Part shown: in pieces, positions 1 through 64,000 of the stretch
Numbering within the stretch: position 1 is the stretch's first letter
Layout of the letters: each line of letters starts with the position of its first letter
Assembly (NCBI GenBank): GCA_965645245.1
Contig: OZ287072.1
Span: 620,001-684,000, forward strand
Origin: Massalongia carnosa
Taxonomy: Eukaryota
Reading direction: 5' to 3'
Length of the DNA stretch: 64,000 bases
The notes under the pieces: generated by a model
Told to the model about the DNA's origin: nothing
The model's input: only the letters and a program-made list of their open reading frames with translations
Database searches by the model: none
Program-made: the position numbers and the translations under genes

Positions 1-1330
1 CCCTGTCGTATCTTTTTTGTCAACTTTAGACGGTAATTCGCATATGCCCAGCTTCGGGACCCGGAGGCGCCGAAATGGGAACCATCCGAAACCACACACG
101 CATAAACTAAGGCGAGGTCACACCTTCACCCTCGGGTCTATGTGGAAAAGGGATCGCCCCTTGTTGAGGGGTGCTCCGCCGTCAGGTCTTTATATGTTGC
201 CTTCCCCTTTCTTCCCCCGCTGCTACTTTCCTATCCTAATTACCTGTCTTCAACCTCAATTTTCAAAAGTTCTGTCGATTATCGAAAGATCCCTCCGCTC
301 TCAAGTTTTCGTCCTTATCTCCTTCTCTTCTGCTGCTTAGTTTCAATCCCCAATGCCGACTCAGAGCTCAGCTCACAATCTTTTCGAGCGGGCCCGGTTG
401 AGAGACTCCGAGAAGAACAAAGATCACATCATCAATGGAGAAGAAGTAAAAAAATAACTTCAGTTATTAACGAAGAGAAATTATGGTCGCGCTCTAGCGC
501 TTTGGCAGCGGTAGGTAAATCAACCAGGATTTAGAAAGGAATCCTTTTCTGACGCTTCCGTCCTTCCACGGTGAACATATATGAAACTCGACATTCCGAT
601 TTCGCTTCGATCAAAACCGAGGCGCCGACATACTTTGCAAGGATTGCTTTTTATAAATTTGAGGGCAAGCAAGATTATCTTGACGTATGCTTGACTTTCG
701 TCGTCCAGATCTATAAAAATTTTACTGCTGGCTGGCAGTGGGTCAGTCATGAGAAGATCGACGACAGCGTAACGCTTTCTACCTTGAACGTAAGTTTCCG
801 ATAGTCATAATGACTGGATCTCGCTCGCCTGCATTAGGATCACTGTCTCCAACAATCCTGTAGTTATCAAGTATCCTTTATAAGAAGAGCTTGGACTAGG
901 ACGCAAAAAATGCGAGAGATGCTATGGCGCATGATTGACTTTCTCCATCTCAGGACACAGCTATGGCAAAACGACTAGCACATGTACGATAAGCCAGGGG
1001 TCAGAGTGGATGTGTGGGCAGTGGTTCAGCTCAACGTATCTACTTCAGCTAGAGTGAGCGAATTCCTAGAATGGACATGCGGTGCAGGCCTAGCAGAGGC
1101 CTACATTATCTCGTTATAGTCAAGATAATTGGTAGGTAAACGCTGTCAGCTAAGCTGCATCGAACAGGACGTTACCTATACAGTCTTGCGTAATGAGCGC
1201 GGAAAGTAGAATCGAAGGGGCCAATAACTTATCTATGTAGTCGCCAGGTTTGAAGTGGAATAGTGAGTGACCCAGTCTCGAGTGCTCTAAGCAAACGTCA
1301 TTGCTCTTTTCATGCGACTTCGTACATAGC

Positions 1331-1724
1331 CACGCGCATGACAAAAAAACGCCACACCAAAATCTTGCCCCATTCCTCATTAATTCATCATGAATCAATT
1401 CAACCTTTCTAATTCTTCGTCGCATGAGTTTCAAAAACATTATGATACTTCCATGAAAGCTAAAGTGCAAGGAGTCGTCGAATTCTGTAGGGAAATGGGA
1501 ATTCCGTATTGCAAGGAGGAAGTTTTTCGAATGTTCGACATCGGACGAGAATGTGATTATCATTATTTGCGAAGAAATCTTCGAGAAGACTACTACTCAT
1601 TAAGAAATTGATTTATGAGGAATGAAGTCATGTTTCGCAGGGATTTGTCAACGAAAAAGTAGCCACAATGACTGAACGTCTTCGAGCAATAATAGCAGGT
1701 GAAGGCAAAATAACAGGTTATTGA
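1331..1724 (+). mobile_element. Internally deleted remnant of the Tc1-like (DD37E) family found intact at 32616-33942
   Basis: Begins CACGCG..ACAAAAAAA..CACCAAAAT like the intact element's TIR. N-terminal KHYDTSMKAKVQGVVEFC matches KHIETPTKAKIQGAVEFC. C-terminal ERLRAIIAGEGKITGY* matches DRLRAVLDGEGKMTGY*. The middle is missing and no right TIR was seen. Confidence 0.8.
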
Positions 1725-2678
1725 ATAAAGCTGTTTTGGAGCAATACCAGAGGGAGATGCAGGCTGACTTGTAAACAACTACAATTCTCAGCCAGACATC
1801 AACGACCCGCTGAGTCAATGACGTGCGTACGACCAAACAAAGAGCACATGCAAAATTCAGCCTAAGCTATGTCATCCACTCAGAAACGTCATGCAATAAT
1901 TCGAGATCATTTAAATTACTATCACATTTACTATCACATTATTATATTATTATCACATCATAAATCATTGCTATCTATATCTACAATGGATTCTGTATCC
2001 TTACAAACACGTATTAGTGATGCTAAAACATTCTTGTTGGAAAATCCTGACGAACGAACTGCATGCGCAGCTCAGATATTCAAAATTCGGCCTACAACGT
2101 TGTACAGCTCTATTGCGACTGATAAGAAATCTTCTTTTTCTGATATGAAATCTTTTTCTAACAAGAAATCTTCTTCCAGTGCAAAAAGTGCAAGAGGTGG
2201 ACAAAACAAGATACTTGAGGAGCATCAAGTAAAAGCGATTCATCACTTTATTCGATCCTTACTTGCACAGGGTATTAAACCATCGCACGGAGTTGTATTC
2301 AATGCAATTGTCAATTTAAAACGCGGCAAAATCCTGAGTCGAGTGGACCTACTCTACGCTGGTTCAGAACATGGTGGAAAAAGAATAACCTACACAAGAT
2401 CAAGACTAAGCCATTAGCAATGATACGATTCACCGCTGCACAAGAGAAGGATATACAAGCATGGTTTGTAGATTATAGTCAAGCTTTAAAGACGTTACAG
2501 ATCAAAACAAAGAAGAATATTGTCAATTTCGATGAGGCAGGCTTTCGTGTTGGGTGTATGAAAGGGCATCAAATTCTGGCACCCACAGACGTATTAGAAG
2601 TTAGATTCTATATTCTTATTCATTTATTCAGCAAGTTAAATATATATTTTAGTTCTATGCGATAAGTCCTGAAAATCG

Positions 2679-2775
2679 GAGGTAGAACAGGTGCTGGATA
2701 GTAGAATTCACTATGGAAAACTCCAATATCTAGTGAAATGGATGGGATTTTCTGATACGGATAATCAATGGTTAT
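2679..2775 (+). pseudogene. Chromodomain fragment of a Ty3/gypsy (chromovirus) integrase
   Basis: Translation EVEQVLDSRIHYGKLQYLVKWMGFSDTDNQWL fits the chromodomain pattern (YLVKWxG...W). Confidence 0.75.
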
Positions 2776-2828
2776 CAAAACTGCTTTTTTTATTCTTAAT
2801 ATCACGAGTATACATATCCTTATTATTG

Positions 2829-3368
2829 ATCGGTCCTCCTCCTTCTACACCATCGGTCCTCCTCCTTCTACACCATCGGTCCTCCTCCTTCTACACCATC
2901 GGTCCTCCTCCTTCTACACCATCGGTCCTCCTCCTTCTACACCATCGGTCCTCCTCCTTCTACACCATCGGTCCTCCTCCTTCTACACCATCGGTCCTCC
3001 TCCTTCTACACCATCGGTCCTCCTCCTTCTACACCATCGGTCCTCCTCCTTCTACACCATCGGTCCTCCTCCTTCTACACCATCGGTCCTCCTCCTTCTA
3101 CACCATCGGTCCTCCTCCTTCTACACCATCGGTCCTCCTCCTTCTACACCATCGGTCCTCCTCCTTCTACACCATCGGTCCTCCTCCTTCTACACCATCG
3201 GTCCTCCTCCTTCTACACCATCGGTCCTCCTCCTTCTACACCATCGGTCCTCCTCCTTCTACACCATCGGTCCTCCTCCTTCTACACCATCGGTCCTCCT
3301 CCTTCTACACCATCGGTCCTCCTCCTTCTACACCATCGGTCCTCCTCCTTCTACACCATCGGTCCTCA
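2829..3368. repeat. 23-bp minisatellite (ATCGGTCCTCCTCCTTCTACACC), ~23 near-identical copies
   Basis: Direct reading of the tandem array; it explains the repetitive ORFs 2691-3458 and 2768-3523. Confidence 0.97.
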
Positions 3369-3809
3369 CCACGGAGACGCCAAAGGTCTCATCGTGGGGC
3401 GACCGTCAAACATATAGATTTGCTCCTATCTTTTCGCATCAAAACAATGCTAATTTAACGCGTTCACACGCGTCGCAGACGTACGTACGGAAGAGGATAC
3501 GAAGGCCAACCGCCGGGGGGTAGAATGCGCGCGTCCCTGCACCATGCTTCTAAGGGTTCAAGTCCCTTCATGCAGTCATCAGCTGGAAGAAGATGTGGAC
3601 TAAAGGAGCCGCATCATCCCCCACCCGGGCACAGTCGACACGCGTTCTAGCTCCTGAGAGTTCAAGTCTCCCCATGCAGTCATCAGCTGGGATCAACAGA
3701 ACGCGTAAAGGCACCGGGGCGAATGCTGTCACCTCAAGAAAACTCCATCTCGGAGCAGAATAACAATATCCCCTTTAATAGGTCCAGCCTGTTAAATAAA
3801 ATCGAGGAA

Positions 3810-3985
3810 AACACAGAGTCACAAAACACATAGTCATCAATCACACGTTGTACAAAGCACACAGTCACAAAGCACACAGTCACAAACACACAGTCAAAAA
3901 ACACACAGTCACAAAACACACAGTCACAAAACACACAGTCACAAAACACACAGTCACAAAACACACAGTCACAAAAAACATAGTC
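3810..3985. repeat. 15-bp tandem repeat (ACACAGTCACAAAAC), ~10 imperfect copies
   Basis: Direct reading; it explains the (CVFCD)n ORF at 3734-4069. Confidence 0.9.
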
Positions 3986-4417
3986 GCAAATCAATAACAC
4001 GTCCCTGTGAAGGGGGTTCTGCGGGGGCTCGTTAAGACAGATCTGCACCCCGTTAATATCGGAGTACATATTTTTAGAGGTTCAAGTCCTTTCTAGCAGT
4101 CATCAGCTGAAAATAATCTATTTTGACACGGGCATGGTGTGGATTTGACACGGGTAGACCTCGATGGATCACAAAACGAATGAAAAGAGTCCAGCGGAAC
4201 TTCGTTAATATTGTTCTCGAAGACCTCGTTAATAAGATTTTCATAGACCTCGTTAACAACGTTCGGTCATACTCTTAAAGGTTCAAGTCCTTTCATGCAG
4301 TCATCGGCTGAGAGCTAAGGACGTACGACACGGGTCAGCTATGTCTATCACACGGGTCTCCTTCGTCTACAACACGGAGCCCTCCGGCTGAAAGAAATAA
4401 AACATATAGACACATAG

Positions 4418-5140
4418 TGTAGGGTCACACCCTACACGATACAAGGGATTTGGGTTATGAAAACCATCCGATTGATGGCTACCGTGAGCAACACGGCCCG
4501 AACCGGAGTCGTACCGGGGATGGTGGAGGCAACCTAGTCATCAAATAGGACACCCTTGGGACAAGAAGAGGGCAATATACGAGGAACCCGTTAATTGATA
4601 ACAGTCTAGGCCCTGAGCTAATAGACGAATTTCAAACGAGCACCCCTCCGAGTTGTCCTCGACTCGTTTTGGTTAGTAGGGACGGAAAATCGATACTATA
4701 CTGCCTGGTCAGGAGCATAGTGGTCGAAATCCCTGCGAGACATGGTCGGTTCATAAACGGGAGACCTTTATGAATAACGCGAAGTGGGCGTAAAAAACCC
4801 GTGAGGCGTGGTATGCAATGGCGGCCACCGTACGGAGACCGTCTGCATAGCCCGAGAGGACAGTATGCGCATGTCGGTGTATATAGAGCAGGGAATGTCT
4901 ATCTCGCTCGTAACGAGACCCCGTCGGTTCGCCGGCGCATGGGCTACGGCTAGACTCGCCCTTGATATATGCTTAAGGAGTAAACTGGGTTTGACCTGGG
5001 CGAAAGGGACGTCGTTCACCCCAATCGTAGAATTCATCAATAGTCTTGGGCCGTAAAACGCACCAGTGAGATGAACGAAAACTGGGATAGAGACTTCACG
5101 AAGGAGATGTCAACTCTATTTTATCATCCTTAGACTGACA
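4418..5140. mobile_element. Probable LTR of an LTR retrotransposon, abutting truncated LINE ORF1
   Basis: TG...CA ends (TGTAGGG..., ...CTGACA), a terminal hairpin TGTAGGG-tcaca-CCCTACA and a TATA-like motif near 4880. LINE ORF1 homology starts abruptly at 5141. No TSD found. Confidence 0.5.
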
Positions 5141-6378
5141 CGCATAGAACAGAAGGATACAACTCCCCAAAGCTACGCCGCTGCCGCCACGGGGCGAGGT
5201 CGTGATGGACCCGCACCCCCAGCGAAGAAAAATGTCAAGTCCCAACCGACTTCAAAGGACAAAACACCTACACCGAAGGAAGCGCGACGCGCTCGAGAAA
5301 TCACTGTTCACATAACGGAGAATGCAGATAAGGAAAAAATAAAGCTGATGCCAACCAAAGAGCTGGTAGAAACATTGCAAAATGGAGCGGAAGGAATACG
5401 AGGAGTGTCGCGCTTGTTAAATGGCGACATAAGGATTCACACGGAGTCATTGGAGGCAAAGAAAATTCTGCAGGAAAAGACCGACTGGACCCGCATGATG
5501 GCCGCCTCCGCAGCGGTGAATACTCGTACCTTCACTGTAAGGGCAAATGGAATCAGGGTGGAAAACATCAAAGTGGCCAATCAATCAACTGCTATCGCGT
5601 ACCTGCAGGCCGCCAACGCACGCCTGCATCCTGACCTCAAGATCATCAAAGTAGCTTGGTCAGTCAAGGCCATCAGGGAGAAGAAAGCATACTCCACGCT
5701 ACACATGGAGGTCGCTACCGCCGAGATGGCCAACCGGCTCATCACCGAGGGTCTGATGGAGGACTACGAAATAAAAGACTGTGAGCGTTTTACATGCGGT
5801 TGCACCATGACCCAATGCTTCAATTGTCAGAAATATGGCCACATAGGTAGATCATGTCGCAATCCCGCCGCTTGTGGCCACTGTGCCGGTGGACATCAAA
5901 GTAAAGAATGCAACTTGGAGACAACGGGGCAATACCGTCGATGTGCCGTATGCGGAGAGAAGGGACACGAGGCGTGGTCTACAGCATGCAAAATCAGAAA
6001 GGCTGAAAAGCGAAAACTGAAATTGCTATGCAAAATCGCGCTCCACTATACACAATCGAGTCACAATCGCCCTCATTCCAGTTTCAAGGAGCGCCGACAC
6101 TCGCAGCTACACAAACGAACGAAATTTCGTCAACATGGAAGATTGTGAACGGCAAGAAAAGAAAAATGCACAACGCGGGGCTCTCAGCCGATTTATCACC
6201 GGGCTTCCCCCGAGGAGAGCAAGTATCAACCTGGGCTAATATAGGCATTATGAATCCTGAAAACATGATCAAAGCCTTAGCAAAACCAGCGCTAGGTAGA
6301 CCCCGCGCAGAATCCGTAGTAACGACAGGTACCCAGGCCACCCCAGTCACAGTGGTCGAAACCATGGAAATCCTATGA
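5141..6378 (+). pseudogene. LINE ORF1 (gag-like, CCHC zinc knuckles), 5'-truncated and frameshifted near 6015
   Basis: RIEQKDTTPQSYAAAAT aligns to RMEG..PPTSYAAAAT of the second LINE. Knuckles CFNCQKYGHIGRSC, CGHCAGGHQSKEC and CAVCGEKGHEAW. Confidence 0.88.
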
Positions 6379-9300
6379 GGGACACAAAATCCCTCTCGAT
6401 ATTGCAGTATAATGTCAGAAATGACAGAGTGAGTACTATGATACCCCTCTTAGCAGACACAAACACCCAGGACTATGATATCATTGCAATACAGGAGCCG
6501 TGGCGCAACCCATCCGCCCCCACATCGCTCAGTTCACATCAAAGTGGCTTTCACCTTATATACCGGCCAGGAGGCGACACCAGAGTGTGCTTCTATATCA
6601 ACGATTCAATAGACACTGACAGCTGGGAAGTAGAATTTCCCTCGGCCGACATGTGCACGCTAAAAATAGAAACATGCACCGAAGGCGTAGCGGAGGTGAT
6701 CAATATACACAACGTATACAATCCCTCCCCTGCCTCCTATTCGTCCACTGACAGCCCCTCCACTCTATCGACCGCTCGGAGCATGCTAACCCAAGGCGTG
6801 CATCATATCCTGCTTGGTGATTTCAATCTGCATCATCCATTTTGGAACGGTCCTTCAAGACCCACACAACATGCTGCAGCGGATCAATTGTTAGATATCA
6901 TCGATGAATTCAATCTCTCGCTAACATTGCCGAAAGGCACCGTAACATGGGAAGCAAGAAACACGTTTAGCACGATCGATCTAGTTTTCATGTCAGAATA
7001 TCTAGTTGAAAGACTTGAACACTGCATGACCAGACCAGAATTAAATCAATCGTCCGATCACGTACCGATATCAACCCGCATCCTACTCGGTAGTGAGTCG
7101 CAACCAAAAAGTAAACGCAGGGCATGGAAACTTCTGAATTTGGAAAAATTAAGGGAAGCCGAGCGCCACGCACCTCCACCGACGTCTCCCTGCACACCTG
7201 CCGAGATCGATACGTACACAGAATCGATTCAAAAATTCCTACAAAATGTCATCAATGCAGCCGTTCCATGGGCGAAACCTAGCGAATATGCTAAGCCTTT
7301 CTGGACAGAAGAATGCAATATTGCCACCAAAGCCACACGAAAGTTACGCCGCATATGGTCTGACACACGAGATCCAGCGGACTGGTCCAACTACATGAAA
7401 TCTAATGACAAGAAACAGAAAATTATCCAAAAAGCAAAGAGGACAAATTTTCGTCAAGAGATCAGTAAGGCTACCGAAACGCCTCAGGGTCTGTGGCGGC
7501 TAGCGAAATGGGCCAAAGACAAAAGTCACTCAGCTAGAGAAGTACCCAAAATGCCGACTTTAAAGTTCAATGATCAAATAGCAGACACGTTTGATGAGAA
7601 AGCCGAAATGCTGAAAAGCATTTTCTTTCCCGCACCACCACCGGCCGACTTAAGCGATATAGAAGGATCCTTCTATCCAGCATCGCCGCACTGTCCAATG
7701 ATCATCACCAGGTCAGAAGTGTCGAAGGCCCTGCATCGGCTCAAGCCCGATAAAGCACCGGGTCCTGACGGCATATCTAATATAGTACTCAAGGCATGCG
7801 CGGAAAAACTTGTTGAACTATTAACACCTCTGTTTCAGGCGTGCGTTACACTTTCGTACCATCCCCGAGCCTTCAAAATGGCAAACACAATAGCATTAAG
7901 AAAAATAGACAAAGGGAATTACACCACTCCAAAGGCTTACCGACCAATTGCATTACTCAACACTCTCAGCAAAGTAATGGAATCTATCATAGGATCAAAA
8001 ATAACCTATTTAGCGGAAACACATCGGCTCCTACCCGACACACAGATGGGAGCGAGAAAGGGCAGATCTACAGAATCAGCTCTAGAGTTGTTAACCGAAC
8101 AGGTTCACACGATTTGGGGACAAGGAAAAGATAAAGTAGCCACACTTTTAAGCATGGACGTCGCCGGCGCGTTTGATACAGTTTCACATCAAAGACTAAC
8201 GCACAATCTACGTAAAAGAAAAATCCCGAAATGGATTACTGATTGGTTAAACAGCTTTTTAGATGATCGTAGCACAACTCTAGCTATAAATCGAAAAGCG
8301 ACCGGACGATTCGCGGTGAGAACTGGCATACCACAGGGCTCCCCTCTCTCATCCATCCTTTATCTATTCTATAATGCAGACCTATTGGAAATATGTGAGC
8401 GACCAGGCACAAACACAAGTGCCATAGGATTTGTAGACGATGCCAACATTTTGGCATACGGAAAAGGCACCGAAGAGAATTGCAAGACTCTGGAGTCAAT
8501 ACACAGACAATGCGAAAAGTGGGCTTCCCGACACGGATCTCTATTCGCTCCGACGAAGTACGAACTCATTCACTTGTCTAGAAATCCCAAAAGATTCAAT
8601 ATGGCTGCATCTATCAACATTGCAAGCACCGAAATTGAACCAAAAACGGACATTAGAGTCTTAGGCTTGCAAATTGACACCAAATTGAAATGGGGACCGC
8701 ACGTTCGCAAAACGCAAAAGAAAATGGTTAAACAATCCATGGCATTGACAAAAATCTCCACATCGACTTGGGGTGCCACCTTCACCAAAGCAAGGCAAGT
8801 TTACAGCGCCGTAGTGCGTCCGGTCATGACATACGGGTCAACCGTATGGCACATGCCCAAAGAAGTCAAAAAGTCAAAAACAAAAGTCAAAAACGTCAAC
8901 GAGCAAGCTCTCCGTTATGCAAAACAACTGCCTTCGCACCATAGCCGGTGCCTTTAAAGCCACTCCCATTCCAGTTCTTGAAGCAGAGACATACATAGCA
9001 CCCATAGATGTACACCTCGACACGCTACAGGCGCAGGCCAGACATCGACTCCGAGCCGGAGGTCAATCGAAGGTCATTTCTTCCGCATGCAGCAAAATAG
9101 TTAACAAACTTCAAGGCAAGGCAGGTCGCAAACGCCTTCAAAAACCCACTCCGGGAGAGCTGAAGCACACCTGGGCCAAAAACCTACTGATCGACGCAAA
9201 AATCGTTCAACCACCCAAAGCACACCCACCATGGTCCGACCCCTCCCCAGCGCATCTCCGCGAAGTCTCCGTAGCAGCGTTGGCTCGTCAAAAACAAATG

Positions 9301-9745
9301 CAGACAATTAAAGCACGACAGCTGAAAGTCTGGAACGACTCGTGGAGCGCATATCAAAATCGCGTCACCGAACCCTCCATAGCGCAATCAGTCCCACTGA
9401 GCAAAAAACGACTGAAAATACACACGCTGCTAAAAAAGGCAGAAAGCGCCCTGACAACACAGATCCGCACCGGTAAGATCGGTCTAGCTGACTTCCTCTA
9501 CCAGCGACGGGTCCCCGCCGTCACCTCACCGGCCTGCCCATGTGGCTGGCACAGACAAACTCCAGAACATGTAATTATGTTCTGTAGACTTATTGACAAT
9601 AGAGAACAGATGTTTTGCGCCGCTGGCACGAACAACTATCAACAGCTGACCGAAACATCAAAACTCTAAAGATATTAACTGCTTGGCTAATGAAAACAGG
9701 TCTACTGACCCAATTCTCACTGGCATCTACACTATTGTACAATTA
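6375..9745 (+). pseudogene. LINE ORF2 (APE endonuclease + reverse transcriptase + C-terminal CCHC), frameshifted
   Basis: ILQYNV, IQEPW, GDFNLHH, SDH, PQGSPLS and FVDD motifs. A 13-bp tandem duplication (AAAAGTCAAAAAC, ~8869-8894) shifts the frame, with a second shift near 9665. Confidence 0.93.
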
Positions 9746-11451
9746 ACAGTAGTTTCACTTCTCTTTTCCTTCTTATCTCACAAGGCGTCACAGTTCTCAC
9801 ATGATTTTCGCTCTGCGTCTCCTGTCCGACGTCGACCTGGTGTCACATCGGACAGGTATCAAGGGATATGGTTTTTACACCTGAAAAAGTTTTTCCATGT
9901 AACATAACTTAGATAGCTTTGCCCGCATGGGCCGGCCTACGGCTGGTGACATATCGGAGCATGAATACATCATCATCATCATCAAGTCCTGAAAATCGTA
10001 AATCTCTCACGATATTTGAATGCATCAATGCAGCGGGCGACTATCCTCCACCACCTTTAATTCTTATACAAGGACATGAAATCATGATGGACTGGTTTTC
10101 AAAAGAGCTGCCAAAGGGAACTCGAATTATACCTTCAGAAAACGGATTTACCTCTGACAAGATAGCACAGGTGTTTCTTCAGCAGTATATTGATCATTCA
10201 GACTCTGGACCAGAAGCAGACTGGAAAATAATGCTCATGGATAATCATGGCAGTCATTGTACTCCTGAGTTCATAGCTCTTGCTAATATAAATCACATTC
10301 GTCCTTATCCGCTTATACCGCATCTTGCACACTGTATGCAGCCGCTTGATGTTGGAGTATTTCAACCTTATAAACACTGGCATGATATGGCAATTCAAGA
10401 TGCTCTACTGGAATTCAATGTTGAGTATACATTACAGCGATTTCTTGCGGATCTTACTAAGATACGTGATAATACTTTCAAGAAATGTACTTTTCGAAAT
10501 GCTTTTGAGAAATCAGGAATGTGGCCTGTTAATGCTAAAAACTGCATCTCATTGCTTAAAACTTTCAAGCCGCCTGATGCTCAAGAAAAGCTACACAATA
10601 AAGAAAAAGAGCCTACTCTTCCAATCTTGCCTCATATTCAGCCAACATCCTCAATGGATGTTGAAATAGGACTTCAAACATGGCAGAAGAAAATTCAACA
10701 AGGAATGTTGTGGAGTGATCCGGCTCGCTCAGAGCAATTTGAATCGTTTGTTAATGATACAAAAACCGTTTGTACACAAGCTACGTTTAATGATATTCAT
10801 TTATCTATATATCAGAAAAGAAGAGAAGATGACTTAAAACAGAAATCTACCTCTCGTAAGCGATTACAAACCTTAGGTTCAGGATTAGGGCTTACTAAAG
10901 AGAATGCTGAGGAGATGATTGCAGCAAAGGAAAAACAAGCTAAAGAAACAGAAGCAAAGAAGCAGCATCAGACATGGATGAAGATTTGGCGTATGGAAAG
11001 AGACGCCAAATATGCCGAAGGAGTGATTGCTCGAAAGCAAGAAAGAAATCGTTTACGACAAATTAAAGAGCTTTCAAAACAAGATCTTGCTATTTCCTCC
11101 GAGCATCTTATTCCTATTCCCGATCCCGAAGCAATTTGGAAGGCAACAGATGTTACTTGGCAAGAAGAAGAGAGAAAGAAAGCGAAAAAGACTAAATCTC
11201 AAGTATATAATGAAGATGAAGATGATGAGGCGGAGACAACATTCATCACAGATGTTACAGGTGATTCTTCTTTGCAAAGAGATTTTCTGCTGTTTGATGA
11301 AGACGATACTGATGGAGGCAACGAGTCTGACAATAATGTACAAGAACAATTAGGATATTACTAGGTTTCAGCTCTTTATTAAAGCGGCAATAGTAATTTA
11401 ACGATATGATAATAAATAATAATGTGATAGTAAATGTAATAGTAATTTAAA

Positions 11452-11716
11452 TGATGTGGTGGTGGTTTAGTGATGTGGTGGTGGTTTAGTGATGTGGTGG
11501 TGGTTTAGTGATGTGGTGGTGGTTTAGTGATGTGGTGGTGGTTTAGTGATGTGGTGGTGGTTTAGTGATGTGGTGGTGGTTTAGTGATGTGGTGGTGGTT
11601 TAGTGATGTGGTGGTGGTTTAGTGATGTGGTGGTGGTTTAGTGATGTGGTGGTGGTTTAGTGATGTGGTGGTGGTTTAGTGATGTGGTGGTGGTTTAGTG
11701 ATGTGGTGGTGGTTTA
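11452..11716. repeat. 19-bp minisatellite (GATGTGGTGGTGGTTTAGT), ~14 identical copies
   Basis: Direct reading; it starts exactly where the pogo right inverted repeat stops matching the left one. Confidence 0.97.
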
Positions 11717-12482
11717 ACGTTGCGAAGCTTCGCTTTCCTACGAAGTTTGCTTTCCCCGACTAGAAGCGAATGCTTCTTGGAGGGAGAGGATTAAGCGAGC
11801 GACTAGCCGACGATTAGATGATTATCTGTTCGAAAAATTCAAGCTGAACGAATTCACCATTCATCGGCAACCGCTAAACGGGGTCAACAAGGCGTTTGAG
11901 GACATGAATCAGGGAGATTGCATCCAGTGCATGGTCGATATGCGCACGGTCGAGGGTTGAGAAAACTTGGGTTCGACCCGAGGCACCGCGACGGCTTATG
12001 ACCGGTTAGGCTTCGTATTTCCCAGAGAGAAAACGGGGGGGGTATGGAGTAGTATATATAAATGCGTTCACGAATGAACATTTAATGCTTTATGTGTTGG
12101 CTTTTTGAATGGATTTTATGCTTTGGGAAATTTCCAGCAGATAAACTTCCTGCCTATAAAGAATCCTTCAAGTGCACCCCCCATCATCCATATCTCTTAT
12201 GCTCGGAAACCATCCAAAACAATCCTCCCACTTAAGGGTGCATGCTGGTTGAGGTTATGTTTTTAGAGGACGGATTCTGGTGACGGCTTTGGTCTAACCA
12301 GATTAGATTTTTGTTCTTTGCCCCCGCACAGAGGATTATCCTCCCTTCTCTCCCTTGCGCCCCATGGAAGTCCGTCATGATTCTTAACTGCCCTCTTTGG
12401 GGTTGATCTCAATAAATCCTGGATGTACATATTTACATACAGTTTGGTAGTGTCGTACGTGTTTACCTAACGCCAAACTTCT

Positions 12483-13983
12483 TCAAAATCCGCAGAATGA
12501 CCCCCCCACACATCTCGACCTGATTGTTTCAGGCTTTGAATCTTCCTGGCCGTCGCTGCCTCCTTTTTCGGTTCCTCCCACAATATCTTTCCACTCCCTT
12601 TCCGGAGCCTTGTCAACCCCACCTCCTACCATGTCTCGATCCCATGCCCATTTCGCTCGGAGTTCCTCGTCAAGTGTGCCGTCGATCATCTTACCTATCA
12701 GCTCCCCCAGGATAGGGAAAAATTTCCATCCGTGGAACGATCCACCGGTGGCAAAATAAAGACCATCACAAGTCGGATGTGATGAAATGACAAAATCTCC
12801 GTCGCAAGCGAAATTGTCCCTAGTGGCCCATTAGATATCACAACGAACCGGTGAGGCTCAAGAACGGTCTGCACTCAATCCAGAAAGAGAGACGGATTTT
12901 ACCAGCATATCCTATAAGAATCAAATTTGAGGTCCTTACTCAATGCACCGAAGATACTATCACAAATGCGACGACACTCGTTCTTCATGGACACGGGCAC
13001 AGCATCTATGTTTGTAGGTACTGATATCATCTGTCCAGATTCTGCATGGAAAATTGAGTTCCTGAAGCTCGTCTCACCAGCAAACTTGAGGTAGCCGTCA
13101 TTCGTGGGAGGTAATACCTCGCCTTGTGTTCACCATAGCATTAGCTTTTAGATTTTTGGCGCCGGAAACAAGACAAGCGCGCTGGAGACAAACCATAAAT
13201 CTCCCCTACATCATGGACAGTGATAGGTAGGTTGGCAAACTTCTTGCGCTGTGTTGGGGATAACTTAACATGGCCAATAACACACCCAGCCGCCATCAGT
13301 CGATTCTCGACGCGAAGGTCTTGGCGGTTCGGAGCGCTGCTCGCGAGAAGCTGAGCGGTATGCGCGCCGGTGGCTAGAATCGTGTGAGTCGCAGTAAATG
13401 TTCTACCATCAGCGGCTCGTACTCCGGTACAGTTTCCAGATTTGTCAAACATTAAACTGGTAACTGTCGCCTGTACCATATCAACTCCGAGATTTGTAGC
13501 AGTCTTCATTACTTCAGCCAATGCAGGAAACGCCTCAACCCAGCCAGACTTGGGGTTGATATAAACTTCTTCGAGGTCCTGGAGGGCCATCCCGTTGAAC
13601 ATGCCAGAATACCGATGCTTCATGCCATTCACGGACACGAAACCTGCCTCGGACTCGATCCCCAGGCGGCGTAACTGTTCCAGTATCCTTCTGGAGCTGT
13701 CAAGCTCGCCTACTGTGAGCTTTTCTGAAGGATGGTAGAACCTGGCCCACAGAGGATCCTCCATCCAGGCCTTTCGCGCTTTGAGTGCAAGGCGGAGGTA
13801 CACCGGATCCTCATATTCGATGCGGATGATTCTATTGATATCTATCGATGCACCTGATTGCTCGGGGAGCGAGTCCGTTTCAACTAAGATGACTCGGCAT
13901 CGTGGCTGGGTTTTAGCCAAGTGATAGGCAGCCGAAACGCCAAAGATACCACTGCCAACGATGAGGAATGTTTTGATTTCCAT
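12483..13983 (-). CDS. FAD-dependent oxidoreductase (sarcosine/pipecolate/fructosyl-amino-acid oxidase family), multi-exon
   Basis: N-terminal LIVGSGIFG (GxGxxG), ASIDINRIIR, and C-terminal DFVISSHP..LYFATGGSFHGWKFFPILG. Introns near 13190-13125 and ~12940-12820 (exact structure uncertain). Confidence 0.88.
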
Positions 13984-14249
13984 TATTACACTGCACGATG
14001 TTAAATGAATCGACAAGTATAATGCTATATTGCCTTGAGTTATCATTTATAGGAAGTTTTGTCCGACTGTAGGACCGCAAGATCGATGATGCTAGAGACG
14101 GCGCTACCGCATGCATTGCATAAGCGTTGTTCGCTCTCTTCTCTTTTCTCTTTTCTCTTCTCTCTTCTCTCTTTTCTCTTCCTTCTTTTCTCTTTCTTCT
14201 TTCCTCTTTCCCTCGTTCCCTCTTTTGCTCTTTCCCTTCTTTGTCCTTC

Positions 14250-14352
14250 GCTCTTCGCTCTTTGCTCTTTGCTCTTTGCTCTTTGCTCTTTGCTCTTTGC
14301 TCTTTGCTCTTTGCTCTTTGCTCTTTGCTCTTTGCTCTTTGCTCTTTGCTCT
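14250..14352. repeat. Heptamer microsatellite (CTCTTTG)n in a pyrimidine-rich tract
   Basis: Direct reading; it explains the (KEQRAKS)n and (FALCSLL)n ORFs. Confidence 0.95.
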
Positions 14353-15249
14353 TTCCTCCTTTCTCGTTGCTTAATAATCATTGTCCATTCCTGTAAATAC
14401 GGATCAGCTGTATTCCGTACCAAATTCGCTTGACTCTTATGCTCTTCGCTCTTTCCGCCTTTTAAGGCGAGTATGGACTGTTGTTCAGGCTCAATTAACC
14501 GTTAGTGCGTAATTCTACAAACATAGGTTTTGCTTAGTCTATACCGCTGGCAAGGTTGACCGTGAGTTTCTCAAATCTCATGTTTGATCGGAGGGGAGAG
14601 ATTTGTGTCGTCTCTTTTTATCGCGAGCAATAATACGGGAGCTAGAGCGAGGCGCTCCACTCGAGGTTATTCATTATTCATCACGCATTCAGCCTCGAGC
14701 TCCCCGTGGCGACATTATGAGTATACCCTGTGTGTATGAATGACCAGGATATGGCGACAAATCTGAGCTATGCGTCTCAGAAATTCAGTACGCATTCAAA
14801 AGCCTTACCGATTTTCTTTCCTCTTAATCAGCCAAGTTCGCTAGCAGCTGGCTTTTGGGCTCTGGTGGTGTTTTAGACTATCATAGTCATTGGTCAATGC
14901 CTATGGTGGGATAAGCACAACAAAGATCAAGTACGTGAGAGTAAATAGAGGAAATGGCTAGTAGAGATTTTCACTGTTAAATTTGGAGAGGGACTGGAGT
15001 AAAGAGCAAAGATAGAGAAAAAAATGATAGCAGCCTCATTTCCCAGCCATAACCTCCCAGCCATAGCCCGAGAGTGATGAGAGCAAAAAGCCAGGGTCGA
15101 GGAGCAAAGAGAGAAAAGAGACAGAAATTTCAGCATGAATATAAAATCAGTCTCTTTCGCCTTTAGCATTATCTTTCAGAGCACAAATCAACAGCACAAT
15201 AACCCTAGAAAAACAATTATCCACGCTGCCTCCCAGCTTGTTTCTCAAT

Positions 15250-15795
15250 ATGAATCCAATAACTCTTGGCGCCAGCGTGCCGTCTCGCACAGCAAGTCGT
15301 CTTATGAGTCAACGATTCGCTGCATCTTTGGCTGCACTTCCTCATGAGACAGCTATGCAGCGATACTACGAGCAACAACCTTCTATTGAGTCAGCCTCTA
15401 CAGCCTTATACGCAAAGTACCAGGCTACACCTGATCGAACAACCAAAGAGAAAACCCTCGGATCATCCCAGTGCGCCGAGCACAGGGTTATTGTCAAAGT
15501 TGATACTCCGCATTTCCAGAGGATGAGCACGCAGCAGTTTCAGCAGCAGCCGCCAATTTCTGCGCCGCCTTTTCAGACATCCTATGCTCAGTACCGCATC
15601 ATACCAGCAGCTGGCAACAACTATGACTTCCTTTCCAGAAGACACGCTACCTCGTCGATGACCGCTAATACTAGCGAAGCATCGACAGGTACGCTGGAGC
15701 AGCTATCGTTACCTGAATCGTCCATGGAAGGTGATCATTTGACGGTCAACGTGTTGATAGACCTGATCGACAGCGCATCCTGTCGGTGGCTTTGA
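15250..15795 (+). CDS. Hypothetical low-complexity Q/S/T-rich protein
   Basis: ~180-codon ORF following a CAA-rich leader; no recognisable domain. Confidence 0.35.
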   Translation: MNPITLGASVPSRTASRLMSQRFAASLAALPHETAMQRYYEQQPSIESASTALYAKYQATPDRTTKEKTLGSSQCAEHRVIVKVDTPHFQRMSTQQFQQQPPISAPPFQTSYAQYRIIPAAGNNYDFLSRRHATSSMTANTSEASTGTLEQLSLPESSMEGDHLTVNVLIDLIDSASCRWL

Positions 15796-15973
15796 CGATT
15801 GGTCTACGTCTTGCTGGTACTTTGTCCATTGTACTGTAAAGAGTTGGAAATAGCTTGGCTGGAAGTTGATCGGGCCGTTCATCTTTCTAAGAATTTGGCT
15901 AAGGGGTGGATATTTTCGAATACTATGGGTCACTAGAGGCGTGCGGCGGGAATTTCGAAGAGCTTTCGGTTAT

Positions 15974-16953
15974 TTACCTAAGTTGTAGAGTTTTGTTGTG
16001 ATGAACAGTTTCCATATGCCTGTCGAGATTGCCTTGCCGAGTAAAGCCCTTGGTATTTCGACATCCATCAACAAGGCACTTCAAAGGCCGTTCATGTTTA
16101 TATAAATGTGCCCTATGAATTTAAGTGGGCTGTTCCAAGAGTAAAAATGTAACTAGAAGAAATGAAAGGGCAAATTGACTGACCTAAAGGTTGAATTCAT
16201 TTCAATCACGACTAGATTTCCATCCTCGTTGACCCCACCCTTGTCACACGCCAGTCCAAAAGGACAAGTGTGCTGTCCCTTCCCTCGAGCCCCTCGTAGT
16301 TGATCTAAGAGAGGAGTAATGTCGATGTCATGATCCTCTTCATCGTCATTATGGTCGTTCTCGACATCCTCCTCTCCGACCACATCTTCTTCTCTAGAAG
16401 AGGAGACTGTACGTGGCTGGAGAGGTGGCGGCATGGACATGTGAAACGGTCGTGGGATTACAGCTACGGATGCTGGGAACGTAGCCATGGCGCTGGATTC
16501 AACAGTCGAAGAGCCGGCAGGCTTTCGAAACTTGTTCCCATCCCAAGCTTGTTGGCAATCTCGCACTCCTGCAGCTACCACAGTAGCCATATGTCTGTTC
16601 AACGGTCAAAAAAGAGATTCCTATAGGAGTAGCGGGCCCCGGGCGGCCTACTTCAAAGCAGCGTGTTTGTCATTCAAGGAATCGATGAGTTCAAGTTCGC
16701 TCATCTCATCCATTGCCATTAGATGATCGATCTGCTCCTGGGCATAATCAGGAATTGCATCCCCAGATGCGATTGTATCTAATAGACGCGCCAAGAGTTT
16801 CAGCCAGTATGCACACAGATCAATCAGCTCGCCCACGAAGCATGGCTGCTGCCATGGAGGAGGATCTATGGAGGCGACGATGATTGGCATAAGCTGACGG
16901 ATCAGCCGCTGAGCTCTGTTATCCCGATCCAGAGCAGGAATAGCGGTGTCCAT
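15974..16953 (-). CDS. Zinc-finger protein with two C-terminal C2H2-type fingers, 3 exons
   Basis: GT-AG introns (~16651-16596, ~16184-16113) join ORFs 16648-16953 and 16153-16602 to a last exon. Fingers are CPFGLAC..FRAHLYKH and CLVDGC..GFTRQGNLDRHMETVH. Confidence 0.8.
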
Positions 16954-17324
16954 GATAGGTATGACTTAGAGTATTTCAAGCCGAGGAAGAAAGGTCCCTA
17001 GCTTTTGTAGAGACAATGAGTAAAGTACGCCTTACCTTTCTGATCATCCAGTTTTTTTAGATCATCGTTAGGCTGCTTGTGGCTGCATGATCATACGATG
17101 TCAATCACGGGATTCGGGTACAGCCTACTGGGAGCTATCGATATGTTGCATCCCAAAACTCTGGAGCAATAGATAAGAGCCTCGATCATGCTTCTGTTAC
17201 TTGACTACAGAATGATACTCAAGCTTGACCCGGCGAGAGACAACTTTGAAGTTCCTGCTCTGCATGAGCGCCCGAACGTCTTTCATCTGTCGAAATCCAT
17301 GAGGAGCAGCCTCTCCTTTCGAGT

Positions 17325-19602
17325 ATGGACTACTCCTCCGACTGGACTGCGGGAATGATGAACCTGGAACCACAGCGCCTTACCGATCATGACGAAGATG
17401 AAGATGATGAGGGCATTCCTTTAGATCAAATTCGTGGCAGTGACTGCGGATGGAGTAGCTCTGACTGGCTTGGCTTCGACATGCACGATATTGACTTCTC
17501 CCATACTCCGAGGTCTATACTTGCAAAACGAGCGTATGATGGCGCCACATTTTCGGATAGCAAAAGACATCAAACACTCCGTATGTTCCAGGCACTCCCT
17601 TCAACTGGCTACACTGCTTACAAATTGCCATCGTAGGCGTCGTCAACGATACCATTGAAGCGTTTGCCAGAGACCGTTATCCAGAGATGCTGCCTTCAGT
17701 GCCAGATATTGCGGATCGAACACTTGAGCGTCAAATTACCAATCCTTACCTCATTGATGGCATCACTCATCATCCGAAGCATGAGCATTGGAAGAAAACT
17801 GCCATTGGTATCAACGTGAAGGAAGTGAATGGTCTTCTCAAATTTGTTCGAAAGGTCACCGATAAGGCAGCACAAGCCCCAGCATATGGTGGAAATTTCC
17901 ACCCAAGTGTTTTCTGTGCACCGACACCGCGCCGCCCTACCTCCTCTGGACCAGTGTCCGAGATCCTTCGTCATTTGCCCTGGCTTCCTCCTGACTTCGG
18001 GCGAGGGTTCAAAATGAGCCCTCAGGATGAATCTCTATTGAGATTTTGTAAGTTTTGATGACACTTGATTGCGGGTAGCATCTTGACGTGTTTTCCGGTA
18101 GATGTCACTGCTTGGTGCAAAGGCCGCACGATACTTCACGACTCAAACAGCTTTCTAAAAGATGTGACTGCTATGTGTTCTGAGAGCGCCTCTGTCCGAC
18201 ACGCTATTTTCGCGCTTGCAGCGACATATGTCCTTGATTACGAGCCTGGGGAGAACCTAGAAAAACTTGCCGATATGCATCATCAAAAAGCTGTTATGCT
18301 ACTTGGCGAGCAGCTACGAAGCCCAGAAAGCTACGCCCCAGGGAAAGAGAATGCTGTACTAGCAACGATCTTCCTACTCAATCATGATGATGTAAAATTC
18401 TAGTTTCCCCCTCGGCACTAAAACTTCTAGCGATGCGCTGACGAATAAACAGTTCGTCAACTGGGAATTTCGGGACAAGGTTGCCACCCCGAAATGGGCG
18501 CTGGGTTTGCGGACTGCAAAAATGGTTCTTGAGAAGTCGGATCCGGGATACCGTTACAACTATCCTCACAATGTGCAATGTTCCAGCGCAAGGCGCCACA
18601 TTGGTGGCTGGATCGCACAATCGGCCATATTCTCCGCGGTGACGGAAAGATTAGACACTACTCAATCTAATTGCGGCTTCAAATGGCTTCTGGAGGGCGG
18701 TGAAAAGGAAGGCAGACGTATTGGACCTCATATGGGAATGGCCTCTAAACTTCTATATCTACTTGCGCAGGTTACGTATATATCTGCGCGATTCGCAGAG
18801 GTCTGCCTTAAAACGAGGTGCCCCATGTTGCACCACTGGGCTGACTCTCTACAACATAGGATCCTACCTCCAAGCTCTATCCTTTAGTTGCTAGCGCACT
18901 TGTCAAGCATTTGAAGAATTATTATCAATGGTCTGAGTTGGGTAACGGATATTCAACTACCCAAGAACTATTCAACTCTTGCGACGTAAACAGCGATGGC
19001 AAAGTTGATCATGCCGGGAAGGCTACCTTATTAGGCGCCGAGGCTCACGCCGCGTCAATCCGAATCTATCTACAATGTCGATTTTTCCGGTAGGATCATT
19101 CACGGTAGGCCCTCCAAGTAGAGAACCGGGCTAATACTATATTACAAGCAAACCCCGACATCACCCTGATGTGGAAGCAGAGCTGAAAACCCTGCTTCGT
19201 TGCATCAGCATGTTGCCTAGCAGTGGCCACCTTTTCACCGCTCAAGCCCCATTCTTTGGGGTGTGCATGGCGGGTTTCGTGGCCTACCGACCAGAGGACC
19301 GAGAGATCGTTCGTCAGTGGTTTTTGGTGGTAGTTGGAGGATCACGGGGGGTTAGTCCCACCAAGCTGTGACGTCCTCGTTTGTTTGAAATCTGATACGC
19401 GATTGGAAACCCAGTCTAATTGTGCCTTTTGCAGAATGTTCCGCCTGCCTGGTCTGCCGTACAGAGCCTTTGGAAGTGGCATGACTCCATGCCTGCAACT
19501 CAATATGCAGGCGACGATTCCCCCCCAGGGTTAAGGAAGGCATGGTGGGAGGACATGGTTGAAGCGTTCATACGGTATGAGGGTGTGCTTACCTACACGT
19601 GA
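17325..19602 (+). CDS. Fungal-specific transcription factor domain protein (Fungal_trans_2/DUF3468-like), multi-exon, no Zn2Cys6 cluster seen
   Basis: Colinear exons joined by GT-AG introns (first at 17581-17636). Segments VRHAIFALAATY, HHQKAVMLL, IYLQCRFFR, LFTAQAPFF and NVPPAW resemble this family. Confidence 0.72.
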
Positions 19603-20021
19603 ACTCAAGTAGAGTTTTAGCAGGTTGAATGTGATACCCAAGTCGGATGAGAATGTCTCCTAGGGGCGTCGTCTATTCAGAAAGATTGTTCATCGATGGC
19701 TAGTAGGTTGGTCCTCTCCCGAAACTAATAATTCGCCATTGGGTCAAAGAAAGTCAATTAATGTTACCATAATTTCAGTGCGCAGCTTTCTCCACTGGTA
19801 TAGGGATGTGTGGAGAGTTGGTGTGAGATGTGGTTGATTAATAGTGACTGATAAATCAGAAGCTGGATATAAGATAAATGTGATGGCTGATTACCTTCCG
19901 TCTAAGCACAGGACATCATCGTTACTTGATATGGCACTGTTATCCAAGCCCGAGCCGATGTGAATAAGTTGAAATCACTCATACATAAAATTACCTGAGA
20001 GGAATCAAATACCCAAAGTCT

Positions 20022-22884
20022 CTACATCTCACAGGTCGGCTCCTTTACCGCGCATCCAAACGCCAACCTGAAATCGCGGGAGTTGGCTGCGGCACCCTTA
20101 AGCGGAAGGGTTAGCAGAATCTTCAGGCGTAGCGATCGCGAATTCGGTATCTTACGAGGATTCGCGCAAAATGTGGTGCATGGTTATTACTGCGGATATA
20201 CTTGCGTATGGTCTCCGCCTTCGTTTTGCTGCACCACCACGCTCCGTATGAAACGAAGAAGAGTTGTTCCTTAGAGAAGCGCTCCAAGCCCACGGGGATT
20301 TGGTCAGGGTATACTCTATCTTGCTCCTGCCATGCCCCGAAGGCAGCTCGCAAGCCACTAGCATCTGCGAGGTTTTCTTCCAGCGTGAGAGCCCCATCAA
20401 CATGCAATACGCTCCCATTGGGCCCGGATGCACTGAACTTGTTGTATTGGTCCACGAAGCATTGCGACCTCTGCGCGAATTGTCGTATTGTGTACTCGTC
20501 CCACCAGTCTGTCAAGTTGCCATTGGGGCCAAAATATCTGCCCATCAAATCGAAAGCTATGCTTGTCAGACCAAATCGCACCGGCAAGAGTGCAGGCCTT
20601 GATTACCGTGAGATATTTCGTGGCCCATTACCGCGCCAAAAGCACCATAGGTAAGACACTGCGGTAGTCTAGGACCGTAATAAACGGGTGGTTGCATGAT
20701 CCCCCCAGGTACAATAATCTGGTTTCCGGCAGGACTATAGAATGCCTAAAATCAACTTCAGCCATCAGATCCAAGGGGAAGGTTGGACTAAGAGCTCTCG
20801 CCTGCTTACGTTGACTGTCTCTACTGTTCTGTCCCACTCTCGTACGTCAGAGGACTCCGCCAATTTGGCAAATCTCTCATGATTCTTGGACTGCGCGAAA
20901 GAAATCACGTTCTCAAAATAGCCAACATCTGATATTTCAATCGAGCCGTAACGATCTTCGAGATCCACGGCGCTACTCAGGTTGGGATACTTGGAGGGAA
21001 ACGCGATCTCTGCTGTCATCTGATGCACTTTGTAGTCCTATCCGTCAAACACGCCTTACACTGGAGAGTGAGCAAGGTAAAGGTAGGAACTTACGTTTCT
21101 CCACTCCGCGCTCCTTAGCAGCTTGACTCATCCATTGTGCGAATTTCATTTGTTGGACATATGCTGCTGTTATAGCCGAAACAACAGCGCTTCCAAAGGA
21201 CTTAGCGTCTTTGGGCAAATGCCATTTTACCCACAAGTTACCCAGGATCCAACCTTTAGAGTCCAGTCAATCAAGTATTCGAAGAATTGCGGTTCTTTGC
21301 TTACCGAGACCTCCATTGACATGGCGTACGCAGACTTTCCATCGCTCTTCACTTGAAATCCGGGCCTTTCCCTGCAGATAATTTTCAAATTCAAACAGTG
21401 GCTGAACAGCTTCATGCCTGATGTTCATGGCGTGAGTTCGAACAGCGCTCCACACAAAATAGGCTTGAACGGTTCTTTCGTCTGTGCCTCGAAGGACTTT
21501 GGAAAGAATATCAAGATATGACGGTGCTGTAAGTATCACCTTCTGCGGGAGGAACCCTGACGTCTGATTGATGATAAGCTCCTTCAGCGAGATGTACGGC
21601 ATTCTTAATTCTGCTGCCTCTAGAGAGAACATATTGTAGTACTTTTCCACATCGAACCATTCTCGTACAGGCGGAATGGCTTCAGCAAGCTTTGTTTCGA
21701 AGTCGACAAGAGATTCGATCAGCTCGTTGGGTACCAGGAGATCACTATTCTGAGACCTCCAATTCAGAAAAATTGGGCCTTGGTGGCCAGCTGTTTCCAA
21801 TAATCGAGTAAGAACATCATGTATCACTATCTTATATTTGTCAACCAGCTCGGTATTCTTGTAAGATTCCTTTGTTGGCAAGCCGCTTCTATACACAGGA
21901 CGAATTAGCAACGAGTTTGTATCTGGTTCTTTATCGTCAATCTGTATAATTTCAGTATCGAAATACAAATGGGTGCAGAGTAGCGAGTAGTACTTTTGTA
22001 CGAAAGGAGATCAGCGCCTCTACTCCACGGTTCATCAAGTATACTACAGGCTCGGTAAGTTCATTCTCATCTTTACCAAGTTCTCCTCGCCTGCGTGACC
22101 GTGATCTGGAGTTCAAGGCACTATCCTCTAATATGGGTTTGGTTGCGAACGCGTCTTGAATTCCGAACATGATCCCAACCATTGGCGCCAGTCCTCTTCG
22201 CGTGATTTGGCTTTCATCCATACAGCATTCATATGCTTTCTGAACTTTGAGAAAATTGCGCTGCGCTGCGTTAGACGCGTCGTCGTTGTCAAAGCTTGAG
22301 GACAGCTGCGGGCCGTCCGACTCTAAGATACGGCGAAGCAGGTTCTGAGTTGCATCGGCCAGAATGGAACGTCGAGACAAGTCAGCCTGGTCTTCACGTA
22401 GCTCATGCCTGGAGTCCCATCCCCCACAGACGAAGTCTCGGAAATTCGTGCATGGGTCTATGTTTCTCGACAGCGGGGAAATGGTCTCTAATATATTTGC
22501 CGCAGCCAGAACGCATGCGGAAGATTTACATATTGGCGGATGTGGAGGTGATGTAAGTCGGTGAAATAGGTCTTGGATTCTCAGATTCAAGAAATCAAAT
22601 ACTTAAATAGTTTATTACTTACTTAACAGCAAAATAGATACTAAAGCAGTAGCAAGAACAAGGGTCAGAGTCTGCAAACCACACCATTTTAGCAATTTGT
22701 GATTTATTGCTGCCCTCCGGTCAGACCAAGAGTGGCCCAGATCATCCGACACCTCAGCATCTTCGTTCGTATCGTCATTTGAATTGTTGACGTGAGTCCG
22801 CCCCACATCACTTAACAAAATGTCATCTTCATCACTTCTCGTGGCCACAGGCGTATAACGACGACCGACAAGATATTTGTACAT
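20022..22884 (-). CDS. Peptidase family M13 (neprilysin/ECE-like) zinc metallopeptidase, type II membrane protein, multi-exon
   Basis: N-terminal TM helix, C..AC...DPCTNFRDFVCGGW, VNAFY, AVMGHEISH(A)FD zinc motif, EENLADASG, HAPHFARI and terminal C..KEPTCEM*. Confidence 0.92.
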
Positions 22885-23565
22885 ATTTCCAGAAACCGTG
22901 CACAGTTTGGGAGAACACCTGCAACCCGTCTTTGGAAGATCGAGATATCAACGGCGTCGTCTAGATTAGTATATCGTTCTTTTGTGGGCAAAGATTGAAG
23001 AATCTAATCAAAAGACGATAGTAGTACGAGGTTTCGATTAAAAGTAAAGTCAGGGTCTCGACACGAGGATAAGGATCCTCGCTCAAGTAGGAACAGACAT
23101 GACTAGATTTCTGACAACGCGTCATCGAGAATTGTTCGGAAAGAACTTTTCTTTAACATAAAACGTCGAATATCTCGTTTAATCCGTTATTACCTTTAGC
23201 AGAAATTCTCAAGGCGTCGAATTAAGCATCAACTATATATATATATATATTACGGAAGCATTTAAACCAACTCACAAAGTAAAGAGGAGACTGTTGCCTG
23301 CCTAAAGTTATTGTCTATCACCAAGGCACATAGGATTCTCTTTGAAGTTGCATATCGGTCACGTCCCAGGAGCAAAATTCCGTGAGGTTACTATTCTCGG
23401 TCTTGAGGAACGACAATGATCATTGAACCTTGGAGTTATTTCCCTCATTTTTGATACGTCATCATTCACGACATGATCCCATAGCGAAGACCATTGAAAC
23501 CCAAAAACCGAATATAGCGTCGCAAGCCTTGAGCTCCCGCTCCAATATCACTCTCCACATCGTCC

Positions 23566-23803
23566 TCAGCCATCTACCAGCAGATACGCTTCGTCTGCAT
23601 CACCAAACGCCTCTCCACGCTTCTTAGTTGCTATAATGTCCCCAAAAGTCTCTAGATCACGGCGGCCTATTTCAGCAGCTGGGAAGTTTTTAGTCGATCT
23701 TCTCTCGCTGTTGAAGAATGCACGTACTTCTCCCTGGGGTCGGCATGCTGAAAACCGCTAAGGCTAGACTGGCCACTGCGATGACGAACCAAATTCGGGA
23801 CAT
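23566..23803 (-). CDS. Putative secreted Kex2-processed RiPP (dikaritin) precursor peptide, 62 aa, 2 exons (23803-23728, 23678-23566)
   Basis: Hand-spliced: ATG after a CAA-rich leader, hydrophobic signal peptide, 49-nt GTACGT..GACTAA..CCCAG intron. Protein MSRIWFVIAVASLALAVFSMPTPGRTAEIGRRDLETFGDIIATKKRGEAFGDADEAYLLVDG*. Adjacent to a DUF3328 gene. Confidence 0.75.
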
Positions 23804-24656
23804 TCTGTGTGTTGTTGTTAAACTTGTCAGGCTTTCGTTGGATAAATAGTGAGAATGAGAAAGCTCTTGGAACTGGGAGTGTTGGTCGACGAGCGTCCGT
23901 AGTTGGGGGTTGCCTACGTCCGGCGATCTCTAGCCTTTTGTTACTTCGATTCTAAACTAAGAGGAGAATGTTGGAGCGATGGGTTTTCATGTGAAAAGCT
24001 GAAAGGGACCGCCCAAAGTTTCTCCCCGACACCAAGAGGCTCCGGGGCAGTTGCGATATACATACGCTGACATCAGATAACGTTATAGACTACAGGGTTT
24101 GGGTGAGGAGATAAGCTGTGGAGCGTATACTCGACCGAATTCGTATTCATGCAGCGATTCAATGCAGGATTCACTGCAATAGCAATGCTTGGTGTGACTC
24201 CTGCTGTTGAAGATCGACCGATGGCTACGCTCTGGCAGATAACTAGAGGACCTCGTATTGGCCGAGCATGGCCCATCATCAAACAGGAGCGGAAAGGCAA
24301 GCAGAATAAGCATATCGGGGATTTCAAAATTGAAGAGCCTGGAGAGGCAGTAGCGAATCGTCGACTGCCACGAAAATCCGTCGCCGACACGTGCCGCGTT
24401 AAAGTTGGGGGCAGCTGATCACAAAATTTAGCAATCGGGGACACCTGAAGTCCTCAAGGCTTAGCGAGCCACCGACACGCATGGGCGAGCCTTTACGTCT
24501 ATGGCACCTGAACCGGTGCGCGTACTGGCCTTGCACGTCGATGTCTTTTAGTAGCATGGATAGCGATGGCTACGCTACTTCATCTCGGCTGGCGTCAAAA
24601 ACTTGACATAGGTCCTAGATTTTTTCAATCATCGGTTCTCAGTGTTGTTGCTAACT

Positions 24657-25758
24657 ATGCCACAACATTCGATATCATATCAACCTCTGGCTCCTGAATC
24701 GCTCGACGAAGAGGATGATGTCCAAGCCAGCGTCTACGAGCTCGAGAAGTCAGCATTGAATGATTGGAAGACACAACTCCAGCCCTGGAAGTTGAGTCGA
24801 CCATTTGTGTTCCATGGATGTGTCCTCCTATTTTATACTTTAATCTTTATGGTAATGACGTTACGGCGTCGCGAGCTTTCTCCAAATGCCCCCGCGATCA
24901 TCTTTTGTTAATCATCCTTCCAAGCGGTCATCAGACCATACTGATCAAATGTAGCACCTGCACGCGAAGCCCTGCGCTACGAGCCGCGCATCTTTCAGAT
25001 AAAGAGGAACAAAGACCATATGGGGCCCTATTTCGGAGAGCCAAACGAAACCCTTGATCTAGCTTGGCATAAGCTACTACAAAGTTTGCAATGTCGCCAG
25101 ATGCTATGAAACAGTGGCTGACTTGTGCCTAAGATCAGAACATTCATGTTTCTCTCGCCGAACTTCAGCATTTCGAGGGGCGAGAAGAAGAGGCTGTGGC
25201 TTATCCCGATGGTTCCGGCTTCATGGCACAGCTACAGGTGTATCATGACCTTCACTGTCTTGTAAACTCCCAATGAACCAATGTTCACGAGAAGTACACT
25301 GACGTATAGATGGGAAGAAACGCATTCACCATACCATGTGGTTAGATTACTATTACCCAAATTTGACCGACACCGAGCGCGACGAGCTCAAGTTCCACAA
25401 CGGTGTGCGCTCCTTCATCGGCCATTCTGCTGTGCGCTGCGTGACGATCTCAACTGGCGAATTCTACGTAAAAGCTAACGAAGGGATTCGTCCAGATCAT
25501 TGCCTCGACACTCTCCGCGAGAGCATTATGTGCCATGCCGATATCTCCCTGCTCACAATGCGCTGGGGAAAGACCCAGCCCATCCCGCTTGCGAATTTCT
25601 CGGCTCCACACGAATGTATCAACTGGCAAAGCCTGGATGAATGGTCCCAGGGGCGGTCGGTAGATGTGATGAGGCCTGGATTCTTAGCTCATCCGACTCT
25701 AGGCCCTTCTTTTCCGAATGGACGGGGAGTGAGGACTGGGGTGGGCCATGATTCTTGA
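24657..25758 (+). CDS. UstYa-like / DUF3328 oxidase, multi-exon
   Basis: N-terminal TM helix, YFGEP..LDLAW, QLQVYHDLHCL (HxxHC #1), spliced FHN-DHCLDTLRESIMCHAD (HxxHC #2) and HECINW. Confidence 0.93.
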
Positions 25759-26821
25759 ATGGCCGCAGCTGTGGAGTTTTTCGTAAAAAATAACCTTGCA
25801 TTAAACAGTAAATATAAATTTTGGAGTCTCGACAGTTTTGGATCTAAGCTTCAGAGGCTGTAATGCTTTTTATGCACATGCGAGGACACAAGAACACGTT
25901 TGGCTGAGCGTGAAGTACCAGGACAAAGTCAATGAACGGTCTGACACACTGTGCTATGGCTTGTTTATTGCTGCTTGTTACCACGCTTTTCAGTCATTAC
26001 TGTGGTTTATCAGAGTTCAACTTTTTTCAATGAAAATCATCCAAATCGATTAGCTTTTTATATAGGACCATCACAAAATAAAACAGTCGATACGTAGGCT
26101 ACATTTCTGGATTTTTGTCTCTCGTAAAGCCTCCCTCACATGTTGCCAACCCTAACAAATCCTTGGGTTTGTGACCAGGCCCCTTGCGGCCGCAGAAGCC
26201 TCGAATGCCGTGACTATTGCTCTCTATGCTGTCATTGGGGGTTGACCGAAGAACCCCAGCCCAGCACTAGGGGCTATATAGGATCTTAGAAGAGCATCAA
26301 CATCAGCAGCTAACGCTCCTATCTAACGTCAAACTGGGCGGAACTAAGGTTCGAGCTAATAAAGAAGATGCATCGCTACCCAGGTGAATCTATGATGAAA
26401 GCGATTCACTCTCGCGTGGAAGCTGTATTGCGATGGATGAGGAGCATGCCAAGGATTTACCTCTAGAGCCAGAGGCCTCGAAGCAGATGGCGGATGTTTA
26501 TTCGGAAGGGACTCCAGATGGAGCTGTGAAGAGCTCTTTGTGATACTTGGTTGTTAGTTTGTAGATTTTGGAGCCACGATGGAAGATCTTCTACCAGACT
26601 ACAGAGTGTACTCTCATAGCCCTTCGCGATCTCGCTTTGACGCTGGAAACAGTCACACGAATGGAATTTGAGAGATGGAATGATAGGAGAAGAAAGGAGC
26701 TAATCGGATGGATGGTTGACACCGAGTACTTCCACCAGTCGTAGCAAAGCGAGATACTTAGGGACAGTCCCCCCCCTCCCCCCCTGTGTAAATCTTTGCT
26801 CGTAAACAGCCATTTCACTGC

Positions 26822-27271
26822 TCATCCAGGGTGCGTACAAGCTAGTAAGCGCCCATATGTCGCAAAAGCTCCGACGATGAATAGCCCGCCCAGGCCAATG
26901 TAGAAGGTTGTGAGATCGAAACCGAACAGTAACTCCGCCCCACCGTCCGATTTGGTTGCCAAGTCAAGAATCTTTCCTATTGAGAAAGGAATCGAAATTG
27001 AGATCACCGATGATACCATCAAAAAGCCGAAAGCAAGCGCAAGAATTTTAGTTTCCCCTTTGGCGATACTCAGCAACCTCCATACTTCTCGAAAACCGCT
27101 CCATTTGCCTGTGGTTTTTCCTGCCGTCAGACGTGCGCTAAGATTAAGCTGCGCAACTTTCTCCGCCTTCTCGGGCGGTCTGAATGCTTTCTCTGCTTCT
27201 CTGTGTTCTTGTTCAATGTCCTTCACCTCAGCCTGGAGCCTTGATTGTGGTGTACACCAAACGTTGTTCAC
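26822..27271 (-). pseudogene. Isolated N-terminal TM fragment of an MDL1/MDL2-like ABC transporter
   Basis: GFREVWRLLSIAKGE..LAFGFLMVSSVISISIPFSIGKILD..GAFATYGR; no further TM helices or ATPase domain downstream. Confidence 0.7.
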
Positions 27272-27639
27272 ACCATGAATTGTGGTGTAGTCATGGGTAT
27301 AGACAATGATTCGTAGTTTTTAATAGATCAGAGGGTTTTTAATAACTGATTGTTAAAACTAGACGAATGAGCCTGAAAAAGAACTGCACTCAGGTGCAAC
27401 ATCTATAACCACGCTTTCAACTGTTCCAAATTCCGTGTCGGCATAAAGCATGTCCATCCCAATTATCACGAGCAACCCGCCATACCAACAGCATGACATC
27501 GGAACTGGACTCCCAACAACTCCGATGAGTTTCCGAGTTCATCTGCTGTCAGCCAAGTGTCGGCTCAACGTACTAACATAATCAAGAACCTGTAGACTTC
27601 TTCTGCGAACAAACGAAAATATCTAACGATCACCGACCC

Positions 27640-28167
27640 TTATCTGTATGTGCCGTTCTTCCCCGTTTTGCCTCCCCGCTGCGCCCGGCGTTTGGCCTCA
27701 AACTCTTTCAGCAGTTCCTGTGCGTTTCCTAACTCGCGTTCGAGCAGCCATATTTTCTTCCAGCACACCTTGTATTCATAGCCTTTCCCCCTTCGTCTCT
27801 TGCCAACGATCCTTACGATCTCCCACTCCGCTTCATCCAATACTGAACCTTCTTGGTCCTGTATCTCCTCGAGAAGAGATGGGATGACGGTGATGGGGTG
27901 AGGATGAACGATCGTTGCTGTTTCATGATCACCTTCACGGATAGTCTGCTCAACCCGATCATGGGATAGTGCGACACTGGGAGAGATCGGGCGATGAAAA
28001 GGAGAGGTGATAGGTTCGATGGTAGTAGGACTCAAGCAACCGTGTGTCGTTGACTTTTTCATTGAGTGGGAGCTTTGGAGGTGTGAGGCGCCAATCTCAG
28101 ATTCCATGCTCGTAACCTCGGTAGAATCGTCAGTTTTGTCAGTCTTTTCTTCTTCTTCATCCACCAC
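27640..28167 (-). pseudogene. C-terminal chromo-like domain portion of a degraded gene split by the TE nest (upstream part probably >40811)
   Basis: WEIVRIVGKRRRGKGYEYKVCW..WLLERELGNAQELLKEF after an acidic, disordered region. Confidence 0.6.
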
Positions 28168-29016
28168 GAGAGGGTCATCTGAATTATGTTAGAAGAAATC
28201 CCAATTACTAGTCAGAAATGGGTTGATGGGCACACCTTGATTATCACCAACTTCACTGTATCGATTTGAGATTGTTGTATTCCCGCGTTGCTGGATACTT
28301 TCCTCAAAAAAAGATCTGAAAACAGGCCGAGGAATCGATTTGGCCAGCGATAGAAACCGGCAATGTTCGGCAGGATCGTTTATGTCATCATCGATTTCGT
28401 CTGTCTCGTCGATCACGATCAGGTCGTCCTTGAATAGTTAGACGCGCTCACAGAAACTTGGACCTATGCACTAACCTTCACGCCGGGCCTTCAACCTGTG
28501 TTCACCTTCTTCACCCTCGTTCAAACCTATTCTGTCTACTATACGCTTGAAGGAATCTCGAATATCGATAGCGCTCGTGTATGTCACAGACTCAGCATCC
28601 GTAGGGCGTGTTGGGCTCCACATTCACGACAAGCCAGCCTGATCTGCTGTCGATTTCACAGCGTCTTCTCGGAGCGAAAGCCGCCACCCAACCTGTGGCG
28701 GTTCAGGATTTGGCGGCGCAATGGGCGATCGAAGAGAGCATAGAATTATATTGTCTGTATTGCAGTTCGCTTCTTTGTCCCCTTTCTCATTTTCTCTAAT
28801 AAAGTAATGAGGCTCATTATTTTTGAAGCAGACTTGTGTATCGTGTGCCGACGAGAGGAGAGTATCAGGAAGCGGAAGAGAAGGATCAGAGATAGAGTCT
28901 TTTGTCTTCTCGTGAAGGATGGAACATCTACGTAGGCGCTTTCTGTTAGTATTAAAATTAGCGAACGGGGTTTCAAGAGCCGTACCGAGCTTCTGAGCCT
29001 GTCATAGAGGTCAGTA

Positions 29017-31160
29017 TCCCTTCGTCTGGCAATTTGGCAGCCATTTAGGTAATATTCAATTTTACACGCGCCGTCTCCGGGTAATGACTAATAACTTTAA
29101 TCTGGCCAATCAGATTTTCCCTTTTCAACGATAATGGGTACAACACCTCAATCACCCCTCATGATCTATGTAAAATTTCCCAACATGCCTCCTTTTTGCA
29201 ACATGGTCCACAGCTCTTACATTGCCATCTGGTCTGACTTGCACATCGTCTTTTGGTGCAATTTTCATCAATTTCCGCAAGTGGTCGGCGTCGTTTGAGT
29301 CTTGGCACTTGCCTTTTGCAGGCCAAACAATAGTGCTTCTTATTCAAATGCTCCGATTTGCAAGTTGACTCGACGTCTTTATTAACGTCTTGATTAGTAG
29401 TAACTATGACATCTGTCGGACGTTTCCGTAGGGCACCGGCTTGATTGGATAGTAGGGCATTTACTATTTCTTTTTGAAAGTCCAAATGGCTGAGTGTTGA
29501 ATTCGGATACAGAATTCTCCACAATTTGAAGGCATTTAGAACGGCTGCATCCAGAAGAAAGATGAAAATTGACCACCAGTAGCGACGATCAGATCTTTGA
29601 GGTGAATAATATGTTCTTTGCTGAGCATTCCTATCTGACCCGCCCATGTGCTGGTTATATTCCACGATGGGCATGGGAAATGGAAGCTTTTCTTCTTCAT
29701 CATCAACGATGACTCTGGAATTTGCAGGAATTCCATGACGTCGACGGGAATTCTTGTAGAAAGAAGTCTTCAAATCCTCAATTGTATGAACCGTGGTCAT
29801 GAATTGCACGGTGTTTAAATCCACCCATGCCATACACAGAATGTCCCCGTCATCAATGTTTGATTTTTTACTTTTATTTGCAGGTACCGTCATCAATGCC
29901 TTCTTTCCCCAGTCCTTATTCTTGGTGGCTGCAACCCTCAGACGTAGAAGATCAACAGGAAAACCGCATCCTGATTTAGCCGTCCCACAGGCACCAATTC
30001 CAATGGTTTTCAGAGCTTTGAATAGCTTCGTATTTGTGAAGAAGTTGTCCAGAAAGATGACGTATTTCAAGCCTTCATCAGACGGTAAACTTCGAGCCAG
30101 TTGAATGACGACTAGGGAGGAAGGAGACAAATACCATTTGGTTGTCGGAAATTTCAATTGTCCAGGCGTTTTTAACTCACTAATTTTGGACACCTGTCTT
30201 GCAATTAGTACGATGCAAATTGAGGCCTTTTCTACTCACCTTGGAGGTAAATAAGAAGTCAAAAAGATAATTTTCCTGACATAAACTATAGATTTTGAAG
30301 CCTACACCAGCCGCCTTGGTGGCTATTTGCATAGTATGGCAGCTCCTACCCCTGAATAAAATCAATTGCTCGTCAACTGACACATGACTTCCAGGAATCC
30401 AGTATTTCTTTGATGCTTTTCGAAAGTCTGTGGCCAATGGTTCCAGCTTTTTCCACCAATCAGGGCCTCGAGTATCAATGATCTCATCTTCGTCGGGGTT
30501 GGATATCTTCAAAAATCGCTTGAGTTGCTCCCATCTTCGAAGACTCATGGCTTGAATCAACATGTCATGTATGGCAAATTTAGGAGACGTGTTCCAATAG
30601 TCAGTAAGACGTGGCATCAGTGTATACCCCATATATAACAGAATTCCCAGAAAAGCTCCTACTTCAGAAGAAGAGGTGTCATGCCATTGACGTCTCTTGA
30701 TGTCGTTTAGGGCATACTTCTTTTTCGCTTTAAGATTGGTGTTTGTGGCTATGATTTCAAGCATTTCAAAGCTAAAGAAGAGGCAGAATAAACTGAAAGG
30801 AGTCTGCTTTATCAAGCGCAACGTCTCGTCCGGCTGTGGTTTTCGAAATGGGATCGAAATTGGACAATAATTTGATGACGGAGGGGGCATGGAGTCAATT
30901 ATGCTTTGTACGCTGGGTTTATTCTTTTTGGCCTGTTCTTTCAGAATTGAGGGGGGCAAAGCGTCTGATTGGTCAGGAACTTCTATCTCAATGCCTCTCA
31001 TGATTATTCTAAAGAAATTGTAGATGTTTTAATGATTTTCAACTGATGTTTACCTTCTTATTTACAAAAAAAGGGGAGAATGTTTTGAAGTTCGTGACTC
31101 AGCCCTACGGTATCTCACTAAGCCTATTTAAGGTGGCTGCCAAATTGCCTGACGAAGGGA
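29017..31160 (-). mobile_element. piggyBac-like DNA transposon, apparently intact
   Basis: 27-bp TIRs TCCCTTCGTC(T/A)GGCAATTTGGCAGCCA at 29017-29043 and 31134-31160, each flanked by TA. Confidence 0.9.
29159..31001 (-). CDS. piggyBac-family transposase, ~598 aa, one intron (30194-30239)
   Basis: Catalytic VSVDEQ, FLDNFF and YNQHMGGSD motifs, DAAVLNAF, and a Cys-rich C-terminus. A GTGAGT..ACTAAT..CAG intron joins the two ORFs in frame. Confidence 0.9.
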
Positions 31161-32615
31161 TAGTACAGAGGTTGACACCGAAAGTCCTGATAATACGCTA
31201 ACGTAATTCACCTGTATTCGGAACACCCGCTTATTCGGAACTAACAAAACCACGAAACTTACTTTCAACCATTATCTCTTCTACAACTTATTGAAGAAAA
31301 CCCTAAAACTGATTTAATAAGGTAAAGGGTATTATAATGATTATAATAGCTGGTTATCGATAAATTACACCGCTGAATTGGCTTCTTCCCGGCAGTTTCG
31401 AGTTACAAAATCGGGATTGCGTACTACCTTGAAAGATGAGGTTAGAGAACGTTTAAAATAGGCAGTTAAGGTCTATGAGAAGGCAGAAGGGTTGTTATCT
31501 ATTACGCAAGCTGCTTGACTTCATGCGGTACCGAAAACAACATGTATCACAGGATAAACAGTCGCCAGGACCAGGTATCGTACGTTACTTCAAAGCAGAG
31601 GTTAACGCCCGAGGAGGAGGGATCTCTTCAGAGCTGGGTTAACCAGAGCTACCAAACTCCGCCATTTGACAAAATATCAGCTAAGCCTTATACGGACGAT
31701 GACACTCTACCCAGCGCTAGTACTCTTATCCAAACGCGTTATATTTCAGGCCAAATATCACCAATATCAGGAAACATAGTACAAGTCTCAGAGGTTGAGG
31801 AGTTTATATTACTATTTCGCCATCAGACTCTTGATTCCTCTAAGCTTACTCTTCTACAAAAAACCATTAAAGCAGCTAGGCTTGCTATGACTGATCGTAT
31901 TGTCTTGAATCGTACTAATACGGAGCTTTTAGCAGCCAATACACGAAAAAAACAACGAGCTCAACGTACGGGCACTCAATACGATGTTCAAGGGGCTCGC
32001 GTATTGAGTTTAGAAGATGTGGAGAAAAGAAGACAACTAGCTGAAAATAAGAAAAAGGAGAAAGATGCTAGATCACAGGTAAGGAAAGAAAAACAGAACG
32101 ATCGACTATTTTTTCAGGTATCTAAAGACCTAATGCGATTTGAACCCGACCTAATATACGTGCCTGATCTTGTAACATCTTGATCTTTACTTAAAATAAG
32201 AAACGAGACGATTCTATCTTTTAAAACGCTTTTCACGACCTTATTCAGATTACACCTTATATTTTTAAGGAGACAGTTGAGGGCGACCTAGGGTTTAAAA
32301 AAACTGCTCGAAATAAAGAAAAAGGTATACCAAGAAAGAAAAATATCACTAGGTTGGTACAAGGTGATGTGGAAATAGTAGGAAAGGGGGAGAAGTAGGA
32401 AGTTTTAGAGGTTCGGGTTAGCTCGCGCGGTCGTGTTGTCATCTGTAACACTCGTAAAATGTAGCTCTACAAGCTTATGCTAGCTATATATATTCACTAG
32501 AACCTGTTCATCAATTCCCGAGTACATGTGCTAGAAATTTTGCGGATGCGGCGCTGATAAAAAATTACGAAGGTTGGTATCAAATTTGTTAGTTCCGAAT
32601 AAGCGGGTGTTCCGA

Positions 32616-33942
32616 CACGCGGGGGACAAAAAAAAAACTACACCAAAATTTAACCGGGCTCAACTCCCCACCAAAACACAAGCAATTTACATACGATTTT
32701 GATGGGATAATTATCATTATTATGAATTCTAAACATATCGAGACTCCTACCAAAGCTAAAATTCAGGGAGCCGTTGAATTTTGCGAAAAGCAAGGCATTT
32801 CTTATCACAAAGAGGATGTTTTTCGCACATTTGATGTGGAACGTACGAGGGGCTATGCATACCTGCGTGAAGGAGCCTCATCACGCCGTCATCATAATAA
32901 TTCCGATGTTTCTGGAGCTCGTGGGCGTCACAAAATTGTTACGCCTAAATTGATTAGAGAAATGGAACGGCTATTGGAAGAAGAAGGTATGGAGGCGCGC
33001 GCTCTTACATGGGAGCAATTGGGCTTCGAAGTAGGCCTAGACTGCAGTGGCAAAACCATTCAACGAATCATGGGCACCATGGATTATCACAAATGCATTG
33101 CGTGCAGAAAGGGATGGGTGAACGAGAAGACAAGAAAGCTTCGTATGAAGTGGTCAGATGCTATGCTTTCTAGATATCCAAATGCAGAAGACTGGAAACA
33201 AGTTCGATTTAGTGACGAAGTGCACTTTGGATGGGGACCTCAGGGCAAATTACGCATCATACGAAGATTAGGTGAACGTTATTGTCATGATTGTATTCAA
33301 GAAGCAGATGAACCAGACGAGGCCGTCAAGAAGAGACATCACTGTTGGGCTGCTGCAGGTCATGACTTCAAGTCAGATATCTACTTTTACAGAGTTCCTG
33401 GAAACTCCAATGGAAAGATGAGTCAACGAGTCTATATCGACTCTATATTGGAGCCTATTGTGAAGCCCTGGATTGAAGCAAAACACGATTTCGTCTTAGA
33501 AGAAGACGGTGATTCTGGACATGGACCAGGCAAATCAAACATTGTACGCACTTGGAAGCAGAACAACGATCTGAAGCACTATTTCAACTGTCCATGTTCA
33601 CCTGATTTGGCCCCCATAGAAAATTGCTGGCAGGCCCCGAAGCAATATTTAGAAAAATATCCTCATTGGGATGATGATACGACCAAGGGGCTAATTTATG
33701 AGGGGTGGGCGAACGTTTCCCAGGCATTTATCAATGAACGGGTGTCTACTATGCCAGATAGATTGAGAGCTGTTTTGGATGGTGAGGGTAAAATGACTGG
33801 TTATTGAATAGATTGAATGAATTGGATGACTGGTTGTTGAAATGGTGATTATCCCATCAAAATTGTATGGAAATTGCTTGTGTTTTGGTGGGGGGTTGAA
33901 CCCGGTTAAATTTTGGTGTGGTTTTTTTTTGTCCCCCGCGTG
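32616..33942 (+). mobile_element. Intact Tc1/IS630-like transposon with ~100-bp imperfect TIRs (CACGCGGGGGAC...GTCCCCCGCGTG)
   Basis: TIRs read directly; TCCGA repeated at 32611-32615 and 33943-33947; sits inside the pogo right TIR. Confidence 0.92.
32722..33807 (+). CDS. Tc1-like transposase, DD37E, 361 aa
   Basis: VRFSDE, LEEDGDSGH and SPDLAPIENCW motifs; 37 residues between the second D and E; uninterrupted ORF. Confidence 0.92.
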   Translation: MNSKHIETPTKAKIQGAVEFCEKQGISYHKEDVFRTFDVERTRGYAYLREGASSRRHHNNSDVSGARGRHKIVTPKLIREMERLLEEEGMEARALTWEQLGFEVGLDCSGKTIQRIMGTMDYHKCIACRKGWVNEKTRKLRMKWSDAMLSRYPNAEDWKQVRFSDEVHFGWGPQGKLRIIRRLGERYCHDCIQEADEPDEAVKKRHHCWAAAGHDFKSDIYFYRVPGNSNGKMSQRVYIDSILEPIVKPWIEAKHDFVLEEDGDSGHGPGKSNIVRTWKQNNDLKHYFNCPCSPDLAPIENCWQAPKQYLEKYPHWDDDTTKGLIYEGWANVSQAFINERVSTMPDRLRAVLDGEGKMTGY

Positions 33943-34082
33943 TCCGAATAGCGGTGAATTACGTTAATGCGGGCAAAAAACGCCACGTAGATTTAGCGTT
34001 AAATGCTATAGGGATATCATTCAAAGTGAAAAAAGGATATCTATCGAATGATCCATACATACATTCACGAAAAACTTCGAAA

Positions 34083-35680
34083 ATGATCAACACACTCGCG
34101 CAAGACCGCGAGAAACGCAAGAAGGGGCAGGAGGAGAAGATAAAGCTCTTGGGAGCAAAGATAGATGAGTACTTAAAGCCCGGTAACAGCGTAGGAGACC
34201 CGGTGGCGCAAACTCTGTTGAAGGAGGTTAAAGCCACGTTGCAAGCCCAGCTTCACATTAATTCGGAAAACGAAGACACCGTCACGGTAGCAGAGTCCCT
34301 ACGGGACATAAGAAACGCACTTAATCGCATGGAAGGCACCAAAAAGAATAACGAGCCCCCCACAAGCTACGCCGCCGCGGCCACCCCGCTGGCGCCCCAG
34401 AACCAGGCCGGGCAAAGCCCGACGTACAATCTTAAGCACCCCAAACCCCAAAAAACCAAAGAGCCATCCCCCAGCGAGGCCAAAAGGGCCCGGGAGATCA
34501 CACTACGAGTCACGAACGAGGCCGATCGAGAAAGAGTGAGACAGATGCCCACTCAGGAGTTGGTGGAATCGCTGCAGAAAAACGTCGAAGGGATAGTGGG
34601 AATATCGCGACTTACAAGCGGAGACATACGAATTCACGCAGAATCAGCAGAGGTCAAGAAGACCTTATATGAAAACACTGAATGGATCACTGCGATTGCG
34701 GCGTCTGCTACAGTCCAACGCCGCACCTATGCAGTGCGAGCTAGCGGAGTAAAGATGGCACATATCGATGCCACCAATCAGAATCAAACCATACAGTACC
34801 TGCAGGCAGCTAACGCACGATTACACTCAGGCCTAAAAATCACGAGAATCGCCTGGTCGTTCAGGGCCATCAAAGAAAAGAAGACATACTCGTCGCTGCA
34901 TGTAGAAGTAGAGACTCCCGCGATGGCGAACCGCCTCATCACCGAGGGCTTCCTCGTCGATCATGAGATTAAGAATTGCGAAAAATTCGTAAAAAGTTGC
35001 AAGCTAACGCAGTGCTTCAACTGCTATAAATACGGACACATAGCAAAACGCTGCCGCAACCCAACGGCGTGCGGGCTCTGCGCCGGCGGGCACTCGACCA
35101 ACGAATGCAACCCAGAAACAACAGGTAAACACAAAAGGTGCGCATGCTGCGAGGAGAGAGGCCACGTAGCGTGGGCCCCAACATGCAAACTCAGATTACT
35201 AGAAATGAGCAAGATAGAGAAGGCCAGGAAAAGCTCACCCCAGCTCTTCGTCACGGGCGACCCGATCGTAGCGCGGTCATTCATCTTCTCGTCTCAAACC
35301 TCAACGGACAAGGAATGCAGCGCAACACCAGGGGAGGCAACGGAGAGACCTGTCAACGGTTCCTGGAAGGTCGTCACCAGCAAGAAAAGGAAAACCGCCC
35401 CAGCGGGTTCCCAAGAAGTCTCCTCGGCAGGTCCCAGCCGCGTAGCGGGCATGTCATGGAAGGACACGGAGATCATGAAACCCATGAACATGCAAAGAGC
35501 GATGGCAAAGCCAACTCTTGGCAGACCACTAAACACACCAACCGCAGCAACACCCGCCCCGTTCCGCACGGATCCCGCCCCCCCCCGCCGACCCTTGAAT
35601 CATCTCCCTCCCCCGCCGACCCAGAATCGGACCACCCCACCGCCCCGGCAACGGACGTAATGGAAGAAGGAGATTTATGA
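34083..35680 (+). CDS. LINE ORF1 (gag-like, three CCHC knuckles); probable frameshift in the poly-C run at ~35578-35587
   Basis: CFNCYKYGHIAKRC, CGLCAGGHSTNEC and CACCEERGHVAW. The alternative frame ends in an ATGA overlap with ORF2, as in the first LINE. Confidence 0.85.
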
Positions 35681-38600
35681 AGGACATAAACTCCATTAAC
35701 ATACTACAGTACAACGTCAGAAATGATCGAGTAAGCACAATGATTCCACTTTTGGCAGATTTAAACACGCAGGACTACGATGTTATAGCAATACAGGAAC
35801 CGTGGCGGAGCACGCACGCTCCCACAACGCTCAGCTCACATCAAAGTGGATTTCACCTCCTGTATCGTCCCGGCGGTGACACACGCGTATGTTTTTACGT
35901 TAACGAGAAAATAGACCCGGAAAGCTGGGAAGTAGAATTCCCTACCGCAGATCTATGCACGTTGAAATTGAACGTGTGTACCGATGGGGTTACAAAAGTG
36001 CTGCACATTCATAACGTGTACAACCCGTCCCCGTCCTCTTATTCATCCACAGACAGCCCGTCCACACTCCCCGTCGTACGCCAGCAGCTTGCCGCAGACG
36101 CACAGCACGTTCTTCTCGGCGACTTCAATCTTCACCACCCCTTTTGGAATGGAATCACAAGGCCAACACAACACGCAGCCGCAGATCAGTTATTGAATAT
36201 AGTAGAAGAATTTGACCTCTCACTGACGCTGCTTAAAGGAACCGTCACGTGGGAGGCCCGGAACTCTTTTAGCACTATAGATCTAGTATTCATGTCGGAA
36301 TTTCTGGCGGAAAGACTGGAACACTGCATGTCAAGACCGGAAATGAATCAATCCTCTGATCACATTCCGATATCCACTCGCATTCTTCTCGGGAGTGAAC
36401 AGCTAACGAAAGTAAAGCGCAGAGCATGGAAGCTGCTGAACATGGAGAAATTGAGGGAGGCTGAAAGCAACGCCCCGCCCGTGACCCACCCCCGCTCAAC
36501 CGCAGAAATAGATCAGTACGCCCAGACAATTCAAGAGTTCCTGCAGAAAATCATAACCGCCTCCGTCCCCTGGGCCAGACCCAGCGAATATGCGAAACCT
36601 TTTTGGAACGAAGAATGCAACCGCGCCACCCGCGAGACTCGCAAATTGCGCCGCTTCTGGTCGTCATCGCGCCACTTAGACGACTGGAAGGCATATATGA
36701 AGTCCAACGACAAGAAGCAAAAGATAATCCAAAAAGCAAAAACGCTCTCATTTCGCAAAGAGATAAGCAAAGCCACCGAGTCGCCGTTGGGCATATGGAA
36801 GCTAGCAAGATGGGCAAAAGACAAGAGTCAGAAGCCCCGCGAGATACCGAAAATGCCGCCATTGAGGCACGAAGGGCAAACAGCGGAGACGTTCGAAGAA
36901 AAAGCGGAAATGCTGAAAGCCAAATTCTTTCCCCCCCCCCCGCCGGCCGACTTGAGCGACATACCCGGGTCGTTCTACCCCGCCGCCGCGGATTGCCCCA
37001 TGACAACCACAAATGACGAAGTGATCGCAAACATACAACGTCTTAAGTCCGACAAGGCTCCGGGCCCTGACGGGATCACCAACAGAATTCTCAAGGCATG
37101 CTCCACAAAGCTAGCAGAGTTGCTAACCCCTTTATTTCAGGCTTGCGTCACGCATGCGTATCATCCCCGCGAGTTCAAAAGAGCAAACACGATCGCGCTC
37201 AGAAAACCGGGAAAGAAAGACAATACCAGTCCAAAGGCATACAGACCCATAGCTTTACTGAACACAATGGGTAAGGTATTAGAAGCAGTCATCGCAAGGA
37301 AGATCACTCATATAGCGGAACAGCACCGGCTCCTGCCGGACACACAAATGGGCGCTCGGCGTGGCCGATCTACCGAGTCTGCGCTCGAACTCCTCACCGA
37401 ACAGGTACACACTGTATGGGGACAAGGCAACAACAAGGTGGCAACTCTCCTCAGCATGGATGTAGCAGGCGCATTCGACACAGTGTCTCATCGCAGGCTG
37501 ATACACAATCTGCGAAAAAGGAAAATCCCGAAATGGATCACAGACTGGACGGCAAGCTTTCTGAAGGAAAGAAGAACCACACTAACGATAAACCGGCGAG
37601 TAACCGAGGAGTTCGCGGTGCGCACGGGCATTCCTCAAGGCTCACCCATTTCCCCTATTCTCTACCTGTTCTACAATGCGGACCTTTTAGAGATATGCGA
37701 GAGACCCGGCACAAACACGAGCGCGCTAGGATTTGTAGACGACGTAAATGTGTTGGCATACGGCAAGAGCACGGAAGAAAACTGCAGAACCCTCGAAAGA
37801 ATTCACAGAAAATGCGAACTATGGGCGGCACGCCACGGGTCCGTATTTGCACCGGATAAATATGAGCTCATTCATTTGTCCAGAAATCCAAAGAAATTCG
37901 ACATGTCGGCTACTATTCAAATAGAAAACAACCTAATAGAACCGAAAACGGACATACGAGTTCTGGGCCTCCAAATCGACACCAAATTGAAATGGGGAGC
38001 CCACATACGGAAAACACAGGAAAAGATGACGTCGCAGTCGCTGGCGCTCACAAAAATTTCGACATCCACCTGGGGAGCTTCTTTCGCGAAGGCCCGGCAG
38101 GTTTACACCGCCGTCGTTCGCCCGGCAATGACTTATGGAAGCACCGTGTGGCACACACCCAGGGAAATCAAGAAAAACAAGGCCACGACGTCCAAACTCA
38201 GCGTCATGCAGAACAAATGCTTACGCACCGTGACAGGGGCGTTCAAGGCAACACCCGTCGAAGTTCTCGAAGCGGAAACGTTCATCGCCCCCATGGAGTT
38301 GCATCTGGACAATCTACAGATAAAAGCAAGGTATCGTCTACGGGCCGCAGGGCAGGCGAAACTGATTTCCAAAGCCTGCAACACAATAGCGAACAAGCTA
38401 CGGGGTAAGGCAGGACGCAAAAGAACGCAACACCTCACCCCAGGAGAGTTGAAATACGAATGGGCCAGCAAAATGTTGAATAACGAGGCACCAGTCACAA
38501 TGCCCCCATCGCCCCCGCCCTGGTCCACACCCGACCCGGCGCACCTCGAAAAATGCACCACGACACGCCATACCATAGAGAAACACACAAAGGCCACCAC

Positions 38601-39036
38601 AGAACGCATCAAGGAACGCTGGGACTCCAAATGGAAGACGTACCAGAACCGCATTCCCCGCCCGACAGAGGCACAGTTGGGATCTCTCAGTAGGACGAGA
38701 CTGAAGATTCACAACAACCTGATGAAAGCGGAAAGCGCGCTAACCACGCAAATCCGCACCGAAAAAATAGGCTTGGCAAACTTCCTGTTCAATCGTCGGG
38801 TACCGGGCGTTATGACCCCGGCCTGCTCGTGCGGATGGCAGAAGCAGACAGCCAAACACATCATTCTACATTGCAGGCTAATCGACGGCAGATACGAAGT
38901 GCTAAAACAAATAGGCACCAACGACTATCGAACGATCATGAGCTCGTCGAAAATGTTGAAAAAACTAACCACATGGATAATAAAAGCAAATTTGCTGACC
39001 CAATTTTCACTAGCGTCGCAACTGTTATACGAGTGA
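35677..39036 (+). CDS. LINE ORF2: APE endonuclease-reverse transcriptase, 1119 aa, intact
   Basis: IQEPW, GDFNLHH, SDH, KAPGPDG, YRPIALL, PQGSPIS, FVDD and C-terminal CSCG..QTAKHIILHC. No RNase H recognised. Confidence 0.96.
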   Translation: MKDINSINILQYNVRNDRVSTMIPLLADLNTQDYDVIAIQEPWRSTHAPTTLSSHQSGFHLLYRPGGDTRVCFYVNEKIDPESWEVEFPTADLCTLKLNVCTDGVTKVLHIHNVYNPSPSSYSSTDSPSTLPVVRQQLAADAQHVLLGDFNLHHPFWNGITRPTQHAAADQLLNIVEEFDLSLTLLKGTVTWEARNSFSTIDLVFMSEFLAERLEHCMSRPEMNQSSDHIPISTRILLGSEQLTKVKRRAWKLLNMEKLREAESNAPPVTHPRSTAEIDQYAQTIQEFLQKIITASVPWARPSEYAKPFWNEECNRATRETRKLRRFWSSSRHLDDWKAYMKSNDKKQKIIQKAKTLSFRKEISKATESPLGIWKLARWAKDKSQKPREIPKMPPLRHEGQTAETFEEKAEMLKAKFFPPPPPADLSDIPGSFYPAAADCPMTTTNDEVIANIQRLKSDKAPGPDGITNRILKACSTKLAELLTPLFQACVTHAYHPREFKRANTIALRKPGKKDNTSPKAYRPIALLNTMGKVLEAVIARKITHIAEQHRLLPDTQMGARRGRSTESALELLTEQVHTVWGQGNNKVATLLSMDVAGAFDTVSHRRLIHNLRKRKIPKWITDWTASFLKERRTTLTINRRVTEEFAVRTGIPQGSPISPILYLFYNADLLEICERPGTNTSALGFVDDVNVLAYGKSTEENCRTLERIHRKCELWAARHGSVFAPDKYELIHLSRNPKKFDMSATIQIENNLIEPKTDIRVLGLQIDTKLKWGAHIRKTQEKMTSQSLALTKISTSTWGASFAKARQVYTAVVRPAMTYGSTVWHTPREIKKNKATTSKLSVMQNKCLRTVTGAFKATPVEVLEAETFIAPMELHLDNLQIKARYRLRAAGQAKLISKACNTIANKLRGKAGRKRTQHLTPGELKYEWASKMLNNEAPVTMPPSPPPWSTPDPAHLEKCTTTRHTIEKHTKATTERIKERWDSKWKTYQNRIPRPTEAQLGSLSRTRLKIHNNLMKAESALTTQIRTEKIGLANFLFNRRVPGVMTPACSCGWQKQTAKHIILHCRLIDGRYEVLKQIGTNDYRTIMSSSKMLKKLTTWIIKANLLTQFSLASQLLYE

Positions 39037-42000
39037 TAACTCTCATTTTGTCAAGGATTTCACAGAACATCGAGCGAAGAATGCAGTCCAGAAACGGAAC
39101 ACGTTTGGGATAATGGCGCAGTCTGCATGGTTTTTATCCCTTTAAAAGGTTTTCCCTGTAAGAATAAGTAGATAGCCCGCATGGGCCGGCCTTCGGCCGG
39201 TGTCAGATCGGTACAAGAATCAATCATCATCATCATCATCATTCAAAGTGGTAACAACAAGGTCGAAACTTCAGCTTTTGATGTTTGTTTTATTATCAAA
39301 TTTTCTATAATATATTTTATATAATAATGGGTGATTCACGAACAGTAAATCATACAATAGCTGCAAGATTACAGGCTCTTTCTTTGGTTGAACATGGAGT
39401 TGGAATAGATGCAGCTGCTACAGCCTCCGGTATGACTTCTATAACCGTCAGACGTCTGAGAAAAAAAGCTAGAGAACGAGGTTTTGATCCGGAGGTCTCT
39501 TCTGTTATGAAAGAAGAATATGTCAAAGACGCACCTCATTCAGGTCGTCCACCGAAGGTGACTTCGGAGGTTGAATCTGACATTTTGACAACAGTTTGAA
39601 AAGACGCAAATGGTCAAGAAAAACCAGCCGCAGTGCTTGCATATGAGCACAATGTCTCCGCAACAACTATTCTTCGAGTTCTAAAACGCAATCGTTTGCG
39701 ATGGCGTAAACAACTAAAAAACCCGGTCTCACTCCTGCAATGATGGAGGCTCGATATCAGTTCGCCTTGCGACATGAACACTGGACGATCGAAGACTGGA
39801 AGAAGGTCACTTGGACCGACGAAACAAGCGTTTTTTTGGGCACTCGTCGAGCATGCATACGAGTATGGCGCGATTCAACCGAATCGTACAATAAAACTTG
39901 CGTTCGTCGACGATGGAAAGAATATTCGTAGTTCATGTTTTGGGGTTCTTTTAGTTATGATAAGAAAGGTCCTATGCACATTTGAAAAGACGAGACCGCT
40001 GCTGAAAAGAAGGATGCAATTGAGCATTTAAAACGACTCAACGACATTTCAGAACCTGCAGCGAAAGAAGAATGGGAATTAACCAACGGAATAAGACGAA
40101 TGGGACTACAAAATCCTGGAGGTCGAAAGCCCACTTGGACATGGAACAAGGCTCACGGTAAAATGGAGCGAGATGGGAAAGGAAAAATTGACTGGTATCG
40201 CTATCAAATTCATATATTAATTCCCAAATTGATTCCCTTCGCTCTTCACTGCATGATAAATCGTCCGGACACTTTGATACAGGAAGACAAGGCTCCCAGT
40301 CATGCTTGTAAGCATCAGGATCAGATATTTATGAATGCAGGAGTTATGCGCTTGATTTGGCCCGGAAATTCTCCTGATCTCAATATGATCGAGACTTATT
40401 GGGCCTGGATGAAGCGACAAACCACCCGAAGAGGCTGTCCGACGAACAGAATCATTATGGAAAAGGTTTGGACTCGGTACTGGAAAAAGACATTGACTCA
40501 GAAACGTATACAGCACTGGATTGAGCGCATACCTCGTCATATTCAGCAGGTTATAGCTTTAGAGGGTGGGAATCAGTATCGCGAAGGTTCCACCGAAGCA
40601 GAAAGCGGAGTTCGTCTTTATATCAGTGAAGAACGAAAAGAACGATATGATCGAGGTCGACGAGGCCTTCGAGCTGGTGATAATAGTAATAATAGTAGCG
40701 ATGACGAGGTGGATGACTAGAAATTCCAGAATTCGGCACTATAACCTGCCAAGACACTAGTATTAGCTTTACATTAGCGTATTATCAAGACTTTCGGTGT
40801 CAACCTCTGTACTAATGGAGCACTGCTTCCCATCTTGCTCCCTGAAAATTCGAGTCGTCGCCTCTGTAGTCAATATTTCTATCACTAGCTCCATCTTGTC
40901 TCGGTCTAGAAGTGGAAGCGTTGCCACAGTTCTTTTGGGTGAGATGTTCAAAGACCTCGTCAGACCTTCCAATTTCGTGTTCAACACTCGATCTCGCTCT
41001 CTGCGACTCTTGTACTTCTTCAGAACTGAACAGCAATCCCTCGAAAGATAGGAGAGTATCGTCATTCTTGTAATCGTCATCAGTATTGATTTCGTTTGAG
41101 GGACCTGAAGTCGTTGATTAACGTTAATCAAACTTAAAGAAGGCGAGACTTACATTTAGTGTGCAACTCAACATTTTTAGAATCTAGTACTGACGCGGGG
41201 GATGGATGAAAAGACTTCTCTAGTGACGAATTAGCCAGATCAAAATATTCAATCAGATCAAAGTCTTCGAGTCTACTTTTCAGGCTGTTGCTCGGTTCAC
41301 AGGCCACAGGATTGTCGCGCTTCTTGCTGAAGTTGCGAATCTTGAAGTTAGACGCGGATGAACGCCGTTTATCAGGCCGACGTATCTTGTTCGAAGGTTG
41401 ATAGAAATGAATGAATTTCATTGCGATCAAAGGCTATTGTAGGATGATTATGCAAGATGAACGAAGAGTAATAAATAGACTGAGCTTTTTTTCGAGCGGT
41501 CCGAGGAAGAAATCTAAGACTAATGAAGAGAGGGCGAGAGATGAGATTTATGTACCCAGAGACTGTTAAACCATCTACTGCGCCCCCGACAGACGTCCAT
41601 ATTCGATCGAACACGTCAGCCGCAGCGGCCTGGATCTTCGAGCTGAGACTGGCATGACGAATCGACTGTACCACACACTTCACGATGCTCGGCGAGAATG
41701 AGATCCATGTCTCGAGGCCCAGTCTCGATGGCGCATTCCTGACTTCTCTCCCCTCTCGACATCCAATCATCCCTTGTTCCTCCTTGACCTTGTGCCTCGA
41801 TCAAGCTCCATCGCAATAGCCAGTTGAAAAATTGCAGCGTTTTGCCTTGCAAAACGCCTCGCTGAATAACTAACAACGCTCTCGCAGCGCTAATCTTCGC
41901 CTTTCCGAGGCTGATCGCTGCTGATCTATCTGCTGCATGGCTCAGCATTTGCACAACTGAAACCTTCAACGTTACAAGCTCGAGAATGATCCCAGTAATC

Positions 42001-45000
42001 AGCGCTAGTGAGGAATGCTGAGAATTGCCGACAAACGAAAGCGTCACACACCTGTGAACAGGAACCTGAATCGCCGATTCATGCATCGTCGGGCAGTGCA
42101 CATGTACGTTCTCACGATTGAGCAACTGCCACGTCAGCAATGGCTGAGGCCTGAAACCCGGCTGAGCAGTTCTGAACGACGGTGCCCAATAACCGTCCAC
42201 AGTAGACCCACGCCGAAGACGTCACTCGACCGCGAGCAATATTGGGGGGCCCTTCGCCGACGGCGCAGTCAGAAGACGCTCCATCAGTGCAGCGTGAGGC
42301 ATTTATTCGACTGGTTTTGGGGGCACACGCGCAGCAGTTTTGGGCAGGATCCACAATATTAGCGCTCTGGCCGTGTCTGGCAATCTTCGATTAATCGTAC
42401 ACGTAAGATGGCTAACAGGCTGGCAGGCAGTCATGCAGTTAGATCGAAGCTAGGAAGAAAAGGGGAAATGTCGAGCAAGGACGAGGTATCAGAAAGGTTG
42501 ACAGCGTTCGAAAGCCAGCAGATACGAGGCCTGCGAAGGGCCATGATTCAGAAAGGCGAGTACGCATCATCAAGAGCGAGAGGATTTCTAAACAGGAGAG
42601 GGGCCGAAGTGCGAGCAAGTAGTCGCAGCTTTTGTCTGTAAAGCGATAGTTCAAGTCTTCGGCGTTGCCTAGATATGGTGGGAGGCCAAAGCGAGGGTGC
42701 CAGGACGGCAAGGAAGAGCCTGCAAGTTGACCGAGCCAGTGAGTCAACACGACGGATGGAAGGAATGAAAATGAAAGTTGAACGAGAGAGGAGGGCAGGC
42801 CGGTATTTATGCGATGGGAAAGCAGCGAGGGGCTGTGCCGACGCGCGTTGCCCGATCGGGGGGGCGCCAAACTCGACGGGGCATACACCACTATGCAAAT
42901 AACACTTGATATTTAGTCTAATAGAAGCATCAGGTTTCACAACTGCGTCAGTATTAACTAGTTCTTCGCTTAATCACTTGAGATTTGAGGAAATCACCGG
43001 AACTTCATCATTGTACTCCGTACTTGGAAGAACAATCTGTATGTGGGTTGGGTTCGTCATTCCGATCATATCGCATTAGACCGGCCGCAGTTCTGCCGTC
43101 TTTCAGACCAACATTTCTCTGGATGGCCCGGTTTCGAGCCATTCCGTCGTGGCGTTTTCACTGGGAGCTATACCACGACCGGTTAATAAATTCATCACTC
43201 TGTCTACTGTGTAGATCATCCGCCATCCTCCATCAAAGCCTGACAATATCTCTACGACTTCGCCATCTTCATGATCAGCTTCTTGCTGCCTTCTGGCTAC
43301 ATTAACTATTCCTGCTGAAGGGAGATTCGGCGCACCTATCGCGCTCTCGAAGCCTGAGCCAATTCTTGGTTTCCACAGTCGCACGCACGCACTCGATCTG
43401 GCGTAGCCTACTACCTTCGACAGATTGCCCCTTGCTTTTCATGGCAGTTAGCTGTACACCGAACACTGTTGCCTTTACTCTGCTCGGCTGCTTTTGGGAG
43501 CCGGGTGTGAAATGTAGTCTTGCTAGAGATTGACTACATCCCATTTTGCAAGAGGTGATTCCTAGTCTCATATGATAGACCTGAGGACTACCGTACTTAA
43601 GGTTCAACTGCACGCTCTGTGGCCACCAGCTTATCTATGATTATCGGATTTGGCGAGGCAGGAATGGATAATTACTGAATGACCAAGGATGTGAACCGTG
43701 GCCAGCTTCTATGCGAGTTCAATTTCTTACTCGAAATACCATCCTGTTATGCCGACTCCTCTCAGGGTTTCATCATTGCTAGAAGACATTCTACTAAGTC
43801 TTGATTGGTATCATTGGAACTCCCTTGCAACGGAAAGTTAGCTCGATCAGCCACTCGAAAATTTTTCAGATAGACTCTGTCAGATGGTACAAAGCCGGAA
43901 GAGTTGGATTTATTGAAGCACGAATGGCTCGATGGTCTCTTTGATGAAGCGGAGAGGGAAGATGAAGACGTCGAGGTAGTGTCTATGTCGTCTATCTAAA
44001 CAAAGAGAACATGAGCATCTACCTCATAGGTTCGGACTCGTTGTGAAGCTGGATAAATGATGCATAACTAACTGCATCTAAAACCAAGTTAAGTTAGTGA
44101 GTCCCCGCGTTGTCCCTGATCCAACCATCGGGTTCAGTTCCTGAGGGATCGCTATTCAGATAAGCTTTACAGTCGCCACAAATTCTTCATTATCCCTCTG
44201 CCTGACAGATCTTCAATTATTTACAAGAATCTGAGACTGTATAATCTTCATATGCGTATTCACCGTCCAAATGATTGCATATCGCACAGGACTAGAGCGA
44301 CCTGATGAAGGCGAACGCTGAGAGGGTTTAGCACTAGGAACAACCCTGAGAGATATTTTTTTACCATATTAGATGATTTATGGTATTCTGCTTTTGGTGA
44401 GTCTCGATTGAGCAAGGTTGTACAGCTTGTCAAGTCGAGATCAGGATATAGAGAATTCTAGATCGTGATTGGAGGTTTGAGACATTGAATGTACCATTGG
44501 CCTGGCACTCATGTCCTAGGATCTACTTTGTATGCGCGGTCTTGATTGATTTCCTTGCAGCTGTGAGGGCGCAAGCGTCTAGGAGGTGACGGAGAGAAAC
44601 GGTGAGACTCGTTGAGAGGCTCAGGAACGAAGGATCAGATAGAGATTGGAAAGAAACACAAAGTAAAGTACAACTTCAAATCGGCAAAAAACTGTGGTGC
44701 GCTGTGTATCTAGATAAAAACCGGTTGTAATGTGACCATAGGCAAGAGACGAGACTTTTCATTGTGTAATTACATAGTCATTAATACTTGAAAGACTTCG
44801 TAGAAATCATTTACTTAAGATAGAAGACTAGATCAAAGACGTAATTGAAACTTCCCTGACAAATGCGGTCGAAGTAAAGAAGTCAAAAGCGAAACCGATA
44901 AGAGAAGACGGAAAATGAACCCCCTCCTTGCATACGCAATGCTTAGCCTTAATTCTAGCCTTTTCACCTTCAGCTTGGATTAAAATAGGTTGGCCACCGT

Positions 45001-45360
45001 AACTGAAACCGGGGGGGAGGAAATCGTATGTTCGACTATAGGGGTATCTACTCTATGCTTTCCCTATCGTTGACAAGATCAAGCCCAACAGCGGCAATTC
45101 TATGTTGAGGTTTTTTGGGCGGGAAAAGAGTCAAGTAGTAATACTGGGGTTCTTCAAACTTGTGTCTATAGAAGATGGGTATGCATCCCAACCATTTGCA
45201 GCATTAGGCTAAATAGTCTTCGGTGCTCTAGTTTTTTTATTTTAAAACAATGGGAGAAAATCCATCTACGCTCAAAAGACCACCTTTCCAACAGGCCGAC
45301 AACCTCAAGAGAACCTGAAGGATAACTGCGTAACGCAGTGCAATTATTACCTGATCCCCA

Positions 45361-45966
45361 TCACAGTACAAATGGTATTAACTCCTCAATCGTAGGAAGC
45401 ACCTCGGGTAACTCAGGAATAATAATATTCCAATTATTGTTTATGCTGGTGGCATACACAGGGACGCAACGCTCCCCAATGTTCTGTTCGACGCTTTCGC
45501 AGCAAAAGAAGTACTGCTCCAAATCGCACCATCCGGCAATATCATCGTGGTAATAAACACAAAAGTTGAAATCCTTTTCATAGCAGCATGAAAGCTTGTG
45601 CGGCCCACAATCGGGAAGGTCCGGATCTGTCCAATCTGCACCCCCGCCGCCGCCATTGTTGTTGTTATTTCCAGGGTTTTCTTTAAACGCTAGAGTTATC
45701 GGTTCTTTCATCACCTGTACGCCACCATCGCCGAAGCTAGGATTGCGAATTCTGTGAGATGCTCCTGAACGATTGGTGTCAACAAAGATGAGATTTGCAG
45801 CAGGTAGGTCTTGTGATATACCTATGCCCGAGAGACCACTGTTTATATTGGCAATTGCTTCTGGATCGCTCGCCTCAACATGCCCTTTACTCAGAGAACT
45901 ATCTCCCAGTGGTTGGGAAGAGTAGACGACAACAATGAAATACAGCAAAAGACTGAGAGAGCGCAT
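45361..45966 (-). CDS. Small secreted cysteine-rich protein, 201 aa (effector-like)
   Basis: Signal peptide MRSLSLLLYFIVVVYS, N/G-rich linker, and a C-terminal domain with 8 Cys (C-CC-C-C-CC-C). Confidence 0.7.
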   Translation of the reverse strand: MRSLSLLLYFIVVVYSSQPLGDSSLSKGHVEASDPEAIANINSGLSGIGISQDLPAANLIFVDTNRSGASHRIRNPSFGDGGVQVMKEPITLAFKENPGNNNNNGGGGGADWTDPDLPDCGPHKLSCCYEKDFNFCVYYHDDIAGWCDLEQYFFCCESVEQNIGERCVPVYATSINNNWNIIIPELPEVLPTIEELIPFVL

Positions 45967-48900
45967 TAGGAAAACATAGGATAGGTCGATAAACATATCT
46001 TCGACTGAAAGGAGAGAAATCAACTCGTCCTTGGACCAGAACAAGACCGTATGTTTTCTTTATGTGCTTTAACGGTTCCTAAGCCGTGTAGGAGTGCATC
46101 TCAATGCCGATGGAATTCATAAGAAATTGATGTTTCGGAACGTGCAGATTTCAGGTGCATCTGCTACCACAAATGTCCGAACGAGGCCCATTGTATCCGA
46201 AATCCTCTGCGCTGCCAGGAAGCGGCATCTGCGTCACCGGTGAGTGGGTCGTCGAGGGTGCAGGGTGTGGTCGTTCAAAAAAGAAACATGCGTTGATCAG
46301 TTTTATTGGTATTTTCTTCTTCGGACTCCAATCTAGATGGCGAAGTTTGGCAGCGTCAACTATTTAGATAGCGCTAATCCCCGGGTTTTAGACTTTGTGT
46401 GTGAGAGGCAACTTGTCATCCGGTATGGCCATCCCACCAATCACTAATGATTTTGTGAAATACCAATGCCGAACCACGCAGCCAGTGTGCACTTTTCCTA
46501 AATAGCCGCTAGCAAGGAGCCGGATACCCCTCGAACTTTCGAGCGGCCCCATCCGCTATCTGGTCCAGGTATATTTTTCTCGGTTTTTCATAGACTGTCG
46601 TGGTTATTTTATGTATTCATTTTTAAAATCAGCTCACCATAACTAGACACCCCCTTTGGCAGCAGAGTTAAACGCGGCCGCTAAATTAGCTTCACATCAC
46701 GAAATCAAAAATCAGCTGCGACAATGATTATGATAACGGGGAAAACTTCTTATTTTCAAGAAAATACGTAGTTAAGTTTATAAATATATTAATTGATGAC
46801 ACTGAAACTTTGATACGATTGTGCAAATATTTACATTACAATTTTCGCTAATCTTTTATGCTGGTGCAAAGGGGGTGGTGATTGGTGCGAATAGCGCTCA
46901 AGAAAAACCCCTTTCAGAGAGACGCTGAAACATTGGTAAAACACTGTCAGCGGTTTCGAAATCATGGTTAAATGCAACGTCGCTGGTATGAGATCTCTTT
47001 GCGCGGAAGGCCTCACGGAACGGCCCATGGGTATTCGTGTAAAATGTTACCATGAGAAAGTGAGGGCGAGTACTTCACATTTCACATCTACCTACATTCA
47101 GGTGTTTCCAATACACATCACAGATTTAATATTGGACAAGTGCGGTTTATCGGTCTTGGATTATCTCCTTTAAACGGTTGCTACTTGGTTATATACGCTT
47201 CGTACGTTTCTCCAAGAAACCAATCAGTCAGCCAGGTCCATAAACTGTCATAATCTCGAGAAGAGTCGACCCGTTGGCTTTACGTATGTGCTTGCAGTCA
47301 CGGTATTTTGAAAGTCCAACTCTCAAAGAAAGGACTTGGAGTTTCAGTGAGACAGGCCTTGAGCATCCGACGTGATGCATGCATCATAGTATTCATGAGT
47401 CTGCAGAAAGAAATCAGCTAATGTTTAATGACAAGGTTAGCAGAACGGGATCAAACGCACGGCGATATCGCAAACATTCATGCAAGACTGTGGATGTCGT
47501 TTTAGCAATGGCGCTGGTATGAAGAATGCATATCAAGTGACCTACAGATTTGGGGCACGAGGCATCACAAGGTGGAAACTCGTGGCCTATCGTTGGGTGG
47601 ATCGAGTATTCCGTAGAACGCACATCCTGCAGACTAAAGCAATCAGACATCTTGATTTCCCCGAGCCGGGTATTGAGTCATTACTGGCTTAACGTTGCTC
47701 TTATTAAGGCCCGTGTAGCACCAAATTAACTATATGAGGAAGCGTTAGTTTGCTCACAAGGTTCGACAGTATTTAGCATAATCGCGTACTCCGTCAGCGG
47801 GGACTTCCTCCTATAGACCTGAAGAAAAAGAATCAGATCGAAGGCAAGTTTACGAATGGCTTCGAACACTCAAACCCAGTTGGAAAGGGGTCAGGTAGGC
47901 AAAATCTATAATCATCTCGTGTTTTATCGACAGCAGAAATTTAGATCGAGATTATAATATCCCGAGAAAGGACTCCAGCTGGTATAGCTGTGGCGAGGTT
48001 GACGACGGCAGCTGCAACTGGTAAGTACGAAGCTTTCATCTTGCTGGGTTTGAGCTGGATAATCTTATTTGAGATGGCTAGATGTGAAAGATCTTGAAGT
48101 TGATGGCTGTAAGGATTATTGGGGATTCAGCCGCCTTTTATGCTTCTTGCAGATCACCTATCTAAACCGCCCTACATAACTAATATGTAGTTGATCGAGT
48201 ATGCCGGGAACGATCGCGAATGGTACTCGATGATAGTTAGTATGCCGGGGTTACCAATGGCAGCTACGATGCACGATGGACGGATGCTTAGGCCAAACTG
48301 AGCACACTCCATGAGGTTAAAAGGCATCTACTGATCGCCGATTCCACCCGAGTTACTCTATAGAGCGCTCAAAGCCAGGCTTAAAGTCGATGATGAGTGT
48401 ATCAGTGGCCGAGACATAGCAAGCATGACCTTTTTCCGTAGATGTCATAATTGCCTTATCTCAGCTCGTTCTTCTGAAGTCTGGCATTTTGTGGCTCCTC
48501 CAAGGGTAGGGTATTGGTGGATTCAATACAGAATATAGCAATACCGCATGAGGCGGTACAACAATATAGCTTAGAATCAATGCTTCATGCTCGGGGATCT
48601 AATTATAGTTATGTATGGTAAGCGAGCTGCAGAGTTTGATGGAGGAAGATCGTAGCGTTATTTACGAAGTACTTTGGATGTTAGCCAAGCCGCTACCGCA
48701 GTGAATCAGGTTCAAGGGTACAGAATACAAAATACAGTTACAGGAGTTTTGGGTTGATCGGATATCTGAGCAAAACTACATATAACCAAGGAAGGAGAAA
48801 CTTGTTGGCACACCCATGGTTGTGAAAGATTCGCATCAAGATGCGATGCACTTAAATCCACTGCTCGAGATCTTCCTAAACGCGTTATGGGGGTTTGGTT

Positions 48901-51721
48901 GTACTCAAATTCCATATAGGAGGTGCGGTCTAGTAATCTTCTCAAGACGAATACTCCAACATCTTGGATGCGCTTACTCGCCGCACTCAACTAAACTTAC
49001 AGTGATGACACTCCAGGGGTTGAGTCCATCTCGGCGACTAAAGCCTAGGCCTAAACCTGGATTGATGAATCCGAGCCTGTAATATATTTCAACCAGCAAC
49101 CATGGAATTTAGGGCGTATATAGTCTCCAGAATTTGCCCTGCATAGCACATAAACCAAGATACATATATCTTTCCGATCGCTTTATGCCAGAAAGCGGGA
49201 AAAGACGCAACCGCTACAGAAGCGAAAGCAGGAGACACCGAGACTTTCCGTTGGCACCTCCGAGCACACTGTGGATAATGAAGTTTTCATGAGAGACGCG
49301 ATGCGACATGCTCGATTTCAAAAGCTGGTTGGGAGACCCAAGAAGGCGCCAACAAGACCCAGGGAGAGGGGGGAATCCAACTTTCGTACGAGAGACAAAG
49401 TTTTGACTAGATATCTTTGCACAAACCTTAATAGGACTATTAAGGTCTTTCTTGCAGCGCTATTCAAGTTCTTGATGAAGTGAGGTGCTTTCGCTGTGAT
49501 AATAATGTTGCAGACTCAATTGTAGGTGCGATCTTAAAGACAAGGTGGAGGCATGCCTTCGATTATGGAAATGTCCCCGTTGTGGCATTACTCTGATAAC
49601 TAGAATTTTGGAGGTTATCTATATGTAGAAAGATTAGTTTCAGTTCAAGGGAGTTTCAAAAAGGCAAGAAAGTAAATGCCCATGGAGGGATTGCAATCAA
49701 CAAACTTACCTTCGTCAACCAAAAACTTTTATGAGTAAATATTGCTTACTTCCACAAAGTATCGTAGAGAAATCTGCCTTCATGCCCTTGAGTGATCTAG
49801 TCAGCTGATGGAAATTGAAGTTCTGTCCAGGTATAAGCATTGAGTTGAGGTTTTTATTAGTGACCCAAGATGCCAGCATCAAAAGAAAGATTGACAACGT
49901 TAAAAAGACCAAGCCCCAACTAGAATACTCTGGCCAAGTTCTGGAGCAAAGCATTTATCCTTGTATGTTTTCTCATTTAGCATAGTAGCATCTACATGTA
50001 AAGCTTACCCAAAGCGGCCACGAATACTCCCTTACCGACCAAACCCCCCCAAATTTGCAAGGCAGTTGTCGGATAGGCTCTAAAGCTATTCGGAGACCGC
50101 TCACTAGTAGCTAGAGAATAGTGATGAGCTATTTCAAGCTATCATACTGGTCTCAAAATTAATCTTGTCAATCTGCCCTCTTGCGCACCTTCTGTTGGAG
50201 GGAGAATTGATCACCTTGGTGCATGATACGAATATTTAGAAGGGATAGTTCATTTGTTTACTATCTGCTAGAGATTTTACCTGAACAACTAAAATGCAAG
50301 CTAGCCTAATTGGGTAATCGCAGTCACCAACTGCCTGACAAAATCTAGTTAGACTAACACAGGCACGACAGGCTAACACAGGCTAACATCAACACCTTCT
50401 ACTATTAGAAACTTGCAATCAATATACCTCACTCTTCTCCCAAAAGCGCAAGGCAAACAGAGAAAATAATCAAGCCATAGTAGTAAGTTTAAACGGACTC
50501 TTCGGTTGAGTTTACATGTTTTAGTATGTGAGAGCTTTTGACCGGTGAACATTGAAGCGGACAACCTGCCAAACCGCGCACCCTTCCTAGAGGCCTATGC
50601 AGTTTACAAATGGGTTTCCCTAGGGTATAGCTTTTCTCCAAAGCCCGCGTCTACACATAACTAAAATCCGCAAGGGTTCATCATCGGAAAAACCAAATGC
50701 CGTTGATTCCCAACGGGTGTGATTGCCTTAATAAGCTCTGGCGAATCTCCGTTGCCTTATGCCTCATTACCTCTGTCGTTAAGTGAATTTGCCGCTCTGC
50801 GAGTGCCAACTCTATTTTGACCCTAAACCGCAAAACGTCGCTCATCCGCCTCGACGAAATTTCCCATTATAAATTGAAGAAAATTTGCATTGATTATACT
50901 TCGCTGATGAACCCTAAGAGCGGTCTACCAAAAAAATCCCATCAAATTGCTTTCTACCATGTGGGTTACATAGATTATGAGGCTTTGTAACTCGCCTAAT
51001 TACTGACAGGGTGTTCGTTGCTTAGATAAGATGGATCTTCTGGATGTAGATATACGAGCTAGGCTGAACGGGCGTGAGCGATGAGCTCGTATTAAACATG
51101 GTGGACTGATGATGTGTGGGTAGTTTGGGTATACTGTATACGGTTTCCAAGGAACACGTTCCTTCCGTTCCTTTCGTTCCTCCGCAGCCCACCCCTGAAT
51201 CCACGGTCTGATGGTTATGGAGAAGTACTGCTCCCATATCACACAAAACTATATGTTGATCCCGGGAGATATATTCACTCATACTATAAGAGGAGCTGCG
51301 TATATTCATCACAATTAACCGATAGCACCCTGACCAACAGAAACCCCTGATTTTAGTGGAGCAAATTTGTTTAGATTATCGCAGATGAATTTGACGGTCA
51401 AGGAAAGACTAAGAAAAGGGTTAAATATTTCAAGCCCAACGTATAGCTATACATAGCCTTCAATTCCACACATACTCCCCAGACACCGAGGAAGAGAACT
51501 TGTATGCACCCCGGAAGAATAGGAGGCAGGAATGAAGTATGACTCTTCAGCAACTTTAAACTCGTCTCCAGTCGGATCTGCTAAGAGCTCCCTAATCGTG
51601 CCAAAACACCAACCCAACCGAGTCAGGGTATAGAACCCGACACGTGTTGCATGGCGAATTAAACACTGCATTTGCAGTCGAGAGGCCAAGGGGGCGGTGT
51701 CACGTGTCTGACTTTCGGGGT

Positions 51722-52174
51722 TCAACGGCCACGTCCGTGAATTTCCGGTCCATATCGCCTTCGTTGCTGCACCTGGATGGGCCGATTGATGTAGGCATCT
51801 TCCGATCCGCCACCGATGCCATTGGTAATCATTCTTTCCGCCGCTTGCTGTTCGTACTGCTTTGACAAATTCCGCAAATCATCGATTTGCGACTGGACCA
51901 AAAAAAAAAGCGAAGTCAGATATAAATGTGTGCAAAAGCGGCAACTCGATCCGCAAAAGGAGTCTACCTTTGTCAACGGCCTGCCTGGAGCAATTACTAG
52001 GTAACCTTCCCGCCCTTGATAAGAATACGGCCGGACGGAAGCATAGGGGCCAAGATAGAAATGTATGTGGCTAAATATGATGTGTCGGGAGATTGAATAA
52101 CCAGGCACAAAGTAGCTGCTGCATTCGTCATGGCTTAATGCTGAAGACATTGTGTTGGAGGTGCGGAAAGACAT
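51722..52174 (-). CDS. Small conserved fungal protein, RfeG-like domain; in-frame intron 51893-51967
   Basis: YFVPGYSISRHII..YLGPYASVRPYSYQGREGYLV..PLTK|SQIDDL resembles the conserved RfeG-type domain; 75-nt GT-AG intron. Confidence 0.7.
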   Translation of the reverse strand: MSFRTSNTMSSALSHDECSSYFVPGYSISRHIIFSHIHFYLGPYASVRPYSYQGREGYLVIAPGRPLTKVDSFCGSSCRFCTHLYLTSLFFLVQSQIDDLRNLSKQYEQQAAERMITNGIGGGSEDAYINRPIQVQQRRRYGPEIHGRGR

Positions 52175-55100
52175 AGAATAGCGATATCTAATCCACCAAC
52201 AGCGGATTCAGGCAGGTTATAATCAATCATCATAGCATTGCAATCACAGTCGCGACTAACCCGCTTAGTAACACCATTGGATGCCCTGTTTTCAGCCTCA
52301 CATTTGACGTATCTCAAAATGTAGCTGAATAACGCGGATCCCTTTAGAACCGAAGTTTGTAGCCAACGCCCTAAATAATACCACTCGCCTACCTTACCCG
52401 AAGCTGCGAAGCTGCAAAACGCAAAGTTTATATATCTACATTGAACTGAAAGAGTTCCCCTACTTTGGGCAACACTCGGTTAGATCCAACCTCATGCGGT
52501 TAGATTTAACCCGAAAAAGGGAAAATAATGCGGAGAGGACCTCGTTCATGTCTCAAGGTTGGTATATCGCTTTCCGAGGCTGAGGTGAACGAATATTCTG
52601 ATATACCAATGGCTCAAATTGCCCTTCCTCGATTTCCCCCAGTTTTACCATTTCCGTCATAGAAGTATGTCTGACTCGCTACACCAGTGAGGCTATTTAG
52701 TCTCAAGTAGCCTCTTGTCCTGTGCAAATAGAATCTTGCTAGATGGTCGAACACTTCTTTCCTCCATTTATATGATGATCATCATGATTTATATTTGACC
52801 ATCAGTCACCATATGCCGCTAAATTGGAATGCACGGAAGCTGACATGCATTGGTGGTCGAGCGAGCACGGGGCAAAGTGTAGATTCAACTCGCGTCTAGA
52901 TTTCGAAACTCTTTTGGCTGAAGCTATTGCCTTGGTTCTCTTTTTTGAGCAGAATGACAACTTTTCCTACTAGATCGAGAGCTACTCTAAACCTTACTTT
53001 GCAGCATCAGATCTTCTCCAGTCACAACCAAGACTCGATTGCTGAGGATGGGGGTTGGTAAGGTTGGATGTTATTGACAGGTAACAGATCGCATCATACC
53101 TCTTGGAGTACTTGCAGACTCTATAACCTGTTATATCAGAGGCTAGGAGCCTCGAGCGATCTCAACAACTACAAAGTAGTGCTTATATCCATGTCGCCCA
53201 GAAGTGCTCGGTTTTTTTCTTTGGGTTAGTGTACCAAATAAAACGAGCACTTCTGGGCGACTCGAGTAAAGCGCAATGGGACACTTCACTTCGCAGCTAG
53301 GCTGTCATCTAGACTCATCTTGCCCCTTCCTCGCAACTTTATTGGAGCAGGTATACTTTGAGTTTCTTATGCTTATGCGGAGAGATCACGAGCGAGAGAA
53401 GATGGTGTAGGGACGATGTGTCATGTGAGGAATATAGCCCATTTACTAGTGGGAAGGCAACGAATATCAACCCTTTATGGTTGTATTGTTGAAATTGCAA
53501 TCCTGTATGGCGTTCCCGGATGGTTCAATGTCAGAAACAAACAGTTCAGCCCCGACTCGAAAAAGAGGCTGCTATTGATTTACGAGAAATCTTTCCAATA
53601 AGGGTGATTTGATTTGCTCTCATTCTCGCAATTTCCTGGGCGTTGGCCCTTCTCCAGAACATCTCTCAATACAGCGCTAATCCAACAAAGAGAATGGCTA
53701 AGGAATCGAATTTCTCCAGAACACCGCTTATGTTTCCTTTTGACAGCCGGGGATGACACGCGTTTTATTTGAGGCTGATCTCTATAATGTTACGACTGTT
53801 GTATGTTAGCAAAAAGTACGATATTCTTCCTGGAGTCCAACCACCTCATATCCCAACTAAGGGTCTCGAAAAATTTCAGCTCATATCCTACATGTAGGTT
53901 TCTACTAGTTATTATCCCCAGCAACATCGCTTAAGAACTACCTTTGGACAGTGCCACTTCGCTTAGATTTCTCCAGAGCCGGAAAAGTGACCTGAGACAA
54001 TAATGGGTTGAAAGAAAAAGAGTCTCAGGTCGCGGATAGTAGATCAGCTGACGAACCAGTCATGAATATCACAGTGGGGGCATACAGCTATCTCCGTCTT
54101 TGGTCCCTGGACTCTAAGCTCCCCTAGGCTAGAGGCATCTTCTGTACTTTTTAATTTTCAAAGGTGGAAATATCGGGAAGGGTGCTTGGGGCTTTGGTAT
54201 GTGGTTGTGAAAACCTTGCTAAGCAAATTCTTGGGTTAGTTTCAAGTACTAATCTGCTGAGAGGATAATAAGTCTGCGATGAATAGGCAGATCAGGGGTA
54301 CTGGATGCTAGAATCCACAAGCTGGTCATACAGCCATTGTCACAGCTTCGCATACTCTCAGAAGTAATCTAGCTAATTGAACTGGGAACGCGAGCTTCAA
54401 ATCCAGGGTGTAATTCCGATCTAAGATGTTTGCATGCAACATTTTCCATCTTCGAATCCAATTCAACCTTCCGACCTCATCTCTCATCCGCCGAGGAATC
54501 TCCTATAGTACGGGAAAGGCTGTTAATAGACGGACTTGTGGACTTATAAATATGGACTGATCATACCTCTTGGGCAATAGATTAGTGGTTATGTGGAACA
54601 TATTGATCAATAACTCCAGCTGAATTAGACGTTCAGAGTACTTCTTCCACATAAGGCGAGATTTTATTATTCTACTAAAGGGAAAAGGAAAAGTCTTTTC
54701 GTTTCTCTGCTTCTGAGACAAGGATCATCATCTTAAAGAACATATAGAGAGAGGAACAGAAGGAATCGGTACTCGAACGATTGGCTGAGAAACAATCTGC
54801 AAATCCATTACAGTTAAATGTCTTTTTGCACTTGGCATTGAGAGGGTTTGTTATGCTCCCAAGCTTTCCATGGATTTTTAGCATCTTTTTAGAGATAGAT
54901 CAAGTATGTCCTGAGATACTCAAGTTAGTGAGTACCTACCCTGGGAAGGGGTTCCATGTGCTCTCGATCAATTTATCTATCTTCATACTACAATATGAGG
55001 GACCTCACCTTGCAGTTTTTCAATGATGTCCAAGTAATCAAGAAAATTCAATATCTCTTACAGCAGTAAAAAGATCTTGACTTCTCCGATGAAACTCTGA

Positions 55101-57194
55101 CCAGGTTTCACCGTTGGTTATCGAAGAATCTATTATTCTGTTATTTGTATTTCTAGAGTTTTCGGCTGACGTTTCGAAGCTCACGGGAACTGTTAGATGG
55201 TAAGGACTGTTAGACTACCATCATGGGCATCCATCTAGTGCTTATCTTCGGTGATCCTACCACGGGGGCCGAAGTGACCTCCGGGGACCGAAAATCAGTG
55301 GACCAGCTGACTCCCTATGAAAGGGGGTCGCCGGAAAGTCTTCAATGTGACTGCTATATAATGAGTAGATAGCTCACATATAATCCATACCTTCAATGAC
55401 AATCATGCTATTATACCTACAAAGTGAATCTATAATTTCATAGAAACTTCTCTCACTTATAAATAGCTTCGGATGGCTTACAAGGTATCCCGGTATCCCG
55501 GTGGCCTTGTGCCTGGTTTTTTAGCCACAATGGCTCAGGGGCTCGTTCTCACAAAGCCGTATAACGCTGAATATGAGATACGCTCTCGATTTTTTTGGTG
55601 ATAAGGGGGTCGGCTGGGCCACTGACAGCCTGGATCAAGAACACGACTAATGTATGGGTAGTTTGCTGGAATTATTTGGCTTAGAAAAGGCGTTGTCACA
55701 CAAACAGACCTTCTTTGTCTGGTGCGGTTTGTGTTGAAGCTTATCAGCATCACGGATCAGGCTTGCCTGAGTTCATCCAGCTCAAGTGCATGAAAAGGAG
55801 TTTACGTCCTAATTCCCACAACAGTTGACCAACCCTGTATTGATACATGTTTCATCCTCTGAATCATTGTAACGGTCCAGCCCTGTGAGCAACTATCAAT
55901 ATTTATATATTAAAAGTAGAAAGGCGACACATAAAATGGCCGCATCTTGTTGCTTCGCCAGTATCTGTGTTGAGTTCATCTTCACAACTAATAGGGCTTA
56001 GTACCGCGAAACTTAGTTTCACGCTGTGTTATCCATATCACAGGCTTCAGATACCAAACCGTGCTTATTCTATCTTTAGAGGGGTGGGTGGTTTTCGACT
56101 CGAATATCTTGATACCGGGGTTTGGGGCTTGAGAGGTTGATACTGAATATGAATCAGCTCAAAAAAAGGAGGTTTTGTCAAGAGGCTAAGCGTCAGCATC
56201 TACGGATTAGAGCGGAGCTGAATCCAACAGTCGAGAGTAGTACCATAAATATCACCATCCGGAATCGTTGCGACAGGGCTAGAAATCACCGAAGGCGCGG
56301 AGGTTGTGCTGTGCAGGCCATCGTCTAGACGATCATCGTTCAAGAATAAGTTGATCGATAGTTCGAGCGCGGTATCGCCCAAGCTCACGTCTAGAAGAGG
56401 TTTGGTGACTCCTAGATGAATGGCCAAAATACGGAAAAGAAAGCAGCGTATTATGCAGTACGCAAACTCATTAAGTGGGAGAAGAATAACAGCAGAATGG
56501 TATCTTGTTTCTATTGGCTAATCGCAACAAAGCTTCCTTCCATAACTCGAGGATCCATAGATGCACTCATCGAGTATCATGCCAGTCCACCCTTCATTAA
56601 AACCACAAGCCTCCGCGAACCTGAGGCAGCATCAAGCCCGGTCACTGACGGTGACATCACCTGTTTACTGTCATTAGGTACATATTTTTGGACTCTCCAA
56701 ACCCAATAAGGGCGATCTCCGTTGAATATTGTTTTCAGCTCCCAATGATAGCCGCCTTAGAACCTGATTGAACTTAGCCAATAACATAAGCTAATTCTTG
56801 GGCTGGTAGAAAGAGACTGGAGTTCAATTCCATAGAGGTTGTTTTCTTGCAGCCGGACATCGGGATTGTATGTCAGAATTGGATGTCTGACATGCTCGCA
56901 AATAGGTAGAGCGGACAGTAAGCTTGCAGAGTGTGCATAAAACACAGGGAATCAGATCAAAGCAATCAAGCCATGGATTCCGTCCGTTATCCAATCAAGA
57001 CTATGATTCTAACCGAAGACAGCCGATTTCTACGCAATAGAATATGTAAGATCTCGAGGCTCGATCTTCATCCATGCTAAGCAAGAGATGTGTCATACAG
57101 AGTCGGTCCAGCCTTGTCTAGATCTCCAATCAGTTTCTCTGCGTTAGGCATCTCATCACCATTCCATTCGCCACCGTCCTCAAAATCGGTCCCT

Positions 57195-57629
57195 TCAGCT
57201 CCCCCGATACGTCGTGTAGCTCCACGGCCCCAGTAGCAACGGCACATGATAATGCCCGCCCCCCTTCTCCTCCACAAAGAATTTTACCTCCACCTCCGGG
57301 AAAAATGTATTCCCCTCCCCAAAGTACTCGCCGGTCGCAAATTTCAAACTCCACACCATCCTGCCTTCATGTAGCTTTTGGAAAATCTCGGCAAGGGGTG
57401 GGCCAGCCTGCGCGTCCCAGGTCGCGATGCGGCCGTCCGCGGATGTGCGAGCGGTAAAGAGCACGGTCGGGCTACTAGGGCGGAGGAGGGTGAGAGTGAC
57501 TAAGACGGAGGCGGCGGGAAGGCCGGTGGTTTGGTCGAGGATGTGGCAGGTTATTGGGTCCCGGTGTGGGGGAGGGGGAGAAGGATTGTTGATGGGTCCG
57601 GGACCAACGAGAGGAGCGGGTTCACTCAT
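57195..57629 (-). CDS. 5-hydroxyisourate hydrolase (transthyretin-like)
   Basis: PITCHILD..GLPA, DGRI, FFPEV and the HYHVPLLLGPWSYTTYRGS* signature. Confidence 0.96.
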   Translation of the reverse strand: MSEPAPLVGPGPINNPSPPPPHRDPITCHILDQTTGLPAASVLVTLTLLRPSSPTVLFTARTSADGRIATWDAQAGPPLAEIFQKLHEGRMVWSLKFATGEYFGEGNTFFPEVEVKFFVEEKGGGHYHVPLLLGPWSYTTYRGS

Positions 57630-57901
57630 GGTGTACCTAGTTTTGCGAGAGTAGCGGGAAACTCGTCATGTCTGACTCTGTTGTTCAATGTCAGTAAGGT
57701 TGTGAGGCAGCCAAGGTACTCATCAAGTTTGTTGTGAGGACTCAAAGAGACGGTTCTGTAGATAGGTACCCGAAAAATTGACACCAGGCCATCCCCCGGA
57801 TCAACCTCGCCTACGTCATCGGAAACCTGTTTCCGCTTATACGATTACTTGTTGCCTCAGAAACAATCTCACCGCCACCCCTTCTCCCACAAAACCCGAC
57901 C

Positions 57902-59153
57902 ATGGCAACCAGCACAACCATCGACTCCGATGACCCCCTCGACCCCACCCTCCAAAGCATCATCTCCCAAAAAACTCTCCGCTGGATCTTCGTCGGCGGA
58001 AAAGGCGGCGTTGGGAAAACGACAACCTCATGCTCGCTCGCCATCCAGCTCGCGCGCGTACGCAAATCCGTGCTGCTCATCTCCACAGATCCCGCGCACA
58101 ACTTGAGTGACGCATTCAGTCAGAAGTTCGGCAAGGATGCGCGGCTGATCGATGGGTTCACGAATTTGAGCGCCATGGAGATTGACCCGAACGGGAGCAT
58201 TCAGGATCTGTTGCGTGAGGGGGGGGAGGGGGCGGAGGAGGCGATGGCAATGGGAGGGGTGGGGGGAATGATGCAGGATTTAGCGTTCAGCGTGAGTGTT
58301 TCTAGTGTTTTCCATGGTGAATTCAATTGCTCTTTTAGACGTATTAAATGGAGACTCTTCGGGGATAGACCACGATATGGGGGGTTCGAACTGATCACTG
58401 ACAATTCTCCTCTCACCCACCTAGATCCCCGGTGTGGACGAAGCCATGTCCTTCGCGGAAGTGCTCAAGCAAGTGAAATCCCTCTCCTACGAAACCATCA
58501 TCTTCGACACCGCGCCGACCGGCCACACATTGCGCTTCCTCCAGTTCCCCACCGTGTTGGAGAAAGCGCTGGCGAAACTCTCGCAGCTCTCGACGCAGTT
58601 TGGCCCCATGCTCAACGGGGTCATCGGCGCGCGCGGTGGCCTCCCTGGCGGTCAGAGCCTGGACGAGATCCTGCAGAAGATGGAGGCCCTGCGCGAAACC
58701 ATTGGCGAGGTGAACGCCCAGTTCCAGGACGCCGATATGACCACCTTCGTGTGCGTCTGCATCGCCGAGTTCCTGTCGCTGTACGAGACCGAGCGCATGA
58801 TCCAGGAGCTGGCCTCGTATCACATCGACACCCACGCCATTGTCGTCAATCAGCTGCTGTTCCCCAAGAAGAGCAACGAGTGCGAGCAGTGCAATGCGCG
58901 GCGGCGCATGCAGCGGAAGTATCTGGAGCAAATTGAGGAGTTGTACGATGAGTTTAATGTAGTGAAGATCCCGCTCTTGGTGGAGGAAGTGAGGGGGAAG
59001 GAGAAGCTGGAAAGGTATGATGGTTCCTTTCCTCTTATTCCTCCGCTTCATTCTCCTTTCGAGATCCACCAGCGCTGTCTTTGGGCAATCGTGCTGACTC
59101 TGCAGCACAGCTTCAGCGAAATGCTCATTCACCCTTACGAACCGCCAGAATAA
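57902..59153 (+). CDS. GET3: GET3/ArsA ATPase for tail-anchored protein insertion; exons 57902-58291, 58425-59014, 59111-59153
   Basis: [51 protein letters not shown] and CxxC motifs; canonical introns. Confidence 0.97.
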
Positions 59154-62100
59154 ACGCATATCCCCCAATCGCGAATATCCACTCTTACATAACGAAAGAC
59201 GTGCAGTAGGCAAGGCGATGCATGTAATACCGTTTAGCAACCTGCGAATAGAAATACATGAAACTTTCTAAAAACAATGCAAAACCTCCGTCATTTTATG
59301 CTTTGGCTGTATTGCAATCACACTTGGAGCTACATTCTCACCCCTCTCCCCCAAAGCCTTCATCTTCAAGGTTCTTCTCTCTTCCTATCTACCAAGTTTC
59401 CATTGAACAAAAAGATTCATCCACGCGATCAAATGCCGATGTCTAGGACGGGTTTCCCATCACGCCACCTCCCACCCTTCTTTCCTTCCTGATACGGCTG
59501 ATCCCTCCCCTCCGTCCACTACTCCCACATCTGTTGCTCCTTACCCCTTCCTCCGCTCCATTTCACTTCTCTCCTTCGTGTCTACTCCCCCTCACTTACC
59601 ATATCCCTTTCGCTGGCTTGAAGGCATCACCATCTCACTTTGTCCTTGTGCTGCCCTGTGGACCTTGTGGGTATATTCGCCAGTTTCAAGGCCGAGCGTT
59701 TTTCGCCGCCGGGTATTTCTGCCTGGGACGTTTGAAAAAAATGATATTGTTAAGAGGGTGGGGTGTTAAAACGGGCAGACGATGCCAAATACCGAAACCA
59801 GCTGACAAAGCAATTTGCATCTACCTCGGCAAAAAATGGCCTGTGGCGGTGGCAAAATTGGTATAGAGTCAGAAATCGCATCGGAAGAGACAACGATAAG
59901 ATGGGAATGGAGGCTTCTGGAATGGCTGGTGGACGGGCATAAATAGGAGCAGTTTTACCCTACTTAGTGGTAGAAAGTCAATCATTTCTCCCAGTTTGTT
60001 TTGCATGTGCAGGAACTCGTTTGTCGAACCAGTCATATCAATTGCCCAGTGCTACGATTCCGCCTGTTGCAGTCACAGTTCCAACGGAGGAGGCGAAATG
60101 AGAGGATGCGAAAGGCAATAACGTTAGTGAATGAACTGAGAACATGAGGAAAACTTGTCATGTTGAATCCCAAAGCTTAGTTTGTAATGATCTAATTCGA
60201 GAGCTTCCAACCATGAAAACGGAGTTCAGCTTTCTAGGCCACGATTTCCACGATGGGAAGAGTCGTCGATCAATATTCCTAGGCATGGTCTCGATATGAG
60301 GTGCTGGATTATTCCAAAAATAGCCCCAAAAATAATTATCCATTGACGATATTATTTAGATATTATTGGGAGGGGGGGGAATCCAAGGACCGTACATGTT
60401 TCTCCCTGGTTAGGCCTGGTTAGGACGATATGCTCCTCTATGAGGAAATTCCCTTCATTGTTGCCATTTTTGTCTCCGGTCGGCCAGGCACTTTGGATTC
60501 GTTATGCAGCTAGTTAATGGATGTGCGCCACGGCCATCGGCTGTATCCGTTCATATGTATTCCGTGCGTACATATCTGCTTGAAACTGATGATTGATTGG
60601 GGTTAGCTGTCTTTTTGGATCGGATCTGGGTTGACTTGTTTGTAATTGGTGTTCCTGAAGATGGTATCTACCTATGTATCATAACGTATAAGTTGGCAGA
60701 TGGCGACTTGCCCAATGTTTGATCAAGGATGCTTTTCAGGCATCGCTACGATAGACTCCTTTCAGCCATCTTAGTTCAATAAGTAAGAGTCGTAGAATAT
60801 TCCCATCTCGCCAACTTAAGATTTTAGAGAAACGACCAAAGTATAGAGTACGAGAAAGTAGTTAGATACGAATGCGAAGCAGCTGCGTGTTCGTGGTTTC
60901 GGTTTCGTATTCGAAGCGTGTAAATTTGCTCCAAATCTCGACAACACGTTTACTCTGCATCATTAATCCTTCCTCTATGCGTCATGCTTCCCACACAGAG
61001 TCGGTGCTTCGAAGGGTCGAGTAAGAGGCATGGCATCACTCGAAGAGTATAGAAGACTCGACCCAAAGACTGTATCTAACGCAATCGACCTTTTGGACGG
61101 CAGTCTCAAACGAGCTCTCATGATCCCACCAGGCTTCTGTGGCGTCTCCATAGAACGCCACAACAGTGTCCCGATATACGTTGCCCAGACGCGTACGAAT
61201 ACAAAGTACGAAGTAACTATATGCAGTCCCCAACTTCGCTGACTAAATGTAGAATATAGAGTGATAGGGTGAATCCTCTGGCCCGAGGTCGGTTCTGCCG
61301 CCCTACCGAAGAAAACAAATCCCAGTGTTCCGGCATGGTGGCAGTGCTACACGACCCGAAAGGGATAGATCAGCCAGGTACCAATCCAGCGTGACTGAGC
61401 GTCGGGATTCATCGCTTCGTTATCGTCATGCGTCAGAACTGATAAGCTTTTCTCGTCGTGTCTGACTTTCCTGGTCGCTAAGTCTCGGTCTCACCTTCAC
61501 CACCACGAGGGTTCTCGTCGTGCATGGTTCTCCTTCAACCCCTGATTGAAAAAGTACCTAGATTTATTGCAATATGCCCTTCGAACGTCAGATGCTGCGG
61601 ATGTCCTCGCGCACTTATATCTGTTATCTTGAAGTCGACTGATTCTACATATCTGTACCCTGTGCAGATTTCTGAAAAATCGAGTCATGTAAAAGGAACT
61701 TGCTCTTGCAGATTTCCGCAGAGAAGTCCTAGGATTCAGTGGTCAGACCCAGCTGTATTTTGCTCGAACCATTGCAATGTTTTCCAGTGTTTTTCAGATA
61801 CGCTCGTGTCCAGCAAAAGCGCTCCGCTTGAGCTGAATCTAGCTTTTCGGTAGCTGACGTGGTGCAATTAATGATCAACAACGCAAAGCGCCATGTAACG
61901 ATTGCGGAGGACAGCAAACCATGGGTCAGTTTTGAGGACAATATGCCACATGGGACGGATGGCATGCAGGGTTAGCATCCGAAATTGAGGCTGCGTCTGG
62001 CTGCTGCATGATGCCTCTAGTTCCATTTTGAGAAGCGAAATTGCCTTTGGGTTTCGATTGGGGAATCCTTATTATGTGACCATTGTTGCGTTCAGAATTA

Positions 62101-62421
62101 CCTGTCAATTCTTTCGGGTATTGCTTTTTCATACTTTCTTTTGACTCTAATTGCTTTATTTTCTTTCAACCACTTCGTTTTGACGGATTCCTCGCTCTTC
62201 ATTATCATTGTCGTTTTAGTTTCTAGTCTACGCTGCTCTCTCCAAATTTTCACAGCATCCAGTCAAGTTTGATCGACTTCAGCTTCGCCTTTTGCAGAGT
62301 TGCTGAGAGCAAGTTTTCGGCCGTGAGCGAAGAGCAGGTTTAACCATTGCTTTTATGTTTCGTTTTCCCATTTAGTTGGTTCACAATCCTTCAGCTTACC
62401 CCTAACTCTGATACGATCATC

Positions 62422-64000
62422 ATGAACGCCTTCAAGTCCTACCTCCACCCGGCGGACGCTCCAAAACCGTCTACACCTACCTCCAGCAATCAAAATGCAG
62501 CTCCTGGCTCTGCTGGATCCAACTCCGGGACGAGGCGGGGTAGCATACGATCTCACATTTCATCATCGGGTGCTGCTACTCCTCACTCCCTTCATCCACA
62601 TGGCGATTTCAGAAATAACGCCCAGGAACAGATTGAAGAGATTAAGTCTGATATTGCAATCAATTGGGTCTATAACTTGCAGAACAAACGGATGTGGAAT
62701 GGCCGTGGCCTAGGCGAAGGGGTAGTCTTGAGGAAAGCGTCAAAGTCATTCATGTCCTGCCCGGCCGAGCTCAGCCTTGATACTGGCGGCTTGTTTGACG
62801 CAGCATGCGAGCTTGATACCAGAGTATGCTGAGGCTCCGGCTGAACCTCATTGGCTGTTCCACGCTAATAATATCAGGTCTTGATGACTGTTAACACCAG
62901 AGTCATCAATCTTCTCCTGCAACGCAACGATCTTATCAATATCGATTTACGCGACGGACTCCGCGTTCAGATTCTTCCAAGCATTATGTTCCTTGCTAAC
63001 TGCCAGAGGCATCAGAATGCCGCTTTTATCAAAGACCGCGCCATACTAGTCGTATGGGCTGATAGCCCCCAAGAAGTGATATCTAGGGCGGAATATATTG
63101 AAGCCAAGATGATGGAAATATTTGCCCGAGGTCTAGATCCATACGACGAGAAGTCTGGTGAAGGCGATAACCCACCAGTTTTCGGCAATGAGGCAACCCT
63201 AGGCACTGAGCAGGTAGATATTCCTCGAGAGGATGGACTAACGGAAGGCCCCCGGAAGATTGTTCTGAACCAGGCGGTGTTGTGTGCTATTACAATCATG
63301 CTCATTATAGCGGCTCTTGGTACTGGTTGGCGGCAGATTGCTATTGAGATCGCGGTCGACCATAAGTACCTTCGCCTGGCATTTTTCATAGTGGTGCCTT
63401 TGCAAGTGTGGCTTGCCTTGGTATGTATTTCTTGCAGATTGGGCAAGGGTTTTTCTGACTTAGCATGTTTAATATCTAGTTCTTCATGCAATCTGTTGCA
63501 GGATCTGTGGCCCAGTTGATCGGGCCTTCCAGGCAGATGATCCAAAACTCCAAGTACTTCTCCGGCCTAGCGCCGCGCCGCATTACAGGTAGAGAGCTTC
63601 CACATGTCACAATTCAGTGTCCAGTCTACAAGGAAGGCCTTTATTCAGTGATTGACCCGACGGTCAAATCACTGAAAGCTGCAATATCCACCTACGAAAT
63701 GCAAGGAGGAAAAGCTAACATTTTCATCAATGATGATGGTATGCAAATAATTTCCCCTGAAGATGCGGAGGAAAGGAGAAGTTACTATGAACAGCAGAGG
63801 ATTGGTTGGGTCGCTCGGCCAAAGCACAACGCAAAGCCAGCTGACGGCGGTGAAGCCTTTATCCGCGCGGGTAAATTTAAAAAAGCTTCCAATATGAATT
63901 ACGCAATGGCCGTCAGCGCTAGAGTGGAGGACAAACTTGCCAGCATACAGCGTGGAGAGAAATGGAACCAAGAAGCCGAAAATGAAGTGTATCAACGATG
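62422..64000 (+). CDS. Fungal glycosyltransferase family 2 membrane protein (runs off the window end)
   Basis: GLRVQILP..CQRHQNAAFI, two TM helices, LPHVTIQCPVYKEGL, INDDG and RAGKFKKASNMNYA. Introns ~62824-62877 and 63421-63479. Confidence 0.9.

What the first reader, a model, noticed from the sequence alone, without database searches (positions are those of the whole stretch)
20022..25758. Candidate minimal dikaritin-type RiPP system: secreted precursor + DUF3328 oxidase + M13 neprilysin-like peptidase
Seen: three adjacent genes with intact reading frames. An M13 peptidase (-) and a 62-aa Kex2-site precursor (-) sit head-to-head across an ~850-bp intergenic region from a DUF3328 gene (+) with two HxxHC motifs. 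Known: ustiloxin, phomopsin and asperipin-2a are made from signal-peptide, KR-flanked precursors cyclised by UstYa/DUF3328 enzymes, often via Tyr ether links; the ustiloxin cluster peptidase UstP is S41 family. Inference: this trio makes an uncharacterised cyclic peptide, and an M13 enzyme, which I do not recall from characterised dikaritin clusters, trims the Kex2-released segment. M13 enzymes typically cut N-terminal to hydrophobic residues, which fits F/Y/L/V in the segment.
Basis: partly seen in the sequence, partly recalled or inferred. Interest (0 to 1): 0.9.

Follow-up and report, generated by a model that had tools for sequence, protein, structure and literature searches.

The report
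Lichen-type peptide cluster with neprilysin paralogue
This fungus carries a three-gene unit (a small secreted peptide gene, a copper-type peptide-modifying enzyme and a specialised second copy of a neprilysin-like peptidase) that probably makes a modified peptide using a class of trimming enzyme not found described for such pathways in the papers searched.

Summary
The three genes are real and intact: an 822-aa type II membrane M13 peptidase with all catalytic residues, a ~62-aa signal-peptide/dibasic-site precursor, and a 284-aa DUF3328 with two HxxHC motifs. The precursor's layout matches this genome's other DUF3328 precursors: 7 of 17 other loci carry repeat precursors, 6 of them head-to-head, 4 with the same phase-1 intron. 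The M13 is not the housekeeping copy. The genome has a second M13, and the window's gene sits in a long-stemmed clade (100/100) whose named members are lichen fungi. In Xanthomendoza that paralogue (Q9182_006392) is numbered next to the closest named relative of the window's DUF3328 (Q9182_006391), both with a 35,589-bp contig. The clade has Arg at neprilysin Phe106 (11 of 11, against 0 of 54 others), so a purely hydrophobic cut site is doubtful. Best reading: a minimal DUF3328 RiPP cluster with a dedicated M13 trimming enzyme (0.6). Not shown: expression, any product, the core residues, a precursor homologue, or linkage in more than one other genome.

The parts
20022..22884 (-). M13 (neprilysin-family) zinc endopeptidase, derived paralogue; 822 aa, 8 exons (22884-22623, 22571-21994, 21941-21305, 21253-21095, 21027-20810, 20745-20607, 20556-20156, 20096-20022); cytosolic tail with an acidic di-leucine motif, one hydrophobic anchor at about residues 69-90
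22369..22374 (-). R154-R155: clade-specific arginine pair at the positions of neprilysin N105/F106 (S1'/S2' wall)
   Evidence: gapless HMMER alignment of P0001 to human neprilysin; tallies; coordinates
20608..20622 (-). HExxH zinc motif H660-E661-H664; further conserved N618, E725, D729, H790, R796 (neprilysin N542, E646, D650, H711, R717)
23566..23803 (-). Precursor gene, about 62 aa: hydrophobic signal peptide on exon 1 (76 nt), phase-1 intron 23727-23679, RR31-32, unit 1 (residues 33-43), KKR44-46, unit 2 (residues 47-62) holding the only Tyr (Y57) and ending at the stop
   Evidence: no homologue found
23804..24656 (.). 853-bp divergent intergenic region between precursor and DUF3328; holds an exact 13-nt direct repeat (24219-24231, 24564-24576), two of four exact copies in the genome
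   Evidence: promoter role is inference
24657..25758 (+). DUF3328/UstYa-family oxidase; 284 aa, 5 exons (24657-24906, 24955-25083, 25134-25261, 25318-25402, 25496-25758); YxxL tail motif, anchor at about residues 49-69, HxxHC at 164-168 and 196-200

Best explanation
A minimal fungal RiPP cluster of the DUF3328 (dikaritin / ust-RiPS) kind, with a duplicated and specialised M13 peptidase as its own trimming enzyme. Shown: gene structures, intact catalytic motifs, the paralogue status of the M13, adjacent numbering of M13 and DUF3328 in one other genus. Inferred from known systems: the precursor enters the ER; a Kex2-type protease cuts after RR32 and KR46, releasing a 1.2-1.3 kDa and a 1.6 kDa acidic peptide; the lumen-facing, dimeric copper DUF3328 oxidises one of them, most likely cross-linking Y57 of the C-terminal unit (-2 H); the lumen-facing M13, whose chamber admits only small peptides, removes flanking residues. 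Inferred from the active site alone: the new Arg pair binds a carboxylate, so the likeliest cuts are just before Y57 (hydrophobic P1') and/or before D61, removing the terminal Asp-Gly. The repeated ExFGD block is read as a recognition or spacer element; it could instead be part of the core.
For: (1) Intact genes and motifs. (2) Internal control: of 17 other DUF3328 places, 7 have an adjacent signal-peptide gene with repeated units (L039, L040, L042, L043, L044, L045, L047), 6 of them head-to-head, and 4 have a phase-1 intron at nt 64-76; the window's is at nt 76. A metagenome relative (L055) has the same layout, intron at nt 70. (3) Two M13 genes in the genome. The C2 copy groups with Pyrenodesmia/Seirophora (97/98); the window copy groups with P0001, Xanthoria and Xanthomendoza (100/100, stem 0.91, 23 rows; same clade in the 33-row quick tree). 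(4) Xanthomendoza Q9182_006392 / KAL8798780.1 (M13, 52% to the window) and Q9182_006391 / KAL8798779.1 (DUF3328, 70% over the last exon; its best hit among 18 own-genome loci is the window) are consecutive, both with a 35,589-bp contig. They came from two separate searches; chance adjacency is about 2 in 6,400 or less. (5) No M13 in the 10-kb stretches around the other 17 DUF3328 places, no DUF3328 in 16 kb around the C2 M13. (6) Arg at the F106 position in 11 of 11 clade members against 0 of 54 others. (7) Full-length intronless orthologues on contigs barely longer than the coding sequence (P0001: 820 aa on 2,812 bp; P0083: 285 aa on 1,120 bp) suggest spliced mRNA in other organisms (inference). 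(8) Matching topology: CctR is a membrane-anchored, lumen-facing copper dimer of Golgi/endosome/vacuole (PMC12435403); neprilysin takes peptides up to about 3 kDa (PMC11700742).
Against: Linkage is seen in 1 of 4 named genomes that carry the paralogue. For Xanthoria steineri, X. calcicola and X. aureola no DUF3328 partner came up, from a search that scored only 23 candidates. The Xanthomendoza evidence is locus numbering and contig length, not DNA: orientation, spacing and a precursor there are unseen, and both models are incomplete (the DUF3328 lacks the first HxxHC region, the M13 lacks an internal stretch and its normal C-terminus), which may be annotation error or decay. Two Sordariales DUF3328 relatives (54-57% over the last exon) had no matching M13 paralogue among the hits. 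The precursor has no detectable homologue, its repeat is weak (227 of 5000), and its Tyr motif has Leu, not Ile, at position 3. No tyrosinase on this contig and no transporter or reductase beside the trio. DUF3328 enzymes also hydroxylate or halogenate non-RiPP substrates. The 11 Arg-bearing sequences are not independent: 5 come from one Xanthoria 90% cluster.
Confidence: 0.6

Rival explanations
1. Precursor and DUF3328 form an ordinary two-gene RiPP unit like the genome's other ones. The M13 paralogue is an old neighbour kept by residual synteny and has its own substrates.
For: The other 7 precursor-DUF3328 loci have no M13 within their 10-kb stretches; adjacency is shown in only one other genome; whether the flanking genes are also syntenic could not be tested.
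Against: The two genes are about as diverged as housekeeping orthologues (52% against 55-56%) yet remain numbered side by side; in the window the trio lies among transposons and captured fragments; the paralogue has a remodelled substrate pocket.
Confidence: 0.2
2. The M13 belongs to the cluster but destroys rather than matures: like animal neprilysin it clears the peptide, its uncyclised form or the acidic spacer pieces (signal termination or self-protection).
For: Neprilysin inactivates small peptides (PMC11700742, PMC2259306 passages); an Arg-lined pocket suits the Asp/Glu-rich spacers; the same linkage and tree evidence applies.
Against: The C-terminal unit has no dibasic site next to the Tyr motif, so a further maturation cut is needed on the best reading; cluster peptidases in known systems are maturation enzymes (S41 family, KexB).
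Confidence: 0.12
3. The product is not a macrocycle: the DUF3328 hydroxylates, desaturates or halogenates a linear peptide, or acts on a metabolite made elsewhere, and the small gene is a linear signalling peptide.
For: CctR is a hydroxylase and ApnU a halogenase; only one Tyr, no Ile at position 3, no tyrosinase nearby; no characterised DUF3328 is among the close hits.
Against: Head-to-head layout and shared intron with Tyr-containing repeat precursors in the same genome; a single DUF3328 suffices for Tyr-to-beta-carbon rings in asperipin-2a.
Confidence: 0.08

Closest known systems
Asperipin-2a cluster (aprA, aprY, aprT, aprR; Aspergillus flavus)
   Same: One DUF3328, no tyrosinase, signal-peptide precursor with Kex2 sites (PMC6514808 and PMC7329392 passages).
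   Different: No transporter or reductase found beside the window trio; asperipin's cluster lacks a peptidase; the window precursor has two degenerate units and one Tyr.
Ustiloxin and phomopsin clusters
   Same: Acidic residues followed by a Tyr-led hydrophobic tetrapeptide and an Asp; a cluster-encoded peptidase; DUF3328.
   Different: Their cores are YxIx with a Tyr-Ile ether, and need tyrosinase and 2-5 DUF3328 genes; the conserved peptidases are S41 family. Here YLLV, one DUF3328, no tyrosinase on the contig, and an M13.
Epichloecyclin cluster (gigA, gigB, gigC, kexB)
   Same: Small cluster with one DUF3328 and a cluster-specific protease beside the general Kex2 (PMC10540207 passages).
   Different: Its protease is an S8 kexin and it has a SET methyltransferase; here a zinc M13 and no methyltransferase found.
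Neprilysin / ECE-1 / PHEX (M13 family)
   Same: Type II membrane topology, HExxH, ExxxD, H711 and R717 equivalents; the model of orthologue P0001 (pLDDT 85.7) matches neprilysin at E 1.8e-41, TM 0.74/0.87.
   Different: Arg at N105/F106, no conserved R102/R110, E or D in place of the G of GENIAD, D for N542 in 5 of 6 full-length clade members but not the window. PHEX is the known M13 with acidic P1' preference; no shared PHEX motif was tested.
Lichen RiPP clans R1 and R2 (PMC12048977)
   Same: DUF3328 clusters in Lecanoromycetes; the authors note missing or possibly single-core precursors.
   Different: R1 has tyrosinase and O-methyltransferase, R2 GNAT acetyltransferases, both in Parmeliaceae; 'M13', 'neprilysin' and 'endothelin' occur 0 times in its text and 4 supplementary files.

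Membership tests
Dikaritin / ust-RiPS fungal RiPP | DUF3328 enzyme with two HxxHC motifs (class-defining) | tested here: met
   PF11807; HxxHC at 164 and 196; definition from PMC12048977 passages
Dikaritin / ust-RiPS fungal RiPP | Precursor with ER signal peptide next to the DUF3328 gene | tested here: met
   Hydropathy and layout only, SignalP not available
Dikaritin / ust-RiPS fungal RiPP | Kex2 dibasic sites | tested here: met
   RR31-32 and KKR44-46; cleavage itself untested
Dikaritin / ust-RiPS fungal RiPP | Highly repeated core sequences | tested here: inconclusive
   Only a 5-residue imperfect repeat, 227 of 5000 shuffles; the Tyr motif occurs once
Dikaritin / ust-RiPS fungal RiPP | Product macrocyclised through a Tyr ether | not testable with these tools
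   One Tyr present; no chemistry
Ustiloxin/phomopsin subtype | YxIx core plus cluster tyrosinase | tested here: not met
   YLLV; none of 12 tyrosinase matches lies on contig C6
M13 metallopeptidase | PF05649 + PF01431, HExxH, VNAFY, ExxxD, type II anchor, neprilysin fold | tested here: met
   fold tested on orthologue P0001
Housekeeping fungal M13 orthologue | Groups with the broadly shared ascomycete M13 copies | tested here: not met
   Separate 100/100 clade; the C2 copy fills the housekeeping place
Neprilysin-type hydrophobic P1' specificity | S1' lined by F106, F563, V580, W693 | tested here: inconclusive
   V639, V657 and W772 are hydrophobic, but F106 is R155; activity untested

The most novel reading that the evidence does not exclude
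Lichen-forming fungi duplicated their neprilysin and rebuilt its pocket around an arginine pair, making a carboxylate-directed RiPP maturation protease of a class not reported for fungal RiPPs. The conserved M13-DUF3328 pair marks a family of short, near-single-core precursors that repeat-based mining misses, and works as a prohormone / oxidase / neprilysin module for a symbiosis-related peptide.
Probability: 0.3. Interest if true: 0.8.

Novelty: new variant of a known kind. Interest (0 to 1): 0.62.

Why it matters
How fungal RiPP cores lose their flanking residues after Kex2 cleavage is only partly known; the cluster peptidases seen in the papers read are S41 or kexin types. A dedicated M13 would be a new maturation enzyme class, testable with three genes and two short synthetic peptides. 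The paralogue is also a search handle: the lichen RiPP survey could not find precursors for its clusters, and this 62-aa, intron-split gene is the kind that annotation and repeat-based mining skip.

Tried and rejected
No RNA holder was listed by the run search; this says nothing on expression. Run X4 (share 0.47, second study) proved to be the same sequence at low DNA depth, not a relative or RNA, so it gave no selection signal. Precursor homologues: own genome, self only; 1.84-billion-protein phmmer, 2 hits, both long repetitive proteins judged chance; Atlas, low recognition and unrelated bacterial clusters. Linked loci as DNA: the metagenome scan with the DUF3328 alignment gave 1 locus from 87 pattern matches (L055), whose contig ends inside its precursor so an M13 cannot be seen; M13-paralogue scans gave 0 of 202 viral and 0 of 55 prokaryote stretches. 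The single-sequence fold of P0001 failed (pLDDT 35.5) and was redone with an alignment. No solved DUF3328 structure by sequence. No complex prediction was obtained, so binding of the precursor to either enzyme is untested. The first M13 model had an off-by-one exon edge, fixed. The strict precursor rule recovered only 2 of the 7 other precursors, so it is specific but not sensitive. The 23-row tree left out 12 of the 33 earlier rows (long-branch animal, basidiomycete and fast Sordariales rows, two near-duplicates) and added 2. The ABC-transporter piece at 26850-27239 was rejected as a cluster transporter: it is a 92% copy of a stretch on C1 beside a high-copy repeat. RIP indices of the three genes show nothing unusual. 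These unseen files may bear on linkage and expression.
Full report
Observation. The window is from a 52-Mb, 25-contig fungal genome. All three genes are present with open spliced frames. The M13 gene (minus, 22884-20022) has 8 exons and encodes 822 aa with an N-terminal tail, one hydrophobic anchor (about 69-90), VNAFY 617, HExxH 660-664, E725, D729, H790 and R796; its exons hit PF05649 and PF01431. The precursor gene (minus, 23803-23566) has a 76-nt first exon carrying a hydrophobic signal, a 49-nt intron with a branch-like motif, and dibasic sites at 31-32 and 44-46; 62 aa is the best model, 58 and 53 aa are in-frame alternatives. The DUF3328 gene (plus, 24657-25758) has 5 exons, 284 aa and two HxxHC motifs; a 285-aa JGI protein, 73% identical end to end, supports the model. 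Only the precursor faces the DUF3328 gene (853 bp); the M13 follows the precursor on the same strand.

Is the small gene real? No homologue was found and no RNA run was listed, so the case rests on layout. The genome has 18 DUF3328 places including this one (three are near-identical copies). At 7 of the other 17 there is an adjacent signal-peptide gene with repeated units; 6 of these are head-to-head with the DUF3328 gene, and 4 have a phase-1 intron at nt 64, 73, 76 and 76. The window's intron is phase 1 at nt 76. A metagenome relative of this DUF3328 (L055, 59% over its best segment) has the same arrangement with the intron at nt 70. A rule built from these features after the fact hits only this ATG in the window and 3 of 1000 shuffles. 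The mature part holds two degenerate units sharing ETFGD/EAFGD (227 of 5000 shuffles). The second unit is acidic, holds the only Tyr (YLLV) and ends in Asp-Gly at the stop.

Is the M13 a housekeeping gene? No. The genome has a second M13 on C2, 39% identical to the window's. In a 23-row maximum-likelihood tree the C2 copy joins Pyrenodesmia and Seirophora proteins (97/98), while the window copy forms a 100/100 clade on a 0.91 stem with an unnamed Logan protein (P0001, 54%), Xanthomendoza, Xanthoria steineri and X. calcicola (same clade in the 33-row quick tree). X. aureola is in the same 90% cluster. Of 17 unnamed metagenome fragments compared, 14 are closer to the window copy than to C2 and 3 closer to C2. 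The named members are lichen-forming Teloschistaceae; I did not identify the window's organism.

Is it linked to DUF3328 elsewhere? Two independent searches converged. The closest named DUF3328 relative is Xanthomendoza Q9182_006391 (KAL8798779.1; 70% over the last exon), whose best match among the 18 own-genome places is the window (201 summed bits against 65). The Xanthomendoza member of the M13 clade is Q9182_006392 (KAL8798780.1). Both list a 35,589-bp contig. Chance adjacency is about 2 in 6,400 or less (inference from the locus numbers). Limits: this is 1 of 4 named genomes with the paralogue; I saw numbers, not DNA; both Xanthomendoza models are incomplete; residual synteny cannot be excluded. 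Within G000 no M13 lies in the 10-kb stretches around the other 17 places, and no DUF3328 near the C2 copy.

The active site. P0001 aligns without gaps to human neprilysin across residues 87-110 (numbering counted by me), and its alignment-based model has the neprilysin fold (pLDDT 85.7; E 1.8e-41). S1' in neprilysin is lined by F106, F563, V580 and W693, and S2' by R102, D107 and R110 (PMC11700742 passages). The window keeps hydrophobic V639, V657 and W772 but has R154-R155 at N105/F106. Among 65 fetched or modelled M13 sequences that cover this motif, all 11 clade members have Arg at F106 (9 labelled in the script plus 2 Xanthoria cluster members; 5 of the 11 are from one 90% cluster), against 0 of 54 others (Gly in 51). 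R102 and R110 are not conserved in either fungal group. M13 enzymes usually prefer hydrophobic P1', with PHEX the acidic exception, and S2' variation is thought to set specificity (PMC2259306 passages). I infer a pocket re-tuned to a carboxylate, which suits the Asp/Glu-rich units or the terminal Asp-Gly. This is inference from sequence; no docking or assay was done.

Mechanism. Most likely (0.6) the precursor is secreted into the ER and cut by Kex2; the lumen-facing copper DUF3328 oxidises the C-terminal unit at Y57; and the lumen-facing M13 trims the flanks. DUF3328 topology, dimer and copper site follow CctR (PMC12435403 abstract and passages). Both enzymes carry tail motifs of the sorting type (their role is recalled, and housekeeping M13s have them too). 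Rivals: bystander M13 (0.2), clearing rather than maturing M13 (0.12), non-cyclic or non-RiPP chemistry (0.08). No tyrosinase lies on this contig (0 of 12 matches), the only S41 match is on C21, and Pfam scans of 22, 20 and 45 open frames found no intact transporter, reductase or methyltransferase beside the trio, so an asperipin-like single-enzyme route is more likely than a ustiloxin-like one.

Comparison with what is known. It works like a dikaritin / ust-RiPS cluster and meets the DUF3328, signal-peptide and Kex2 criteria; the repeated-core criterion is inconclusive and the product untested. It fails the ustiloxin/phomopsin subtype test. Cluster proteases in the papers read are S41 (PMC6514808 passages) or the kexin KexB (PMC10540207 abstract and passages); general background from PMC9233826 and PMC7329392 passages. 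The lichen RiPP survey PMC12048977 (passages, part 2 of 7, and 4 supplementary files) does not mention M13; nor do the X. parietina preprint or the Tangerine paper PMC13486527, both seen as passages. Searches: neprilysin + fungal + DUF3328, 0 papers; UstYa + M13 + precursor peptide, 0; endothelin-converting enzyme + fungal + gene cluster + cyclic peptide + Kex2, 0; lichen/M13/metallopeptidase/UstYa, 7 unrelated listings; DUF3328/RiPP/peptidase M13, 30 of 32 listed, none holding both DUF3328 and peptidase M13. The library lacks most subscription journals, where much fungal RiPP chemistry appears, so absence from print is not established.

Verdict. It is a new variant of a known kind. Interest 0.62, held down by the single external linkage, the unseen precursor orthologue and the lack of expression or product data.

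Noticed in passing
L039, L040, L042, L043, L044, L045, L047 (G000 C6, C3, C1, C16, C2, C6, C15): Seven more KEP-DUF3328 loci with unlike repeats: a Tyr-rich asperipin-like core (L039), ER-separated Tyr repeats (L042), Trp/His/Tyr-rich long repeats (L044), and a Cys-Cys-Asp-Phe-Tyr unit (L047) whose frame shows an in-frame stop or a second intron between its two units.
   Followed up: partly
window 24219-24231 and 24564-24576: Exact 13-nt direct repeat in the precursor/DUF3328 intergenic region; two of only four exact matches in 52 Mb. Possible shared regulator site.
   Followed up: partly
window 26027-27239: Pieces copied from C1:415-422 kb (81% and 92%), one an ABC-transporter exon, around a ~100-nt high-copy repeat at 26750-26848; looks like transposon-captured DNA.
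   Followed up: partly
window ~17300-19600 (+), ~16000-16970 (-), 12486-14046 (-): A Fungal_trans_2 transcription-factor gene convergent with the M13, a possible C2H2 gene, and a DAO-family FAD oxidoreductase; link to the trio untested.
   Followed up: no
L055 1-515 (-): Head-to-head signal-peptide gene beside a DUF3328 relative; it has Cys residues and an acidic segment after RR that loosely resembles the window's second unit, though without Tyr.
   Followed up: partly
L050, L051, L052 (G000 C7:36 kb, C7:2713 kb, C1:3537 kb): Three near-identical DUF3328 copies, two with matching flanks, and no precursor seen; possibly carried on a mobile element.
   Followed up: no
G000 C8:1918 kb and C8:1937 kb: A tyrosinase lies about 19 kb from a DUF3328 gene, with another DUF3328 at 1991 kb; a possible ustiloxin-type region.
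   Followed up: no
window 1800-11400 and 29000-41000: Dense transposon blocks on both sides (DDE transposases, LINE-like reverse-transcriptase frames, a 48-nt tandem array near 2800-3400).
   Followed up: no
P0062, P0064, P0066, P0069, P0070: A second long-branch fungal M13 clade, in Sordariales, separate from both the housekeeping and the window clade; neighbours unknown.
   Followed up: no

Follow-up and report, generated by a model that had tools for sequence, protein, structure and literature searches.

Which substrate does a lone UstYa/DUF3328 gene of Massalongia carnosa serve, and could it be a peptide of only 62 aa encoded head-to-head with it? The two genes lie in a 64,000-nt stretch of genomic DNA (C6:620001-684000, hereafter the window) that holds one UstYa gene; together with the gene for an M13 peptidase, they form part of a gene island with transposon blocks on either side. 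Judging from the sequence, we consider it somewhat better than even (a probability of roughly 55%) that the short gene encodes a reduced dikaritin-type (ust-RiPS) precursor that is cyclized by the neighboring UstYa protein. The features discussed below are collected in Table 1.

Table 1. Features at the precursor locus, by window position, and UstYa-linked precursor genes elsewhere in the genome, by contig and position.
Feature	Location	Strand	Description
Precursor exon 1	23728..23803	-	76 nt; encodes a signal-like N-terminus that is probably cleaved between V-F-S (residue 19) and M-P
Precursor intron	23679..23727	-	49 nt, GT-AG, phase 1; donor GTACGT, branch-like CTAAA, acceptor CAG (GTACGT...CCCAG)
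Precursor exon 2	23566..23678	-	113 nt including stop
First dibasic Kex2-type site, RR	23659..23664	-	residues 31-32; from sequence
Second dibasic site, KKR	23617..23625	-	residues 44-46; from sequence
Unit 1	23626..23658	-	11 aa, contains ETFGD, no Tyr
Unit 2	23569..23616	-	16 aa, contains EAFGD, acidic stretch and sole Tyr (residue 57, 23586-23584)
Out-of-frame acidic run across the stop	23547..23570	-	5 acidic residues in 7 codons; possible relic of an acidic tail
Shared upstream region	23804..24656	.	853 bp separating the divergently oriented precursor and UstYa genes; may act as a two-way promoter
UstYa/DUF3328 gene	24657..25758	+	4 introns (24907-24954, 25084-25133, 25262-25317, 25403-25495), 284 aa, no internal stop; Pfam PF11807, E 1e-19
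Neprilysin-type M13 zinc endopeptidase gene	20022..22884	-	7 introns, 822-aa open model; Pfam PF05649 and PF01431
ABC-transporter gene fragment	26850..27239	-	matches the 5' part of a longer C1 ABC gene at 92% identity
Intron-split precursor	C6:1020807		about 7 units
Intron-split precursor	C1:446169	+	409 aa, many Tyr-bearing units joined by E-R, no dibasic joints; intron at nt 76
Intron-split precursor	C3:1505659		3 units
Intron-split precursor	C15:819524	+	two copies of a Cys-Cys/Phe-Tyr unit before K-R, in-frame stop between them
Intron-split short candidate	C19:1262361	-	about 42-50 aa, ends Cys-Tyr, lacks repeats and dibasic sites; phase-1 donor at nt 79
Intronless repeat precursors	C16:1079857, C2:2285080, C6:2309026		UstYa-linked

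The precursor gene runs on the minus strand from an ATG at 23803 to a TGA at 23568-23566. The sequence-only reading had proposed a two-exon gene, next to DUF3328, for a secreted peptide with Kex2 sites, and in this respect it describes a real-looking gene: the coordinates, the 49-nt GT-AG intron (23727-23679) and the translation are all confirmed at the level of sequence, with splicing predicted, and the unspliced frame does stop after 37 codons. The intron opens with a canonical donor (GTACGT), and the ATG stands in an A/C-rich context that has A at -3. A hydrophobic stretch spans residues 4-18 (mean hydropathy 2.69 by a crude hydropathy measure), resembling the N-termini of the genome's repeat precursors; cleavage of the signal peptide, placed by the -3/-1 rule, presumably follows residue 19. 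The branch site reads CTAAA and not CTRAY, while YTRAY is present in 14 of 16 reference introns, which are homology-based predictions with one uncertain acceptor. Two extra in-frame acceptors, at 23667 (61-nt intron) and 23652 (76-nt intron), would yield products of 58 and 53 aa with the last segment unchanged. The gene is single-copy in the genome (52 Mb, 25 contigs), whose introns and homologs are those of an ascomycete. A check of the reads for indels near the stop had been proposed; contigs from three DNA runs cross the gene with no variant letter and no gap, and because they agree we take the stop not to be an assembly slip, bearing in mind that these runs may be the assembly's own source. 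A fourth DNA run, labeled as a different organism, gave thin coverage of the gene with no difference listed and was left out of use.

Two dibasic sites, both predicted Kex2 sites, delimit two units, of which the Tyr-bearing unit 2 is likely the core-bearing segment. The E-x-F-G-D motif noticed earlier in both segments is present at a spacing of 13 residues and exceeds chance modestly (p 0.007-0.009 over 20,000 shuffles, for a match chosen post hoc); overall, the units are alike at only about 4/9 residues. The precursor had also been called single-core: this holds for its single Tyr, on which the label is based, but two degenerate units exist. According to Umemura 2020, a KEP contains at least three tandem repeats of at least 8 aa between Kex2 sites. 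The 62-aa peptide has the dibasic sites but falls short in repeats, and the rule would exclude it from repeat-based KEP mining, as had been anticipated. Among dikaritin hallmarks, it has a Tyr in the core-bearing unit and a nearby UstYa/DUF3328 protein with two HxxHC motifs, and lacks a multi-repeat KEP architecture.

The UstYa protein has a hydrophobic N-terminal anchor and a double HxxHC motif (HDLHC at 164, HNDHC at 196). DUF3328 proteins, AprY included, are described as membrane-anchored, lumen-facing, dimeric copper enzymes that need oxygen and carry this double motif (PMC12435403), and precursors linked to them are enriched in Tyr, the residue at which dikaritin cores are cyclized (PMC7329392). 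The four-intron model is identical at 208 of 285 positions to an intronless relative (P0001) encoded on a 1,120-nt contig, which is probably a transcript; this match supports the model and indicates that a second organism has kept the enzyme. Other relatives occur in Acephala, Phialocephala, Xylariaceae and a Xanthomendoza MAG, with none in prokaryote or viral contigs, and no solved structure is related in sequence. Accessions of such relatives are KAF8865831.1, CZR59238.1, KAI3324407.1 and, for the MAG, KAL8798779.1. If accession numbers are assumed to follow gene order, the 18 KEPs given for the Phialocephala subalpina strain in Table S2 of PMC7329392 all lie more than 15 accession numbers from its UstYa relative CZR59238.1 (the nearest is 89 away), in keeping with a UstYa branch that lacks classical repeat precursors.

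Comparison with the other UstYa genes of the genome proved most informative. The 34 UstYa matches were grouped by us into 18 regions, three of them apparently copies of one segment, and 20 kb was read around each. A precursor-like neighbor was found in at least nine of the 18, giving at least nine candidate dikaritin loci by sequence; eight of these nine neighbors are head-to-head with the UstYa gene and six are intron-split, and among the matches listed the other nine regions have no candidate. All six intron-split precursors place a phase-1 donor just behind the predicted signal peptide (nt 76, 76, 73, 64, 79 and 76), and in two multi-repeat precursors (C6:1020807 and C1:446169, with 47- and 48-nt introns) the intron sits at nt 76, exactly as in the 62-aa peptide gene. 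Of all the evidence that the predicted gene descends from a precursor, this common intron position is the strongest. The available literature, PMC9233826 and PMC7099791 included and with small coverage of subscription journals, contained nothing on a conserved precursor intron.

The units of these precursors vary widely, with C6:1020807, C3:1505659, C16:1079857, C2:2285080 and C6:2309026 each carrying a different Tyr-bearing unit. Because the units at C1:446169 are joined by E-R, Kex2-site filters would miss that precursor. The Cys-rich core at C15:819524 is unusual for the dikaritin-type class. The short candidate at C19:1262361 stands head-to-head with a UstYa gene and has an FAD monooxygenase-like frame nearby. 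Near-identical UstYa-bearing segments at C7:36029, C7:2713177 and C1:3536981, two of them near contig ends, yielded no precursor.

Three scans set the UstYa regions (360 kb) against a control of 40 stretches of 10 kb (400 kb) chosen regardless of content. Scan A returned six start sites in the control, one of them below 250 aa, versus seven in the UstYa regions (five precursor-like, two retrotransposon). Scan B, which demanded a small-residue cleavage motif, returned none versus three and missed the 62-aa peptide gene, and scan C returned one versus eight, five of the latter being divergent neighbors, and missed the C19 candidate. As the scans were designed after the gene had been seen, they show the rarity of the architecture and are not a blind prediction; from the control rate of scan C, we estimate about 0.003 chance hits per 2-kb divergent stretch.

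Searches for relatives of the 62-aa peptide were negative: a word search in 5.8 billion proteins found no homolog, no Pfam family matched, and no homolog turned up elsewhere in its own genome, other UstYa regions included. Two phmmer matches among 1.84 billion representatives (P0002 and P0003) were rejected as long repeat proteins with summed weak hits, two loci from a metagenome contig scan as a phage tail gene, and Atlas matches of 0.89-0.90 to small bacterial hypothetical proteins as chance level. By eye, the peptide and the C3 precursor share F-E-T, G-D-E-A and the Tyr, with no tblastn hit at E 1e-3. We give the missing homologs little weight because small spliced genes are poorly represented in the searched sets and 2560 of 7878 KEPs are likewise without a homolog (PMC7329392).

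Elsewhere in the window are an FAD-dependent oxidoreductase gene (12483-14046), a zinc-finger-like gene (about 16000-16600), a gene with a fungal transcription-factor domain (about 17300-19000) and, on the minus strand at 45364-46059, a 232-aa frame with a signal-like stretch, a Cys-rich C-terminus and no Pfam match, possibly a small secreted protein. Tandem simple-sequence arrays, noted by eye, flank transposons at 2700-3520 (about 69-nt units), 11480-11710 (21-nt units) and 14130-14370 (7-nt units). The ABC-transporter fragment was rejected as a cluster transporter, being a truncated duplicate; positions 25952-27239 form a partial duplicate of an ABC-transporter region on C1 in pieces 80% and 92% identical, with a 100-nt high-copy repeat (26748-26848) replacing the missing part. 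No NRPS or PKS was found in the window, whose nine frames of at least 300 aa are transposon, oxidoreductase or ArsA-type, or by eye in its flanks (20 kb and 10 kb).

Taken together, the dikaritin-type reading draws on the intact UstYa gene head-to-head at 853 bp, the counts of precursor-like neighbors (at least 9/18), head-to-head pairs (8/9) and phase-1 introns at nt 64-79 (6/9), the scan C contrast, the lack of an NRPS/PKS-like frame nearby, DUF3328 chemistry (PMC12435403), Tyr enrichment (PMC7329392), and the lack of a listed KEP near CZR59238.1. Counted against it are the missing peptide homolog, the branch site, the post hoc design of the scans and the miss by scan B, the nine regions without a candidate, the multi-repeat nature of all characterized dikaritin precursors, and an M13 protein without its final Trp.

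Some of these points would also suit a decaying gene, a reading we hold to be rather unlikely: a once longer precursor, with more units or an acidic tail, would have been shortened by a frameshift and repeat erosion and would now give little or no product. The acidic run that the sequence-only reading placed across the stop in another frame is indeed there (23570-23547) and is mildly non-random, with five acidic residues in seven codons equalled in 23 of 3000 dinucleotide shuffles; a longer former precursor with a frameshift is plausible from the sequence. Acidic tails close three further precursor sequences in this genome (C6:1020807, C16:1079857 and, at C15, the second copy). A run of this kind across the stop is absent in all eight other precursor genes. 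Decay would also accommodate the non-consensus branch site, the low likeness of the two units, the truncated ABC gene and many transposons in the neighborhood, and the in-frame stop between the two copies at C15:819524. However, such a run occurs in about one control window in 80 (97 of 7920 windows of 100 nt), no third unit follows the stop at the DNA level (the best ungapped match, 19/42, is background), and the RIP signature is absent at the locus. Nor is there damage to the signal-like N-terminus, the donor, either dibasic site or the Tyr, and the UstYa and M13 frames are open, all of which speaks against decay.

Alternatively, the gene may release unmodified linear Kex2 fragments, as a signal or effector, with UstYa acting on another substrate; we regard this as improbable. 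Unit 1 lacks Tyr, 78% of KEPs have no DUF3328 neighbor, and linear KEP products are known (PMC7329392), yet the 853-bp head-to-head pairing is that of the genome's multi-repeat precursor/UstYa pairs. Moreover, the units open with D-L and G-E and show no X-A or X-P dipeptides directly behind the dibasic sites, unlike an alpha-type pheromone precursor, and only 3 of 443 pheromone precursors have a DUF3328 neighbor (PMC7329392). Least probable is a chance frame, in which a signal-like stretch, splice sites and dibasic sites merely coincide between the two enzyme genes while UstYa, like CctR, modifies a metabolite of non-ribosomal origin: the missing homolog, the one short control hit of scan A and the role of DUF3328 proteins in non-RiPP pathways (PMC12435403) would suit it, but the intron position and phase common to bona fide repeat precursors, the 0.003 expected hits and the lack of a nearby NRPS or PKS all speak against it.

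Which known dikaritin system, then, does the locus resemble? A specific echo of the ustiloxin motif ED-YAIG had been proposed, and this part of the earlier reading fails. Acidic residues presumably precede YAIG in UstA, and the 62-aa peptide shares with UstA and PhomA a signal-like N-terminus, Kex2 sites, an acidic flank and a Tyr followed by hydrophobic residues. However, its core reads Y-L-L-V, the acidic residues and Tyr have an Ala between them, none of the genome's 12 tyrosinase matches lies on its contig (C6), and there is a single UstYa gene, whereas ustiloxin and phomopsin combine a Y-x-I-x core (PMC7329392) with a tyrosinase and two to five DUF3328 genes. The accessible text of PMC4740483, which reports UstA to have 16 repeats and to be processed by kexin, does not mention acidic residues before YAIG.

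From this comparison, the 62-aa precursor would work most like the single-UstYa clusters for asperipin-2a (AprA/AprY) and epichloecyclin (GigA/GigB/KexB), which likewise combine one DUF3328 protein with a secreted, Kex2-site, Tyr-bearing precursor and no tyrosinase (PMC10540207, PMC12048977). The gig cluster also includes a dedicated protease gene, although that protease is a kexin and the one here is of the neprilysin-type M13 family. By description, the asperipin-2a and epichloecyclin precursors carry several near-identical repeats, in contrast to the two degenerate units and one Tyr here. Reduced precursors have precedents, since DUF3328 clusters with single-repeat gigA-like genes are reported in Aciculosporium take (PMC10540207); there, the one-unit core is GigA-like and GigB is C-terminally truncated, whereas here UstYa is complete and no relative of the peptide is known. 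Lichen RiPP clans R1 and R2, set beside the present locus by description, are UstY clusters with candidate precursors that have a signal peptide and Kex2 sites without repeats; as far as the accessible text of PMC12048977 goes, none of the candidates was established as the precursor, an acetyltransferase belongs to Clan R2, and a single-core precursor was raised only as a possibility. Acalitide is a single-core fungal RiPP made without DUF3328 (PMC10840396), and all five characterized dikaritin precursors are multi-repeat, with yield climbing steeply with repeat number (PMC10512285). Single-repeat precursors have thus been reported before, and the predicted 62-aa peptide is neither a KEP by the published rule nor of the ustiloxin type.

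The remaining member of the gene island is the M13 peptidase gene, which begins 682 bp downstream of the precursor stop on the same strand. Its product has an acidic N-tail, one transmembrane stretch (a type II anchor), the motifs NAFY, HEISH and EENLAD, and intact zinc motifs; with membrane anchor, HExxH plus ExxxD and an open frame, it conforms to its family as a putative peptidase. It lacks the terminal Trp present in its paralog, the genome's only other M13 gene (on C2), which has no precursor-like or UstYa neighbor within 30 kb. The N-tail elements Y-x-x-V and D-D-I-L-L resemble secretory-pathway sorting signals. Neprilysin-type peptidases cut before hydrophobic residues. The adjacency of the two genes is the evidence that points to trimming as the most likely role. 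No literature linking UstYa/DUF3328 with neprilysin or M13 was found in sources with small coverage of subscription journals; the sole match for such a pairing (bioRxiv 10.1101/2022.09.08.507134) was rejected because, as far as its accessible text shows, it concerns an ant gene.

In the dikaritin-type reading, the precursor and UstYa genes would be co-transcribed from the 853-bp region between them. After removal of the intron, the 62-aa prepropeptide would enter the ER and lose its signal peptide, and Golgi kexin (the genome has one kexin-type P-domain gene) would cut at RR and KKR to release the 11-aa Tyr-less unit and the 16-aa Tyr-bearing unit. UstYa, as a copper/oxygen oxidase, would most likely link the phenol of the unit 2 Tyr to the β-carbon of another residue, for which the Phe of the FGD motif or a Leu behind Tyr is a guess; as in single-UstYa clusters, no tyrosinase would be needed. 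The M13 peptidase would then most likely trim the acidic flank, and each precursor would give a single small cyclic peptide, secreted in low amounts.

Surveys list many DUF3328 genes without a recognizable precursor, and the present locus offers a concrete small case, in which three genes occupy 5.7 kb and the putative substrate has 62 aa. If the gene is instead a remnant, the locus would be an ordinary decayed dikaritin cluster. We tentatively suggest that many orphan DUF3328 genes may be served by short precursors of one or two units, encoded head-to-head with a phase-1 intron behind the signal, the present locus being a possible working example that uses M13 as a dedicated trimmer; their phase-1 intron and few units would cause such split precursors to be overlooked by gene callers and repeat filters. 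A corresponding search rule, under which the DNA head-to-head of a DUF3328 gene is examined for a signal exon followed directly by a phase-1 intron, brought up several more of the genome's precursor genes. Should M13 indeed trim the core, a peptidase family would be added to dikaritin maturation.
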